Assembly: GCA_963827165.1 (NCBI GenBank)
Contig: CAWGZR010000014.1
Location: 1-41,246, forward strand
Direction of reading: 5' to 3'
Length of the DNA: 41,246 bases
DNA from: Candidatus Bathyarchaeota archaeon
GTDB taxonomy: Archaea; Thermoproteota; Bathyarchaeia; Bathyarchaeales; Bathycorpusculaceae
Shown: positions 1 to 41,246 of the stretch, piece by piece
Layout of the letters: each line of letters opens with the position of its first letter
Position numbering within the stretch: the first letter of the stretch is position 1
Notes under the pieces: generated by a model
Database searches by the model: none
What the model saw: only the letters and a program-made list of their open reading frames with translations
What the model was told of the DNA's origin: nothing
Program-made: the position numbers and the translations under genes

Positions 1-107
1 GGCAGGGCCAAGGTTGACCCTGCTTAGATTGGCTTCTCAAGGGGAAGGTATCGTTTAACTCTTTCTGAATAGCGGGCTTTCATGCAAGGGACCGGCAGGT
101 TTGGCTA

Positions 108-1160
108 TCAGGCCTTCAGCGATGCCATATCGATCACGAAGCGGTATTTCACGTCGACTTTTCACCAACCGTTCATAGGCTTCATTAATATCCTGAATGC
201 TAATCACTTCGATGTCAGACGTGATGCCGTGCTCGCCGCAGAAATCGAGCATCTCCTGGGTCTCGGCGAGGCCGCCGATGGGCGAGCCGGAGAAGCTGCG
301 TCGTCCGAATATCAGGCTGAAACCAGAGACGGCGAGAGGCTTCTCCGGGGCGCCGACGAGGGTGAGGTTGCCGTCGCGGCCGAGCAGGTTGATATAGGCG
401 TTGATGTCGTGGTCGGCGGAGACGGTGTCGAGGATGAAGTCGAAGCTCCAGGTATGCTTCTGCATCTCATCGGCGTGGCGGGAGACGACGACCTCGTCGG
501 CGCCGAGGCGGAGCGCGTCCTCCTTCTTGCCGGGCGAGGTGGTGAAGACAACGACGTGGGCGCCGAATGCATGGGCGAGCTAGCCGCCCATGTGCCCAAC
601 CCGCCGATTCCGACCACGCCGACCTCTGCCTTTGGTGACCCCCCAGTGGCGCATGGGCTAGTACGTCGTGATCCCGGCGCAAAGCAGAGGTGCGACCCCG
701 GCAAGATTGAGGTTGGCGGGGACGCGCAAAACAAAGCGTTCATCGACGACAATACTGTCAGAGTAGCCGCCGTAGGTGACGCCCCCGAGGTGTTTGTCCG
801 GGGAGCCGTAGGTGAGGATCTGGTTTGGGCAGAACTGCTCAAGGCCAGCCCGGCAATGGGGGCAGGTGCGGTCCGAATCGACCAGGCAGCCGACGCCGGC
901 CAGATCGCCCGGCTTGAACTTGGTGACCGCGGAACCGACCTTGGCGACCCGGCCGACGATCTCGCGGCCCGGCACGCAGGGGTGACCGTGGGCATGATGC
1001 TGTGCCACTCGTCGCGAACATAGTGAAGATCGGAGTGACAGATGCCGCAGAAGAGAATTTCGATCTGCACGTCGTGTTCAGTCGGGTCACGCCGCGGAAT
1101 CGTGCTGGAGGCCAGCGGCGACGTCGCACTGACAGCGGCGTAAGCTTTGGCGTTGAACAT
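108..1160 (-). pseudogene. NADP-dependent Zn-binding alcohol dehydrogenase (YahK/AdhC-like), frameshifted
   Basis: Pieces across frames: CGICHSD, PCVPG(H/R)[46 protein letters not shown], and C-terminal DVKYRFVIDMASLKA* ending at 108. Several 1-nt indels. Confidence 0.88.
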
Positions 1161-1176
1161 GGATTTATCCTCCTAA

Positions 1177-2304
<1,128 letters not shown>

Positions 2305-3322
2305 TCACTCAGATTTCCTCGCGGTCTTTTTCCTTGTTTCTCCGCCACACTTTTCAGTCCGTTTCCCTGCGGTCTTTTCCCTTCCCGGCTGGCTGCGCTT
2401 CCGCCGGGAGACCAATAGATTAACCCCTTCCAGTTGTTCCCGCAGACTCGGTCCTCCGGTTATCCCGAAGTCCAGGGAGACATTCTGGGAAGGGAACGTA
2501 ATCCCATGGGCTTTAAAGCTTTGATCGATCGCCTTAATGGCCTCGCTTCTCGCTTTTAAGAAGACCGTTTGCTCCGTCGCGGTCCAGAACTGAATCCTAA
2601 AAACGATGGTGGTGTCCTTAACCTCCTCATAAAAAAATTCCACCTGCTTGTCGGGGTCCCGCAACGGCGGGTCCAAAGCTTTCACCGCCTCCAGAGCCAG
2701 GTCTTCAGCCTGCTGGAGATCCGGTGTGTAAGCGATGCCGATGTATAAATCTATCCGGCGGTCTCCGCTAATATAGTAATTGACTATCGTTTTAGCCAAT
2801 AGGTCCTTGTTGGGAACGGTAAATCTCTCACCCAGCCTGCCGCGTAATATCGTGGCGCGCGCATTTATAGAATCAACGTAGCCCAAAACCTCGCCGCTCT
2901 TGATCCGATCACCGAGATGAAAGGGATGCTCGAAATGCAAGACTATGCCGCGATAAAATCGGCGAAGAGGTCCTTGCCGGCGAAGCCGAGAGCTATGCCC
3001 AGGATGCCGACGCCGGCCAGCATGGAAGCCACGGCCCGATCCAGGTTGAGGACATCGAGGGCCAGGATAATGCCGATAGTGATGATGGCCAGGCGGGTCA
3101 TGGTGGCCGTGAGCCTGGCCATGTGTTTATATCCGGAGAATCGTATGATGGCCCGAGCCACTAATTTAGCAGCGGACGGCTCAATCTGATAATGATGGCC
3201 AGGACAATAAAGGCCACCACCATGTTGGGCAACATCTTGATGTCCACGGTAAGCCAGCTTTGAAGCTTATTAATAAGTTGAGCCAGGGCCTTTTCCAAGC
3301 TTAAACCAGCTTCCATATCCAT
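2305..3322 (-). pseudogene. mscS: small-conductance mechanosensitive channel (MscS family), frameshifted
   Basis: Fragments 3161-3379, 2943-3161 and 2305-2940 give TM helices, LAGVGILGIALGFAGKD and HPFHLGDRI...G.V..I..RAT......VPNK. Confidence 0.8.
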
Positions 3323-3588
3323 GATCTCCAGGCCGAAGTCGAAAATACTCGAGCGCCAAATAATCCCCTTGCAATCCAAAAACTAATCATTAGAATTTGT
3401 TATGCAAACTAATTAAGAATATTATTCAATAGATTTATTGGCTTACCCTCATGAGCCGGGTCCTGGCCAGGTTCGGGATAACCGCGGGCCGGCATTATTT
3501 AAAGAAATTCCACTGAGGACAAGTTTTTTGAAATTTTCATGGCATAATGCTGCTGCCTTGATGACCACAGAGGCTCATAGGTGAAGGG

Positions 3589-4806
3589 ATGCCGGTAAAA
3601 CCGAAGCCCGGGAAGCTCCCCGACTCGAGGGAGGGCACCACCGCAATCCTGAGGCTCGATCGCTGAGCTTATAGGCCGGAGTGGTTTTTAGGCGACCTTA
3701 CCGCCACCCTGGTCATCTTTGCCACCACCATTCCGGCGGCGCTGGCGTACGGCCAACTGGCCGGTCTGCATCCTATTAACGGCCTTTATGCCTCGCTGCT
3801 GGCCTTAGCAATTTACGCCTTTTTCGGCACTTTTGGGCAGCTCATCATCAACCCTGGGGCCGCGGTCGATTCTGGTCGCCACTTCGGTGGCCTCGGTCTA
3901 TTCGGGCGGAGACCCGGTCCGCTTTGCCACCCTGGCCGCGTTGCAAGCCGTCATGATCGGGGTCATGCAGGTTTGTGCCGGGTGGGCCGGCTCGGATTCG
4001 TTTCCGTCTATCCCCAAATCTGTGGTCAACGGCTTTATCAACGGCATTGCGCTGATCATCATCCTGGCCCAGGCCGGCCGGTTTTCCGGGATTGAGCTAA
4101 AGAACGGGCCTTTTTCCGTGCATCCTCGAACTGGTCGCCAGGGCCCACGAAGCCCATCAGCTTACTCTATATGTGGGAGTAGCCTGCCTTCTGGGAATGC
4201 TCGTAATGCGCCCCATGCTGCGCTGGGTCCCGGAGGCCGTAGTTGTGGTGGTCTTGGCCACGCGGGCCGTGCTCCGGTGGGACCTGGGAGCCAGGGAGTC
4301 CAATTGATCGGGTTGGTTCCGGCGGGTTTGCCGCATCCGATGATTCCCCATGTGGGGTTTGGCGATATTCTGACCATGCTGCCCGTGGCCTGGGGGTAGC
4401 CCTGGTTTCCTATGTGGATACCACCATCACGGGGCGGGCCTTTGCCCTGCCAGGCAGATACCGCCTGGACCCCAATCAAGAGTTGATCGCCCTGGGCCTG
4501 GCCAACGTGGGCACCGGTTTCTTCCAGGGTTTGGCAAGCGACCACCACACCGCACCGCCATTAATGATATGTACGGCGGCCGCAGCCAGTTTGCCGGGCT
4601 CCTGGCGGCGATTCTTCTGGCGGTGTTTTTACTCTACTTCACCGGTATTCTCAAATATGTGCCGGCGGTAGCCCTGTTGGCCATCATCATCGTGGCCGGC
4701 ATCAGACTGTTGCGCCCGCTCGAACTCCTGAAGATATTTCGCACCCGGCGGGCTTCGGCCTATATCAGCCTGGTAACCACCGCCGCGGTGCTGATCGCCG
4801 GTCTGA
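3589..4806 (+). pseudogene. SulP/SLC26 family anion transporter, frameshifted and 3'-truncated (no STAS domain)
   Basis: IPAALAYGQLAGL.PINGLYA read at ~3730-3795, then IPKSVVNGFINGIALIII, IGLVPAGLP, LDPNQELIALGLANVG, GGRSQFAGL. The gene ends abruptly at the composition change near 4806. Confidence 0.8.
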
Positions 4807-5539
4807 CTGACATTTGAGCGTTATTGTCTACGGGTGTGGCGGTAAATGTTACCGAGTTGCCAGGGGACAGCGCATAATTGGAGCCCGCTGGATCTAAGAA
4901 GTCTGTGCAGTTCATTGCTACAACGGTGCCTGCAGAGTTATAGTATGTTACCAGAACCCAAACGTCCCCGATGGTTTGAGTGCCGTTGTTTTGAACTTGC
5001 CCCGTGACGGTGTAGGTGCCGCTGTTATCGTAGTGATTTACCGATCCCGCTGGGATTGTCAAGTCTGAATATTGGGTCTGGGTAGTGTTAAGGGCCGCTC
5101 CCAGGTAAAGTGTAACGTTGGTTACTGAGGATGCCCAGTTTGAGTCCAATTCAACGCCGTTCTCCAACGGGGAGAAATCCATGTAAAAGGGAGCTTTCTG
5201 CCCTGGAAGCAATGCGGGTACACCTATGAGCCGACAAAAAGCTGGGCAAACTTCCGTTGTGGAATTTTCCGATGTCGAATTGTAGGAAACTCCGCTGATC
5301 GAGATTGTTCCCAGAGGTACTGTTCCGGTGTTCTGGACTTCCCCAACCACGATCAAGTCGCCGCTTGACAGAGCTATAGGTGCGTTCGAAGGAGCAACGT
5401 ACCAGCTATAGTTTTCTCCAAGTGTGGCTTGAGTAGTCTGCGCTTTAACATGCGGCGCCGCCAAAGAAGCAAACGCGCCTAAAACCAATATAAACAGGAC
5501 TAAAGATGCAACAGTTTTCTTCAATATATCCCCACCCAA
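4807..5539 (-). CDS. secreted FxLYD-domain (Ig-like) protein, 3' end truncated at the junction
   Basis: N-terminal signal peptide; two repeats of the type V.GEVQNTG / VTGQVQNNG...VLVTYYNSAGTVV; L.PG.....F motifs. The last 15 aa of the listed ORF are antisense SulP sequence. Confidence 0.7.
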
Positions 5540-6130
5540 TCTAACTATTCCTTTCGAAGCAACATCTCCGTAAAACAGTTATTAAACTTTTTCAAAATTT
5601 AGCCCAAATTACACCCGTCTCTTCAAGAGCAAGAAAATGCAATTGAGGATGTTTTTTTCCCGGAGCTGCTCTCGCGTCTTAATCATTCTTAATTGTTCGG
5701 ACATAGAACTTGAACGTGGTACGGTACAATACATTGCGTCTGTTATTGACTTTATACGGACTTTATGCGACAAATTAGGCACTAAACAATCTTTTCCATT
5801 TCCCAATTTCAGATACATAACATTAAATAAATGTACGCACAGTTTACGCTATAACGCTCAGGGAGGGGAACAAAAACGCCAAGACAGGGCTACAAATGCA
5901 TCACAATAAAGGCCGATGTGTACGATCACTATCACGCCAACTGGGTTGCCCACAAAAAAGATTACGAAGTCAAAGGTGTCTCCAGCTTTTCAGGGTACAT
6001 AACCTATACGCTATCCAAAGCGATACACGAAAAAAACGACCGCTAAAAACGGTTTTTTCGATTTAAAAACAAGGCTTTTGCTAACGAAAAGAAATGGCAA
6101 AGATAAGAAAAATTGTGGAAGGCAGAGTTT

Positions 6131-6721
6131 TTATCTGCTTGATTGTGCGACGCGTTCGATTTCGTTGCGTTTTGCTACGCCGGCGCTCTTTATGTCTTTG
6201 TTTGCCGCCAGTATCAGTTCGTCTGCGAGTCCTTCTTGTATGCTGCGTGGGCTGTTTGCGCTGGCTAAGCGTGCGCCTTCGGCTATGTGCCTAATAGCGA
6301 GGTCTATACGGCGTTGTGGTGCAACGTCAACTGACAAGTGGTAAACAACTCCACCATAGCTGACACGTGTCGTGTCTTCGCAGGGGGACGCGTTTTCAAC
6401 CGCTTTAACCAGAACTTCGATTGGATTTTTGCCTGTACGAACATAAATTATTTCAAAGGCTTCCTTAACTATGTTGGTGACTTTTGCTTTTTTGCCTGAG
6501 TTTTTGCCTGGGCGCATCATGTTGTTGATTAAGCGTTCTACGATGTTGACTTTGGCTTTGCGGAATCTTTGGTGCTCGTGGCGTCCCATGCTGTGAGGTG
6601 CAACCATCGGCGTCAAATTCAGGTATCGCTGCAACCCGATGTCTACGACTTTAATGTCTTTGAAACTCCATTTCTGGAAAAGCATGATTTCTTGAGTTTG
6701 AGCAACTGATGCTTGTGCCAT
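6131..6721 (-). CDS. rps7: 30S ribosomal protein S7 (uS7), archaeal type
   Basis: PHSMGRH...F.K.KVNIVERLIN, NPIEVLVKAVEN..P.EDTT, VDVAPQRRID, EIERVAQSSR. Confidence 0.98.
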   Translation of the reverse strand: MAQASVAQTQEIMLFQKWSFKDIKVVDIGLQRYLNLTPMVAPHSMGRHEHQRFRKAKVNIVERLINNMMRPGKNSGKKAKVTNIVKEAFEIIYVRTGKNPIEVLVKAVENASPCEDTTRVSYGGVVYHLSVDVAPQRRIDLAIRHIAEGARLASANSPRSIQEGLADELILAANKDIKSAGVAKRNEIERVAQSSR

Positions 6722-6726
6722 ACATA

Positions 6727-7167
6727 TTACCTTGCCGGTTTCTGTTTTCTCCCGTAAACAAGTTCGTTGAGGCTTACACCGTTAACCATGACGACTTTCC
6801 AGCGGACTCCAGGAATGTCGCCCATTGCACCGCCTCTTGTTCCCCCGATGCCTTCAACAACGACTTCGTCGTGTTCGTCGACAACATTGAGGGCGCCGTC
6901 TCCGGGCAAAAACGCGCTTATTGTTCTGCCGTTCTTTATGAGTTGGGTGCGGACGCATTTGCGGATGGCGCTGTTAGGTTGCTTTGATTCAACGCCGACT
7001 TTTTCCAGAACGATGCCTCTGGCTTGCGGGGCGCCTTGTAACGGGTCAACTTTGATGTCGAGCATTAACATGCGACGGTTAAAATAACGATCGTGCCAAC
7101 GGAAATTCTTCCGTTTCTTAGCTAACTGCCTTGCGGCGAATTCGCCTCTTGGTGACTTGGAACCCAT
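6727..7167 (-). CDS. rps12: 30S ribosomal protein S12 (uS12), archaeal type
   Basis: [38 protein letters not shown]. Confidence 0.98.
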
Positions 7168-7334
7168 ACTTTAAATATTCCTTCTTTTTGCACATGCATA
7201 GTCAAAGTTCGAATATATAAACAAAACGAAGACATTTGACGAATAACATCAGAATCACAGCTCAGACTGGATGGACAGAAATAGGTGCTCGCGTTACAGA
7301 TAAATACGCATTCGTTCTAAGTATTAGTGTTGAT

Positions 7335-8291
7335 ATGCAAGTTCTCAAGCAGCATAAATGGATAGTTTTGATCGGGGTTTTGTTAGTAGCGGTGTTGCTT
7401 GTTTCTTTGTTTGTTGTTGAGAACGCTTTTAAGCCTTCGTCGTCGCCTACGCCTTCTCCCGCGCCAAGCGGAGTTTCCCTTACACCGACCCCGACAGGGA
7501 CGGCATCTTCTCAGCCCACTATGCCGGCTACCTCTGCCACACCTTTGCAAACGGCAACTCCCTCTCCTGCGTCTGACCTTTTTCCAGGTGAAGTTAGTCA
7601 ATATAATGGTCAAAGTTTGACGCCAATCAACGGTTTCCTCAGCGATATTGCTGAACATCCAGACGTGGCTATAATGGGAACACAAATCTTGAATCAGTCA
7701 ACGTATCAGTTATCGATCACTGGCCTAGTGAACCAACCCATAGAATATACCTACAGTGACGTAGTGAATAATTTTACACCATACCAGAATGTTGCAACAC
7801 TTTACTGTGTAGAGGGCTGGAGTGTCACCTGCCTGTGGCAAGGAACCCTTGTGAGCGACTTGATTAAAGAGGCAGGCGTTAGCTCAAACGCGAATACGCT
7901 TATTTTCACGGCCTCCGACGGCTACACCACATCTCTTCCCATCAGCTACGTTGAGCAAAACAACATAACGCTAGCCTACAAAATGAATAACGTAACTCTC
8001 CCTGCAGCCGCGGGATTTCCATTTGTGCTTATACCCTCAGATCAATATGGATATAAATGGATAAAATGGGTAACGCAAATCGAGGTGTCGAACGATTCAA
8101 GTTACCTTGGGTATTGGGAAAGTCGCGGCTACCCAAACAACGCCACTGTCTCGACGGGAGGGGACGGCGCGGCTGTTCCAAGTGTTTTTTCAGTCGCTTT
8201 AACGGTGGGGGTTTTCGTGGTGGGAGTATTGATGACTATTGCAGTTTATCGTATCTTGGTAAGGAATAAGCGAAGGGTTTCCCGGGGATAA
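7335..8291 (+). CDS. membrane-anchored molybdopterin-dependent oxidoreductase (sulfite oxidase/MsrP-like family)
   Basis: L.ITGLV..P, LYCVEGWS...WQG, ASDGYTTSLP, LAYKMN, GFP, GYKWIKWV..IE, GYWESRGY. N- and C-terminal TM helices and a P/S/T linker. Start set at ATG 7335. Confidence 0.85.
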   Translation: MQVLKQHKWIVLIGVLLVAVLLVSLFVVENAFKPSSSPTPSPAPSGVSLTPTPTGTASSQPTMPATSATPLQTATPSPASDLFPGEVSQYNGQSLTPINGFLSDIAEHPDVAIMGTQILNQSTYQLSITGLVNQPIEYTYSDVVNNFTPYQNVATLYCVEGWSVTCLWQGTLVSDLIKEAGVSSNANTLIFTASDGYTTSLPISYVEQNNITLAYKMNNVTLPAAAGFPFVLIPSDQYGYKWIKWVTQIEVSNDSSYLGYWESRGYPNNATVSTGGDGAAVPSVFSVALTVGVFVVGVLMTIAVYRILVRNKRRVSRG

Positions 8292-8346
8292 TTCGGTTAA
8301 ACAAATATTTGACTTTCACGACATAGTTTTTAGGGTGGGTTTTCTC

Positions 8347-8529
8347 ATGGCTCAGTTTGAAGTGTATAAAGATAACGTTCGACTGTTTCATTGGCGACTG
8401 AGAACAAACGACGATGTCGTTATAGCTGAAAGCTGCGAAGGATTCCATAACCGATCAGCTTGCGAGAACGCTGTTATTTTGGTTAGAACTGAAGCGTCCA
8501 ACGCAGGGCTAATACTAAACAACACCTGA
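8347..8529 (+). CDS. YegP/DUF1508-like small protein
   Basis: FEVYKD....FHWRL...D..VIA.S.EGF..RS.CENAV pattern. Confidence 0.75.
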   Translation: MAQFEVYKDNVRLFHWRLRTNDDVVIAESCEGFHNRSACENAVILVRTEASNAGLILNNT

Positions 8530-8652
8530 TAAACAGGCACTCGAGCGAAACTACTAAGGCATCCGAAAACAGAGCGGACTAGAGGTTTTTTGGGTTTTTT
8601 CGCAAAAGTTTTAAGTCCAGCAACGCACAATGCTTCTGAGAGGTTGTTATGT

Positions 8653-8757
8653 TTGGATAAGAAATGCCCAGTTTGCAAACGGGTTTACACGACATTTAAC
8701 GCCAAAAGCAAATATTGCAGTGACGCCTGCGCTAAGAAAGCGGGAAAATCAAAATAA
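8653..8757 (+). CDS. 34-aa zinc-binding microprotein (CPVC...YCSDAC), not in the ORF track
   Basis: Manual translation from TTG: (M)DKKCPVCKRVYTTFNAKSKYCSDACAKKAGKSK*. SD-like GAGGT just upstream. Confidence 0.65.
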   Translation: MDKKCPVCKRVYTTFNAKSKYCSDACAKKAGKSK

Positions 8758-8868
8758 ACCCCTACCCCGTCAACAATTTTTTGTCCCTATTTAAAGGGTT
8801 GGCAAATTAGAAATAACAGTTGTTACATAATGTATCGTGCTGATTGAAGCTTTGTGGGAGGTTTCGGA

Positions 8869-9048
8869 TTGGCGGAGAATGTTGAGTACGTGAAGGGTCC
8901 AGAGCCTGACAGGTGGCATTGGCAGAAAGATTGCAAGCAGTATCCGCGAGTCGCCGTTCGGAAACGCTTAGGAAGGCCAACTTCTGACCTATGCGACGAA
9001 TGCGAAGACTTAGAAAGACTTGAGATGCGCAAAGCAGCGATTGTATAA
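8869..9048 (+). CDS. small putative metal-binding protein (WHW...C...RP...LCDEC)
   Basis: His/Cys/CxxC ligand pattern; GGAGGT upstream of TTG 8869. Confidence 0.6.
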   Translation: MAENVEYVKGPEPDRWHWQKDCKQYPRVAVRKRLGRPTSDLCDECEDLERLEMRKAAIV

Positions 9049-9130
9049 TCAGGCTTAGCCTCAAAACGCGTTGCAAACCAAAATTTAGTCCACGCTTTGC
9101 CCGACCTCATACCCCAATATTAAGAGGCAT

Positions 9131-9343
9131 TCAATCGTGATTGTGTTCCCACTTTAAGCTCGCTTTGAGCGGTTTTTGCTTCATACCCTTTCTTTCAATG
9201 ACATCGTGAATAACAAAAGCTAATCCTACATCATTATTCCTGTTGTAAGAAACTACAGAGAAAGTAGCAATCGCGGTTCTTACTTTTCCCCACTTTGAAT
9301 TGAATGTTATCTCATAGTTTCTTAATTCCTTCTTAAATCGCAA
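9131..9343 (-). pseudogene. PAS/PAC motif remnant
   Basis: YEITF.SK.G..R.......V.......VG...VIHDVIERK resembles a PAC motif (DITERK). No convincing start and no other domains. Confidence 0.5.
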
Positions 9344-9458
9344 CTAAACAGCACAAATATAGCTCAACATTCGCGACTTAAGATGACTTTCCATAGAAAT
9401 TTGTAGCGGAACACGGGGTTATGCAAAGGTTTTTATGCTAACTCATTTGATTACCACT

Positions 9459-9535
9459 TTGGTTAAGGGTTGCCTTCTGGTTCACCCCCTTCTCTCTTCC
9501 TGAAGGTTCCAGACAGCCCTTAACCAACTTTTTCC
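9459..9535 (+). ncRNA. candidate ~70-nt hairpin small RNA
   Basis: 14-bp terminal stem TTGGTTAAGGGTTG/CAGCCCTTAACCAA (one G-U), inner stems TCTGG/CCAGA and CCTTC/GAAGG. BRE/TATA-like CAAAGGTTTTTATG at 9424-9437; T-run immediately downstream. Confidence 0.5.
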
Positions 9536-9657
9536 CAAACAAAAAAACGCCAGCTCAGGAAAATGCCCTTAAACATTATCAGCATGCTTTTATTTAGCGC
9601 GAAAGAACTATCCCTTAACAGCGCTGAAAAACTCCAGCTTAGAAGGCGCATGGCAAA

Positions 9658-11190
9658 ATGGTTGAACTACGAACCCAAGAACTCCAGCTCCTATCCGCCT
9701 TGCAGACAATAGGCGGAAACGCCACAGTAGACCAAATAATCGAAAAATCAGGATTGCAGGACTCCACGGTCATGCGCATCGGCCTCACCCTTCAGGAAAA
9801 GAACCTGATTTCCATACGTGCGAAGGTTCAAAACGTGGTCAAATTGACAGCTGAAGGAGAGCTTTACGCTAAAAACGGGTTGCCTGAACGCAGGCTAATC
9901 CGTGAAGCGGCGACGTTAGGAGGATCAGCTGACCTTAAATTAGCTGCGGAACAAGCGGGTATCGAGGCGCAGTTCATTCAGATTGCTCTTGGCTGGGCGA
10001 TAAGAAAAAAATGGGCTCTGTACACTTCAAGCGATAATACTTTGAGGGTTGCTGAAAATTTTGTTCACCAAGCTTTTGTTCCAGACGGGTCCGATGAGAA
10101 TCTCCTTGCAGTTTTGGCGGAAAAAGGGCTGGTTTCGCTAGAAGAGCTCAAAGACAAAGAGTTAAAGGATGCTGCGGAGCAGCTCAAAAAAAGGAAAGTT
10201 CTTACAATAGAGGTCAAAACAAGCCGCACATTTCAAATTACTCCAATAGGCAAAACGGCCGTTGCTGAAGCCAAATCCGCCCCTCAGGAAATTACGCAGC
10301 TGACCCCTGAACTCATAATCACAGGCAAATGGCACACCTCAAAGCTTCAAAAATACAACATTGAGGCGGCAGTGGCCAAAACTTGGCCAGGCAAAAAACA
10401 TCCTTACCTGCAGTTCCTCGACGAGGTCCGCGCCAAACTTGTCCAGTTAGGTTTCCAAGAGATGACCGGCACGGCGGTTGAAACGGGCTTCTTCAACTTC
10501 GACGCCCTCTTTGTGCCGCAGGACCACCCGGCTAGGGAGGAAAGTGACATTTACTACACCAAAGACCCCGCCTATGGCGACGTGAGTGGGCATGCCGAAG
10601 CAGTTGAGCACGTAAGAGAGACACATGAGAATGGCTGGACAACGGAGTCAACGGGATGGGGATACAAATATTCGCTTCTGGCCGCTCAAAGATTGATTCT
10701 GCGTGGACACGGCACATGCCTTAGCGCGCGAACGCTTGAAGCAAAAAAGTTCGAAGTTCCCAGCAAACACTTCAGCATCGCCAGAGTCTACCGCCCAGAA
10801 CTAATCGACAAAACACATCTGTCCGAATTCAACCAAGTCGAAGGCATAATCATCGACGAAAAACTTAACCTAAAAGACTTGCTAGGCGTGCTGGGCAAAT
10901 TCGCATTAGAAATGGCTGGAGCAGACAAAGTGAGGTTTAAACCTGACTATTTCCCATTTACGGAGCCAAGTGTTGAACTCAGCGCGTACAAAGAAGGATA
11001 CGGGTGGGTTGAATTCGGCGGCAGCGGCATTTTCCGTCCCGAAGTCACCTTGCCACTTGGCGTAAAAGAACCCGTCATCGCGTGGGGGCTGGGCGTTGAC
11101 CGTCTTTTCATGATGCGTGCCGGAATTGATGATATCCGGATGATTTTCAGCCAAGACCTTGATTGGCTAAGAAAGAAGCAGGTGATATGA
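9658..11190 (+). CDS. pheS: phenylalanine--tRNA ligase alpha subunit
   Basis: NFDALFVPQDHPARE, THLSEFNQVEG, FKPDYFPFTEPS, GIFRPEV, WGLGVDRL; long archaeal N-terminus. Confidence 0.97.
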   Translation: MVELRTQELQLLSALQTIGGNATVDQIIEKSGLQDSTVMRIGLTLQEKNLISIRAKVQNVVKLTAEGELYAKNGLPERRLIREAATLGGSADLKLAAEQAGIEAQFIQIALGWAIRKKWALYTSSDNTLRVAENFVHQAFVPDGSDENLLAVLAEKGLVSLEELKDKELKDAAEQLKKRKVLTIEVKTSRTFQITPIGKTAVAEAKSAPQEITQLTPELIITGKWHTSKLQKYNIEAAVAKTWPGKKHPYLQFLDEVRAKLVQLGFQEMTGTAVETGFFNFDALFVPQDHPAREESDIYYTKDPAYGDVSGHAEAVEHVRETHENGWTTESTGWGYKYSLLAAQRLILRGHGTCLSARTLEAKKFEVPSKHFSIARVYRPELIDKTHLSEFNQVEGIIIDEKLNLKDLLGVLGKFALEMAGADKVRFKPDYFPFTEPSVELSAYKEGYGWVEFGGSGIFRPEVTLPLGVKEPVIAWGLGVDRLFMMRAGIDDIRMIFSQDLDWLRKKQVI

Positions 11191-12926
11191 AGATGCCGAC
11201 TATCGACATAGAGTACCGTGGATTGGAGCAGTTAATTGGTGAGGAGTGGACCCGCAGAAAACTCGGGACACCCGAAAATCCGGTGACGTTTGAGAAGCTA
11301 GATGAGTACTTAGCTTTTGTAAAAGCTGAAGTTAAAGGTTACAGCGCATGCGACGACGTTCTTAGCGTCGAAATGAAAGACACTAACCGCCCAGACCTCT
11401 GGAGTGCAGAAGGCTTGGCACGAGGGCTACGCTGCTACCTGGGCTTGGAAAAAGGACCAAGGCAGTACTTTGCGGAGAAATCTGTAATAGACGTGAACGT
11501 AGACGCTAAACTATTCAACATTCGCCCCTTCATCGCATGCGCCGTCGTAAAAAACGTGGAATTAACCGACCACATCATACGTGGGCTAATGCATCTGCAA
11601 GACAAACTGGACAAAACCTTCGGCAGAAACCGCCAAAAAACTTCAATCGGCATCTACAACTTCAACCTAATAACACCACCCATAGAATATCGCGCCGTAA
11701 ACCCCCAAGACGTCAATTTTGTTCCCTTAGGTTTCACGGAGAAAATGGGCTTGGATGAGATTTTGGAGAAACACCCCAAAGGCGTAGAGTACGGGCACAT
11801 AGTTAAGAAAAACTCGTTGTACCCGATGCTTTTTGATTCAAAAGGAAAAATCCTGTCTTTCCCGGCGATCATCAACTCAAACGATTTGGGCAAAATCACT
11901 GAAGAATCCCGCAGTTTGCTCGTCGAAGTAACTGGGACGCAGAATAGAACAGTGGTTAACACTTTGAATTTGGTTACTTCCGCTTTGGTTGACCGCGGCG
12001 GAAAAGCATATTCAGCGACAATTCATTACACGGATACATCTGGCGACATGAAAATGGATGTTCTGACGCCAGACTTTGGCAGCCGAATCGTGTCGCTGAG
12101 CGTGGATTACACGAACAGGCTTCTTGGCCTTGAGCTTTCAGCTAAGCAGATTGGCGAGTTGCTTTTGACTGCGGGTTTAGGCGTTGCAAAAGTGGATGAG
12201 TGCTGCGTTGAGGTTTCTGTGCCATTTTACAGAGTCGATGTTATGCATCAGGTTGACTTAATCGAGGATGTCGCTGTCGCCTACGACTACAACAAGATCC
12301 AGAGCATTTGGCGGGAAATGCCCACAACAGGCAAGGCGAAACCTGACCAACAAAGCATCAACATTGCGCGGGAACTTATGGTTGGCTTAGGCTACCAGGA
12401 AATCTTGACCTATACGTTGACAAATGAGGAAAACCTTTTTGCAAAAATGAACACCAAGCCATCCAATCACGTTGAACTTTCAAAACCAAAGGTCGCAACC
12501 ATGACGTGCCTCCGTAGCTGGCTCTTGCCAAGCCTAGTGGAGTTCCTAAGCAACAATCAATCCGTAGAGTTTCCGCAGAAAATATTTGAACTTGGAAAAA
12601 TAACTCTGCCAGACGAGTCCAAAGAGACCAGGACCAGGGATGAAGACTGGGTTTGTGCCGCTACGACCCACGCGAATGCCAATTTCACAGAAGCAAAGTC
12701 AGCCTTGGATGCTTTCTTTCGGAATTTGGGGATTGATTGGCAAATAATTGAAACAGATCATCCCAGCTTCATTGAGGGCAGGGTCGGCAAAGTATTGGTG
12801 AACGACATTGACGTGGGCTTAGTAGGCGAAATCAACCCGATGGTGCTAGAGTCTTGGAAGCTCGAAAACCCGATTGCCGCGTTCGAGATTAATCTCCATA
12901 AAGCCCTTTTTGAAAAAACAAAATGA
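11187..12926 (+). CDS. pheT: phenylalanine--tRNA ligase beta subunit
   Basis: NRPDLWSAEG.AR, QDKL....GRNR....IG, RVDVMHQVDLIEDVAVAY. ATGA overlap with the pheS stop (alternative start 11193). Confidence 0.97.
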   Translation: MKMPTIDIEYRGLEQLIGEEWTRRKLGTPENPVTFEKLDEYLAFVKAEVKGYSACDDVLSVEMKDTNRPDLWSAEGLARGLRCYLGLEKGPRQYFAEKSVIDVNVDAKLFNIRPFIACAVVKNVELTDHIIRGLMHLQDKLDKTFGRNRQKTSIGIYNFNLITPPIEYRAVNPQDVNFVPLGFTEKMGLDEILEKHPKGVEYGHIVKKNSLYPMLFDSKGKILSFPAIINSNDLGKITEESRSLLVEVTGTQNRTVVNTLNLVTSALVDRGGKAYSATIHYTDTSGDMKMDVLTPDFGSRIVSLSVDYTNRLLGLELSAKQIGELLLTAGLGVAKVDECCVEVSVPFYRVDVMHQVDLIEDVAVAYDYNKIQSIWREMPTTGKAKPDQQSINIARELMVGLGYQEILTYTLTNEENLFAKMNTKPSNHVELSKPKVATMTCLRSWLLPSLVEFLSNNQSVEFPQKIFELGKITLPDESKETRTRDEDWVCAATTHANANFTEAKSALDAFFRNLGIDWQIIETDHPSFIEGRVGKVLVNDIDVGLVGEINPMVLESWKLENPIAAFEINLHKALFEKTK

Positions 12927-12931
12927 AAGTT

Positions 12932-13729
12932 TTAGAACCATGAGAGGGTTCCGTTCTTCCTAGCCGTTTTGAGACACCATGCGTAAATCACGAAGCCAAC
13001 AGGAACAATGATTGCACACATTAAGCCTAAAATAAGCAGTTTAGGCAGAATCATTGGGATTGTCCAGCCTAGAAGCATGTCCCTGATGCAGGTGAAGAAG
13101 TAATATGGTGGCGTTACGTAGGCGATTACTTGAAGCAGCGGCGGCAGAACTGATGGTGGAAAAAGAACGTTGCCGAAGAGGCTGGTGGCGATAGTTATCA
13201 ACGCAGTAATTGGGTCGCCCTGTTTGGTCAATATCAGTATTCCTGACCCGATCATGCTGAAACCGATGAATGTGCCGATGCCTAACGCAAGAACTATGAG
13301 CGCTCCAACAATGTTGATGCTCAAAACTATGCCGAACGCGTAGACGCCCAGGAGAAGGTAAATTGCGACGACCGCGGTGCTCCAGATGAAGCCCCAAATG
13401 GAGCTGCCAATGATAAATGTGCTTAACCCTGTAGGCGAAACCAAGACTTCTTCAAGAGCCCATGGATTGATGGTTTTCTGAACAAGTGTTAGGGCTTGCC
13501 CTAGATAAGTGTTGAATGCTAATCCGATGATCAGGTATGTGGTATAATTTGTGGCATATTGGCTCGTAACAGCCTCATTGAATGAGCTCTGACCTACAAA
13601 AGCAAAGGAAAGCGCGCCGAAAACTGCTGTTAAAAGCAGAACGAATATGTTTGTTTTATATGTGGAGAAGCTGACTATGTCGCGCTTCATAAAGTACCAG
13701 ATTTTTTCAAGCTCAGTCCACACAGTCAT
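12932..13729 (-). CDS. ABC-2 type exporter permease
   Basis: About six TM helices, LEEVLVSP, G..FP..VLP.LLQ.I...P.YY. Confidence 0.88.
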   Translation of the reverse strand: MTVWTELEKIWYFMKRDIVSFSTYKTNIFVLLLTAVFGALSFAFVGQSSFNEAVTSQYATNYTTYLIIGLAFNTYLGQALTLVQKTINPWALEEVLVSPTGLSTFIIGSSIWGFIWSTAVVAIYLLLGVYAFGIVLSINIVGALIVLALGIGTFIGFSMIGSGILILTKQGDPITALITIATSLFGNVLFPPSVLPPLLQVIAYVTPPYYFFTCIRDMLLGWTIPMILPKLLILGLMCAIIVPVGFVIYAWCLKTARKNGTLSWF

Positions 13730-13734
13730 GCCCC

Positions 13735-14745
13735 TTATCCCCTCCGAGTTAATTCAATAAAGGCGTCTTCAAGGGTCGGCTCTTCCCGTTTGAAATTCAC
13801 CAGTTTGATTTTTTGTTCGAAAAGATAATCGAAAATCAACGGCAACTGATCGACGCTTTGAAGTTCAATATACAGTTCTCGCTGTCCACCTAACAGTGGC
13901 AAGTCATTTTTTTCAATGACCTCTTTCACGCCCTGAAGTGCCCGCATTTTCTCAATTTGAGGCTGCGAGATATCATCCAGAACAAGATAGATTTGCTCGT
14001 CTCTCTTTATTTTCGCTTTCAAAGCGTCCGGCGTATCGTAAGCGACGATCTTTCCCTGTTTGAGAATGCCGATTTTGGTACAAATTTGTGCCGCCTCTTC
14101 TATGTAGTGTGTGGTGTAGAGGACGGTTTTTCCTGTTTCGCGAACGGTGGTTTGAACGAAGTCGCGGATGGTTCTTGAAGATATAGCGTCGAGTCCTGTT
14201 GTGGGTTCGTCAAGCATTACTATCGGCGGGTCAGGAAGCAATGTTCTGGCGAGGGCAAGTTTTCTCTTCATGCCGCCTGAATACTTCTGAAACGTCATGT
14301 AAGTGTTGTTCTCCAAACCCACGAGCTTCATCACTTCCAGAATCCTTTCATGCCGTTTCTGCCGTGGCACGTTATAGATTGCTGCGAAAAACTCCAGGTT
14401 GCGGTACCCGTTAAGCCGCCAGAAAAACCCACGTTCCCCAACACTGAAAAGCGTGCCAAGCGAACGCTTAACCTGCATCTGTTGCTTAACTATGTCAAAG
14501 CCGTTAATCAAGGCGGTGCCGCTGTCAGGCGGAAGAAGAGTGCACAGCATCTTAACCAATGTAGTTTTTCCTGCGCCGTTGGGGCCTAAAAGTCCAAAAA
14601 GCTCGCCTTTCTTGACGATGAGGTTGAGGTTGTCGACGGCATTTAGGGTTACACTTTTACGCTTGAGAAAACCGCCTCCATTTGGAACGGTTGACTTGAA
14701 AGTCTTTGTCAGGTTGATGGTTTCGATAGCGTTTTCAGATGGCAC
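13735..14745 (-). CDS. ABC exporter ATP-binding protein (DrrA-like)
   Basis: GPNGAGKTT, YSGGMKRK, MLDEPTTGLD, TTHY, C-terminal EPTLEDAF. Confidence 0.95.
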   Translation of the reverse strand: MPSENAIETINLTKTFKSTVPNGGGFLKRKSVTLNAVDNLNLIVKKGELFGLLGPNGAGKTTLVKMLCTLLPPDSGTALINGFDIVKQQMQVKRSLGTLFSVGERGFFWRLNGYRNLEFFAAIYNVPRQKRHERILEVMKLVGLENNTYMTFQKYSGGMKRKLALARTLLPDPPIVMLDEPTTGLDAISSRTIRDFVQTTVRETGKTVLYTTHYIEEAAQICTKIGILKQGKIVAYDTPDALKAKIKRDEQIYLVLDDISQPQIEKMRALQGVKEVIEKNDLPLLGGQRELYIELQSVDQLPLIFDYLFEQKIKLVNFKREEPTLEDAFIELTRRG

Positions 14746-14876
14746 CTAGTAAACCTCTCGCGGTAACAACGGTCATGGTTCAGCAACTAATCATTGTTGC
14801 ATCAAGAAACGATTAGTCGTAATTTAGTTAAGTTATCGGTGGAACAATTAAGCGTTTTGACTCCGTGCATGGCGCA

Positions 14877-15806
14877 TTAAAAGTTGTGAATAAAGGGAGC
14901 AAGTTCCTTTGCGTTTTCGAATTTTTGCGATAGCGGCACCTGCAAATATGCCCCGTACCTGTTGTAGTATGGTACGCCTTTTCTTGAAAACAGCGTTAAG
15001 ACTTTGCCCCCGTGATTGATCTTGAAGCCTGAACTGCTTGCCTCATGACCTCTGATCAAAATATGAGCGTTCAATATGTCAAGAACTTGTTTCGTAACGT
15101 CTTCACCGAAAAGTTTTCCAACTCCTCTCGGAGAAGGAGACACACCCTGCAACCCTTCAACCGGATCATTCCAAAGCAAATCCTCCAGCAACTCACTGTT
15201 GTTTTCCTCATGGGCTTCGGCGACGTCTTGGAGGCTGCTGATTTCGGGCGATACGCCACCGTGAACTAACAAGAAGCGTTCATCAACGAACACAGCGTTG
15301 TATAAGCAACCCCACAGAGAACGGGTTTTCTCGTAGACCTGCAGCCAATCATCTGCGAACTTGGCTTGGAACCGCATAGGCAAATCATGGGGAGAAGCCT
15401 CCAAATCCTTCGGTCCCTCGTGGTTTCCTCGCAATAACACAACCTGTTTTGGGAAGTTGAGTTTTAGTTTTAGAACCAGATGATAGGTTTCGGCTGACTC
15501 CTCGCCTCTATCACCGTAGTCGCCGAGAAAAATCAAAGTAGAGTTGCTTGTCTTTTCCATTTTTTGTATAAACCGACTTTCTTGAAGTATCCTCGAAAGG
15601 CTTTCGAGGTCTCCATGTAAGTCTCCAATCACCAAAGCTTCTCCCTGCGGATCCAAAGTGACTAGGTGATCGGTGATTTTGATGTTGCCAATTCGTCCGT
15701 TTTCGCCTTGAAGCAAAGAGATGACCTTCTCCAGCGTTTCGACGAATGCTTCGCTGTGGATATTTTGTGATTCTTTGATTGCGGCAGCCAAATCCAAAGA
15801 AATCAC
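14877..15806 (-). CDS. PPP-family Ser/Thr protein phosphatase (metallophosphoesterase)
   Basis: GDLHGD, GDYGDRG, LRGNHE, HGG, LLWNDP, SPRG, IRGHE, TLFS. Confidence 0.9.
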   Translation of the reverse strand: MISLDLAAAIKESQNIHSEAFVETLEKVISLLQGENGRIGNIKITDHLVTLDPQGEALVIGDLHGDLESLSRILQESRFIQKMEKTSNSTLIFLGDYGDRGEESAETYHLVLKLKLNFPKQVVLLRGNHEGPKDLEASPHDLPMRFQAKFADDWLQVYEKTRSLWGCLYNAVFVDERFLLVHGGVSPEISSLQDVAEAHEENNSELLEDLLWNDPVEGLQGVSPSPRGVGKLFGEDVTKQVLDILNAHILIRGHEASSSGFKINHGGKVLTLFSRKGVPYYNRYGAYLQVPLSQKFENAKELAPFIHNF

Positions 15807-15814
15807 ATCTAAAA

Positions 15815-17065
15815 CTATCGTATCTGGACTTTTATTTCTGTCGAACTGAAAATGTTCTTCTCAATAGTCCTCTTCAAGCTGCTGATTTTGTCAACCGCTT
15901 CTTTGTAGGCGTTTTGCTTTACTGCCTCATGCGCCTCAATACTAGTCTTCCGCGTTTTAAGCTGGTCAAGCTGCTGCTGGCACACTGCAAGGTTACGTCT
16001 TGTTTCTTCCATCATTGGAGAAGCCAACAACTGATCTCTTGACTTTGCCAAATCAAAGGATCGATTTTGAATCTGAGAAAGCGAATTGTTCGTTAATATT
16101 TCGTTTATTGACTGCTCGGCTTTTCGCCCTTTTTCTTCTTTTAGCTTCAGCTTGTCCTCAGTCAAAAAACGTTGAAGTTTCTCCAAAATCTCCCTAAACT
16201 CTGGGTAGCCATCTTTCTCCGTCACCAACGCGTCAAAAGGGTTCTCTAAGTACAAATTTATTCTGCTCAACTCGTCAGGAGTTACTCCGCCACCTCCTCC
16301 GCTGGTTGCTAAGGCTTGCATTTTTATGAATGGTTTCTGCAGGTGTCTGAGAGTATTTCTCAACTCATTCGTCAAAACGCATATTTCATTGTTAACTGTG
16401 TTTAACTCGTTGATGGGCCCCTTGGTTTTGAATTCATCAATTTTCATCTCTAAATCGGCGATTTCTTTCTCGACTGGCAAACGCTCGCTCGTGATTTGGT
16501 CTTTTTCTTCACCTAATGTTCCCCGCTGCGTTTGGATATTTTGCAGTTCATTGAGCAGATTGAAGGCTTCCTCTAAGGTTTTAGTTTTAACGTACTCTTT
16601 TGTGATGAAGTCGTTGAGGAATGTGTGGGTTTGTTTTGCTTTTTCGTATACGGTTAGGAATCTCCTTCGGTCCATTATGAAGAAGGGGGAGATTCTAGGG
16701 AACCAATTTTTGATATCTATGTCGGTTACAATGAAGATTTTTTGGATTTCCTGGGCATACCTGTTTAATGCGTCGTAGGAGATTTGCTCAGGAGGCTCAA
16801 GTTTCTTGAGACGATCGACAAACAAATGTGAAAGTTTGTTTAGAGCTCGGGCTCTATTGTAGACTTTCATGTTTCTTTTTTCAATTTCCTTCGTGCTGTT
16901 GTCCAGAAGCATCTTATTCATATCATCGATGCCCTGCATTGCCAGTTTCATGTCATCTCTTAATTTCTTGGCTTGGGCATGCACGGGCGAAAGGATTGAA
17001 TTTGTTTTGTCTTCAAGCCAAGGTTTAACTTCGCTTGGCGACGTAAATTGAACTGTTTCGGTCAA
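15815..17065 (-). CDS. hypothetical long coiled-coil protein
   Basis: 416-aa ORF rich in K/E/L/Q with heptad character; 8 nt upstream of the phosphatase. Confidence 0.8.
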   Translation of the reverse strand: MTETVQFTSPSEVKPWLEDKTNSILSPVHAQAKKLRDDMKLAMQGIDDMNKMLLDNSTKEIEKRNMKVYNRARALNKLSHLFVDRLKKLEPPEQISYDALNRYAQEIQKIFIVTDIDIKNWFPRISPFFIMDRRRFLTVYEKAKQTHTFLNDFITKEYVKTKTLEEAFNLLNELQNIQTQRGTLGEEKDQITSERLPVEKEIADLEMKIDEFKTKGPINELNTVNNEICVLTNELRNTLRHLQKPFIKMQALATSGGGGGVTPDELSRINLYLENPFDALVTEKDGYPEFREILEKLQRFLTEDKLKLKEEKGRKAEQSINEILTNNSLSQIQNRSFDLAKSRDQLLASPMMEETRRNLAVCQQQLDQLKTRKTSIEAHEAVKQNAYKEAVDKISSLKRTIEKNIFSSTEIKVQIR

Positions 17066-17210
17066 ATACGTTTCACTGCTTATCTAATGTTATCGATGGC
17101 TTATTTATCAATTTTAGCCCTGATTCCACCCGAATCCCACACTCTTTTTTGAGTAACTACGCTTAAATAGCTAACGCGTGAATTGAAACAACCGACGAGA
17201 GAAAAACTAA

Positions 17211-17801
17211 ATGAACACAAAAATGCTTGCAACCATCGTCATGTTTGTCTCATTAGCTGCTGCAATCGACGCATTTGTTCCAAAGATTCCCTTTCCAGTT
17301 CCATTGTACTCTTACCTGTACTATAATTTGTGGGAAATTCCGGTGGTTGTCATTTTCATGCTTTATGGGCTAAAATCTGCGATACCTGTTGCCGTGCTTA
17401 ATGCGTTTCTCTTAGTAATAATCTTCCCTGGAAACCTCATATCGGGGCCCTTCTACAACCTACTCGCTGTGTTATCTATGTTGTTAGGAGTTTTTGCCGG
17501 ATACAAAATTGCTACGTATAGATGCCCTAAAGAAACACTATTGCAATTCATGAAGAAGCACCAGTTGGGGCTTGGCATTTCAATGACCACGCTTGGAATC
17601 ATAACCAGGGTATTGATTACCACAATAACCAATTACTATCTGATAGCGCAACCGCCACCAATAGGATTCAGTTTTCCGTACGGTGTGGTACTTGCTTTTC
17701 TACCATTCAGTGCATTGTTCAATGCAACACAGGCACTCCTAACAATACCTTTGGCGCTCGTAACCTCAATCGCCGTTATCTCCGCTTTGAAAATAAAATA
17801 A
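17211..17801 (+). CDS. ECF transporter S-component-like membrane protein
   Basis: KIPFP....L...LWEIPV......YG pattern; about six TM helices; FNA.Q in the last helix. Confidence 0.6.
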   Translation: MNTKMLATIVMFVSLAAAIDAFVPKIPFPVPLYSYLYYNLWEIPVVVIFMLYGLKSAIPVAVLNAFLLVIIFPGNLISGPFYNLLAVLSMLLGVFAGYKIATYRCPKETLLQFMKKHQLGLGISMTTLGIITRVLITTITNYYLIAQPPPIGFSFPYGVVLAFLPFSALFNATQALLTIPLALVTSIAVISALKIK

Positions 17802-17818
17802 GAAAAGAGAAAGCGAAC

Positions 17819-18778
17819 TTAGAAGCCCAAGGATTCTGATAGTACCTTAGGGTTAATTTGTCCTGCTTTGAAAGTGTTCCCAGTCTTGGCGTTGTTTATT
17901 GTTAGGACTGCTGGGGCGAATAAGCCGTGGTCGATTTTGTAGAAGTCGCGGCCTGCTTCACGGAAAATCTGCAGGAACGGTTTCCCATAATCTTTGGAAG
18001 CCATCGACGGAGCCTGTTCCACAATCTTTTGCAGTGCAGCTTCATCGTCATAATCCACGGTGCAATAGACGTTTCCGCCGTAAAGAATTGCGTCGTTTGT
18101 GCGTGCCATTGCTATTTCGAAGTCTTTGCCAAGGGGAGGAATCGGTGCATAACCCAGGGCGTAGCGGATGACTTTTGGACTTAAGCCAAGGGTTCGAAGC
18201 TTGTGAATTCCGACTTCAACGATTCTTCCAGCAACCTGAGTTAAACCAGCGATGCTTGCAGTCGGTGCGACTACAACAATCAAGTTTGCAGGAATAATGT
18301 TGCTGGCGGTGGTTACTTTTTCGATGAGCGCATCGGTTGGCAATGTGTTGCTTTCTAACGTGAGCACGGCTTTGTCGCTTTGATCTTTGTAGCCTATTTC
18401 CTCGAAAACATCTTTAGGCTTGAGCGCCAAAGCGCGGACTGGACCCGAACCTATGGCTATTTGGTCGCCGTCTTTTATGCGCCAACCTGCAAACTGAGAG
18501 CCCAACGCTGCAATGGCTGGGTGATCCATGCTAATAGTAATTGAGGGGAATGTGATGTTGCCGTACGTTTTGAATCCAATTTGTGCTTTCCCAGCGCCGC
18601 CCATGCAGATTTCGGTTAGTTTTTTGCCTGCATGGAAGCCTCCTGCAGCGTTTACTCCTGCATCGATAATTGTGGCTCCCGCCGTTGATTTTGATACGTT
18701 TACGCCGTAAAATTCTGGGTTATCGATAAGTTTTTGGGCTATTTGCCAAGCCATTTTGTTAACACTCAGTGCCGCCAT
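17819..18778 (-). CDS. mch: methenyltetrahydromethanopterin cyclohydrolase
   Basis: LSVN, IDAGV, GSQFAGW, GSGPVRAL, APTASIAG..QV.GR.VE, NDAILYGG, FYKID..LFAPA. Confidence 0.95.
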   Translation of the reverse strand: MAALSVNKMAWQIAQKLIDNPEFYGVNVSKSTAGATIIDAGVNAAGGFHAGKKLTEICMGGAGKAQIGFKTYGNITFPSITISMDHPAIAALGSQFAGWRIKDGDQIAIGSGPVRALALKPKDVFEEIGYKDQSDKAVLTLESNTLPTDALIEKVTTASNIIPANLIVVVAPTASIAGLTQVAGRIVEVGIHKLRTLGLSPKVIRYALGYAPIPPLGKDFEIAMARTNDAILYGGNVYCTVDYDDEAALQKIVEQAPSMASKDYGKPFLQIFREAGRDFYKIDHGLFAPAVLTINNAKTGNTFKAGQINPKVLSESLGF

Positions 18779-18837
18779 GTTTTCACTCTCAAGTAAGCTA
18801 CTGTTGGCTTCTTTTTCGATATTAACTTAACGCTGCC

Positions 18838-19368
18838 TTAACCTCTAAGCCTATGAGAAGCAGACGCTATCCTGTCTTTGCAGAAGTAAATTACAGTCGG
18901 AGTAAATATTGAAAGCGAGGCCAAAAGATAATTCAAGGGAAAAACCGATGGGTACTCGAAGAGGTTGCCGCCCCATGAACCCGCGATGTCTAATAAGCCG
19001 CCTGAAAGCTGGATAAGCGACCAAACCGTAACAGCCAGCAAAGCCCCGCTGAGTCGAGCAAGATATTTTTCCCGTCCCACAAGAATTTTAGATTTAGCAT
19101 TTTGAAAAAAGACCTCACCTGCAACAGCCCCTGCGGCACCCGGGAAAAACGCATTCACCAAAATTTTCTCAACCAAGTTCGCGGGAACATACATGCCGAC
19201 CCATGGAGTTGCAGCCCAACTCAACACGGGTAAGACAACGCTACCAGTTGCAATGCGGATTGTAGCGGGAATAGCGTAGATTGCTGCGCCGCATATTCCC
19301 CAAACCCAAAACCTCCTGCTTCTTAGCATTTTTTTGAAGGCTTCGAAATACATAGGCTTAACATACAT
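18838..19368 (-). CDS. hypothetical membrane protein
   Basis: 176-aa ORF with about four hydrophobic segments; co-oriented with and just upstream of mch. Confidence 0.7.
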   Translation of the reverse strand: MYVKPMYFEAFKKMLRSRRFWVWGICGAAIYAIPATIRIATGSVVLPVLSWAATPWVGMYVPANLVEKILVNAFFPGAAGAVAGEVFFQNAKSKILVGREKYLARLSGALLAVTVWSLIQLSGGLLDIAGSWGGNLFEYPSVFPLNYLLASLSIFTPTVIYFCKDRIASASHRLRG

Positions 19369-19470
19369 GGGAGGTTTAAAAAAACCTTCCCAAAACTACC
19401 TCTGCAACTCCTTTCGAACTAGTCAAACATTAACCCTAAACTAACCGCGGCAAACCGCTTGGGGTAAAAA

Positions 19471-19569
19471 GGGAGATTTTAAGAGATTTTGAGAGATTTA
19501 TAGAGATTTTTAGACTCAACCTGCAGCCAATCCAAGCCCTAAACCAAAAAAGCAACCAAAAACACAAAC
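19471..19569 (+). repeat. dispersed element copy 1: four 10-bp NNGAGATTTW units plus 57-bp conserved core
   Basis: gggagatttt aagagatttt gagagattta tagagatttt, then core at 19513-19569. Confidence 0.85.
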
Positions 19570-19705
19570 AAAAAATCCCGACATTCCGCAACACTCAAAA
19601 GCCTCTCACCCTTCCAAAAAAAACCAAAGCTAGCCTCCAAGCGAACATGCCATTAACTCTTTTTTTGATAAAGCCATCGCAACATAAACGATTAAGAAAG
19701 CTGGC

Positions 19706-20662
19706 TTATGGTCTGTAGCCACTGAGGGTGATTAGGGCTAAGGCCGCCGCGGTTAGGTCCGCTGTGGTTCCGGGGTTGCATTTGTTCTGGGTTGAACGCA
19801 ACGTTTGGTCGAAGCGTTTGAGGTTTGCTCTACCGCGAGCGTTTTCTAAACCGCCTAACTCCAAAATGGCTTTTGCCTCGGCAGACACTTCTACAGCTTT
19901 TTGCTGGCCCATTTTTCGTGCGATAAACGTGTCGGGGTGCTCAAAGAGGATTTTAAGGAAAGTGTGAACCACAGCGGTGTTCAAAGGCTTATTTTCAAGC
20001 TGTTCAGCCAGGTATGGGTAGGCTAAATCGAAGGTTACCGGGTAATTGCTAATCCATTCAGCACAGATGTCGTCGTATTGCGCTGCCAAACGAAAAACCT
20101 CAAACAGAGTAACATTTTCTTTCAACAGACGCTCCTTTGACTGGGGGTCTGTGACGTCGAGATCCGGCGCCTTATTTAAGCCGCTTGGATTAGCGATATC
20201 TACCGCCTCGTAAAGGCGCACAGAGTCCCACGCCGTGGTTGCCTTGACCACCAAGTCAATGTTTCGACGCAAAAGAGAAAAATCCATCTCGAAACTTTCG
20301 CCCGCAGGTGTCATTCCTGCCGCAACAGCGATGGGCATAAACAACATTATGGTGCCAAGAATCGTGTTTCCGCCCCTCTGCCAACTGTTAACGTCGCACA
20401 CACAGGACTTTATGAGTTGACCTAACTCAACCTCGCCAACACCAAGTTTGCCTTCAGCCACCAGCGACCCGCGATAAGCGGCCTCTTGAAAACTTGGTCC
20501 CGCAGCGACTGCTGAAGCCAAGAAATGCTGACAAGTTGTCCCCTCAAAGCTCGCGGTTAAGTTGACGTTTCCGGGTTTTTCCGAACTGACTTCAAGCAGA
20601 ATCGCCAACTCCAAGCATTCCGAAATATGTTGAGCTTTTGCACAGTCCTTCATTGGTCGCAT
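19706..20662 (-). CDS. citG: CitG-family triphosphoribosyl-transferase (archaeal/methanopterin-associated type)
   Basis: LEVS..KPGNV, GNT.LG, PDTFIARK.G, NPGTTADL.AA. Confidence 0.88.
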   Translation of the reverse strand: MRPMKDCAKAQHISECLELAILLEVSSEKPGNVNLTASFEGTTCQHFLASAVAAGPSFQEAAYRGSLVAEGKLGVGEVELGQLIKSCVCDVNSWQRGGNTILGTIMLFMPIAVAAGMTPAGESFEMDFSLLRRNIDLVVKATTAWDSVRLYEAVDIANPSGLNKAPDLDVTDPQSKERLLKENVTLFEVFRLAAQYDDICAEWISNYPVTFDLAYPYLAEQLENKPLNTAVVHTFLKILFEHPDTFIARKMGQQKAVEVSAEAKAILELGGLENARGRANLKRFDQTLRSTQNKCNPGTTADLTAAALALITLSGYRP

Positions 20663-20715
20663 CGACTTAACTGGCGCAAAGAAGGTTTATTAAACTTATT
20701 AGAAGACTACAACAA

Positions 20716-21741
20716 GTGGTTCGTTTGAAGGTACGTGAAGGCGACTTAATCAAGACCAAGAGCAACGTGGTTTTTGACGTCAAGGGCTTAACTCACCCCG
20801 ACGGCAAAATTATTGCCTTTCCACGTTTCATCCCGTTGCCACAAGGTACGAGACAAGGGAAAGATGCGGCTTACGACAAAGTCTACAATCTTGGCGACCG
20901 ATTCAAGTACCTGCAGGAAAATCACCCTGACCTAATCATTTTTGACCCTGTGCTGGGCGAAACAATGTGTGAAGTGCCAGTTGACCAAGTGGCTGAACAC
21001 TACAAGCCTGAAGAAAAACTCTGGGCGTTAAGGTCGGCTAAAGACCTCACAATATTGGAGAGCAAGGCTTTGCATTTGGCTGAAGCTCTAAAGACGGAAT
21101 CAGGTATTCCCTGGAGCAGCGTAGGAATTTCTGGGTCGATAATGGCAGGGTTGACTACCGAGAAGTCGGATATTGACCCGCTTGTGTACGGGGTGGAAAA
21201 CTGCAGAAAAGCCTACGCCGCCCTCCAAAGACTGCTAAAACTTGATTGCGGATTCAAGCCTTACACACCAGCCGAGCTGCAGGAGCTGTTCGATTTCCGT
21301 TCGAAGGATACCCAAATGAGCTTCGAAGACTTCGTTCTGGTCGAAAGCCGAAAAGCGTTCCAAGGCAAATTCATGGGCACAGATTACTTCATACGCTTCG
21401 TGAAAGATTGGCGCGAAATCACCGAGCAATACGGGGACGTGCACTACAAAAACAGCGGTTACGCGAAAATAACAGCTAGAATTGCTGATAGTGCCGACTC
21501 GCTTTTCACACCCTGCACCTACAAACTTGAAAACGTCAATGTTGTTGAAGGACCCAAATTGACGCCAATAGCAGAGATTGTTTCGTTCCGCGGCAGATTC
21601 TGTGAACAAGCAGAAAACGGCGAAGCAGTTGAGGCTCAGGGAAAAGTTGAATTGGTCACAGACAACAAGTCAGGCAACGAACATTACCGCCTAATCCTTG
21701 GGAACAAGCCGTCGGACTACATGATTCTTCCCAAGTGCTAA
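20716..21741 (+). CDS. archaeal Pol-beta-type nucleotidyltransferase paralog 1 (COG1665-like)
   Basis: REGD.I.T.....F.V.G..HP at the N-terminus, GISGS......SDIDPLVYG, C-terminal F.EQA..GE.V...G..E.V. Confidence 0.8.
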   Translation: MVRLKVREGDLIKTKSNVVFDVKGLTHPDGKIIAFPRFIPLPQGTRQGKDAAYDKVYNLGDRFKYLQENHPDLIIFDPVLGETMCEVPVDQVAEHYKPEEKLWALRSAKDLTILESKALHLAEALKTESGIPWSSVGISGSIMAGLTTEKSDIDPLVYGVENCRKAYAALQRLLKLDCGFKPYTPAELQELFDFRSKDTQMSFEDFVLVESRKAFQGKFMGTDYFIRFVKDWREITEQYGDVHYKNSGYAKITARIADSADSLFTPCTYKLENVNVVEGPKLTPIAEIVSFRGRFCEQAENGEAVEAQGKVELVTDNKSGNEHYRLILGNKPSDYMILPKC

Positions 21742-22814
21742 TGCTGCACTTTGAGGACTTGTTCGTAGTAGCGTGGGCAATAGGTCAGCGTTATCTGGTG
21801 GAATTGTTCAGTTGGCGACATGACTTCTTCAAGATTTCCTTCAACAATTACAACTTCGTCCCGTTGTGCTTGCTGCCGAAATTCCTCCATGAATGAGAAA
21901 ACCCTCGCGACTTCGAGACCTTCCTTGGGACCGCTTATAAGTTCCAGAGGTTCGACACCGTAGATTGATGGAATAAAGGGTGCTTCATCGTCAGTTGTTA
22001 TGCGTGCCTTGAGTTTAACCCATCCCCTTCGGGTTATACATGTCCGAGGAGCATACTCTGATTTTATTTCACTCCAAGCCTTCACGGGTTCAAACTCAGC
22101 CTTGATGGTTCGCCCGCTGGCTTTGTCATCGTATAACCCGTAAATCTGTTTTCTGCGTTGATGCCAAACAAAGTCGTCAACCGAGAAGTTTTTGAAACGC
22201 CAATCCTTGCCAGCCATCGCCGCGTCAGACTCGAACTCGTTGTGAAAACCAGATTGCCCGTCGTCATACAGGGCATGAAGGGTTTTTCGCATAACAGCGT
22301 TTTCTTTTTTGCCGTAAACTATCAAGTCAATGTCTGAGTATTTGGGGTGGTGAAATCCATGCAGCATGGAGCCGAAGACACCGAAATCCCCCGTTTTTAA
22401 CCCTGAGCAATTAATCGATGTCATGAGAACCCTTTCCATAGCCGCCAGCAACTCATCCGTTGGTCCCGCCTCAAGCAGCTGTTGCAGCCGCACCTCGGGT
22501 TTTCTTGCCTCTGCGACATCGCTGTTTTTCACACCAACAAGATTCAAACCAAGCATCTCATGGAAGACTTGGTATTTAGGGAAATTCTTAGCGACAAGTT
22601 TCATGCCTTCGTCGTTATAGAATTTAAAGTAAAGCTGTCCTCTGCCTGTCCTTGGCGCTCGGGGATCTTTAGAGTCGAAGATTTTTGCTGAAGCATACTC
22701 TGCATCGCAGATGTAAGCGCCTGGTGGATGTGAATAGCCGAAAACGCGGAAGATCAAGCCCTCAGCGGTTTCGATACCGTCGCGGTCACGGAGACCTACG
22801 GTGTTACTGGCCAA
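21738..22814 (-). CDS. archaeal Pol-beta-type nucleotidyltransferase paralog 2 (COG1665-like)
   Basis: [27 protein letters not shown].....[16 protein letters not shown]...VEG.LE.V. Confidence 0.8.
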
Positions 22815-23827
22815 ATATATTCTTCCTCCGAAGTAGCTGTTCCAACAACCACCTGATAATAAACTTCGCTTGATGAGGTGGATTCAACACGTTCAAGCCT
22901 GCCAGAAACCCGAATTGTGTTCCCGCATTTTGCAACGTTTCGATACAGCCCAATATTGGAAACAACCTGAGTGGGAATCTTGTCCAATTCAAGTTCAGAC
23001 TGATCATCTAAGGGTTTGTAGCCTGAAATTCTGTATGTCGCGGGTCGATACATGGTTTCTGTGTCGTCGCTTACTATCGCTTCGAATCTAACCAGGTCAA
23101 GTGGAACGTAGCGGTAAGCGCCATATTTCTCCGTGATTTGTTCGGGTTTTTTGGTGGCGTTGTACATGAATATCTTTCCTTGGTATCTGCCTTGGAATTT
23201 TCTTGCCGCTTCAATGCGGTTGCCGACAATGTAGGTGAGTTTTCCAGCGTTAACAAGCTGCGCTATGGCTTGCTCGACCTGGCGGAAGTTTTGGGTGCCA
23301 TAAACGACAAAGTCAATATCAGATTCGGGAGCATGCATCTGCAATGCTATGGAACCGTGAACGCCCAGGTCGCACAAATCGACGCAAGATTCCTTGGAGA
23401 TTAATGTGATGAGGTCAAGCGCCATCTGCTGAAGTTTGTCGCGTTTAGGAAGGTTCGTCAGCCAAACCAGTCGGTCTTTAGGAACAAAAACCTGCTCAAT
23501 GCGGTCGAACGGCGCCGTGATTAGTTCCTTGTTTCGGAAAGGGCAGAAGTAGAGGTAGTCTGGAAAGTTCTTGCGGAATGCCTCTATGAAGGTTTGGTAG
23601 TTCTTTGCGGTGTAGAGTTTTTCTGCTCTGAAAAGCTGGTTGTCGCCGAACTTCCATGTGCGCTCTAACATTTCAACTTTGAAGAGTTCCCGGTACTGGG
23701 CTGGGATGTACTTTAAGAACGCGAATACGCGGTCATCGGGATGCTCATAGCCAAATGTGTTGAGGATGAAACCGTCTTTGGTGACAAAAGTGTCTCCATC
23801 CATCGGAACCCAAATATCATCAGACAT
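22796..23827 (-). CDS. archaeal Pol-beta-type nucleotidyltransferase paralog 3 (COG1665-like)
   Basis: DGDTF.T.DGFI...FGYEHP, GVHGS.......[22 protein letters not shown]. Confidence 0.8.
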
Positions 23828-24037
23828 AACTTACCAGCGAAATAGAGTTAAAAGCTATAACTAAAAAAGCTATTGATAACGATCGGAGAGGAAACAGATC
23901 CGTGATCTTTTTTGAACCAAGAATGATTACGTTCGCCCCGAAGAAGACAAACCCGCAAACTATAATCAGCCAATCTTTTTGAGCTTCTTTTCCTCACGAC
24001 ATTTTGACTTCACGCTAAATTACAGTGGTAGCCGCCT

Positions 24038-24197
24038 GTTGACTTTTGTTGACGTTAGTGGACTTTCGTTGACTTCTATAGACTTTAGTAGACTCTTGTT
24101 GACTATAGTTGACTTTTGTTGACTTTAGTAGACTATAGTTGACGCAACCTGCAGATGATTTAAGCTTTTCCGCAAAAAAGCAACCCAAAACACAAAC
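24038..24197 (+). repeat. dispersed element copy 2: ten 10-bp units (GAC every 10 nt) plus 57-bp conserved core
   Basis: GAC recurs exactly every 10 nt from 24041 to 24141 (for example gacttttgtt, gactttagta, gactatagtt). Core at 24141-24197. Confidence 0.9.
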
Positions 24198-24375
24198 AAC
24201 AGTTTTCACGAAATCGCATCTTCGTCAAACCGAAAGATTCGAAATCAAAAAATAGACTAAACCAAGTCGAAAAACCCTAAAGAGACAATCCAAAAAAAAC
24301 TCTCAAAGCGAAAAACTTAAGTGTAGAGAGCTTGTTGTTTTGTTCTTAGAACCAAAATCATGGATGTTGAACCAA

Positions 24376-24942
24376 TTGGCTGTTGAAGGTTTTTTCGAAA
24401 ACAAAAAGACACCTGTAGAAGCTAAAGTCGGAGACTTAACCCCACAATCTAAAGCGGTTAACGTTACGGCCAAAGTTGTATCTAAAACTGAAATCAGAGA
24501 AATCCCAATGGGCAGAGACGGCTCTCCACATAAGGTGAGCGACGCGCTGGTCGGAGACGAAACAGGCGTAGTGTACTTGACACTCTGGGATGACAACATT
24601 GAAAAAATAAACGAGGGCGACAGCGTACGCGTGGAAAACGGATACGTAACACTTTTCAAAGGCAACATCCGCCTGAACATCGGAAAATACGGCAAACTTG
24701 AACCAGCAAAAGAACCCCTAGCAGTAGAAGTAAACACTGAAAACAACGTTTCAAGCAAAGCCTACGAACAAGAACGAAGACCATACAGAGGCGGCGGAGG
24801 AGGAAGAGGCGGTTACGGCGGCGGCGGAAGAGATAGAGGACACGGCGGATACGGTGGAGGCGGCGGAGGATACGGCGGAGGACGGGATAGAGGCGGAGAT
24901 CGTCGCGGCAGCGGTGGCGGCGGTTACAGACCGAGATACTAA
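24376..24942 (+). CDS. ssb: single OB-fold single-stranded DNA-binding protein with RGG-rich tail
   Basis: KV.DL......VNVTAKVV, VGDETG...LTLWD, V.LFKG...LNIGKYG, C-terminal GGRGGYGG repeats. Likely TTG start at 24376. Confidence 0.9.
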   Translation: MAVEGFFENKKTPVEAKVGDLTPQSKAVNVTAKVVSKTEIREIPMGRDGSPHKVSDALVGDETGVVYLTLWDDNIEKINEGDSVRVENGYVTLFKGNIRLNIGKYGKLEPAKEPLAVEVNTENNVSSKAYEQERRPYRGGGGGRGGYGGGGRDRGHGGYGGGGGGYGGGRDRGGDRRGSGGGGYRPRY

Positions 24943-25204
24943 TCGTCCAAAGTTTGAAAAACCAATCTAACTCTTTTTTGACTTTTTTATTCTTTTGTTT
25001 CGCCAAAAACTACATTGCACTTTTTCAAAATCTTACATTGGACTCTAAAAGATTGAAAACCACAAGAACAAAGTTGAGCACCGCGCACCTTTTCAAATGT
25101 CTTGGTAGTGCATGGTTGCTACTCAAGAAATATCGGCTTGGATTTAGGCAAAGTATATAATTATAACTCCACATCTCACCGTTTACTTCAGGTGCCTAAA
25201 CCTT

Positions 25205-26287
25205 ATGCAATTTCCCAAGCCGAAGTTTTCGTGGAAAATGGTGATTTTTCCACTGTTGGGGATCATTGGCTTTTTTGCGTACATTTATCTGTTTAAGGTC
25301 GACATCCTCGGGATTTTCGCCACGGCGGAAAAGGCGGACCCCCTTATTTATTCAGTGGCAATAGTGTTCGGGTTGTTTCAGGTTTTGTTTTTCACGATGT
25401 CCTGGCGGGTACTAACTAACCATCTTTGCATTAAGATGAGTTTGGTTAGAGCTTACCTTTACGTTTGGTATGGCATGTACGTTGACACCATTGTTCCAGC
25501 TCAATCAATAAGCGGAGAAGTAACCCGAACATATCTGCTCACAAGGGACGGATGTGGCTCATTTGGAAAAGTTGTAGCATCACTATATGCTCACAGGTTT
25601 TTGGGCACAACAATAAATGCGGTTGCATTAATCGCAGGGTTAGTTTTGCTGACGTTCGGAGGCAACGTTAACCCCCTCGTTTTTAACTCAATCATTGTGG
25701 TTGCGGCCGTAATAATAGGCATTCTTTTTTTGATGGCTATTTTGTCCTTGAAGCGAGAATGGACTTTGAAAGGGATTAACTGGGTGACAGATTTTGCCCA
25801 TAGAATCAGCAAAGGAAGAATAAAACTGGAGAAACTAAAAGCAGAAGGGATCGAGATTACAGCACACTTCCACGATTCAATGCAGGAGTTCCGTCATAAC
25901 CCAAAAGCCATTTCGTTCTCCCTGTCGTATCTTCTTATTTCCTGGTTTTTCAGCCTAAGCGTTCCATACCTTGTCTTCATGTCGCTAGATCACACAGTTT
26001 CAATAAGCATAATCATCGTCACTTCAGCAATATTCTTAGCAGTTAAGTCGATTCCGGTGGGGATACCTTTCGAAGTTGGTCTTCCCGAGGCAGTTATGAC
26101 CACCCTCTACATTTCAATGGGGATCCCAGGCGCGTTGGCTGCTACAGCAACAATACTTACCAGACTTATCACCCTGTGGCTATTCTTTATAATTGGCCTT
26201 GGAGCACAACAATGGCTCGAACTAAAACCCGCGTTAAAGTCCACACAACCAAACACAGAAAAAATTAAAATCGACCTACCGCCGTAA
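25205..26287 (+). CDS. UPF0104 / lysylphosphatidylglycerol synthase TM-like (flippase-like) protein
   Basis: W..L, P....SGEV.R, IP...G..E..M...Y...G, RL.T.W; multiple TM helices. Confidence 0.82.
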   Translation: MQFPKPKFSWKMVIFPLLGIIGFFAYIYLFKVDILGIFATAEKADPLIYSVAIVFGLFQVLFFTMSWRVLTNHLCIKMSLVRAYLYVWYGMYVDTIVPAQSISGEVTRTYLLTRDGCGSFGKVVASLYAHRFLGTTINAVALIAGLVLLTFGGNVNPLVFNSIIVVAAVIIGILFLMAILSLKREWTLKGINWVTDFAHRISKGRIKLEKLKAEGIEITAHFHDSMQEFRHNPKAISFSLSYLLISWFFSLSVPYLVFMSLDHTVSISIIIVTSAIFLAVKSIPVGIPFEVGLPEAVMTTLYISMGIPGALAATATILTRLITLWLFFIIGLGAQQWLELKPALKSTQPNTEKIKIDLPP

Positions 26288-26306
26288 TAATTCATAAGAC
26301 AATAAA

Positions 26307-26756
26307 ATGAACACCAAAATTGAAACAGCATCAATTCGGCTCCTGGACAAATTCTGCGAAATCGAACATCAATGCTTTGACAAAGAAGCCTTCACAAAAA
26401 GGCAATTAGCCTACCTGTTAACAGACTATAATTCTATAGCGTTAGTGGCCAAAGTCGACAGCGACATTGCAGGATTTATCATTTCACAGGTGGAAATCGA
26501 AAACAACACACTCTTCGGGCATATAATTACAATAAATGTTGCGCCAACTTGGCGGCGAAAGGGAATCGGCACCCAAATGCTAAAGGAAATAGAGAGGATT
26601 CTAAAGGAAAAAGGCGTAAATGAATGCCATCTGGAAGTCCGAGAAGACAACGCCCCAGCATTAAAACTTTACCTGAACAGTGGGTATCAGAAAATAGGCA
26701 TATTAGAAAAATACTACGGGACTAAGCATGGGTTATTTCTGAAAAAGAATCTTTAG
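26307..26756 (+). CDS. rimI: RimI-like GNAT N-acetyltransferase
   Basis: GHIITINV.P.WRRKGIG, LEVREDN..A..LY...GY.......YY. Confidence 0.88.
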   Translation: MNTKIETASIRLLDKFCEIEHQCFDKEAFTKRQLAYLLTDYNSIALVAKVDSDIAGFIISQVEIENNTLFGHIITINVAPTWRRKGIGTQMLKEIERILKEKGVNECHLEVREDNAPALKLYLNSGYQKIGILEKYYGTKHGLFLKKNL

Positions 26757-26841
26757 AAGCGCCGCATCCCACCAATTAAGCGTTTATTCGTCTTTGAGAT
26801 ATGGTTAAATATCTTGATGCGGTTTTAGAGGCGGTGGAGAG

Positions 26842-27111
26842 ATGGGAGAGCCTCGGGGAAGAAAATCGAACGAGCAAACGCTTGTCCGAACCATTGTAAG
26901 TTTAATTCGCAACAGCACTTGGCGCTGCGGCAAACTTGAAAAGTCTATCGTACAACACCTTCACAAACGAAACGAAAATTTTGGCAGAAACCAAGTTTCA
27001 GTTAAAGAAATAATGCTAAGCCTCAACATCACCGGCGAGAAAAAAGACGAGTGCTTGGATGCACTGCGTAGACTTGAAAAAAGAAACATCGTGAAAATAA
27101 CACCTCTATAA
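26842..27111 (+). CDS. small hypothetical protein, possibly winged-helix
   Basis: TATA-like TTAAATA and GGTGGAG upstream; C-terminal ALRRLEKRNIVKI resembles a wHTH recognition helix and wing. Confidence 0.6.
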   Translation: MGEPRGRKSNEQTLVRTIVSLIRNSTWRCGKLEKSIVQHLHKRNENFGRNQVSVKEIMLSLNITGEKKDECLDALRRLEKRNIVKITPL

Positions 27112-27226
27112 ACAACCACTTTCTATTTTTTGTTAAGTGCAGTTTCTTTTCTGTGTCATACAGGTTTGCTGTCGAGTTTTAGTGTGACTTTTTATTTAGT
27201 GTAAACTGCGTTTTCGGCAAATTTCA

Positions 27227-27330
27227 GTTTGTGTTTTGGGTTGCTTTTTTGATTCAGGGCTTGAATCGGTTGCAACTATTGTCCCAAAACATCTCAAAAC
27301 GTACCAAAACATACCAAAACGTATCAAAAA
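27227..27330 (-). repeat. dispersed element copy 3 (inverted): five 10-bp units plus 57-bp conserved core
   Basis: + strand gtcccaaaac atctcaaaac gtaccaaaac ataccaaaac gtatcaaaaa; reverse-complement core at 27227-27283. Confidence 0.85.
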
Positions 27331-27425
27331 GTTAAAAAAATACAAAATAAGACCGCTAATTTTGTGAGCAGCAGATCTGCCTTTTTTGGCAAGGCAAATT
27401 TTGTTGGAAAACTGAGTTTAAAGCG

Positions 27426-28823
27426 TTACTTGAGGAGTGTGCTTTCGTCTGGCGGCTGCTTGATTAAGCCATGCTTCATCAGCAACTCGGTTGATTGCCT
27501 AGCGTTTTGGATAATGGCTGTAGCGCGTTCAAACAGCTCTTGCTTAGATAGTTTAACCCTTGCAACGCCATCCTCGATCGATTTCAGGGCGCATGCAACG
27601 GCTTCCCTTGGGAAAACTTCCCACTCATCCATCCTCGGCAAAATGTCCGTTTCGCTTATTCCACGTTCTTCCGCGTATTTCGCAAGTTCCTGCGCGGCTG
27701 CAATGCACATGCCGTCCGTCACGCCTCTGGCCTTCACGTCCAACACGCCTCTGAAAATACCCGGGAATCCCAAACTGTTATTGACCTGATTGGGAAAGTC
27801 GCTTCTTCCAGTTGCCACAATTCTCGCGCCTGCTTCTGTTGCGTCCCAAGGCCAAATTTCAGGAATCGGGTTCGCGCAAGCGAAAATAATTGAGTTTTGA
27901 GCCATGGATCTAACCCATTCTTTCTTGATTGTGTCGGGCCCAGGTTTTGAGGCGGCTACTACCGCGTCAACGCCTTTGAATGCTTCCTCTATGCCGCCGA
28001 TTCTTCCTTCTGCGTTGGTTTTCTGAGTCACGTCATATTTCCAGGGATCTTCTTCTTTTCTTATGTCTGCTCGAGTTTTGTCTATGACGCCTTTGCTGTC
28101 GGCAAGTATTATGTTGCCGGGTTTGACTCCCCATTGCATGAGAACATAAGCCGTGCGGATGTTTGCTGCTCCCGAACCCACAAGTGCGATTAGGCTTTCC
28201 TGCGGTTTTTTGCCAACAATCTTAAAAGCGTTCATCAGCCCCGCCAAGATCACGGTGGCGGTTCCCTGCTGGTCGTCGTGCCACACGGGAATGCTGAGTT
28301 GTTCGCAAGCGCTTTCCAAGACGTGGAAGCACTTGGGTTTCTCAATGTCTTCAAGGTTTATGCCGCCAAAAGACGGCTCCAAAGCCTTGCAAATCTTAAC
28401 TATTTCGTCGGGTTCCTTGGTTCTTAAGCAGATTGGAAACGCATCAACCCCGCCCAGGTATTTGAATATGAGAGCTTTTCCTTCCATAACGGGCAGCGCT
28501 GCTTCAGGACCGATATCTCCGAGTCCCAAAACCCGGGTTCCGTCCGAAACCACTGCCACACTGTTCCATCGGTTGGTTAATTCGAATGATTTATCAGGGT
28601 CAGCTTGGATTTCCCTGCAAGGAGCAGCAACACCGGGGGTGTACCATACCGCGAAATCGTCGACGCTTCTAATTGCGCATTTGGGGATAACCTGCATTTT
28701 CCCCTCGTAGAACCTGTGCATCGGCGGGGACAGTTGCGCGGGTTTCTTGGCTTTCGCAAGCAACTCCTCCACGGTTGGTTTAGGCTTATCTGACGAAACC
28801 AAAACAACATTTCTCCTTTTCAA
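27426..28823 (-). CDS. NAD(P)-dependent malic enzyme
   Basis: YTPGVA, SDGTRVLGLGDIG, PVMEGK, INLEDI, HDDQQGT, ANP.PEI, ATGRSDFPNQVNN..GFPGIFRG. Confidence 0.95.
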   Translation of the reverse strand: MKRRNVVLVSSDKPKPTVEELLAKAKKPAQLSPPMHRFYEGKMQVIPKCAIRSVDDFAVWYTPGVAAPCREIQADPDKSFELTNRWNSVAVVSDGTRVLGLGDIGPEAALPVMEGKALIFKYLGGVDAFPICLRTKEPDEIVKICKALEPSFGGINLEDIEKPKCFHVLESACEQLSIPVWHDDQQGTATVILAGLMNAFKIVGKKPQESLIALVGSGAANIRTAYVLMQWGVKPGNIILADSKGVIDKTRADIRKEEDPWKYDVTQKTNAEGRIGGIEEAFKGVDAVVAASKPGPDTIKKEWVRSMAQNSIIFACANPIPEIWPWDATEAGARIVATGRSDFPNQVNNSLGFPGIFRGVLDVKARGVTDGMCIAAAQELAKYAEERGISETDILPRMDEWEVFPREAVACALKSIEDGVARVKLSKQELFERATAIIQNARQSTELLMKHGLIKQPPDESTLLK

Positions 28824-29002
28824 CCGCTAAATATGAAAGGATAGTTTTAAGCATTTCCGCAAACCGATTGACCGGTCTATTTTGACCAGACAGCCGCGTC
28901 CTGTCGTATTCGACTTTTGGTTTTAACAGCTTGAACAATGAGGCGATTTTGTTAGTAACCTTAATTTACCTTCGTCGCTAAACCTAAAAAAGGTAACGAC
29001 AA

Positions 29003-30775
29003 ATGAGCAGCGACGCAAAATGTTCAAAGGCAGAATGCGACAAATTCACAGCCATAAACGAGTTGGCTCGTCGCAGAGGATTTTTCTGGCCATCGTTTGA
29101 AATTTACGGCGGAAGTGGCGGATTTGTAACCTACGGTCCCCTTGGCGCACGACTGAAACAGAATATTGAAGCCAAGCTTAGGGAGCTTTTCGTCAAGAAA
29201 ATCGGAATTTACGAAATGGAATCATCCGTTATTGCACCTGGCAAAGTCTTTGAAGCCTCAGGTCACGTTGACCACTTCAAAGAACCCATGGTTGAATGCC
29301 AAAACTGTCATACCCGTTTCCGAGCGGACCATTTGCTTGAGGAAAAAGGGATAAGCTCGGCTGAAGCAGAAAAAATGACTTTGGAACAAATAGGCGAAGA
29401 GATCGAGCGTCACGGCGTTGTTTGTCCTGACTGCAAGGGCAAATTCGGTCAACCCCAACGTTACCTCACCATGTTCGAAACGACCATTGGACCATACTCA
29501 GGCTCGGTCGGCTACGGTAGACCTGAAGCTGCTCAAAACATCTTCGTCGAATTCAACCGCCTCTACACATGCGCACGAGAAACGCTCCCCTTCGGCGTCA
29601 TAAATATTGGCCATGCCTTGCGTAACGAGATTTCGCCTAGGCAGGGTTTGATCAGACTAAGGGAATTTACGATTTCAGATTTGGAGTTCTTCTTTGACCC
29701 CGAAGAGCCAGCTTGTAATATGCTTTCCGAAGTAGAAAATGAAGTGCTGCCTATTCTGCTCTGCGAATCCCGTCTTAAAGAATGCGAAGACACAACGGAT
29801 CTAACTGTTAGGCAGGCGCTTGACCAGAAAGTGATTCGTTCCGAGTGGCAGGCGTTCTTTATGGCGATGGCCAAGAAGCTTCTGGTAGAGCTTGGAGTTC
29901 CAGTGGAAAAGCAGCGGTTCATCGAAAAACTGACTTGGGAAAAAGCGCATTACTCAAGCCAAAGCTTTGACCAAGAAGTCCTGGTAGACCGTTGGGGATG
30001 GGTTGAAGTCTCTGGGCACGCCTACCGAACAGACTACGATTTAAAATGCCACATGCAAGCAAGCGGCGTAGACATGACCGTTTACAAAGAATACCAAAAC
30101 CCAGTTGAAAAAGAAGTGCTCGCTGTTAAACCGATAATGTCAAAGCTAGGTCCGATATACAAAGGAGAAGCAGCAAAAGTCGCAGCTCTCCTCGTAAAGG
30201 CACCTACTCAAGAAGTTGCGGACGCAATGAAGCAGCAGGGTTTTTTCGCGGTGGAAAATTACGAAATAAAAGCTGAGCAAGTGGACATCGGCGTCCAGAA
30301 AACGATTGTTCGCGGCACACGGTTCATTCCTCACGTGGTGGAACCAAGCTTCGGCTCTGACAGGCTTTTTTACGTTGCTTTGGAGTATGCTTACGGCATA
30401 AAAGAAGACAGGGTTGTTATGAGTTTTCCAAGATCTATTGCCCCTGTTCAGGTTGGGGTTTACCCTTTGATGAGCAAAGATGGATTGGACACGAAGGCAG
30501 CCCAACTGCAGAGGAAGCTTGCGGATGAGGGGTTTATGGCAGAGTTAGATGAGAATGGCTCCATCGGCAGACGCTACGCGAGAGCAGACGAAGCAGGTGT
30601 ACAGTTAGGAGTAACAATCGATTACGATACACTGGAAGATGAAACCGTAACCGTCAGAGACAGAGACAGCTGGCTCCAAGTTCGCACACTAATCAAAGAC
30701 TTACCAGATCTTCTTCATCGCTACTTCCAAGGGAAAATAAATTTCAAGGATTTAGGCAAACCAATCGAAAGTTAA
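29003..30775 (+). CDS. glyS: glycine--tRNA ligase (archaeal/eukaryal homodimeric type)
   Basis: RRGF...FEIYGG, ASGHVDHF, RPEAAQ.IF, RNEISPRQG..RLREF, VVEPSFG.DR, SIGRRYARADE.G. Confidence 0.97.
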   Translation: MSSDAKCSKAECDKFTAINELARRRGFFWPSFEIYGGSGGFVTYGPLGARLKQNIEAKLRELFVKKIGIYEMESSVIAPGKVFEASGHVDHFKEPMVECQNCHTRFRADHLLEEKGISSAEAEKMTLEQIGEEIERHGVVCPDCKGKFGQPQRYLTMFETTIGPYSGSVGYGRPEAAQNIFVEFNRLYTCARETLPFGVINIGHALRNEISPRQGLIRLREFTISDLEFFFDPEEPACNMLSEVENEVLPILLCESRLKECEDTTDLTVRQALDQKVIRSEWQAFFMAMAKKLLVELGVPVEKQRFIEKLTWEKAHYSSQSFDQEVLVDRWGWVEVSGHAYRTDYDLKCHMQASGVDMTVYKEYQNPVEKEVLAVKPIMSKLGPIYKGEAAKVAALLVKAPTQEVADAMKQQGFFAVENYEIKAEQVDIGVQKTIVRGTRFIPHVVEPSFGSDRLFYVALEYAYGIKEDRVVMSFPRSIAPVQVGVYPLMSKDGLDTKAAQLQRKLADEGFMAELDENGSIGRRYARADEAGVQLGVTIDYDTLEDETVTVRDRDSWLQVRTLIKDLPDLLHRYFQGKINFKDLGKPIES

Positions 30776-30848
30776 TCAGCTACCTTTTTTAATGAACGCA
30801 AACTACTAACATGATAAATTTCAGGATATTTATTGGCGGGGCGAAAGA

Positions 30849-31508
30849 TTGGTACTTCCTTCAGAAACAGAAGAACGCGTTAAGAGACGGGCGCTGAATG
30901 CTTGCCAGGATAATTTACGCAAGGTTGTTGATGTCTCAAGAAAAATTCCTCAGCTCGTCGAATGCTATGCGAGTGGCGACAAAGATGGCGTTCGCAGGCT
31001 CTTCACCGAAATCAGAACAGGTGAAGAAGAAGTTGTTAAAGCCAGACGCATGGTTTCTCAGGAGTTATCTGAGATAGGGGCCATCCTGATTGCCCGCGAA
31101 GACTTTTTAAGATTCACAAATTTATCAAGCGAAATAGCTGATTTTAGCGAAGGCATCGCCTATTACCTTGTTGAAATCATGGAACATAACTGGACCATCT
31201 CATCGGACGTGAAAAAGGACCTTCTTAAGTTGTCAACAGCAGTTTTGGACAGTGTACTTAAGCTCCGGGAAACTATGATGGTTCTTAACTACGGCTCCCA
31301 GAAAACCCTTGAAAAAGCAAAAGACGTAGAAATCGCAGAACGTATAGTGGACGACCAATACAGGGCGCTAACCATAAAAGTGCTCAGCGGCAAACTCGAC
31401 GTCCCCGTGCTACTGCTACTCAGAGACGTCCTTCAATTACTCGAAAACTCCGCTGACAAAGCGGAAGACGCAGCCGACGCGGCAAGAATGATCTCCTTCA
31501 TAATGTAA
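30849..31508 (+). CDS. DUF47 / PhoU-like phosphate-regulator family protein
   Basis: REDF..F......IAD, E...D..YR, LE..ADKAEDAAD; all-helical. Confidence 0.8.
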   Translation: MVLPSETEERVKRRALNACQDNLRKVVDVSRKIPQLVECYASGDKDGVRRLFTEIRTGEEEVVKARRMVSQELSEIGAILIAREDFLRFTNLSSEIADFSEGIAYYLVEIMEHNWTISSDVKKDLLKLSTAVLDSVLKLRETMMVLNYGSQKTLEKAKDVEIAERIVDDQYRALTIKVLSGKLDVPVLLLLRDVLQLLENSADKAEDAADAARMISFIM

Positions 31509-31521
31509 AGAGCCAAACACG

Positions 31522-32076
31522 ATGCCTAAAACAAAAGTTGAACTCATCGAAAACTTCTTGGTCGTATGGGATTCAAAAGAAGGCGCCCAACTCTACAAAG
31601 CAGGATACTTCGGCAAACCACTCGGCATCCCAAAACCGAGAATCCCCGAGTTCGACGCACCGCTCATTCTGGATTTGATGGAAGGCCTCTACCTTTTGGA
31701 AAACAAGAAAATAACCATTTACGAGGGATCAGACGAGGAAAGCGTTAGCCTCAAGAAACTGAAACAAAAAGTCAAGCAGCTCTACGACGAGTTTGAGGAG
31801 AAATACGCTGTCTACCGCGACCTTAGAAGCAGCGGCCTAATCGTTACGCCAGGCATCAAATTCGGCTGCGACTTCGCCGTCTACAAGTACGGACCAGGCG
31901 TTGAACACGCGCCCTACATGGTCTCCGTGAAAAAATCAGGCTCAGACATGACTGCCACAGAAATAGTCAAAGCGGGACGGTTAGCCACAACTGTGCGAAA
32001 ACGATTCATTATCGCGGTTCCCGACCTGTCGGCGGAAAAAGTGCAGTACCTGATTTTCAAGTGGTTCAAAGCGTAA
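31522..32076 (+). CDS. endA: tRNA-intron endonuclease catalytic subunit
   Basis: L.L.EGLYL, Y.VY.DLR..G....PG.KFG.DF.VY..GPG.EHAPY, GRLA..VRK (Tyr/His/Lys triad present). Confidence 0.92.
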   Translation: MPKTKVELIENFLVVWDSKEGAQLYKAGYFGKPLGIPKPRIPEFDAPLILDLMEGLYLLENKKITIYEGSDEESVSLKKLKQKVKQLYDEFEEKYAVYRDLRSSGLIVTPGIKFGCDFAVYKYGPGVEHAPYMVSVKKSGSDMTATEIVKAGRLATTVRKRFIIAVPDLSAEKVQYLIFKWFKA

Positions 32077-32261
32077 ACTTCTGTTAATTTCGCAATTTCA
32101 AGCAGTCGCCTTCCTTATTGCAGGTTTCTGCCTGATTTTTGGAGGTTTGTAATTTTGCCTTTTTGGAACAGCTTGACTTGCTTACTCATAATAGTGAAAC
32201 TGGGATGCGAAAATAGGTTACCTATAAGTACCTAAATGCACGATAAAAGAGAAAAAAGCGA

Positions 32262-33566
32262 TTAATTTGCGATTATCGTTTGGTTTTGGAATTCGCCGCG
32301 TATTGTTTGGTGTGGGTAGATTTTTGAGCTTGTAAGAGTGCAGCCTTCTTCCAATCGTACGTCGTCCGCGATCACTGAGATTGCGCCTATTTTGGTTTGA
32401 CAACGCTGGCTCGAATTGACTACCACGTGTCTTCCGATAATGCTGTCATACACTTCAGCGTGTTCCCCGATGATTACCCTGTCCATGACAGAAGAATTAA
32501 CGACCAACGCATTTTTTCCAATCCGCGTAAAGTTGTCGATGCATGAATCCACTATTCTTGCGCCGTCATCTATCTCGCAGTGACGCCCAATCAAAACTGC
32601 ACCTTCAATGCTGATTTTCTTTTGCTTAATCTTCTGGATGATTTCTTGGCGGCGTTTCTCTGAGTCGCCGCTTTCACCCTGCACCCAGATTGAGCTGCCG
32701 TCTTCCAGCCTACCGCCGAAGTCGCTCAATTCGGGAAACCCGCCGTAAAGCATTTTCTTCATGGCTTCCAAGTAGTTTTTAGGCGTGCCAACGTCAAACC
32801 AGTTGCCCCGCAAAGTGTAACCGTAAACTGGGCGGCCTGTTTGAATGACGTACGGAATGAAATCATAGCCGAAGTCTAGGCGGTTTTTTTCTTTGATTAT
32901 TTGTTGGATGCCTTTTTCACGGAAGATCTTTTTCACTTCAGGCGACAACACATACAATCCGGTGTTTGCCAGGTTGCTGGGTGCTTCTTTAGCTGAAGGT
33001 TTCTCAACGAAGCGGTTTATGCGTCCGTTTTTGTCGATGTCTGCTATTCCTAAGCCTTCAACATTGTCAACTTCACGCAGCACAATGGTCAGGGCTGAAC
33101 ATTTCTCTTTGTGGAAGTCAATGAGGCTTTTTACCTTAATGTCGAAAATGTTGTCCCCTTGCACAGCGAAAACAGGGTTGTTGAGCTCGTAATAATCCAT
33201 ATTTATTCTGGCAGAGTCGGCGCTTCCTAAATCATCGACGTTTGGCTGATATTTTATGTGGATTCGTGGTTTGATGTTGTAGCGTGCGCTGAACCCATAT
33301 CCCGATTCAAAGTAGTCGTAGAGATCGCGGTAGTTTGTGTACCCCTTCACGCCGAAAATGAAGTTGCGCATCCCTTGGTTAGCCAGTGACAAAAGTGAAA
33401 ACTCAACAAGAGGTCGGTTGAGTAGACGCAGGCATGCTTTGCTTGTTTCAGCCGTCAACGGCAACAACCTTGTTGCTTTTCCGCCTACAGGGATAATGAC
33501 TCGGATTTTTTCGGGAGCATAATTGTCCCCAACTAAAGGTGCGTAATTGTCGCCCAAGCAGTTCAC
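32262..33566 (-). CDS. NDP-sugar pyrophosphorylase with C-terminal hexapeptide (left-handed beta-helix) domain
   Basis: GGKATRLLPLT...SK, QGD, FVEKP....APSNLANTG.Y, WFDVGTP..Y, hexapeptide repeats. Confidence 0.9.
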   Translation of the reverse strand: MNCLGDNYAPLVGDNYAPEKIRVIIPVGGKATRLLPLTAETSKACLRLLNRPLVEFSLLSLANQGMRNFIFGVKGYTNYRDLYDYFESGYGFSARYNIKPRIHIKYQPNVDDLGSADSARINMDYYELNNPVFAVQGDNIFDIKVKSLIDFHKEKCSALTIVLREVDNVEGLGIADIDKNGRINRFVEKPSAKEAPSNLANTGLYVLSPEVKKIFREKGIQQIIKEKNRLDFGYDFIPYVIQTGRPVYGYTLRGNWFDVGTPKNYLEAMKKMLYGGFPELSDFGGRLEDGSSIWVQGESGDSEKRRQEIIQKIKQKKISIEGAVLIGRHCEIDDGARIVDSCIDNFTRIGKNALVVNSSVMDRVIIGEHAEVYDSIIGRHVVVNSSQRCQTKIGAISVIADDVRLEEGCTLTSSKIYPHQTIRGEFQNQTIIAN

Positions 33567-33879
33567 CGTAAGCCAATTTAGGCATAAATAAGTCCCGTAA
33601 TCATTTTAATGTTTCCCAACCTATTTTGCCACAAGAAATAGGAAAAAAACCATTCCGCGCAACGTGGAATAAATAAAATTACAGGAATATTGCCCCAAAC
33701 GAGGTGAAAACTCGTTAAATGCAGGTTGCAGATTCAAAAGTTGCAATTTAATCGTCAAAATAGAGACAAATTTAAGAAATTCGCTGAAAAAACGCTCTTT
33801 TTGTTTTCACATATATATGCGCATGTTAAAAACAATTAAAAGCGGCTTCTACTGCATGAACATTCAAGAAGATGGTAAC

Positions 33880-34533
33880 ATGTCTGAAAATTTTTCTAAG
33901 AAATGGGAACACAAAAGAGAAGAAGAATCATTAGGCACAACAATAAAAAACACGATAACTCCACCTCCGCCGCTGAAACCTGCGTTAGACTTAGCCGTTA
34001 GAAAACTAGACATGCAAATCGCCAAGCTTGACCAGGCAAACGATCGCTTCACACAAAAAGACAGAGCCCTATTCGCCAAGCTAGTCGACGCCTACACACA
34101 CCATGACACACCACATGCCAACATCTACGCAACTGAATTGGCTGAAATACGCAAAATGGGAAAAATCATAATGAACGCAAGGCTTGCACTTGACCAAATT
34201 TCGCTACGCATCAAGACCGTTTCGGAACTGGGCGACGTAGTCGCGACGCTTGGGCCATGCATCGGCGTACTTCGCAGTGTCAGCACGGGACTCGGCGGTG
34301 TTTTACCTGAAGCAGAAGGCGAACTCGGCAGCATTGGCGACATGCTAAGCGGGTTAATGTTTGAAGCTGGAACAAGCAGCGGAATGTCATTGAACTTCGA
34401 CAACGTAAACGAGGACGCGGCAAAAATCCTAAGTGAAGCAGCAACAGTGGCAGAGCAAAGAGTCAGCCAAAACTTCCCAGACCTGCCTCCGGGAATGCCA
34501 ACAGGGCAAACAGCCAACAAAACCCAAACTTAG
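33880..34533 (+). CDS. ESCRT-III / CdvB-family (Snf7) protein
   Basis: D..LF...V.A...D...A.IYA.ELAEIRK, ALDQI.LR..TV.ELGD....L.P, NEDA.KIL.EA...AE......FPDLP. Start at ATG 33880. Confidence 0.85.
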   Translation: MSENFSKKWEHKREEESLGTTIKNTITPPPPLKPALDLAVRKLDMQIAKLDQANDRFTQKDRALFAKLVDAYTHHDTPHANIYATELAEIRKMGKIIMNARLALDQISLRIKTVSELGDVVATLGPCIGVLRSVSTGLGGVLPEAEGELGSIGDMLSGLMFEAGTSSGMSLNFDNVNEDAAKILSEAATVAEQRVSQNFPDLPPGMPTGQTANKTQT

Positions 34534-34545
34534 AAACACCTAAGA

Positions 34546-34592
34546 ACTCTCCCTTCCCCTCTCTATCTTTTTTCTTTTTTTTTGTATTTTGT
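34546..34592 (+). terminator. pyrimidine/oligo-T tract, probable archaeal terminator of the CdvB gene
   Basis: Long C/T-rich stretch with T-runs directly after the stop. Confidence 0.5.
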
Positions 34593-34645
34593 TTCGCAAC
34601 ATTTTTACAGCAAAAGTTATAACCCCAGTTTACGGGTAGGATTTT

Positions 34646-34795
34646 ATGAAGCCGCTAAAACCCGCCAGCAGAACTATTCTTTGTCCAGACTGCTACGAGA
34701 AAATGAAACCAGTGTGCAACAGCCAAAAAATAATAATATATTATGAATGCAAAAAATGCGGCAACCGTATCTTATACAGCACCGCAGGACATTAG
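34646..34795 (+). CDS. 49-aa zinc-ribbon microprotein, not in the ORF track
   Basis: MKPLKPASRTILCPDCYEKMKPVCNSQKIIIYYECKKCGNRILYSTAGH*. TTATAA at 34617-34622, about 24 nt before ATG. Confidence 0.7.
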   Translation: MKPLKPASRTILCPDCYEKMKPVCNSQKIIIYYECKKCGNRILYSTAGH

Positions 34796-34934
34796 AACCC
34801 GAAAAAGCAAGCTACCTTCTTTCTATCCTAAATAATGTATTAATGGGTCTGAGCTAACAACGGAAGCGTGGAATAGAATAAGTTGGTTCTTTTTCTAGAA
34901 TAAGAGTTAAATATTTCGGGGAAGAGAGGGGAGC

Positions 34935-35393
34935 GTGGAAGATGGAGTTAGGTTGCAGGTTAATAACGACTCAGTGCCGGAAGCTTGCGTTGACAGTTAT
35001 GAGTCAAGAGTGAAGGCACAGAAAGCGCTTGTGGAGTCGCTCAAAGTCCAATGGAAGCTATTGTGGGACGAGCGTTTTAATGACAAAATAAGAGCGGAAG
35101 ATGTCTCCCTTAACGATTACACCGCATTGAGCGTCGAAAAAGGAACAGTCATCCATGCAAACAGAGATTTCAAAGCAGTAACTTTCAAAGAAATCCTCAC
35201 GCAACATCTGGTTGAAAACCCGGATCGGTTCGTTCAGCCAGACGCACACCGAGGCGGTTGGAGCAAATTCGTTAAAACAAATATCACCAATGGCAACTCC
35301 CGAAGAAAAGAGCAGAGTTTACCGTGTGCTGATAAGAAGCCTGGGGTTAATCAACCTAAAAAAGGCGGGCGCGGTTGGCTTCACGCCACGTAA
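34935..35393 (+). CDS. hypothetical protein
   Basis: 152-aa ORF with TTAAATA upstream and plausible composition; family not recognised. Confidence 0.7.
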   Translation: MEDGVRLQVNNDSVPEACVDSYESRVKAQKALVESLKVQWKLLWDERFNDKIRAEDVSLNDYTALSVEKGTVIHANRDFKAVTFKEILTQHLVENPDRFVQPDAHRGGWSKFVKTNITNGNSRRKEQSLPCADKKPGVNQPKKGGRGWLHAT

Positions 35394-35509
35394 CTGTGCC
35401 GAAAAAGAGTTTTGTTTTTCAAGTCCTTTGAACAATTTTTTGTGGGTAGAAAGATTTAATTATTGATGGGTTCTGTTGGTTTCATGTTAATGGAGGATTG
35501 AAAATAGAA

Positions 35510-35785
35510 ATGCCTATTTGCCCTCATTGCGGCGCCACGGTCCCCGAAGGAGCTGTTTACTGTGGCAATTGTGGAGCTACGTTGAATTCCCCAGTTGCTT
35601 CATCATCTAGTGCCCAACCTCAAACTTCAGGGTCTTCAACAGGCTGGCCAAATAATCCGGATTTGGTTGGAGGCAACTTGCAGAATCGATATGAAAAAGC
35701 GATGAAGCGAAGCGAACAGCTATCCTACATTACGGTGATTCTTGGAATAGTCATCCTTGTACTAATACTAATACCATATCTTTGA
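35510..35785 (+). CDS. zinc-ribbon protein with C-terminal TM helix
   Basis: CPHCG.......YCGNCG, Ser/Pro linker, hydrophobic tail. Confidence 0.8.
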   Translation: MPICPHCGATVPEGAVYCGNCGATLNSPVASSSSAQPQTSGSSTGWPNNPDLVGGNLQNRYEKAMKRSEQLSYITVILGIVILVLILIPYL

Positions 35786-35827
35786 GAGGAAAAAAAGGCT
35801 AGAAAATGCTTCTCCGAGGTGGAATGC

Positions 35828-35932
35828 TTGGATAACCTTTCAGAACAAGTCGTCAAGAGAATAGAAAAACTTAACACGATTCTTTGGGCGGCAGTCATTA
35901 TAGAAGTAGTTATTATCGTCCTAATCTTGTAG
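35828..35932 (+). CDS. 34-aa single-pass membrane microprotein, not in the ORF track
   Basis: (M)DNLSEQVVKRIEKLNTILWAAVIIEVVIIVLIL* from TTG, preceded by GAGGTGG. Confidence 0.55.
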   Translation: MDNLSEQVVKRIEKLNTILWAAVIIEVVIIVLIL

Positions 35933-35953
35933 GACCAGTTTATTTTTTATTTC

Positions 35954-36328
35954 TTATTTTTGAATGCTGGCCCCAAAGTATTCGCACCAGCTCTTTGGGC
36001 TTTCCCAAACCCTGACTTTCTCCAGCCTGGGTTTCGGGGGTAAGATTTCTTTTAGTTGTTTAAAGTAGTATTTTGCAATGTTTTCGGAGGTTGGATTGTC
36101 TAACTCAGAAATTTCGTTTAGGTATGTGTGGTCGAGTTTGTCAGTTACTGCTTGCAGGGCCGCTTTCAGGATGGCGAAGTCGATCACCATTCCGTTGGGT
36201 TCCGTTTTTTCGGCTAAAACGAAAAGTTCAACTGTCCAAGTGTGTCCGTGAAGCTTTTCGCATTTGCCATTGCTGTCTATAACTTTGTGTGCCGCTGCAA
36301 AAGTTGTTTCCACCCTAAGTCTAAACAT
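35954..36328 (-). CDS. queD: 6-carboxytetrahydropterin synthase / PTPS family
   Basis: FAAAH, KCEKLHGHTW, GMVIDF, LDHTYLN, NPTSENIA, VWESP. Confidence 0.9.
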   Translation of the reverse strand: MFRLRVETTFAAAHKVIDSNGKCEKLHGHTWTVELFVLAEKTEPNGMVIDFAILKAALQAVTDKLDHTYLNEISELDNPTSENIAKYYFKQLKEILPPKPRLEKVRVWESPKSWCEYFGASIQK

Positions 36329-36341
36329 TGCTTTATCCTCG

Positions 36342-37121
36342 CTAAAGGACGCCACTCCATTCTGAGCAGACGTTGTGGTCGTGGATAGATTCAAAACTCA
36401 CGCATTTAACCGTGCAATACCTTTTAGGATACTTCTCTTTTAGCAACTGGACGCATTGTCTTGCCACATCCTCGACGAATTTGGCGTTCTTATGCATGTT
36501 TTCAACCACTTTTTTCTCTTCAGGCCTTTTGAGCAGGGAGAAGGTGGGCGAACTAAAGCTTTGACTGCAAATCCTAAGGACGTCAAGCAAATCTGTGTTT
36601 TCCGTGATGTCAATTTCCACACTTAAAGACCCCCTTTGGTTGTGGGTCAACCCATTGCACATCTCTTTTGAACATGGACATGCCAATGCGCCGTTAACGG
36701 TTATTCCAGCCGTCTTCTTTCCAGTCTTGGTTGAGTATCTTGCGAACATTTGAGCAATTGAGTTTTCTTTTTTGCCGCTTGGCCTAACCCTGTTGAATGG
36801 GAGTTCACCGAAAACTTCTGTTTGACAGTGGAAACCATGCTTCTTAAACGCGGCTTTCGAAATCAGCACAGCCAAATTCTCAATCGAAGCGGCTTCTAAT
36901 GGTATTTCTTCCACAGTCTCGATGAATCGACTCATGTGAACCCCGCGGAGATGAGACGGCAAAGTTATGTAACTATTTATTGTGACAATGATGTTGAAGG
37001 TTCCCTCTGGCCTTTTCAGAGTCACCAATTTGCGAAGACCTTCTACACCAACCTTTTCCAGTTCAATCTCGTTTTCTGGTTTTTGGTTCTGAACGTCAAT
37101 CACCAAATCAATTACCCCCAA
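36342..37121 (-). CDS. GTP cyclohydrolase, FolE2/MptA family
   Basis: DVQ, VGV, RGVHMSRF, ACPCS, HNQRG, LKRPEE, KFVED..R, ESIHDH. MptA versus FolE2 cannot be resolved from motifs alone. Confidence 0.9.
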   Translation of the reverse strand: MGVIDLVIDVQNQKPENEIELEKVGVEGLRKLVTLKRPEGTFNIIVTINSYITLPSHLRGVHMSRFIETVEEIPLEAASIENLAVLISKAAFKKHGFHCQTEVFGELPFNRVRPSGKKENSIAQMFARYSTKTGKKTAGITVNGALACPCSKEMCNGLTHNQRGSLSVEIDITENTDLLDVLRICSQSFSSPTFSLLKRPEEKKVVENMHKNAKFVEDVARQCVQLLKEKYPKRYCTVKCVSFESIHDHNVCSEWSGVL

Positions 37122-37351
37122 TCAATTTCCTAACTGGCATTCCACCCTCGAAATGCCGTGGTTTACTGGATTTAGCTGAGGAGAGAGAAACCCTGTTGCT
37201 TATTATACTTACTTAGTTGATACATTGATTTTCCACGTTTTTTGATGTTCGAAACAGAAAAATACAGCGGTAAACGCCTTGAAAAGTTTGATCAATGTTT
37301 ATTAGTTTCAAATTGCCTAGTCGTTTTTCCAAAAATTTAGCGGTGAATCAA

Positions 37352-38302
37352 TTGCAGAAAGTAAGAATTACGGCTCCAGCCCACCTGCATGCGGGCAACT
37401 TTGACTTAACCGGTGACCTTGGAAGACTATATGGGACTGTTGGTTTCGCAATAGATCTTCCTCTTGAAGTTGGAGTTTCCAAGGCGAAGGGAATTGTGGC
37501 TGAGGACAAGTCAGCGTACAAGTTTGCTAAACGTATGGTTGATAAATTCAGCTTAGAAGGCGCGGAAGTGAAAATCAACAAGGAAATCCCTCGTTTCGTC
37601 GGCGTCGGATTCCACACAACCTTGGCGCTCTCCATCGGCGTTGGGCTGTCAAAACTGTATGATTTGGATTTGACTGTGGAAGATGTTTCTTTGATTATGG
37701 GCCGAGGGACCATAACGGCAATGGGTGTTTACGCTTTCAAGACCGGCGGGTTCATCGTCGAAGGCGGCTTCAAAGTTGATAGCCGAACCAAGATGGTGCC
37801 ACCGCTCATATTCCATGGTGCGGTTCCCAGAAACTGGTTCTTTGTAGTTGCTATCCCCAATGAGTCAAGGCAGAAAATTGCTGAGATGAGAGAAAACGAA
37901 GACGAAATCCTCGGTAACCTCAAAGTCATGCCTAAAGAGTTGTCCGACGAGCTTTCAAGACTTGTCTTAGTCAAACTTTTGCCTGCTTATGTTGAAAAAG
38001 ACCTCAAATCTTTCGGCGAAGCCTTAACCGCTTTCAACTCCAAACTTGGGAAATTCTGGAGAAGCTACCAAGAAGGCACCTACTGCAACCAAGTTGTGGA
38101 AGATGGAATTAAAATCATGCTGCAGAAAAGCTCCCTCGCTTGTCAAACCTCCTGGGGCCCAACGTTCTACTCCATCGTCGAAGGCAAACGGGCTGCAGAG
38201 AATCTGTCCAAGGAGCTAAAAGAGTTCTTAGAGAACAACGGCGGCGGGGAAATCTACGTTACCCATGCGAACAATCATGGGGCATCCGTTCTGAAGGCTT
38301 AA
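37352..38302 (+). CDS. beta-ribofuranosylaminobenzene 5'-phosphate synthase family protein (divergent paralog)
   Basis: AHLH.G..DL.G.LGR.YG.VG, GGFIVEGG, QTSWGPT.Y, ANNHGA. The GHMP loop is atypical (RFVGVGFHTTL). Start likely TTG 37352 after GGTGA. Confidence 0.8.
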   Translation: MQKVRITAPAHLHAGNFDLTGDLGRLYGTVGFAIDLPLEVGVSKAKGIVAEDKSAYKFAKRMVDKFSLEGAEVKINKEIPRFVGVGFHTTLALSIGVGLSKLYDLDLTVEDVSLIMGRGTITAMGVYAFKTGGFIVEGGFKVDSRTKMVPPLIFHGAVPRNWFFVVAIPNESRQKIAEMRENEDEILGNLKVMPKELSDELSRLVLVKLLPAYVEKDLKSFGEALTAFNSKLGKFWRSYQEGTYCNQVVEDGIKIMLQKSSLACQTSWGPTFYSIVEGKRAAENLSKELKEFLENNGGGEIYVTHANNHGASVLKA

Positions 38303-38304
38303 TC

Positions 38305-39456
38305 ATGGTTAAGGCTGTCGGGATAGACTCTGGAACAAAAACAATGGATATCTACGGCTTCGATGACCAAGACGGCAGCGTTCTGATTGATTTTGCGCTA
38401 TCCCGGGAAGAAGTAACCAAAAATCCCAGTCTCGTCATCGATAAACTCTTAGAAACTCAGCGGGTATGCGGAAGAATCGATGCGATTGCTGGGCCAGCAG
38501 GCTATGGGTTGCCGCTTCAAAAAGCCAGAGACACAAAACTGGAAGACATAGCGTTAGCGACTTTTGTTACTCAAGCTGATGTGGAACGCAAAATCAAAAT
38601 CGTGGGCTTAAGGCAACTCATGCGGCTCATGAAGGACACGCCCGAATTGAACATCTGGTTTACGCCCTCGGTGATTCAGTTGCCAACGGTTCCTGAATAC
38701 CGAAAAGCCAACAGGATCGACATGGGCACCAACGACAAGGTTCCAACCGCCATTCTAGCCGTAAAAAACCAAGCACAAAGACTCAAAATCAACTACGACC
38801 AAACCAACTTTATCGTGGTGGAAATAGGGTTTGCGTACACGTCGGCTATGGCAATAAAAAACGGCCAAATCGTCGATGCCATGGCTGGAACCGCTGGGTT
38901 TCCCTCTTTCTTAGGCATGGGCTTCCTCGACGGAGAACTCGTCTACGGCTTAGCCAACACAATGAAGGATTTTCCAAAGTTGACGCTTTTCGCAGGCGGA
39001 GCGGCGGCAGTGGCGGGTTTCGACACGTCCAAACCAATCCAGGGATTAATTGAAGAGGCAAAAAGCAGCGAGAAAATCAAATCTGGCTTGGACTTGATGC
39101 TGGAATCTGTGGTTAAAGATGTGGCGTCGCTTTTGCCATCCGTCAAACCGGCTGAGGTAATTCTCAGCGGAAGATTTTCAAAGATCCCAGCGTTCTACGC
39201 GATGGTTAAAGAAAGGCTTGAGGGTTTCTTTGGCGAGATCGGATCAAAAATTGATGTGGTCAAACTCGAAGGCAACGCGGCGGTCGCTAAGGGCGCGGCT
39301 GAAGGAGCTGCATTATTCGCTAACGGCATCGCACATGGGAAATACGGGCCGATTGTTGAAGTCATGAAGCTTAGGGAAAGCAAAGGCGGCATATTCGACC
39401 ACCTGTATCTGGACGAAAAAACCAAGAAAGCATTGGATGCTTTCAAAAAATACTAG
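38305..39456 (+). CDS. DUF1464-like ASKHA (butyrate-kinase-like) protein
   Basis: GIDSGTKT.D, GPAGYGLP, P.VIQLPTVP.YRK.NRIDMGT.DK, GQIVD...GT, ILSGR, AAEGAA..ANG..G. Confidence 0.8.
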   Translation: MVKAVGIDSGTKTMDIYGFDDQDGSVLIDFALSREEVTKNPSLVIDKLLETQRVCGRIDAIAGPAGYGLPLQKARDTKLEDIALATFVTQADVERKIKIVGLRQLMRLMKDTPELNIWFTPSVIQLPTVPEYRKANRIDMGTNDKVPTAILAVKNQAQRLKINYDQTNFIVVEIGFAYTSAMAIKNGQIVDAMAGTAGFPSFLGMGFLDGELVYGLANTMKDFPKLTLFAGGAAAVAGFDTSKPIQGLIEEAKSSEKIKSGLDLMLESVVKDVASLLPSVKPAEVILSGRFSKIPAFYAMVKERLEGFFGEIGSKIDVVKLEGNAAVAKGAAEGAALFANGIAHGKYGPIVEVMKLRESKGGIFDHLYLDEKTKKALDAFKKY

Positions 39457-39465
39457 CGGGCCAGT

Positions 39466-40233
39466 CTAAACCAGCGACTTTAGCTCTTGCGGCTTGATGT
39501 CGCTGAAACCCCTAACGTCTTCTCCCTTCCCCGTCACGTTATAGAGACCGATGTCTCTGGTCTTTTGTGCCAGCCATTCGAGCAGTTCTTTGCTTATTTT
39601 CATCTTCCCCCGTTTTACAGCGAGAGACTTCACTTTGCGTTTAGAGTATTTGCCCACAGTCAACCCATAGTCCATCCCGGCCAACACAATCAACTTGGCG
39701 CCCATTGTGGCTGCAAGAAAAACCGCTCTGTCTCCATCTGTGAACCCCAAAAAATTGTAAACGTTTGGGCGCGGATCCACCTGTGTGCTTCCAACTGCAC
39801 GGGGGAATTCGGGAACGAACTGATTTAGCTGTTTTATGTTATCGCCGTGCGCATGGATAACTATGGTTGCGCCTTGCTTCTCTGCTGAGACGATGTCGCT
39901 GACTACTCCGTCTAAGTCAGTTACAACCACGTCTGTAACGACTCCAACCTTAAGTAGCGCGGTCGTTGCCCCGTCAGCCACAACCGTCACAAACTTTCGC
40001 AGGACACCCGCATCCATAATCTGCTTGAGGTTTTCTTCCAGCGACGGACCCGCGCCGAACACCAAAACTGGGCGGTTTAAAACGCGTCCTCTTATCGCTG
40101 AAGGATCCAGAGCCTTTCCAGCTAAAAGCTTGCTCAGTATGTCAGCCGCGTACTGGTCTTTCGCTTGGTCATAACCGAATGTCCCGATTATTCTTCGGTA
40201 CCACATCCACCAATCATCCAACCCAAAAGCCAT
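39466..40233 (-). CDS. mptE: 6-hydroxymethyl-7,8-dihydropterin pyrophosphokinase, archaeal type
   Basis: GAGPSL, ADGAT, VVTDLDG, HAHGDN, GFTDGDRA, GMD. Confidence 0.9.
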   Translation of the reverse strand: MAFGLDDWWMWYRRIIGTFGYDQAKDQYAADILSKLLAGKALDPSAIRGRVLNRPVLVFGAGPSLEENLKQIMDAGVLRKFVTVVADGATTALLKVGVVTDVVVTDLDGVVSDIVSAEKQGATIVIHAHGDNIKQLNQFVPEFPRAVGSTQVDPRPNVYNFLGFTDGDRAVFLAATMGAKLIVLAGMDYGLTVGKYSKRKVKSLAVKRGKMKISKELLEWLAQKTRDIGLYNVTGKGEDVRGFSDIKPQELKSLV

Positions 40234-40251
40234 CCACTCGTCGCCTCTTTC

Positions 40252-41223
40252 CTATGTTGTTCTAATTGACGCGCCCTTGTTGTTGGCTCCCGACCAAAAC
40301 ACTTGGCCGCCCGATTTTTTCTTTAGGAAACCTTGCACTTCTAACGAAAGCTCTTCCGCTTGCCGTTTGCCTTCCACGAGTCCGTAGACAGTTGGTCCCC
40401 ATGAGCTTTGACCAGCCCCAAAGACGCCTCTGTTCAGCATGAACTTGATGCATTCGCTCGATGGCGAACTGGAGAATCTTCCGCCTTGAGCCGAGGCAAA
40501 GTAGTCGCCGACCAAATTTTGTATCTGGGTCAATGCGCTTCCGAAAGTCCCTATGTCTTTCTCCACCAGCGCCGGCAGAAGCGACATCAATATCGACCGA
40601 CTTATTCGTCCAGCCTGTTGCGGAGACATCGGCGGCAAATCTCTAAACGCGTGTGCCTCTGCCTCGCCTGATAAACCGCCCTTAACAGCCGGAATCACCA
40701 CAACAAAAAACCAGTCAGCAGGAAAAGAGGACCGAAAAACCACCGGAGGAAAACCATCCCACGAAGCCATCGCCCTGCCGTTTTGGCTTCTAACGCCCCC
40801 TTCAACAACCAAGCCCCCTTTATCAAAAAGCGCTGTCCCAACGCCAGAAACTCCCCCTCGTCCCATGGCTTTTGAAAGCTCCTTCGTAGAGGCTTCTACC
40901 TTGAACAGTTTTGCAAGAGCAGCGGCAGTCGCTAAGGCAAGCTGGGTTCCTGAGCCTAAACCCACATGCTGGGGAATCGTCTCTTTGACGGCTACGGCGA
41001 CCTCGCGCTTTAGATTGTATTTTTTGAGGAAAAGATCAACCAGAGGCTTCACCAACTCGCTTCTTTCGCCCTCCAATGTGAAGCGTTCCGAGTTTTGAGC
41101 TTCGACAATCGCGTTCGGCTGGTCTAATGCGACGCCGATGCCTCCAAAGAGTCTTCCTAAGTCACCTCCTAAATCAATGAGCCCTAAATGAAGCCTAGCA
41201 CAAGCCTTAACGTAAACCCTCAT
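40252..41223 (-). CDS. mptG: beta-ribofuranosylaminobenzene 5'-phosphate synthase (canonical motifs)
   Basis: ARLHLGLIDL.G...R.FGGIG, HVGLGSGTQLAL, GRG..SG.G...F..GG.VVEGG, GQSSWGPTVY, ANNKGA. Confidence 0.85.
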   Translation of the reverse strand: MRVYVKACARLHLGLIDLGGDLGRLFGGIGVALDQPNAIVEAQNSERFTLEGERSELVKPLVDLFLKKYNLKREVAVAVKETIPQHVGLGSGTQLALATAAALAKLFKVEASTKELSKAMGRGGVSGVGTALFDKGGLVVEGGVRSQNGRAMASWDGFPPVVFRSSFPADWFFVVVIPAVKGGLSGEAEAHAFRDLPPMSPQQAGRISRSILMSLLPALVEKDIGTFGSALTQIQNLVGDYFASAQGGRFSSSPSSECIKFMLNRGVFGAGQSSWGPTVYGLVEGKRQAEELSLEVQGFLKKKSGGQVFWSGANNKGASIRTT

Positions 41224-41246
41224 GACTAACGCCTGACCACCCTCAA

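Follow-up and report, generated by a model that had tools for sequence, protein, structure and literature searches.

Phased-box intergenic elements of Bathyarchaeia that resemble binding arrays and promoter cassettes for small MraZ/AbrB-like proteins

Three repeats in the window (the whole 41,246-nucleotide stretch of Bathyarchaeota DNA analyzed here) truly belong to a large family of intergenic elements, apparently undescribed so far, that occurs in Bathyarchaeia archaea. In each element, short boxes placed one helical turn apart adjoin a conserved core, and the closest resemblance is to binding arrays and promoter cassettes serving a family of small MraZ/AbrB-like DNA-binding proteins. A single scan of species-representative genomes (contigs) returned 95 hits, 86 of which carry the core; the search of relatives proposed in an earlier, sequence-only reading of this DNA thus came out for the finding, with 86 further copies in 29 assemblies, nearly all of them Bathyarchaeia. 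The other 9 hits are chance hits in bacteria.

Within the window, a core ending in a 25-mer is present in three gap-free copies (0 expected by chance). The pattern CAAAAAAGCAACCMAAAACACAAAC has exactly three matches, at 19545-19569(+), 24173-24197(+), and 27227-27251(-), and 100 dinucleotide shuffles gave 0 matches even with 3 mismatches tolerated. As first described, the alignment of the three loci is ungapped all the way from the last array unit through the 25-mer, and the M position is the only one at which the three 25-mers differ. The parts of the three copies are as follows.

19473..19512 (+): copy 1 array of the GAGATTTTNA type, ~4 units of 10 bp (Tandem Repeats Finder), in phase with the core
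19513..19549 (+): copy 1 core, positions -37..-1, GACTCAACCTGCAGCCAATCCAAGCCCTAAACCAAAA; ungapped against copies 2 and 3; nhmmer E = 2e-13
19550..19576 (+): copy 1 20-mer AAGCAACCAAAAACACAAAC and A-rich tail; pattern match; family conservation to ~+28
24018..24140 (+): copy 2 array of the GTTGACNTTN type, 10-12 units (Tandem Repeats Finder); repeat register from 24018
24141..24177 (+): copy 2 core, its minus strand GCGGAAAAGCTTAAATC being BRE/TATA-like (24159-24176 compared with the malic-enzyme promoter)
24178..24206 (+): copy 2 20-mer AAGCAACCCAAAACACAAAC and tail; pattern match; nhmmer E = 9e-17
27284..27349 (-): copy 3 array of the GTTTTGGTAY type, 5-7 units (Tandem Repeats Finder); seven in-phase units
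27247..27283 (-): copy 3 core GACAATAGTTGCAACCGATTCAAGCCCTGAATCAAAA; ungapped alignment; nhmmer E = 1e-14
27219..27246 (-): copy 3 20-mer and tail; pattern match and nhmmer

Tandem Repeats Finder recovered the arrays that had been noted ahead of each core, with a period of 10 at 19473-19514 (4.2 copies), 24038-24143 (10.6 copies), and 27284-27329 (4.6 copies), all directly 5' of their own core and on the element's strand; a 20-bp period was reported for copy 3 as well. Two distal units of the copy 2 array are of a GGTAGCCGCC variant that is common to other TTGAC-type elements and was found again at loci L013, L034, L066, L071, and L087. The gene contexts are also as first described: the gap is tandem for copy 1, flanked by 18838-19368(-) and CitG (19706-20662, -), divergent for copy 2, flanked by 22796-23827(-) and an SSB-like gene (24340-24942, +), and convergent for copy 3, flanked by 26842-27111(+) and malic enzyme (27426-28823, -). 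A CGCA noted some 16-17 nt downstream starts 17-18 nt past the 25-mer in all three copies but is a weak feature family-wide, occurring within +6..+26 in 15 of 87 elements versus 4-6 of 87 in control windows. A decayed copy suspected at ~8584-8626 was not recovered, the unfiltered core profile reporting nothing there at E values up to 100; with all filters off, its best match outside the three copies was 13583-13605 (E = 1.7).

Across the family, identity at lag 10 was at least 0.5 beside the core in 71 of 86 elements, and an array adjoins the core in these 71 copies; just 2 of the 86 control windows reached that value, and none of the 9 chance loci did. The unit sequence does differ between copies, as the sequence-only reading stated, but the units are not free to vary: an in-phase triplet, most often GAC, is retained at -37..-35, -47..-45, and -57..-55 relative to the 20-mer, with C at -35, -45, and -55 in ~80% of 87 elements and the phase ungapped. 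When the 389 units of the 54 arrays with 4 or more units are each compared with the majority of their own array, positions -37..-35 deviate in 7% of units and the remaining seven positions in 20-28%. The pattern is alike in 40 solo arrays (7-9% triplet deviation) and 14 gene-linked arrays (0-6%). Conservation of the triplet inside solo arrays points to selection on the boxes and not to neutral slippage, and a triplet recurring once per turn is the type of constraint that a protein contacting the major groove at every turn would be expected to impose.

Phased T-tracts might instead give the DNA an intrinsic bend that positions archaeal histones or loads a nucleoid protein, with the core as a specific nucleation site, the elements then being architectural DNA that marks domain or operon boundaries. 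Such a role would be in keeping with the exact 10-bp period, with T-rich spacers that alternate with a G/C-containing triplet, with locations that are always intergenic, independent of gene orientation, and found at synteny breaks, and with array lengths of 40-120 bp, which is the scale of archaeal histone oligomers. However, the conserved triplet is specific and goes beyond an A/T versus G/C periodicity, its word differs between arrays, and histones would not need one, which counts against the histone reading; a specific family of predicted DNA-binding genes is, moreover, linked to the elements. We regard an architectural role as quite unlikely. Among the three readings first offered, a helically phased protein-loading site is the best supported, by the phase, the triplet, and the linked gene, a bacterial relative of whose product binds boxes at 10-bp intervals, whereas histone positioning, segregation, and chromosome organization gained no direct support; no partition or replication genes were linked among the element flanks.

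The linked gene encodes a ~90-amino-acid (aa) protein and lies, as a gene or pseudogene, on the array side pointing away from the element at 17 of 86 loci (16 by tblastn plus L051 by eye). This is the only flanking family common to more than four loci, and the one further member seen at the loci (L056) likewise adjoins the array side of a second element. Its start codon falls within ~40 nt of the last array unit, with GGAGG-like motifs upstream, and the mRNA must therefore start in or upstream of the array. In profile searches the protein matched PDB entry 2GLW (PhS018; E = 4.7e-5), then MraZ (0.04) and AbrB (0.2), and an AlphaFold 2 (AF2) model (pLDDT 84) retrieved 2glw in Foldseek (E = 7e-5, TM 0.70), followed by the MraZ-promoter cryo-EM entries 9r4j and 9sz7. 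No Pfam or NCBIfam cutoff was reached by the family, the best scores being MraZ PF02381 (E = 0.095) and AbrB TIGR01439 (E = 0.014). By fold the linked protein belongs to the AbrB/MraZ superfamily, as a single-chain swapped-hairpin barrel closest to PhS018 and next to MraZ. Co-inheritance alone could account for the link seen between box word and protein clade. The window holds no gene of this family (tblastn, E up to 10).

A promoter signature is present in copy 2. In reverse orientation, 24159-24176 is identical at 17 of 18 positions to 28846-28863, the malic-enzyme BRE/TATA, situated 23-40 nt ahead of the start codon of that gene; other promoters in the window look alike (GAAA-N-GCTTAAAT). 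For copy 2, this match takes force from the earlier argument against a simple promoter or terminator. At the TATA place, copies 1 and 3 show just GCTTGGAT and GCTTGAAT; the signature appears intact in copy 2 and the TATA-like box degenerate in the other two. It counts against a promoter that just 21 of 87 elements have a canonical TATA-like sequence at the proposed place, with 18 having a TTGAAT-like one and 48 neither; in its favor, the TATA-like box is commoner where the gene is linked (8 of 17 elements) than in solo copies (13 of 70).

Our preferred explanation, held tentatively and at somewhat less than an even chance, is that the element is a portable promoter-operator cassette whose functional strand is opposite to that used in the sequence-only reading. 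Such a cassette would begin with a T-rich conserved block, GTTTGTGTTTTGGGTTGC, followed by T5-7, for which a role as an upstream or insulating termination signal is possible; a BRE/TATA-like box (GGAAAAGCTTAAATC in copy 2) and a conserved spacer of ~18 bp (ATCTGCAGGTTGCGTC) would follow, and then, from about where transcription would begin, short boxes spaced at exactly one helical turn. In a complete unit the last box gives way to the Shine-Dalgarno sequence and start codon of the ~90-aa protein. We infer that the small proteins would occupy one box after another on a single face of the DNA, in the manner of MraZ on its four GTG(G/T) boxes, and from there control or block transcription from the core. 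The three window copies would be "solo" cassettes that lack the small gene, copy 1 pointing at 18838-19368(-), copy 2 at the minus-strand operon that starts at 23827, and copy 3 into the 3' end of the malic-enzyme gene.

A promoter on the strand of the sequence-only reading is decidedly improbable. It would consist of a BRE/TATA reading GCAAAC-GATTYAAG with a start inside the 20-mer, the arrays serving as upstream activator sites divergent from the small gene. No other part of the variable core is conserved as well as the AA at -16/-15 (89-90% of 87 elements), an A-rich CAAAC precedes it, and a start ~26 nt downstream would hit a C-A step in the 20-mer. Among flanking genes of at least 100 aa, 41 of the 77 that come next on the 20-mer side point away from the element, but the other 36 converge on it, often ending within ~100 nt of the 20-mer. 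The BRE-like GGAAA(A/T) lies beside the box on the other strand, copy 2 matches a real promoter in that orientation, and the leadered small gene needs a promoter on that strand too. On the array side, 42 such flanking genes point toward the element and 34 away, so neither side shows a preference for neighboring gene orientation. Given this lack of preference, many solo copies of the promoter-operator cassette would fire into the 3' end of a neighbor, which counts against the cassette explanation.

We give very little credence to the remaining transcriptional reading, a family of small noncoding RNAs with a variable repeat part and a constant scaffold, which had been among the first suggestions. 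The layout does resemble guide-plus-scaffold RNAs, and a short T-run often follows the A-rich tail (TTT in +4..+12 in 31 of 87 elements versus 22 of 87 in the control). Against it, Rfam gave 0 matches at the gathering score and 0 at E values up to 1; fold z-scores for the three copies on both strands (0.26, 1.82, -0.85, 0.43, -2.14, and -1.48) indicate no common structure; and no conserved promoter was found outside the element. One strand of the core is rich in A+C and the other in G+T, and with one strand nearly free of G, no internal stems are possible.

The distribution of the copies bears on how they spread. Two assemblies hold 14 and 11 exact copies of the 20-mer, a further 37 degenerate copies lie in the flanks of the loci found, and 19 multi-copy clusters of up to five copies are each uniform in orientation (0 mixed) with a different box word in each copy. 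Loci L043 and L062, both in one genome, share a ~190-bp unit in near-identical form, synteny with the window is lost at elements (L072 and L032), and the L057/L058 pair shares the 20-mer-side flank alone. With dozens of copies per genome, the absence of orientation preference, and many linked genes that are pseudogenes (L017, L020, L051, L052, L071, and L087), these features would fit a selfish nonautonomous repeat, an archaeal counterpart of BIME/REP or pneumococcal BOX lacking a host function, for which the small gene is a passenger or former partner. We consider this unlikely. The mobile element of the sequence-only reading is supported in part, the unit being dispersed, clustered, and multi-copy, but there are no terminal inverted repeats of at least 18 nt around the window copies, no visible target-site duplication at the ends of the L043/L062 unit, no transposase or integrase common to the flanks, no conserved second end past the small gene, and no miniature inverted-repeat transposable element (MITE) features. 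Nor would a selfish repeat be expected to conserve a triplet per turn inside solo arrays or to keep its core better than the linked protein (86% identity between the core windows of L036 and L054, versus 39-60% identity of family proteins to L029). Family conservation reaches to ~+28, the strong conservation of the 20-mer being partly an artifact of the search pattern.

REP/BIME and pneumococcal BOX elements are multi-copy, strictly intergenic, modular, and clustering and can carry regulatory signals, and in BOX the number of boxB units that separate the conserved boxA and boxC varies; these elements are either palindromes or bounded by two conserved ends, and they form hairpins as RNA or DNA. 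The archaeal element is likewise intergenic, multi-copy, and clustered, with a variable tandem part and a conserved part, but just one of its ends is conserved, it contains no palindrome, its 10-bp unit keeps a triplet, and the copies of a cluster all share one orientation. Plasmid iterons and type II centromeres (parC/ParR) have 10-11-bp direct repeats bound cooperatively by an autoregulating small protein encoded next to them, ParR having a ribbon-helix-helix fold. The archaeal element differs in its dozens of chromosomal copies, in a linked protein whose fold is unlike ParR, and in having no partition NTPase or replication initiator nearby.

Among the closest known systems is MraZ, whose boxes are GTG(G/T) plus 6 spacer nt in direct repeats of 10-bp period at the dcw promoter; they lie at the regulator's own promoter, with the transcription start site in the first box and one subunit per box (PMC12957436). 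Short boxes at a 10-bp period, at what would be the promoter of a related gene, are shared, as is a swapped-hairpin fold with two halves in one chain, and MraZ-DNA complexes are the second-best structural match to the archaeal protein. The archaeal protein is shorter (~90 versus ~150 aa), lacks the helical oligomerization parts, and falls below the Pfam MraZ cutoff; its arrays have 4-12 or more boxes versus 3-4, with a word that varies from array to array, and are fused to a ~65-bp conserved core in a unit dispersed in dozens of copies and clusters, most without the gene and none linked to cell-division genes. For PhS018 of Pyrococcus horikoshii, a search of paper listings gave no DNA target or function. 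This protein is the best match by both profile and structure and is a single-chain swapped-hairpin barrel of the same length class (92 aa), although its identity to the linked protein is just 23%.

The 25-nt string CAAAAAAGCAACCMAAAACACAAAC occurs exactly three times in the window, at 19545-19569(+), 24173-24197(+), and 27227-27251(-), and none of 100 dinucleotide shuffles of the window contained a match, even when three mismatches were allowed. This bears out the three copies proposed in the sequence-only reading, as well as its claims that they align without gaps (here from the last array unit through the 25-mer) and that a 10-bp array lies on the 5' side of each core. Tandem Repeats Finder placed the arrays as follows.

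19473-19514, + strand: array of copy 1, period 10, 4.2 copies
24038-24143, + strand: array of copy 2, period 10, 10.6 copies
27284-27329, - strand: array of copy 3, period 10, 4.6 copies

Gene annotation of the window likewise places copies 1 to 3 in tandem, divergent, and convergent gene gaps, as first claimed. A further decayed copy that had been suspected at ~8584-8626(-) went undetected by a core profile with filters off and E values up to 100. The gene content of the window is archaeal, including methenyl-H4MPT cyclohydrolase, a tRNA-intron endonuclease, the alpha and beta subunits of PheRS, and ribosomal proteins S7 and S12; no tRNA or tmRNA was found in it.

Scanning a collection of 185,579 species-representative genomes once with AAGCAACCNAAAACACAAAC, in which the window's own genome is not included, we recovered 95 loci (cited here by L numbers), and the core is present in 86 of these. 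The other nine (L003, L008, L022, L023, L027, L045, L048, L078, and L091) lie in unrelated bacteria and were taken as chance matches because both core and array are absent. The search among relatives that had been proposed from the sequence alone thus yielded 86 core-bearing loci beyond the window, spread over 29 assemblies by hand count, of which 27 are labelled Bathyarchaeia or Bathyarchaeota. The remaining two, a Limnocylindrales and an Acidoferrum bin (loci L040, L042, and L074), are labelled bacterial yet carry typical elements; the L042 contig shows 74 to 100% identity in 50-nt windows to the Bathyarchaeota contig of L041, and the overall picture suggests that these three contigs are mis-binned. 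The closest DNA match to the window is the L072 locus, at 89%. Within the 2.5-kb flanks of the loci, a core profile recovered 37 further copies that lack the exact 20-mer, so the counts of exact copies in the two richest assemblies, 14 and 11, are lower than the true copy numbers. The window copies are genuine and belong to a large, lineage-specific family of elements.

The 20-mer served as anchor for 87 elements (84 loci and the three window copies; L059 and L090 were left out as contig ends cut them). Counted from the 20-mer, the core at -37 to -1 is moderately conserved across these elements as GAC GCAACCTGCA AAC GATTCAAGCC CTAAACCAAAA, and conservation fades ~28 nt past the 20-mer start (AACAAAATTT). 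A cytosine occupies -35, -45, and -55 in ~80% of the elements, mostly within GAC, and the A-run before GCAACC, which on the opposite strand is a T-run upstream of the promoter box discussed below, is at least five long in 55 of 87. In the 60 nt adjoining the core, lag-10 identity was at least 0.5 in 71 of 86 elements, compared with 2 of 86 controls and 0 of 9 chance loci, and no other lag from 5 to 15 rose above background. Fifty-four arrays have four or more units in phase, 389 units in all; among these, 7% of units deviated from their own array's majority at the triplet -37 to -35 versus 20 to 28% at the other seven positions, and this constraint is alike in arrays linked to a small gene (see below) and in solo arrays. 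GAC holds the majority in 20 arrays, GTC in 6, AAC in 5, and ACC in 4; the remaining triplets are rarer. Each helical turn keeps a single short word, with its register fixed to the core, and because the triplet is kept in that register the arrays are not free-running slippage products.

Several other classes of element were considered. A noncoding RNA family, as had been suggested, found no backing in Rfam, with no match at gathering score in the whole window and none at E values up to 1 within 19300-27600. Fold z-scores for the three copies on both strands were 0.26, 1.82, -0.85, 0.43, -2.14, and -1.48, with no common structure, and the A+C-rich composition of one core strand rules out self-pairing and thus stems. 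The only markedly stable predicted fold, that of copy 3 (z = -2.14), follows from complementarity between its GTTTTGG-type unit and CCAAAAC in the 20-mer. Such units, the reverse complement of that part of the 20-mer, occur in the window at 27284-27329(-) and in locus L007 at 2190-2250 and 2590-2650; the complementarity may be coincidence.

A mobile origin, also raised by the sequence-only reading, would predict the hallmarks of a MITE or insertion sequence. Two loci of one genome, L043 and L062, are indeed nearly identical from about -165 to +26 and lie in otherwise unrelated DNA; the ends of this duplicated unit are not complementary, and no target-site duplication was found at its junctions (one pair of junctions). 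No terminal inverted repeats of at least 18 nt bound the window copies, and no transposase-like family is common among the 380 open reading frames (ORFs) flanking the loci. CRISPR arrays consist of repeats of 24 to 48 bp between unique spacers of similar size and are ruled out by the 10-bp head-to-tail units without spacers; at the level of element clusters, the period of 150 to 250 bp and core of ~65 bp are also unlike CRISPR repeats. Iterons of a replication origin and a par centromere were rejected as well, since no replication initiator or partition NTPase is present in the window flanks or common to the loci. The 20-mer sequence is absent from the literature searched, and nothing relevant was found there on tandem or intergenic repeats of Bathyarchaeota or on AbrB proteins of Bathyarchaeia.

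Clustering of the 380 flanking ORFs revealed one family common to ten loci and no other common to more than four. Its gene is present at 17 of the 86 loci (16 by tblastn and L051 by eye), invariably on the array side and pointing away from the element. A further tblastn match at L083 (E = 2.5e-4) was left out as spurious because an over-extended ORF had translated the element itself, and the same artifact accounts for matches in the window at 24131-24196, 27225-27296, and 19542-19568. The start codon lies within ~40 nt of the last array unit, behind GGAGG-like motifs, which implies a leadered mRNA whose 5' end must be in the array or upstream of it. Six of the genes look broken (L017, L020, L051, L052, L071, and L087). 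The intact pairs of box word and protein number ~12 and are phylogenetically non-independent. No second conserved end was found past the small gene in 9 loci, nor does a conserved partner gene follow it. The window itself encodes no family member by tblastn, and no remnants of the small gene were detected beside its arrays at E values up to 10.

The proteins are 89 to 126 residues long, with two half-motifs of the form NRIQIPK/GRIxIPK. None of seven reached the Pfam cut-offs, and the NCBIfam cut-off was likewise not reached; sub-threshold domain matches were to AbrB (E = 0.014 to 0.037) and to MraZ (Pfam PF02381, a protein with two DXXXR halves; E = 0.095). A family profile matched PDB 2GLW (PhS018 of Pyrococcus horikoshii) at E = 4.7e-5, with MraZ at 0.04 and AbrB at 0.2. 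An AF2 model (pLDDT 84, pTM 0.71) was closest to the same structure (E = 7e-5, TM 0.70), followed by cryo-EM complexes of MraZ with its promoter. From these profile and model comparisons, the family belongs to the superfamily that includes MraZ and is not MraZ itself, with PhS018 nearer and MraZ second. It comprises at least 1,049 clusters at 90% identity in a large protein collection, has no Pfam model, and its named members are from Bathyarchaeia.

The likeness to MraZ extends to the DNA. In the published account, each MraZ subunit occupies one box in the major groove, transcription starts inside the first box, and box spacing and box number both matter (PMC12957436). The geometry of the present arrays is alike, and both proteins form a barrel from two halves in one chain. 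At least three direct repeats at ~10 bp, as in MraZ operators, are present in the window (period 10; 4.2, 10.6, and 4.6 copies), and an array at the regulator's own gene is found, by position, at 17 of 86 loci and not at the three window copies. If the analogy holds, DNA recognition through a box array with one subunit per turn would be ancient in the AbrB superfamily and open to expansion, and the PhS018-type barrel would gain a function.

Archaeal promoters consist of an A-rich BRE followed by a TATA box ~25 to 30 nt upstream of the start. On its opposite strand, the copy 2 core reads GTTTGTGTTTTGGGTTGCTTTTTTGCGGAAAAGCTTAAATCATCTGCAGGTTGCGTC, and its minus-strand segment GCGGAAAAGCTTAAATC (24159-24176) is identical at 17 of 18 positions to 28846-28863, a promoter stretch 23 to 40 nt upstream of the malic-enzyme start codon with the GAAA-N-GCTTAAA form seen at other window promoters. 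The element core and the lineage's ordinary promoters could, on this sequence comparison, have a common origin. Scans for sigma-70 promoters and hairpin terminators within 19300-27600 gave counts no higher than in shuffles, and these bacterial models are uninformative because the host is archaeal. At the proposed place, the box is TATA-like in 21 of 87 elements, TTGAAT-like in 18, and other in 48, and copies 1 and 3 are noncanonical (GCTTGGAT and GCTTGAAT). The TATA-like form is commoner in gene-linked (8 of 17) than in solo (13 of 70) elements. The promoter reading is not general, because only 21 of 87 elements have such a box.

Among the mechanisms considered, the best supported is a promoter-operator cassette in which predicted PhS018/MraZ-like proteins would read one box per turn, with the T-run upstream of the promoter box as a putative termination or insulation signal. 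We hold this mechanism tentatively, with somewhat less than even confidence, because most solo copies have no good TATA box and are indifferent to the orientation of their neighbors. The window copies are three solo cassettes; copy 2 still looks like a working promoter by its sequence, and from the malic-enzyme spacing its transcription would start at about the first box.

Among genes of at least 100 residues, we found no preference in neighbor orientation: those facing the element number 42 on the array side and 36 on the 20-mer side, against 34 and 41, respectively, facing away. The elements fall into 81 clusters (62 single, 14 double, 3 triple, and 2 of five), in which copies are spaced 150 to 250 bp apart, orientation is uniform (19 of 19 multicopy clusters), and the box word differs for each element. 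In locus L057, for example, arrays of GAGACGCA, TTTGCTT, GTGACGT, GACTTT, and CTCACA follow in succession at 1780-2530, and L007 is alike. Between orthologous loci, cores are 86 to 96% identical and arrays 36 to 88%.

Gene order in the window and in related metagenome-assembled genomes (MAGs) switches exactly at elements (L072 at 400-930 and L032 at 2480-3330), as it does between L057 and L058, whose shared flank is confined to the 20-mer side. In L032, three elements take the place of the window's CitG. CitG and its neighbor are retained in L072, where, unlike in the window, S7 directly adjoins the element gap; this gap holds two elements, one decayed and like copy 1 and one intact of the TTGAC type, both oriented opposite to window copy 1. 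The intact one retains a short leader segment that elsewhere precedes the small gene, and the gene itself is gone. Copies 1 and 3 form 88-nt inverted arms that are 74% complementary, and inversion between them was considered as an explanation for the orientation being opposite to that in L072; it was rejected on geometry because CitG would still face a 20-mer side. L072 also has a small DUF433-like ORF (by eye) at 1990-2290, in the gap between CitG and its neighbor, which spans 54 bp in the window.

A wider possibility, which we regard as unlikely, is that Bathyarchaeia possess a word-addressable DNA-binding system. Many paralogous single-chain swapped-hairpin proteins would each recognize their own triplet or word once per helical turn, in arrays carried on one portable promoter/terminator core that has spread to dozens of intergenic sites and is stacked in clusters of different words. 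Neighboring genes would be wired combinatorially to several paralogous regulators, and recombination between the repeats would rearrange gene order.

Bathyarchaeia abound in peat and sediment and have not been cultured, and to our knowledge almost nothing is known of their gene regulation. A conserved and easily recognized cassette in dozens of copies per genome offers a concrete handle on it; the binding sites, transcription starts, and regulator family that it predicts are amenable to tests with recombinant proteins and with peat metatranscriptomes already in existence. The elements also flag gene-order differences between related genomes and are relevant to the assembly and comparison of these MAGs.

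Other features of the window deserve mention. Between copies 1 and 2 lie three neighboring nucleotidyltransferase-like paralogues of 341 to 358 residues, and the promoter-like core of copy 2 faces the two on the minus strand.

20716-21741, + strand: paralogue with weak NTP_transf_2/Pol-beta signatures
21738-22814, - strand: paralogue with weak NTP_transf_2/Pol-beta signatures
22796-23827, - strand: paralogue with weak NTP_transf_2/Pol-beta signatures

Positions 1-5000 have a G+C content of 0.54 to 0.62 versus 0.41 to 0.50 elsewhere in the window. The ORFs there are fragmentary, among them a beta/C-terminal part of MscS without the channel N terminus at 2305-2940(-) and a sulfate permease fragment of 85 residues at 3833-4399(+); a chimeric join, foreign DNA, and gene decay are all possible origins of this region. 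Finally, a 416-residue ORF without family assignment at 15815-17065(-) has a sub-threshold match to the reverse transcriptase domain RVT_1 (E = 0.006).

Follow-up and report, generated by a model that had tools for sequence, protein, structure and literature searches.

A candidate archaeal module of a CitG homolog and Pol-beta-type nucleotidyltransferases for methanopterin side-chain synthesis

Tetrahydromethanopterin (H4MPT) is a carrier of C1 units in methanogenesis and anaerobic methane oxidation, in the archaeal Wood-Ljungdahl pathway and in formaldehyde oxidation by bacteria. To our knowledge, no enzymes have been assigned to the steps that attach alpha-ribose 5-phosphate and 2-hydroxyglutarate to its side chain. 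In cell extracts studied by R. H. White, PRPP reportedly donates the ribose phosphate, and hydroxyglutarate is said to be added in an ATP-dependent manner.

The closest described chemistry is that of CitG and CitX, which are encoded in the citCDEFXG cluster of Escherichia coli. There, a triphosphoribosyl group is transferred with release of adenine, and a phosphodiester is then formed with release of pyrophosphate. MdcB and MdcG of malonate decarboxylase follow the same two-step logic, and MdcG is counted in the Pol-beta nucleotidyltransferase (NTase) superfamily, as are the archaeal NTases described below. In every such system known to us, a protein receives the CitG product. A phosphodiester between the polyol tail of a cofactor and a 2-hydroxy acid is also made by CofC and CofD in coenzyme F420 synthesis, via a nucleotide-activated intermediate.

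The 'archaeal-like' C1 gene island of methylotrophs contains orf7, which we take to be a CitG homolog. According to excerpts of the published descriptions, such a gene adjoins mch: in Methylomonas DH-1, mch is followed by glutamate ligase and then 'triphosphoribosyl-dephospho-CoA synthase' (PMC11533326), and in Methylosinus the island has the order mch-orf5-orf7 (PMC3615186). Bacterial dephospho-H4MPT is described, again in excerpt, as having neither the phosphate nor the hydroxyglutarate, and the island genes orf5, orfY and orf17 as serving methylofuran rather than H4MPT (PMC8141765), so that nearness to mch alone cannot assign a gene to the pterin.

Here we analyzed a 41,246-nt stretch of DNA (the window) from a Candidatus Bathyarchaeota archaeon, in which a citG homolog lies beside three NTase genes. 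Comparative data make it very probable that the NTases take part in the synthesis of a methanopterin-type cofactor, and we see an even chance that citG and the three NTases contribute to side-chain assembly in such a one-carbon carrier.

Organization of the citG-NTase locus

The citG gene (positions 19706-20662, minus strand) is of an archaeal, methanopterin-linked type. Its product scores 230.5 bits against PF01874 (cut-off 27), with residues 15-310 covering positions 2-283 of the 284-column model, and the archaeal CitG profile aligns with E. coli CitG over 244 columns (hhalign probability 99%, E 6.6e-18). Scores against the CitG/MdcB equivalog models TIGR03125, TIGR03132 and NF002315 are 34.8-49.3 bits, far under the cut-offs of 272-282, and these alignments are confined to the C-terminal third. 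As originally predicted, the block lies about 1 kb from mch (17819-18778, minus strand; PF02289, 391 bits; TIGR03120, 374 bits, cut-off 228.8): the distance between mch and citG is 927 nt, occupied by a single hydrophobic, presumably membrane, ORF of 176 aa directly downstream of citG (18838-19368, minus strand). This ORF matches no Pfam or NCBIfam model and is not convincingly similar to the ORFs located after citG at two further loci.

On its other side, citG is divergent from NT1 (20716-21741, plus strand), and the two are separated by 53 nt (20663-20715). This intergenic region contains an A/T-rich TTTATTAAA element (20686-20694) that, judged by its sequence, may be a TATA box common to two leaderless genes, citG and NT1. 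NT1 and NT2 (21738-22814, minus strand) are convergent, their stop codons being interlocked in a 4-nt overlap, and NT3 (22796-23827, minus strand) lies upstream of NT2 in the same direction with a 19-nt overlap. ORF calls and alignment bear out the predicted arrangement, i.e., citG divergent from, and 53 nt away from, three full-length Pol-beta-type NTases that keep the GS...SDID.VYG motif. The predicted overlaps are likewise present, but the single block is not: since NT1 is opposite in strand to NT2 and NT3, the three genes form two transcription units.

Further methanopterin-related genes of the window lie 12-17 kb from citG and the NTases, outside any shared operon. These are a PTPS/QueD-family gene (35954-36394, minus strand; PF01242; TIGR03367, 103.7 bits, cut-off 89), a FolE2/MptA-family GTP cyclohydrolase (36342-37121, minus strand; PF02649, 199.7 bits; MptA model TIGR00294, 181.7 bits, under the cut-off of 220), an MptE-like 6-hydroxymethylpterin diphosphokinase (39466-40233, minus strand; PF01973, 97.9 bits), an MptG-family beta-RFAP synthase (40252-41223, minus strand; TIGR00144, 203.8 bits, cut-off 113.5; NF040726, 242 bits, under the cut-off of 328), a second MptG-family paralog (37295-38302, plus strand; TIGR00144, 140 bits, same cut-off), and an ASKHA-type DUF1464 protein (38140-39456, plus strand; PF07318, 288 bits). 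The DUF1464 family is also found in Sulfolobaceae, upstream of NTase and CitG, and in Asgard archaea, where it is flanked by MptG and DmrX.

The window contains no genes for citrate lyase, malonate decarboxylase or acyl carrier protein (ACP), in agreement with the original prediction, and a search of the source genome (94.5% complete) for CitX (PF03802), MdcG (PF10620) and CitD-type ACP (PF06857) gave no match, while the E. coli CitX and ACP used as positive controls were both matched; there is thus no competing role for CitG. The three NTases are the only copies in this genome, the cluster recurs in 37 of the 41 genomes of the same order, and the order C, D, A (the NTase clades described below) followed by citG is found in 33 of 57 named citG loci holding full-length NTase ORFs. 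For these reasons, the arrangement is not due to chance.

An unnamed archaeal family of Pol-beta-type NTases

The three NTases are 25-31% identical pairwise, and residues G140, S141, S151, D152, I153, D154, V157, Y158 and G159 (NT1 numbering) are invariant among them. G140, S141, D152 and D154 are invariant in 112 family members and in every clade, and the GS and SD.D motifs, G159, P266, G309 and E312 are conserved in the methanogen clade as well as in clades A-D. Assignment by PF01909 (NTP_transf_2; cut-off 21 bits) is weak: NT2 (25.1 bits) passes, NT1 (17.0) and NT3 (19.4) fall below, and the Methanocaldococcus jannaschii homolog MJ1086 reaches 39.6.

An AF2 model of NT1 (pLDDT 97) consists of a small beta-barrel, a Pol-beta palm and a C-terminal OB fold, in a protein of about 340 aa. 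The palm (residues 110-233) matches 3au2 (Z 8.4), 4p4m (7.6), 3nyb (7.5) and 4e7x (7.3), which represent Pol X, Pol beta, Trf4 and Cid1, with rmsd 2.6-4.0 over 87-91 residues; such Z values are of intermediate size and carry weight only jointly with the motifs. By motifs and palm fold together, the proteins are an archaeal family without a name within the Pol-beta superfamily. The OB fold resembles SSB, RPA and the AspRS anticodon-binding domain, and the N-terminal barrel is of the KOW/Sm type, with weak matches (Z <=4.7). The combination of a C-terminal OB fold with a TUTase-like palm is typical of nucleic-acid enzymes and counts against a cofactor role.

Homology of the NTases to CitX was considered and rejected: when the family profile is compared with E. 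coli CitX, the hhalign probability is 0.9%, and PF03802 has no match. The enzymes, originally taken as CitX equivalents, are therefore analogous to CitX at most. With the Pfam MdcG model, PF10620, there is also no match in the three NTases.

In the family tree, there are four old clades, A-D, of which the window holds A (NT1; support 98/90), D (NT2; 100/100) and C (NT3; 100/100). TACK and Asgard archaea have up to four of these old paralogs. Methanogens have a single copy, including MJ1086 (33% identical to NT1 over the full length), and the euryarchaeal copies form a clade of their own, with homologs named from Methanocaldococcus, Methanococcus, Methanothermococcus, Methanobacterium, Methanothermobacter and Methanomicrobiales. 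OB-domain positions 292-293 (NT1 numbering) differ by clade, being RG in A, EG in B, IG in C, VE in D and TH in methanogens.

Distribution, synteny and gene fusion

Among 301 Thermoproteota genomes, 136 have both NTase and CitG, 12 NTase only, 3 CitG only and 150 neither. NTases are present in 105 of the 108 MptG-positive and 76 of the 79 DUF1464-positive genomes, and the three proteins NTase, CitG and MptG are missing together from 150 genomes. In one family (f31), all three occur in the same 12 of 18 genomes; in another (f35), a single genome of 10 (G311) has all three. The corresponding Asgard counts (101 genomes) are 62 with both, 5 with NTase only, 17 with CitG only and 17 with neither, and all 43 MptG-positive genomes contain the NTase.

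Likewise, in the order to which the window belongs (41 genomes), NTase and CitG are absent together from three genomes (91-98% complete) that have mch. Exceptions run in several directions. The converse relationship with MptG fails, as 43 Thermoproteota and 24 Asgard NTase-positive genomes have no MptG, and five of these Thermoproteota genomes (95-100% complete) yielded weak GHMP-kinase matches only; this leaves two options, a module that is used in salvage too or one with no tie to de novo synthesis. Of the NTase-positive genomes, 12 of 148 in Thermoproteota and 5 of 67 in Asgard archaea have no detectable CitG, and three Bathyarchaeia genomes (97-100% complete) gave no CitG match even at E 0.01. 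Of the 79 CitG-positive Asgard genomes, 17 have no NTase. The coupling of NTase and CitG is not absolute.

An NTase was found in the stored flank of 58 of 80 named citG loci, within 500 bp in 26 of them. In Asgard locus L139, an HMM-annotated operon has the order MptG (NF040726, 381 bits, cut-off 328), DUF1464, DmrX (TIGR02700, 299, cut-off 251), MptH-like (TIGR00284, 376, cut-off 257), MptA (TIGR00294, 295, cut-off 220), NTase, NTase, and CitG is located 3.4 kb away on the opposite strand; locus L140 agrees with it in the order and sizes of the ORFs. In one Sulfolobaceae genome, genes for DUF1464, NTase, CitG and a 172-aa ORF follow in that order and overlap at their ends, and in all 10 genomes of this family the CitG-DUF1464 distance is 907-952 nt on a single strand. 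In addition, a clade A protein, P0150, is a fusion of HPPK (PF01288, E 3e-40; residues 8-134) with an NTase (residues 173-503).

Methanogens provide a further line of evidence, since M. jannaschii, used as a control, matches CitG, MptG and Mch in addition to the NTase. Evidence against comes from 80 methanogen-type metagenome loci: the 48 with a length of at least 9 kb all have no citG within 8 kb, and the neighbors include Sua5/YrdC-like, AMP-phosphorylase-like, DUF366, PTPS and radical-SAM (QueE-like) genes, which points to no mpt operon at these loci. Full-text literature searches returned nothing that joins CitG or triphosphoribosyl groups to methanopterin, nothing that joins methanopterin biosynthesis to a nucleotidyltransferase, and nothing on MJ1086.

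Co-occurrence, the Asgard operon, the Sulfolobaceae gene order, the HPPK fusion and the presence in methanogens give good support to a methanopterin-type role, and they uphold the original proposal that CitG and the NTases cooperate on such a cofactor. The association with citG and pterin genes, suggested then as a check, is seen in Thermoproteota, in Asgard archaea and at the citG loci themselves.

Possible reactions and relationship to known systems

By analogy to CitG action on dephospho-CoA, we infer the following substrates, acceptors and order of steps for a CitG-dependent phosphodiester capping, a tentative assignment to which we give slightly less than an even chance. The CitG homolog would transfer a 5-triphospho-alpha-D-ribosyl group from ATP, with release of adenine, to the free 5'-hydroxyl of ribitol in a pterin-aminophenyl-ribitol intermediate. 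The product would be akin to a nucleoside triphosphate with the cofactor in place of the base. On the NTase, a hydroxyl acceptor, (S)-2-hydroxyglutarate in methanogens, would then attack the alpha-phosphate and release pyrophosphate, which would leave a ribose-5-phosphodiester as in H4MPT. The CitG homolog and the uncharacterized NTase family including MJ1086 would thus be a candidate pair for the late methanopterin steps, and a cofactor intermediate would stand in for the nucleoside triphosphate. The reported PRPP and ATP requirements of extracts have no obvious fit with an ATP-derived triphosphoribosyl intermediate.

Those requirements are in line with a rather unlikely alternative, in which the NTases serve the same pathway at a different step: they would spend an ordinary NTP to nucleotidylate a methanopterin intermediate or its hydroxy-acid partner, or act after PRPP-dependent ribosylation, with CitG and DUF1464 catalyzing neighboring, separate steps and no CitG-made triphosphate involved. 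The NTase-positive genomes in which CitG was not detected, the methanogen-type loci with no citG nearby, the Asgard operon that unites NTases with mpt genes and leaves CitG apart, and the identity of HPPK, an early pterin enzyme, as fusion partner all agree with it. Against it, CitG tightly adjoins the NTase in Bathyarchaeia and Sulfolobaceae and is found in 136 of 148 NTase-positive Thermoproteota genomes, and the Asgard asymmetry (CitG in 62 of 67 NTase-positive genomes vs NTase in 62 of 79 CitG-positive ones) is in keeping with an NTase that takes the CitG product as its substrate.

It is highly improbable that the NTases act on RNA, by tailing or tRNA modification, with an indirect link to CitG and the pterin genes. 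The palm is most like those of Pol X, Trf4 and Cid1, the OB fold resembles those of SSB, RPA and AspRS, the barrel is weakly KOW/Sm-like, and Sua5/YrdC-like, PTPS and QueE-like neighbors accompany the methanogen-type genes; but the family tracks CitG, MptG and DUF1464, is absent from entire Thermoproteota families, unlike a core RNA enzyme, lies inside the Asgard mpt operon and is fused to HPPK. We give almost no credence to functional CitX/MdcG analogs that load a carrier protein, at a serine, with a CitG-made phosphoribosyl prosthetic group, each paralog for its own target, as the adjoining CitG-family gene, the known fate of the CitG product and the several paralogs might suggest, because CitD/MdcC-type ACP, citrate lyase and malonate decarboxylase are missing from the genome, 80 loci yielded no conserved small-protein neighbor, CitX homology is lacking and the setting is cofactor biosynthesis.

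For the capping reaction, one enzyme type is probably sufficient. The C/D pair, which always adjoins and overlaps here, may be either a heteromeric partner or an enzyme for a further acceptor; the extra copies are old clades in conserved pairs, which a heteromer fits as well as several acceptors do. A doubtful joint reading is that A/B and C/D differ in acceptor, that Bathyarchaeia, Thermofilaceae and Asgard archaea decorate the ribose phosphate with groups other than or besides 2-hydroxyglutarate, that MptG-less Bathyarchaeia with CitG and NTases restore the side chain of a precursor obtained by salvage, and that positions 292-293 are an acceptor-specificity switch. If the difference in acceptor is real, there would be pterin cofactors so far undescribed. 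The up to four paralogs in TACK and Asgard archaea raise the question of the actual structures of their C1 carriers.

Compared with known systems, the locus shares with CitG/CitX a CitG-family gene beside a nucleotidyl-type transferase gene and, as proposed, the two-step logic, which is also that of MdcB/MdcG. It differs from CitG/CitX in the absence of CitX homology and of ACP and lyase genes, the methanopterin-gene setting, a presumably small-molecule acceptor and CitG scores far under the equivalog cut-offs, and from MdcG in the lack of a PF10620 match in the genome, the three-domain build and the length of about 340 aa. Pol X, Trf4 and Cid1 have the palm fold and the GS and D.D motifs in common with the NTases, which have no PAP-associated or fingers domain, are flanked by a small barrel and OB fold peculiar to the archaeal family, and follow cofactor genes in their phyletic pattern. 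CofC and CofD, as generally described, similarly join a polyol tail to a 2-hydroxy acid, but have other folds and activate the acid, not the cofactor. Methylotroph Orf7 resembles the archaeal protein in its position next to mch and differs in that the bacterial product, as far as the excerpts cited above describe it, is dephospho-H4MPT; the proposed capping reaction would explain why bacteria that keep a CitG-type gene alone stop at the dephospho form.

The citG-nucleotidyltransferase locus

The source genome of the window belongs to Bathyarchaeia, measures 3.13 Mb and is 94.5% complete. Its minus strand carries mch (17819-18778; PF02289, 391 bits), a 176-aa hydrophobic ORF from the ORF list (18838-19368) and citG (19706-20662; PF01874, 230.5 bits). 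Next to citG are three genes for Pol-beta-type nucleotidyltransferases (NTases), designated NT1 (20716-21741, plus strand; clade A of the family tree), NT2 (21738-22814, minus strand; clade D) and NT3 (22796-23827, minus strand; clade C); clade B is absent from the window. citG and NT1 are divergent and separated by 53 nt, NT1 and NT2 are convergent with interlocked stop codons, and the end of NT3 overlaps NT2 by 19 nt. The ORF list, Pfam matches and an alignment agree with the original prediction on this arrangement, except that it had spoken of an NTase block: the three genes do adjoin one another, but they form two transcription units rather than one.

These three NTases are the only copies in the source genome. 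They are 25-31% identical in pairwise alignments, have G140, S141, S151, D152, I153, D154, V157, Y158 and G159 in common (NT1 numbering), score weakly against NTP_transf_2 in Pfam (17-25 bits) and match no NCBIfam model. An A/T-rich element, TTTATTAAA (20686-20694), lies in the middle of the 53-nt spacer, approximately 22-30 nt from both start codons, and may be a TATA box common to two leaderless genes, citG and NT1.

Other pterin genes are found 12-17 kb away in the window. They encode QueD/PTPS, a FolE2/MptA-type cyclohydrolase, a second MptG paralogue with an adjoining DUF1464 gene, an MptE-like kinase and MptG. The arrangement of the second MptG-family paralogue followed by DUF1464 (37295-39456) is common to many genomes of Thermoproteota and Asgard archaea. 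Within the window's own family, however, none of the 16 remaining genomes yielded DUF1464, and the pair may therefore have been gained by this genome.

Two candidate relationships were rejected. A conserved small ORF following citG was not substantiated, as the 176-aa ORF of the window, a 166-aa ORF of the citG locus L041 and a 172-aa ORF of Sulfolobaceae align unconvincingly; and the membrane ORF at 17211-17801 has no significant likeness to the ECF-type protein found near mch elsewhere. The window also contains an SSB-like OB-fold protein (PF21473; 24340-24942, plus strand) with a long, glycine/arginine-rich C-terminal tail, and a CdvB gene at 33817-34533; Cdv genes (CdvA, Snf7-like, Vps4) are recurrent near citG in the named citG loci L034-L113. 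Positions 1-2000 have a G+C content of 0.61, compared with approximately 0.45 in the remainder. The two ORFs in this segment match neither Pfam nor NCBIfam, and an Rfam scan found no RNA family there or elsewhere in the window.

Distribution of the genes and their link to methanopterin biosynthesis

The view that the CitG homologue and the NTase family act in synthesis of a methanopterin-type cofactor is well supported by independent kinds of genomic context: the genes co-occur in two phyla, share operons in three lineages and are present in methanogens, and there is one gene fusion. Among 301 Thermoproteota genomes, an even draw in which related genomes are not independent, 136 had both NTase and CitG, 12 had NTase only, 3 had CitG only and 150 had neither. 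Four entire families lacked both (0/43, 0/17, 0/25 and 0/20 genomes), and two families were split internally: the same 12 of 18 genomes in family f31, and a single genome of 10 (G311) in family f35, carried NTase, CitG and MptG together. In the window's own order (41 genomes), NTase was found in 37, CitG in 35 and Mch in 40; three genomes (G028, G032 and G034; 91-98% complete) keep mch and lack both NTase and CitG, and G033 (97% complete) has NTases without CitG. The 101 Asgard genomes comprised 62 with both genes, 5 with NTase only, 17 with CitG only and 17 with neither. CitG thus occurs in 62/67 NTase-positive Asgard genomes, and NTase in 62/79 CitG-positive ones.

Synteny accompanies this pattern. 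The stored flanks of 58 of 80 named citG loci, mostly from Bathyarchaeia, contained an NTase, 26 of them within 500 bp. In one Sulfolobaceae genome (G249), whose relatives carry the names Metallosphaera, Acidianus, Saccharolobus and Sulfurisphaera, DUF1464, an NTase of 294 aa, CitG and a 172-aa ORF are encoded by a run of genes each of which overlaps the next. A spacing of 907-952 nt separates CitG from DUF1464, both on one strand, in 10/10 genomes of that family; the intervening NTase was seen in G249, the sole genome examined for it. On the citG side of the bathyarchaeial loci, genes for MobB, FwdB-like and FwdC-like proteins, together with mch, often continue downstream and are shared by 31-40 of these 80 loci. 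One contig (L065) carries the label of an Acidiferrales bacterium MAG but has the bathyarchaeial C-D-A-citG layout; it is probably mis-binned, and an NTase labelled Thermoleophilia may be a case of the same kind.

MptG, identified with TIGR00144 at E <= 1e-20, was present in 108/301 Thermoproteota genomes, 105 of which also had NTase. NTase likewise occurred in all 43 MptG-positive Asgard genomes and in 76 of the 79 Thermoproteota genomes with DUF1464. The clearest evidence tying the NTases to methanopterin genes is the operon of an Asgard locus, L139. All of its genes are on the plus strand with ends that overlap or nearly touch, and they encode, in order, MptG (equivalog NF040726, 381 bits vs a cut-off of 328), DUF1464, the dihydromethanopterin reductase DmrX (TIGR02700, 299 vs 251), a dihydropteroate-synthase-like protein of the MptH type (TIGR00284, 376 vs 257), the GTP cyclohydrolase MptA (TIGR00294, 295 vs 220) and, as genes 6 and 7, an NTase pair. 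CitG is on the opposite strand, 3.4 kb beyond this pair. A locus of another genome, L140, agrees with L139 in ORF order and sizes, one of its ORFs being annotated by HMM, and match coordinates place MptG, the NTase pair and CitG within approximately 15 kb in eight listed Asgard genomes (G333, G342, G353, G373, G382, G398, G404 and G410). In addition, a protein of 505 aa (P0150), found on two contigs, is a natural fusion of 6-hydroxymethylpterin pyrophosphokinase (HPPK; PF01288, E 3e-40) with a clade A NTase.

Between the L139 operon and CitG, adjoining the latter, is a gene (10650-11762, minus strand) whose 370-aa product combines a winged-helix domain at its N terminus with a part resembling TiaS-TCKD. 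This product hits the model of methanogenesis marker protein 11 (TIGR03280, E 2e-45, under the cut-off), and its gene lies beside a 350-aa ORF of no family. The gene could be a further methanopterin gene.

MptG is missing from 43 NTase-positive Thermoproteota genomes, five of which are 95-100% complete and show weak GHMP-kinase matches only. In five bathyarchaeial genomes of 95-100% completeness (G053, G169, G183, G025 and G029), mch, CitG and NTases are kept without any MptG-family gene, which suggests salvage of the cofactor or a precursor. In these 43 genomes the known route seems unable to make the cofactor de novo, and the module kept there may serve in salvage and completion of a precursor.

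Methanogen NTases were traced through cluster names and metagenome loci. Organisms with true H4MPT had been predicted to carry an NTase, and this was borne out: cluster look-ups named Methanocaldococcus jannaschii MJ1086, which aligns with NT1 at 33% identity across 335 residues (E 3e-53), and Methanococcus voltae proteins. MJ1086 homologues are named in Methanocaldococcus, Methanococcus, Methanothermococcus, Methanofervidicoccus, Methanobacterium, Methanothermobacter, Methanomicrobiales and Hydrothermarchaeota, and M. jannaschii also matched CitG, MptG and Mch in control searches. The NTase is single-copy in 79 of 80 methanogen-type metagenome loci. No citG was near it in the 48 loci of at least 9 kb, and there is no synteny. 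Its neighbours across the 80 loci are Sua5/YrdC-like (26), AMP-phosphorylase-like (24), DUF366 (24), PTPS (21), radical SAM (21) and homoserine dehydrogenase (18) genes, a neighbourhood with nothing in favour of a pterin pathway. In these loci (L142-L221), the DUF366, PTPS and radical SAM genes repeatedly form a divergent trio that flanks the NTase, as do the Sua5/YrdC-like and AMP-phosphorylase-like genes individually.

Fold and clades of the nucleotidyltransferases

A family profile searched against 1.84 billion representatives identified 1453 members at E <= 0.001. The AlphaFold model of NT1, built from an alignment of 112 family members (pLDDT 97, pTM 0.92), has three parts. Residues 1-108 are modelled as a small beta-barrel with an insertion; this part alone (pLDDT 92) gave weak KOW/Sm/SH3-type matches (best Z 4.7), which, on the model, point to no function. 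Residues 110-233 are a Pol-beta palm in structure comparisons (Pol X 3au2, Z 8.4; Pol beta 4p4m, 7.6; Trf4 3nyb, 7.5; Cid1 4e7x, 7.3), and residues 245-341 are an OB fold resembling SSB, RPA, editosome OB proteins and the MCM N-terminal domain at Z 7-8.8. Whole-protein Foldseek of NT1 against PDB returned local OB-fold rows only and nothing at E <= 0.001, and a profile search of PDB sequences gave no close relative and nothing relevant. H27, G137, G140, S141, D152, D154, G159, G309 and E312 are invariant across the 112 members. Since E312 is in the OB domain, this domain probably contributes to the active site.

A maximum-likelihood tree of 48 sequences separated four clades (ultrafast bootstrap/SH-aLRT: A, 98/90; B, 91/90; C, 100/100; D, 100/100), each of which includes Bathyarchaeia, Thermofilaceae and Asgard sequences. 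The single Sulfolobaceae NTase falls near B, a placement made unsure by its long branch. In a second, quick tree, euryarchaeal methanogen NTases grouped as a separate clade (SH-aLRT 97), placed next to A and B+C. Catalytic motifs are kept in all clades, with H27 and E312 missing only from Sulfolobaceae sequences, and NT1 positions 292-293, which lie in the OB domain, are clade-distinct (RG in A, TH in the methanogen clade, EG in B, IG in C and VE in D). In Asgard genomes, A adjoins B and C adjoins D as pairs; the layout of the window, with C, D, convergent A and then citG, was found in 33 of the 57 named citG loci whose NTase ORFs are full-length. As methanogens have one copy, a single NTase type is probably enough to make the known diester. 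The old, conserved and adjacent A-B and C-D pairs, whose copies all look catalytically intact, would fit either heterodimers or different acceptors.

Candidate reaction and comparison with known systems

In the CitG reaction, ATP donates its 5-triphosphoribosyl part to a hydroxyl, an alpha linkage is formed and adenine is released; CitX or MdcG then joins the alpha-phosphate to a serine hydroxyl with release of pyrophosphate. In the H4MPT side chain, ribitol is linked to alpha-ribose 5-phosphate, which in turn carries hydroxyglutarate, bound through its 2-hydroxyl in a phosphodiester. The substrate of Pol-beta NTases is a ribose 5'-triphosphate, whose alpha-phosphate is attacked by a hydroxyl. 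The product of CitG would be a triphosphate of this kind in which the cofactor replaces the base, and, because of this resemblance to a Pol-beta NTase substrate, an NTase could cap it with hydroxyglutarate. For bacteria making the dephospho form, the CitG step and a phosphatase would be enough. The scheme is coherent and fits the Asgard asymmetry (62/67 vs 62/79).

Several observations speak against this capping scheme: the NTases are not CitX homologues, they occur without CitG or MptG, their neighbours in methanogens lend nothing to a pterin role, other genes of the bacterial island serve methylofuran, and extract studies reportedly named PRPP as the ribose-phosphate donor. Three good genomes (G033, G084 and G076; 97-100% complete) have NTase and no CitG at E 0.01, and in family f34 the CitG-like ORF is very divergent, with nothing closer. 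An OB fold with a TUTase-like palm, as modelled, would also suit an RNA enzyme. We regard the exact CitG/NTase reaction as a good, testable hypothesis with about an even chance of being correct. A full-text literature search, covering listings and passages, returned no paper linking CitG or the NTase family to methanopterin synthesis and none mentioning COG1665 or COG1767.

Among known systems, we take orf7 of the bacterial mch-orf5-orf7 island to be a CitG-type gene. A passage on Methylosinus describes this island (PMC3615186), and in Methylomonas DH-1 a gene annotated as triphosphoribosyl-dephospho-CoA synthase is reported two genes from mch (PMC11533326). According to passages of PMC8141765, bacteria make the dephospho form, which is without the phosphate and hydroxyglutarate, and other genes of the island serve methylofuran and not the pterin; nearness to mch alone is therefore weak evidence.

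The window protein is, by profile comparison, a true member of the CitG family: the archaeal profile aligns with E. coli CitG over its full length (hhalign probability 99%, E 6.6e-18), while the protein scores far under the curated CitG/MdcB equivalog cut-offs. A comparison of the NTase profile with CitX gave no detectable homology (probability 0.9%). The 94.5%-complete source genome contains no CitX, MdcG or CitD-type ACP, and among control genomes CitX was found in E. coli only, with CitG also in M. jannaschii, M. acetivorans, H. volcanii and S. acidocaldarius. Archaeal CitG must therefore have another acceptor and another downstream partner.
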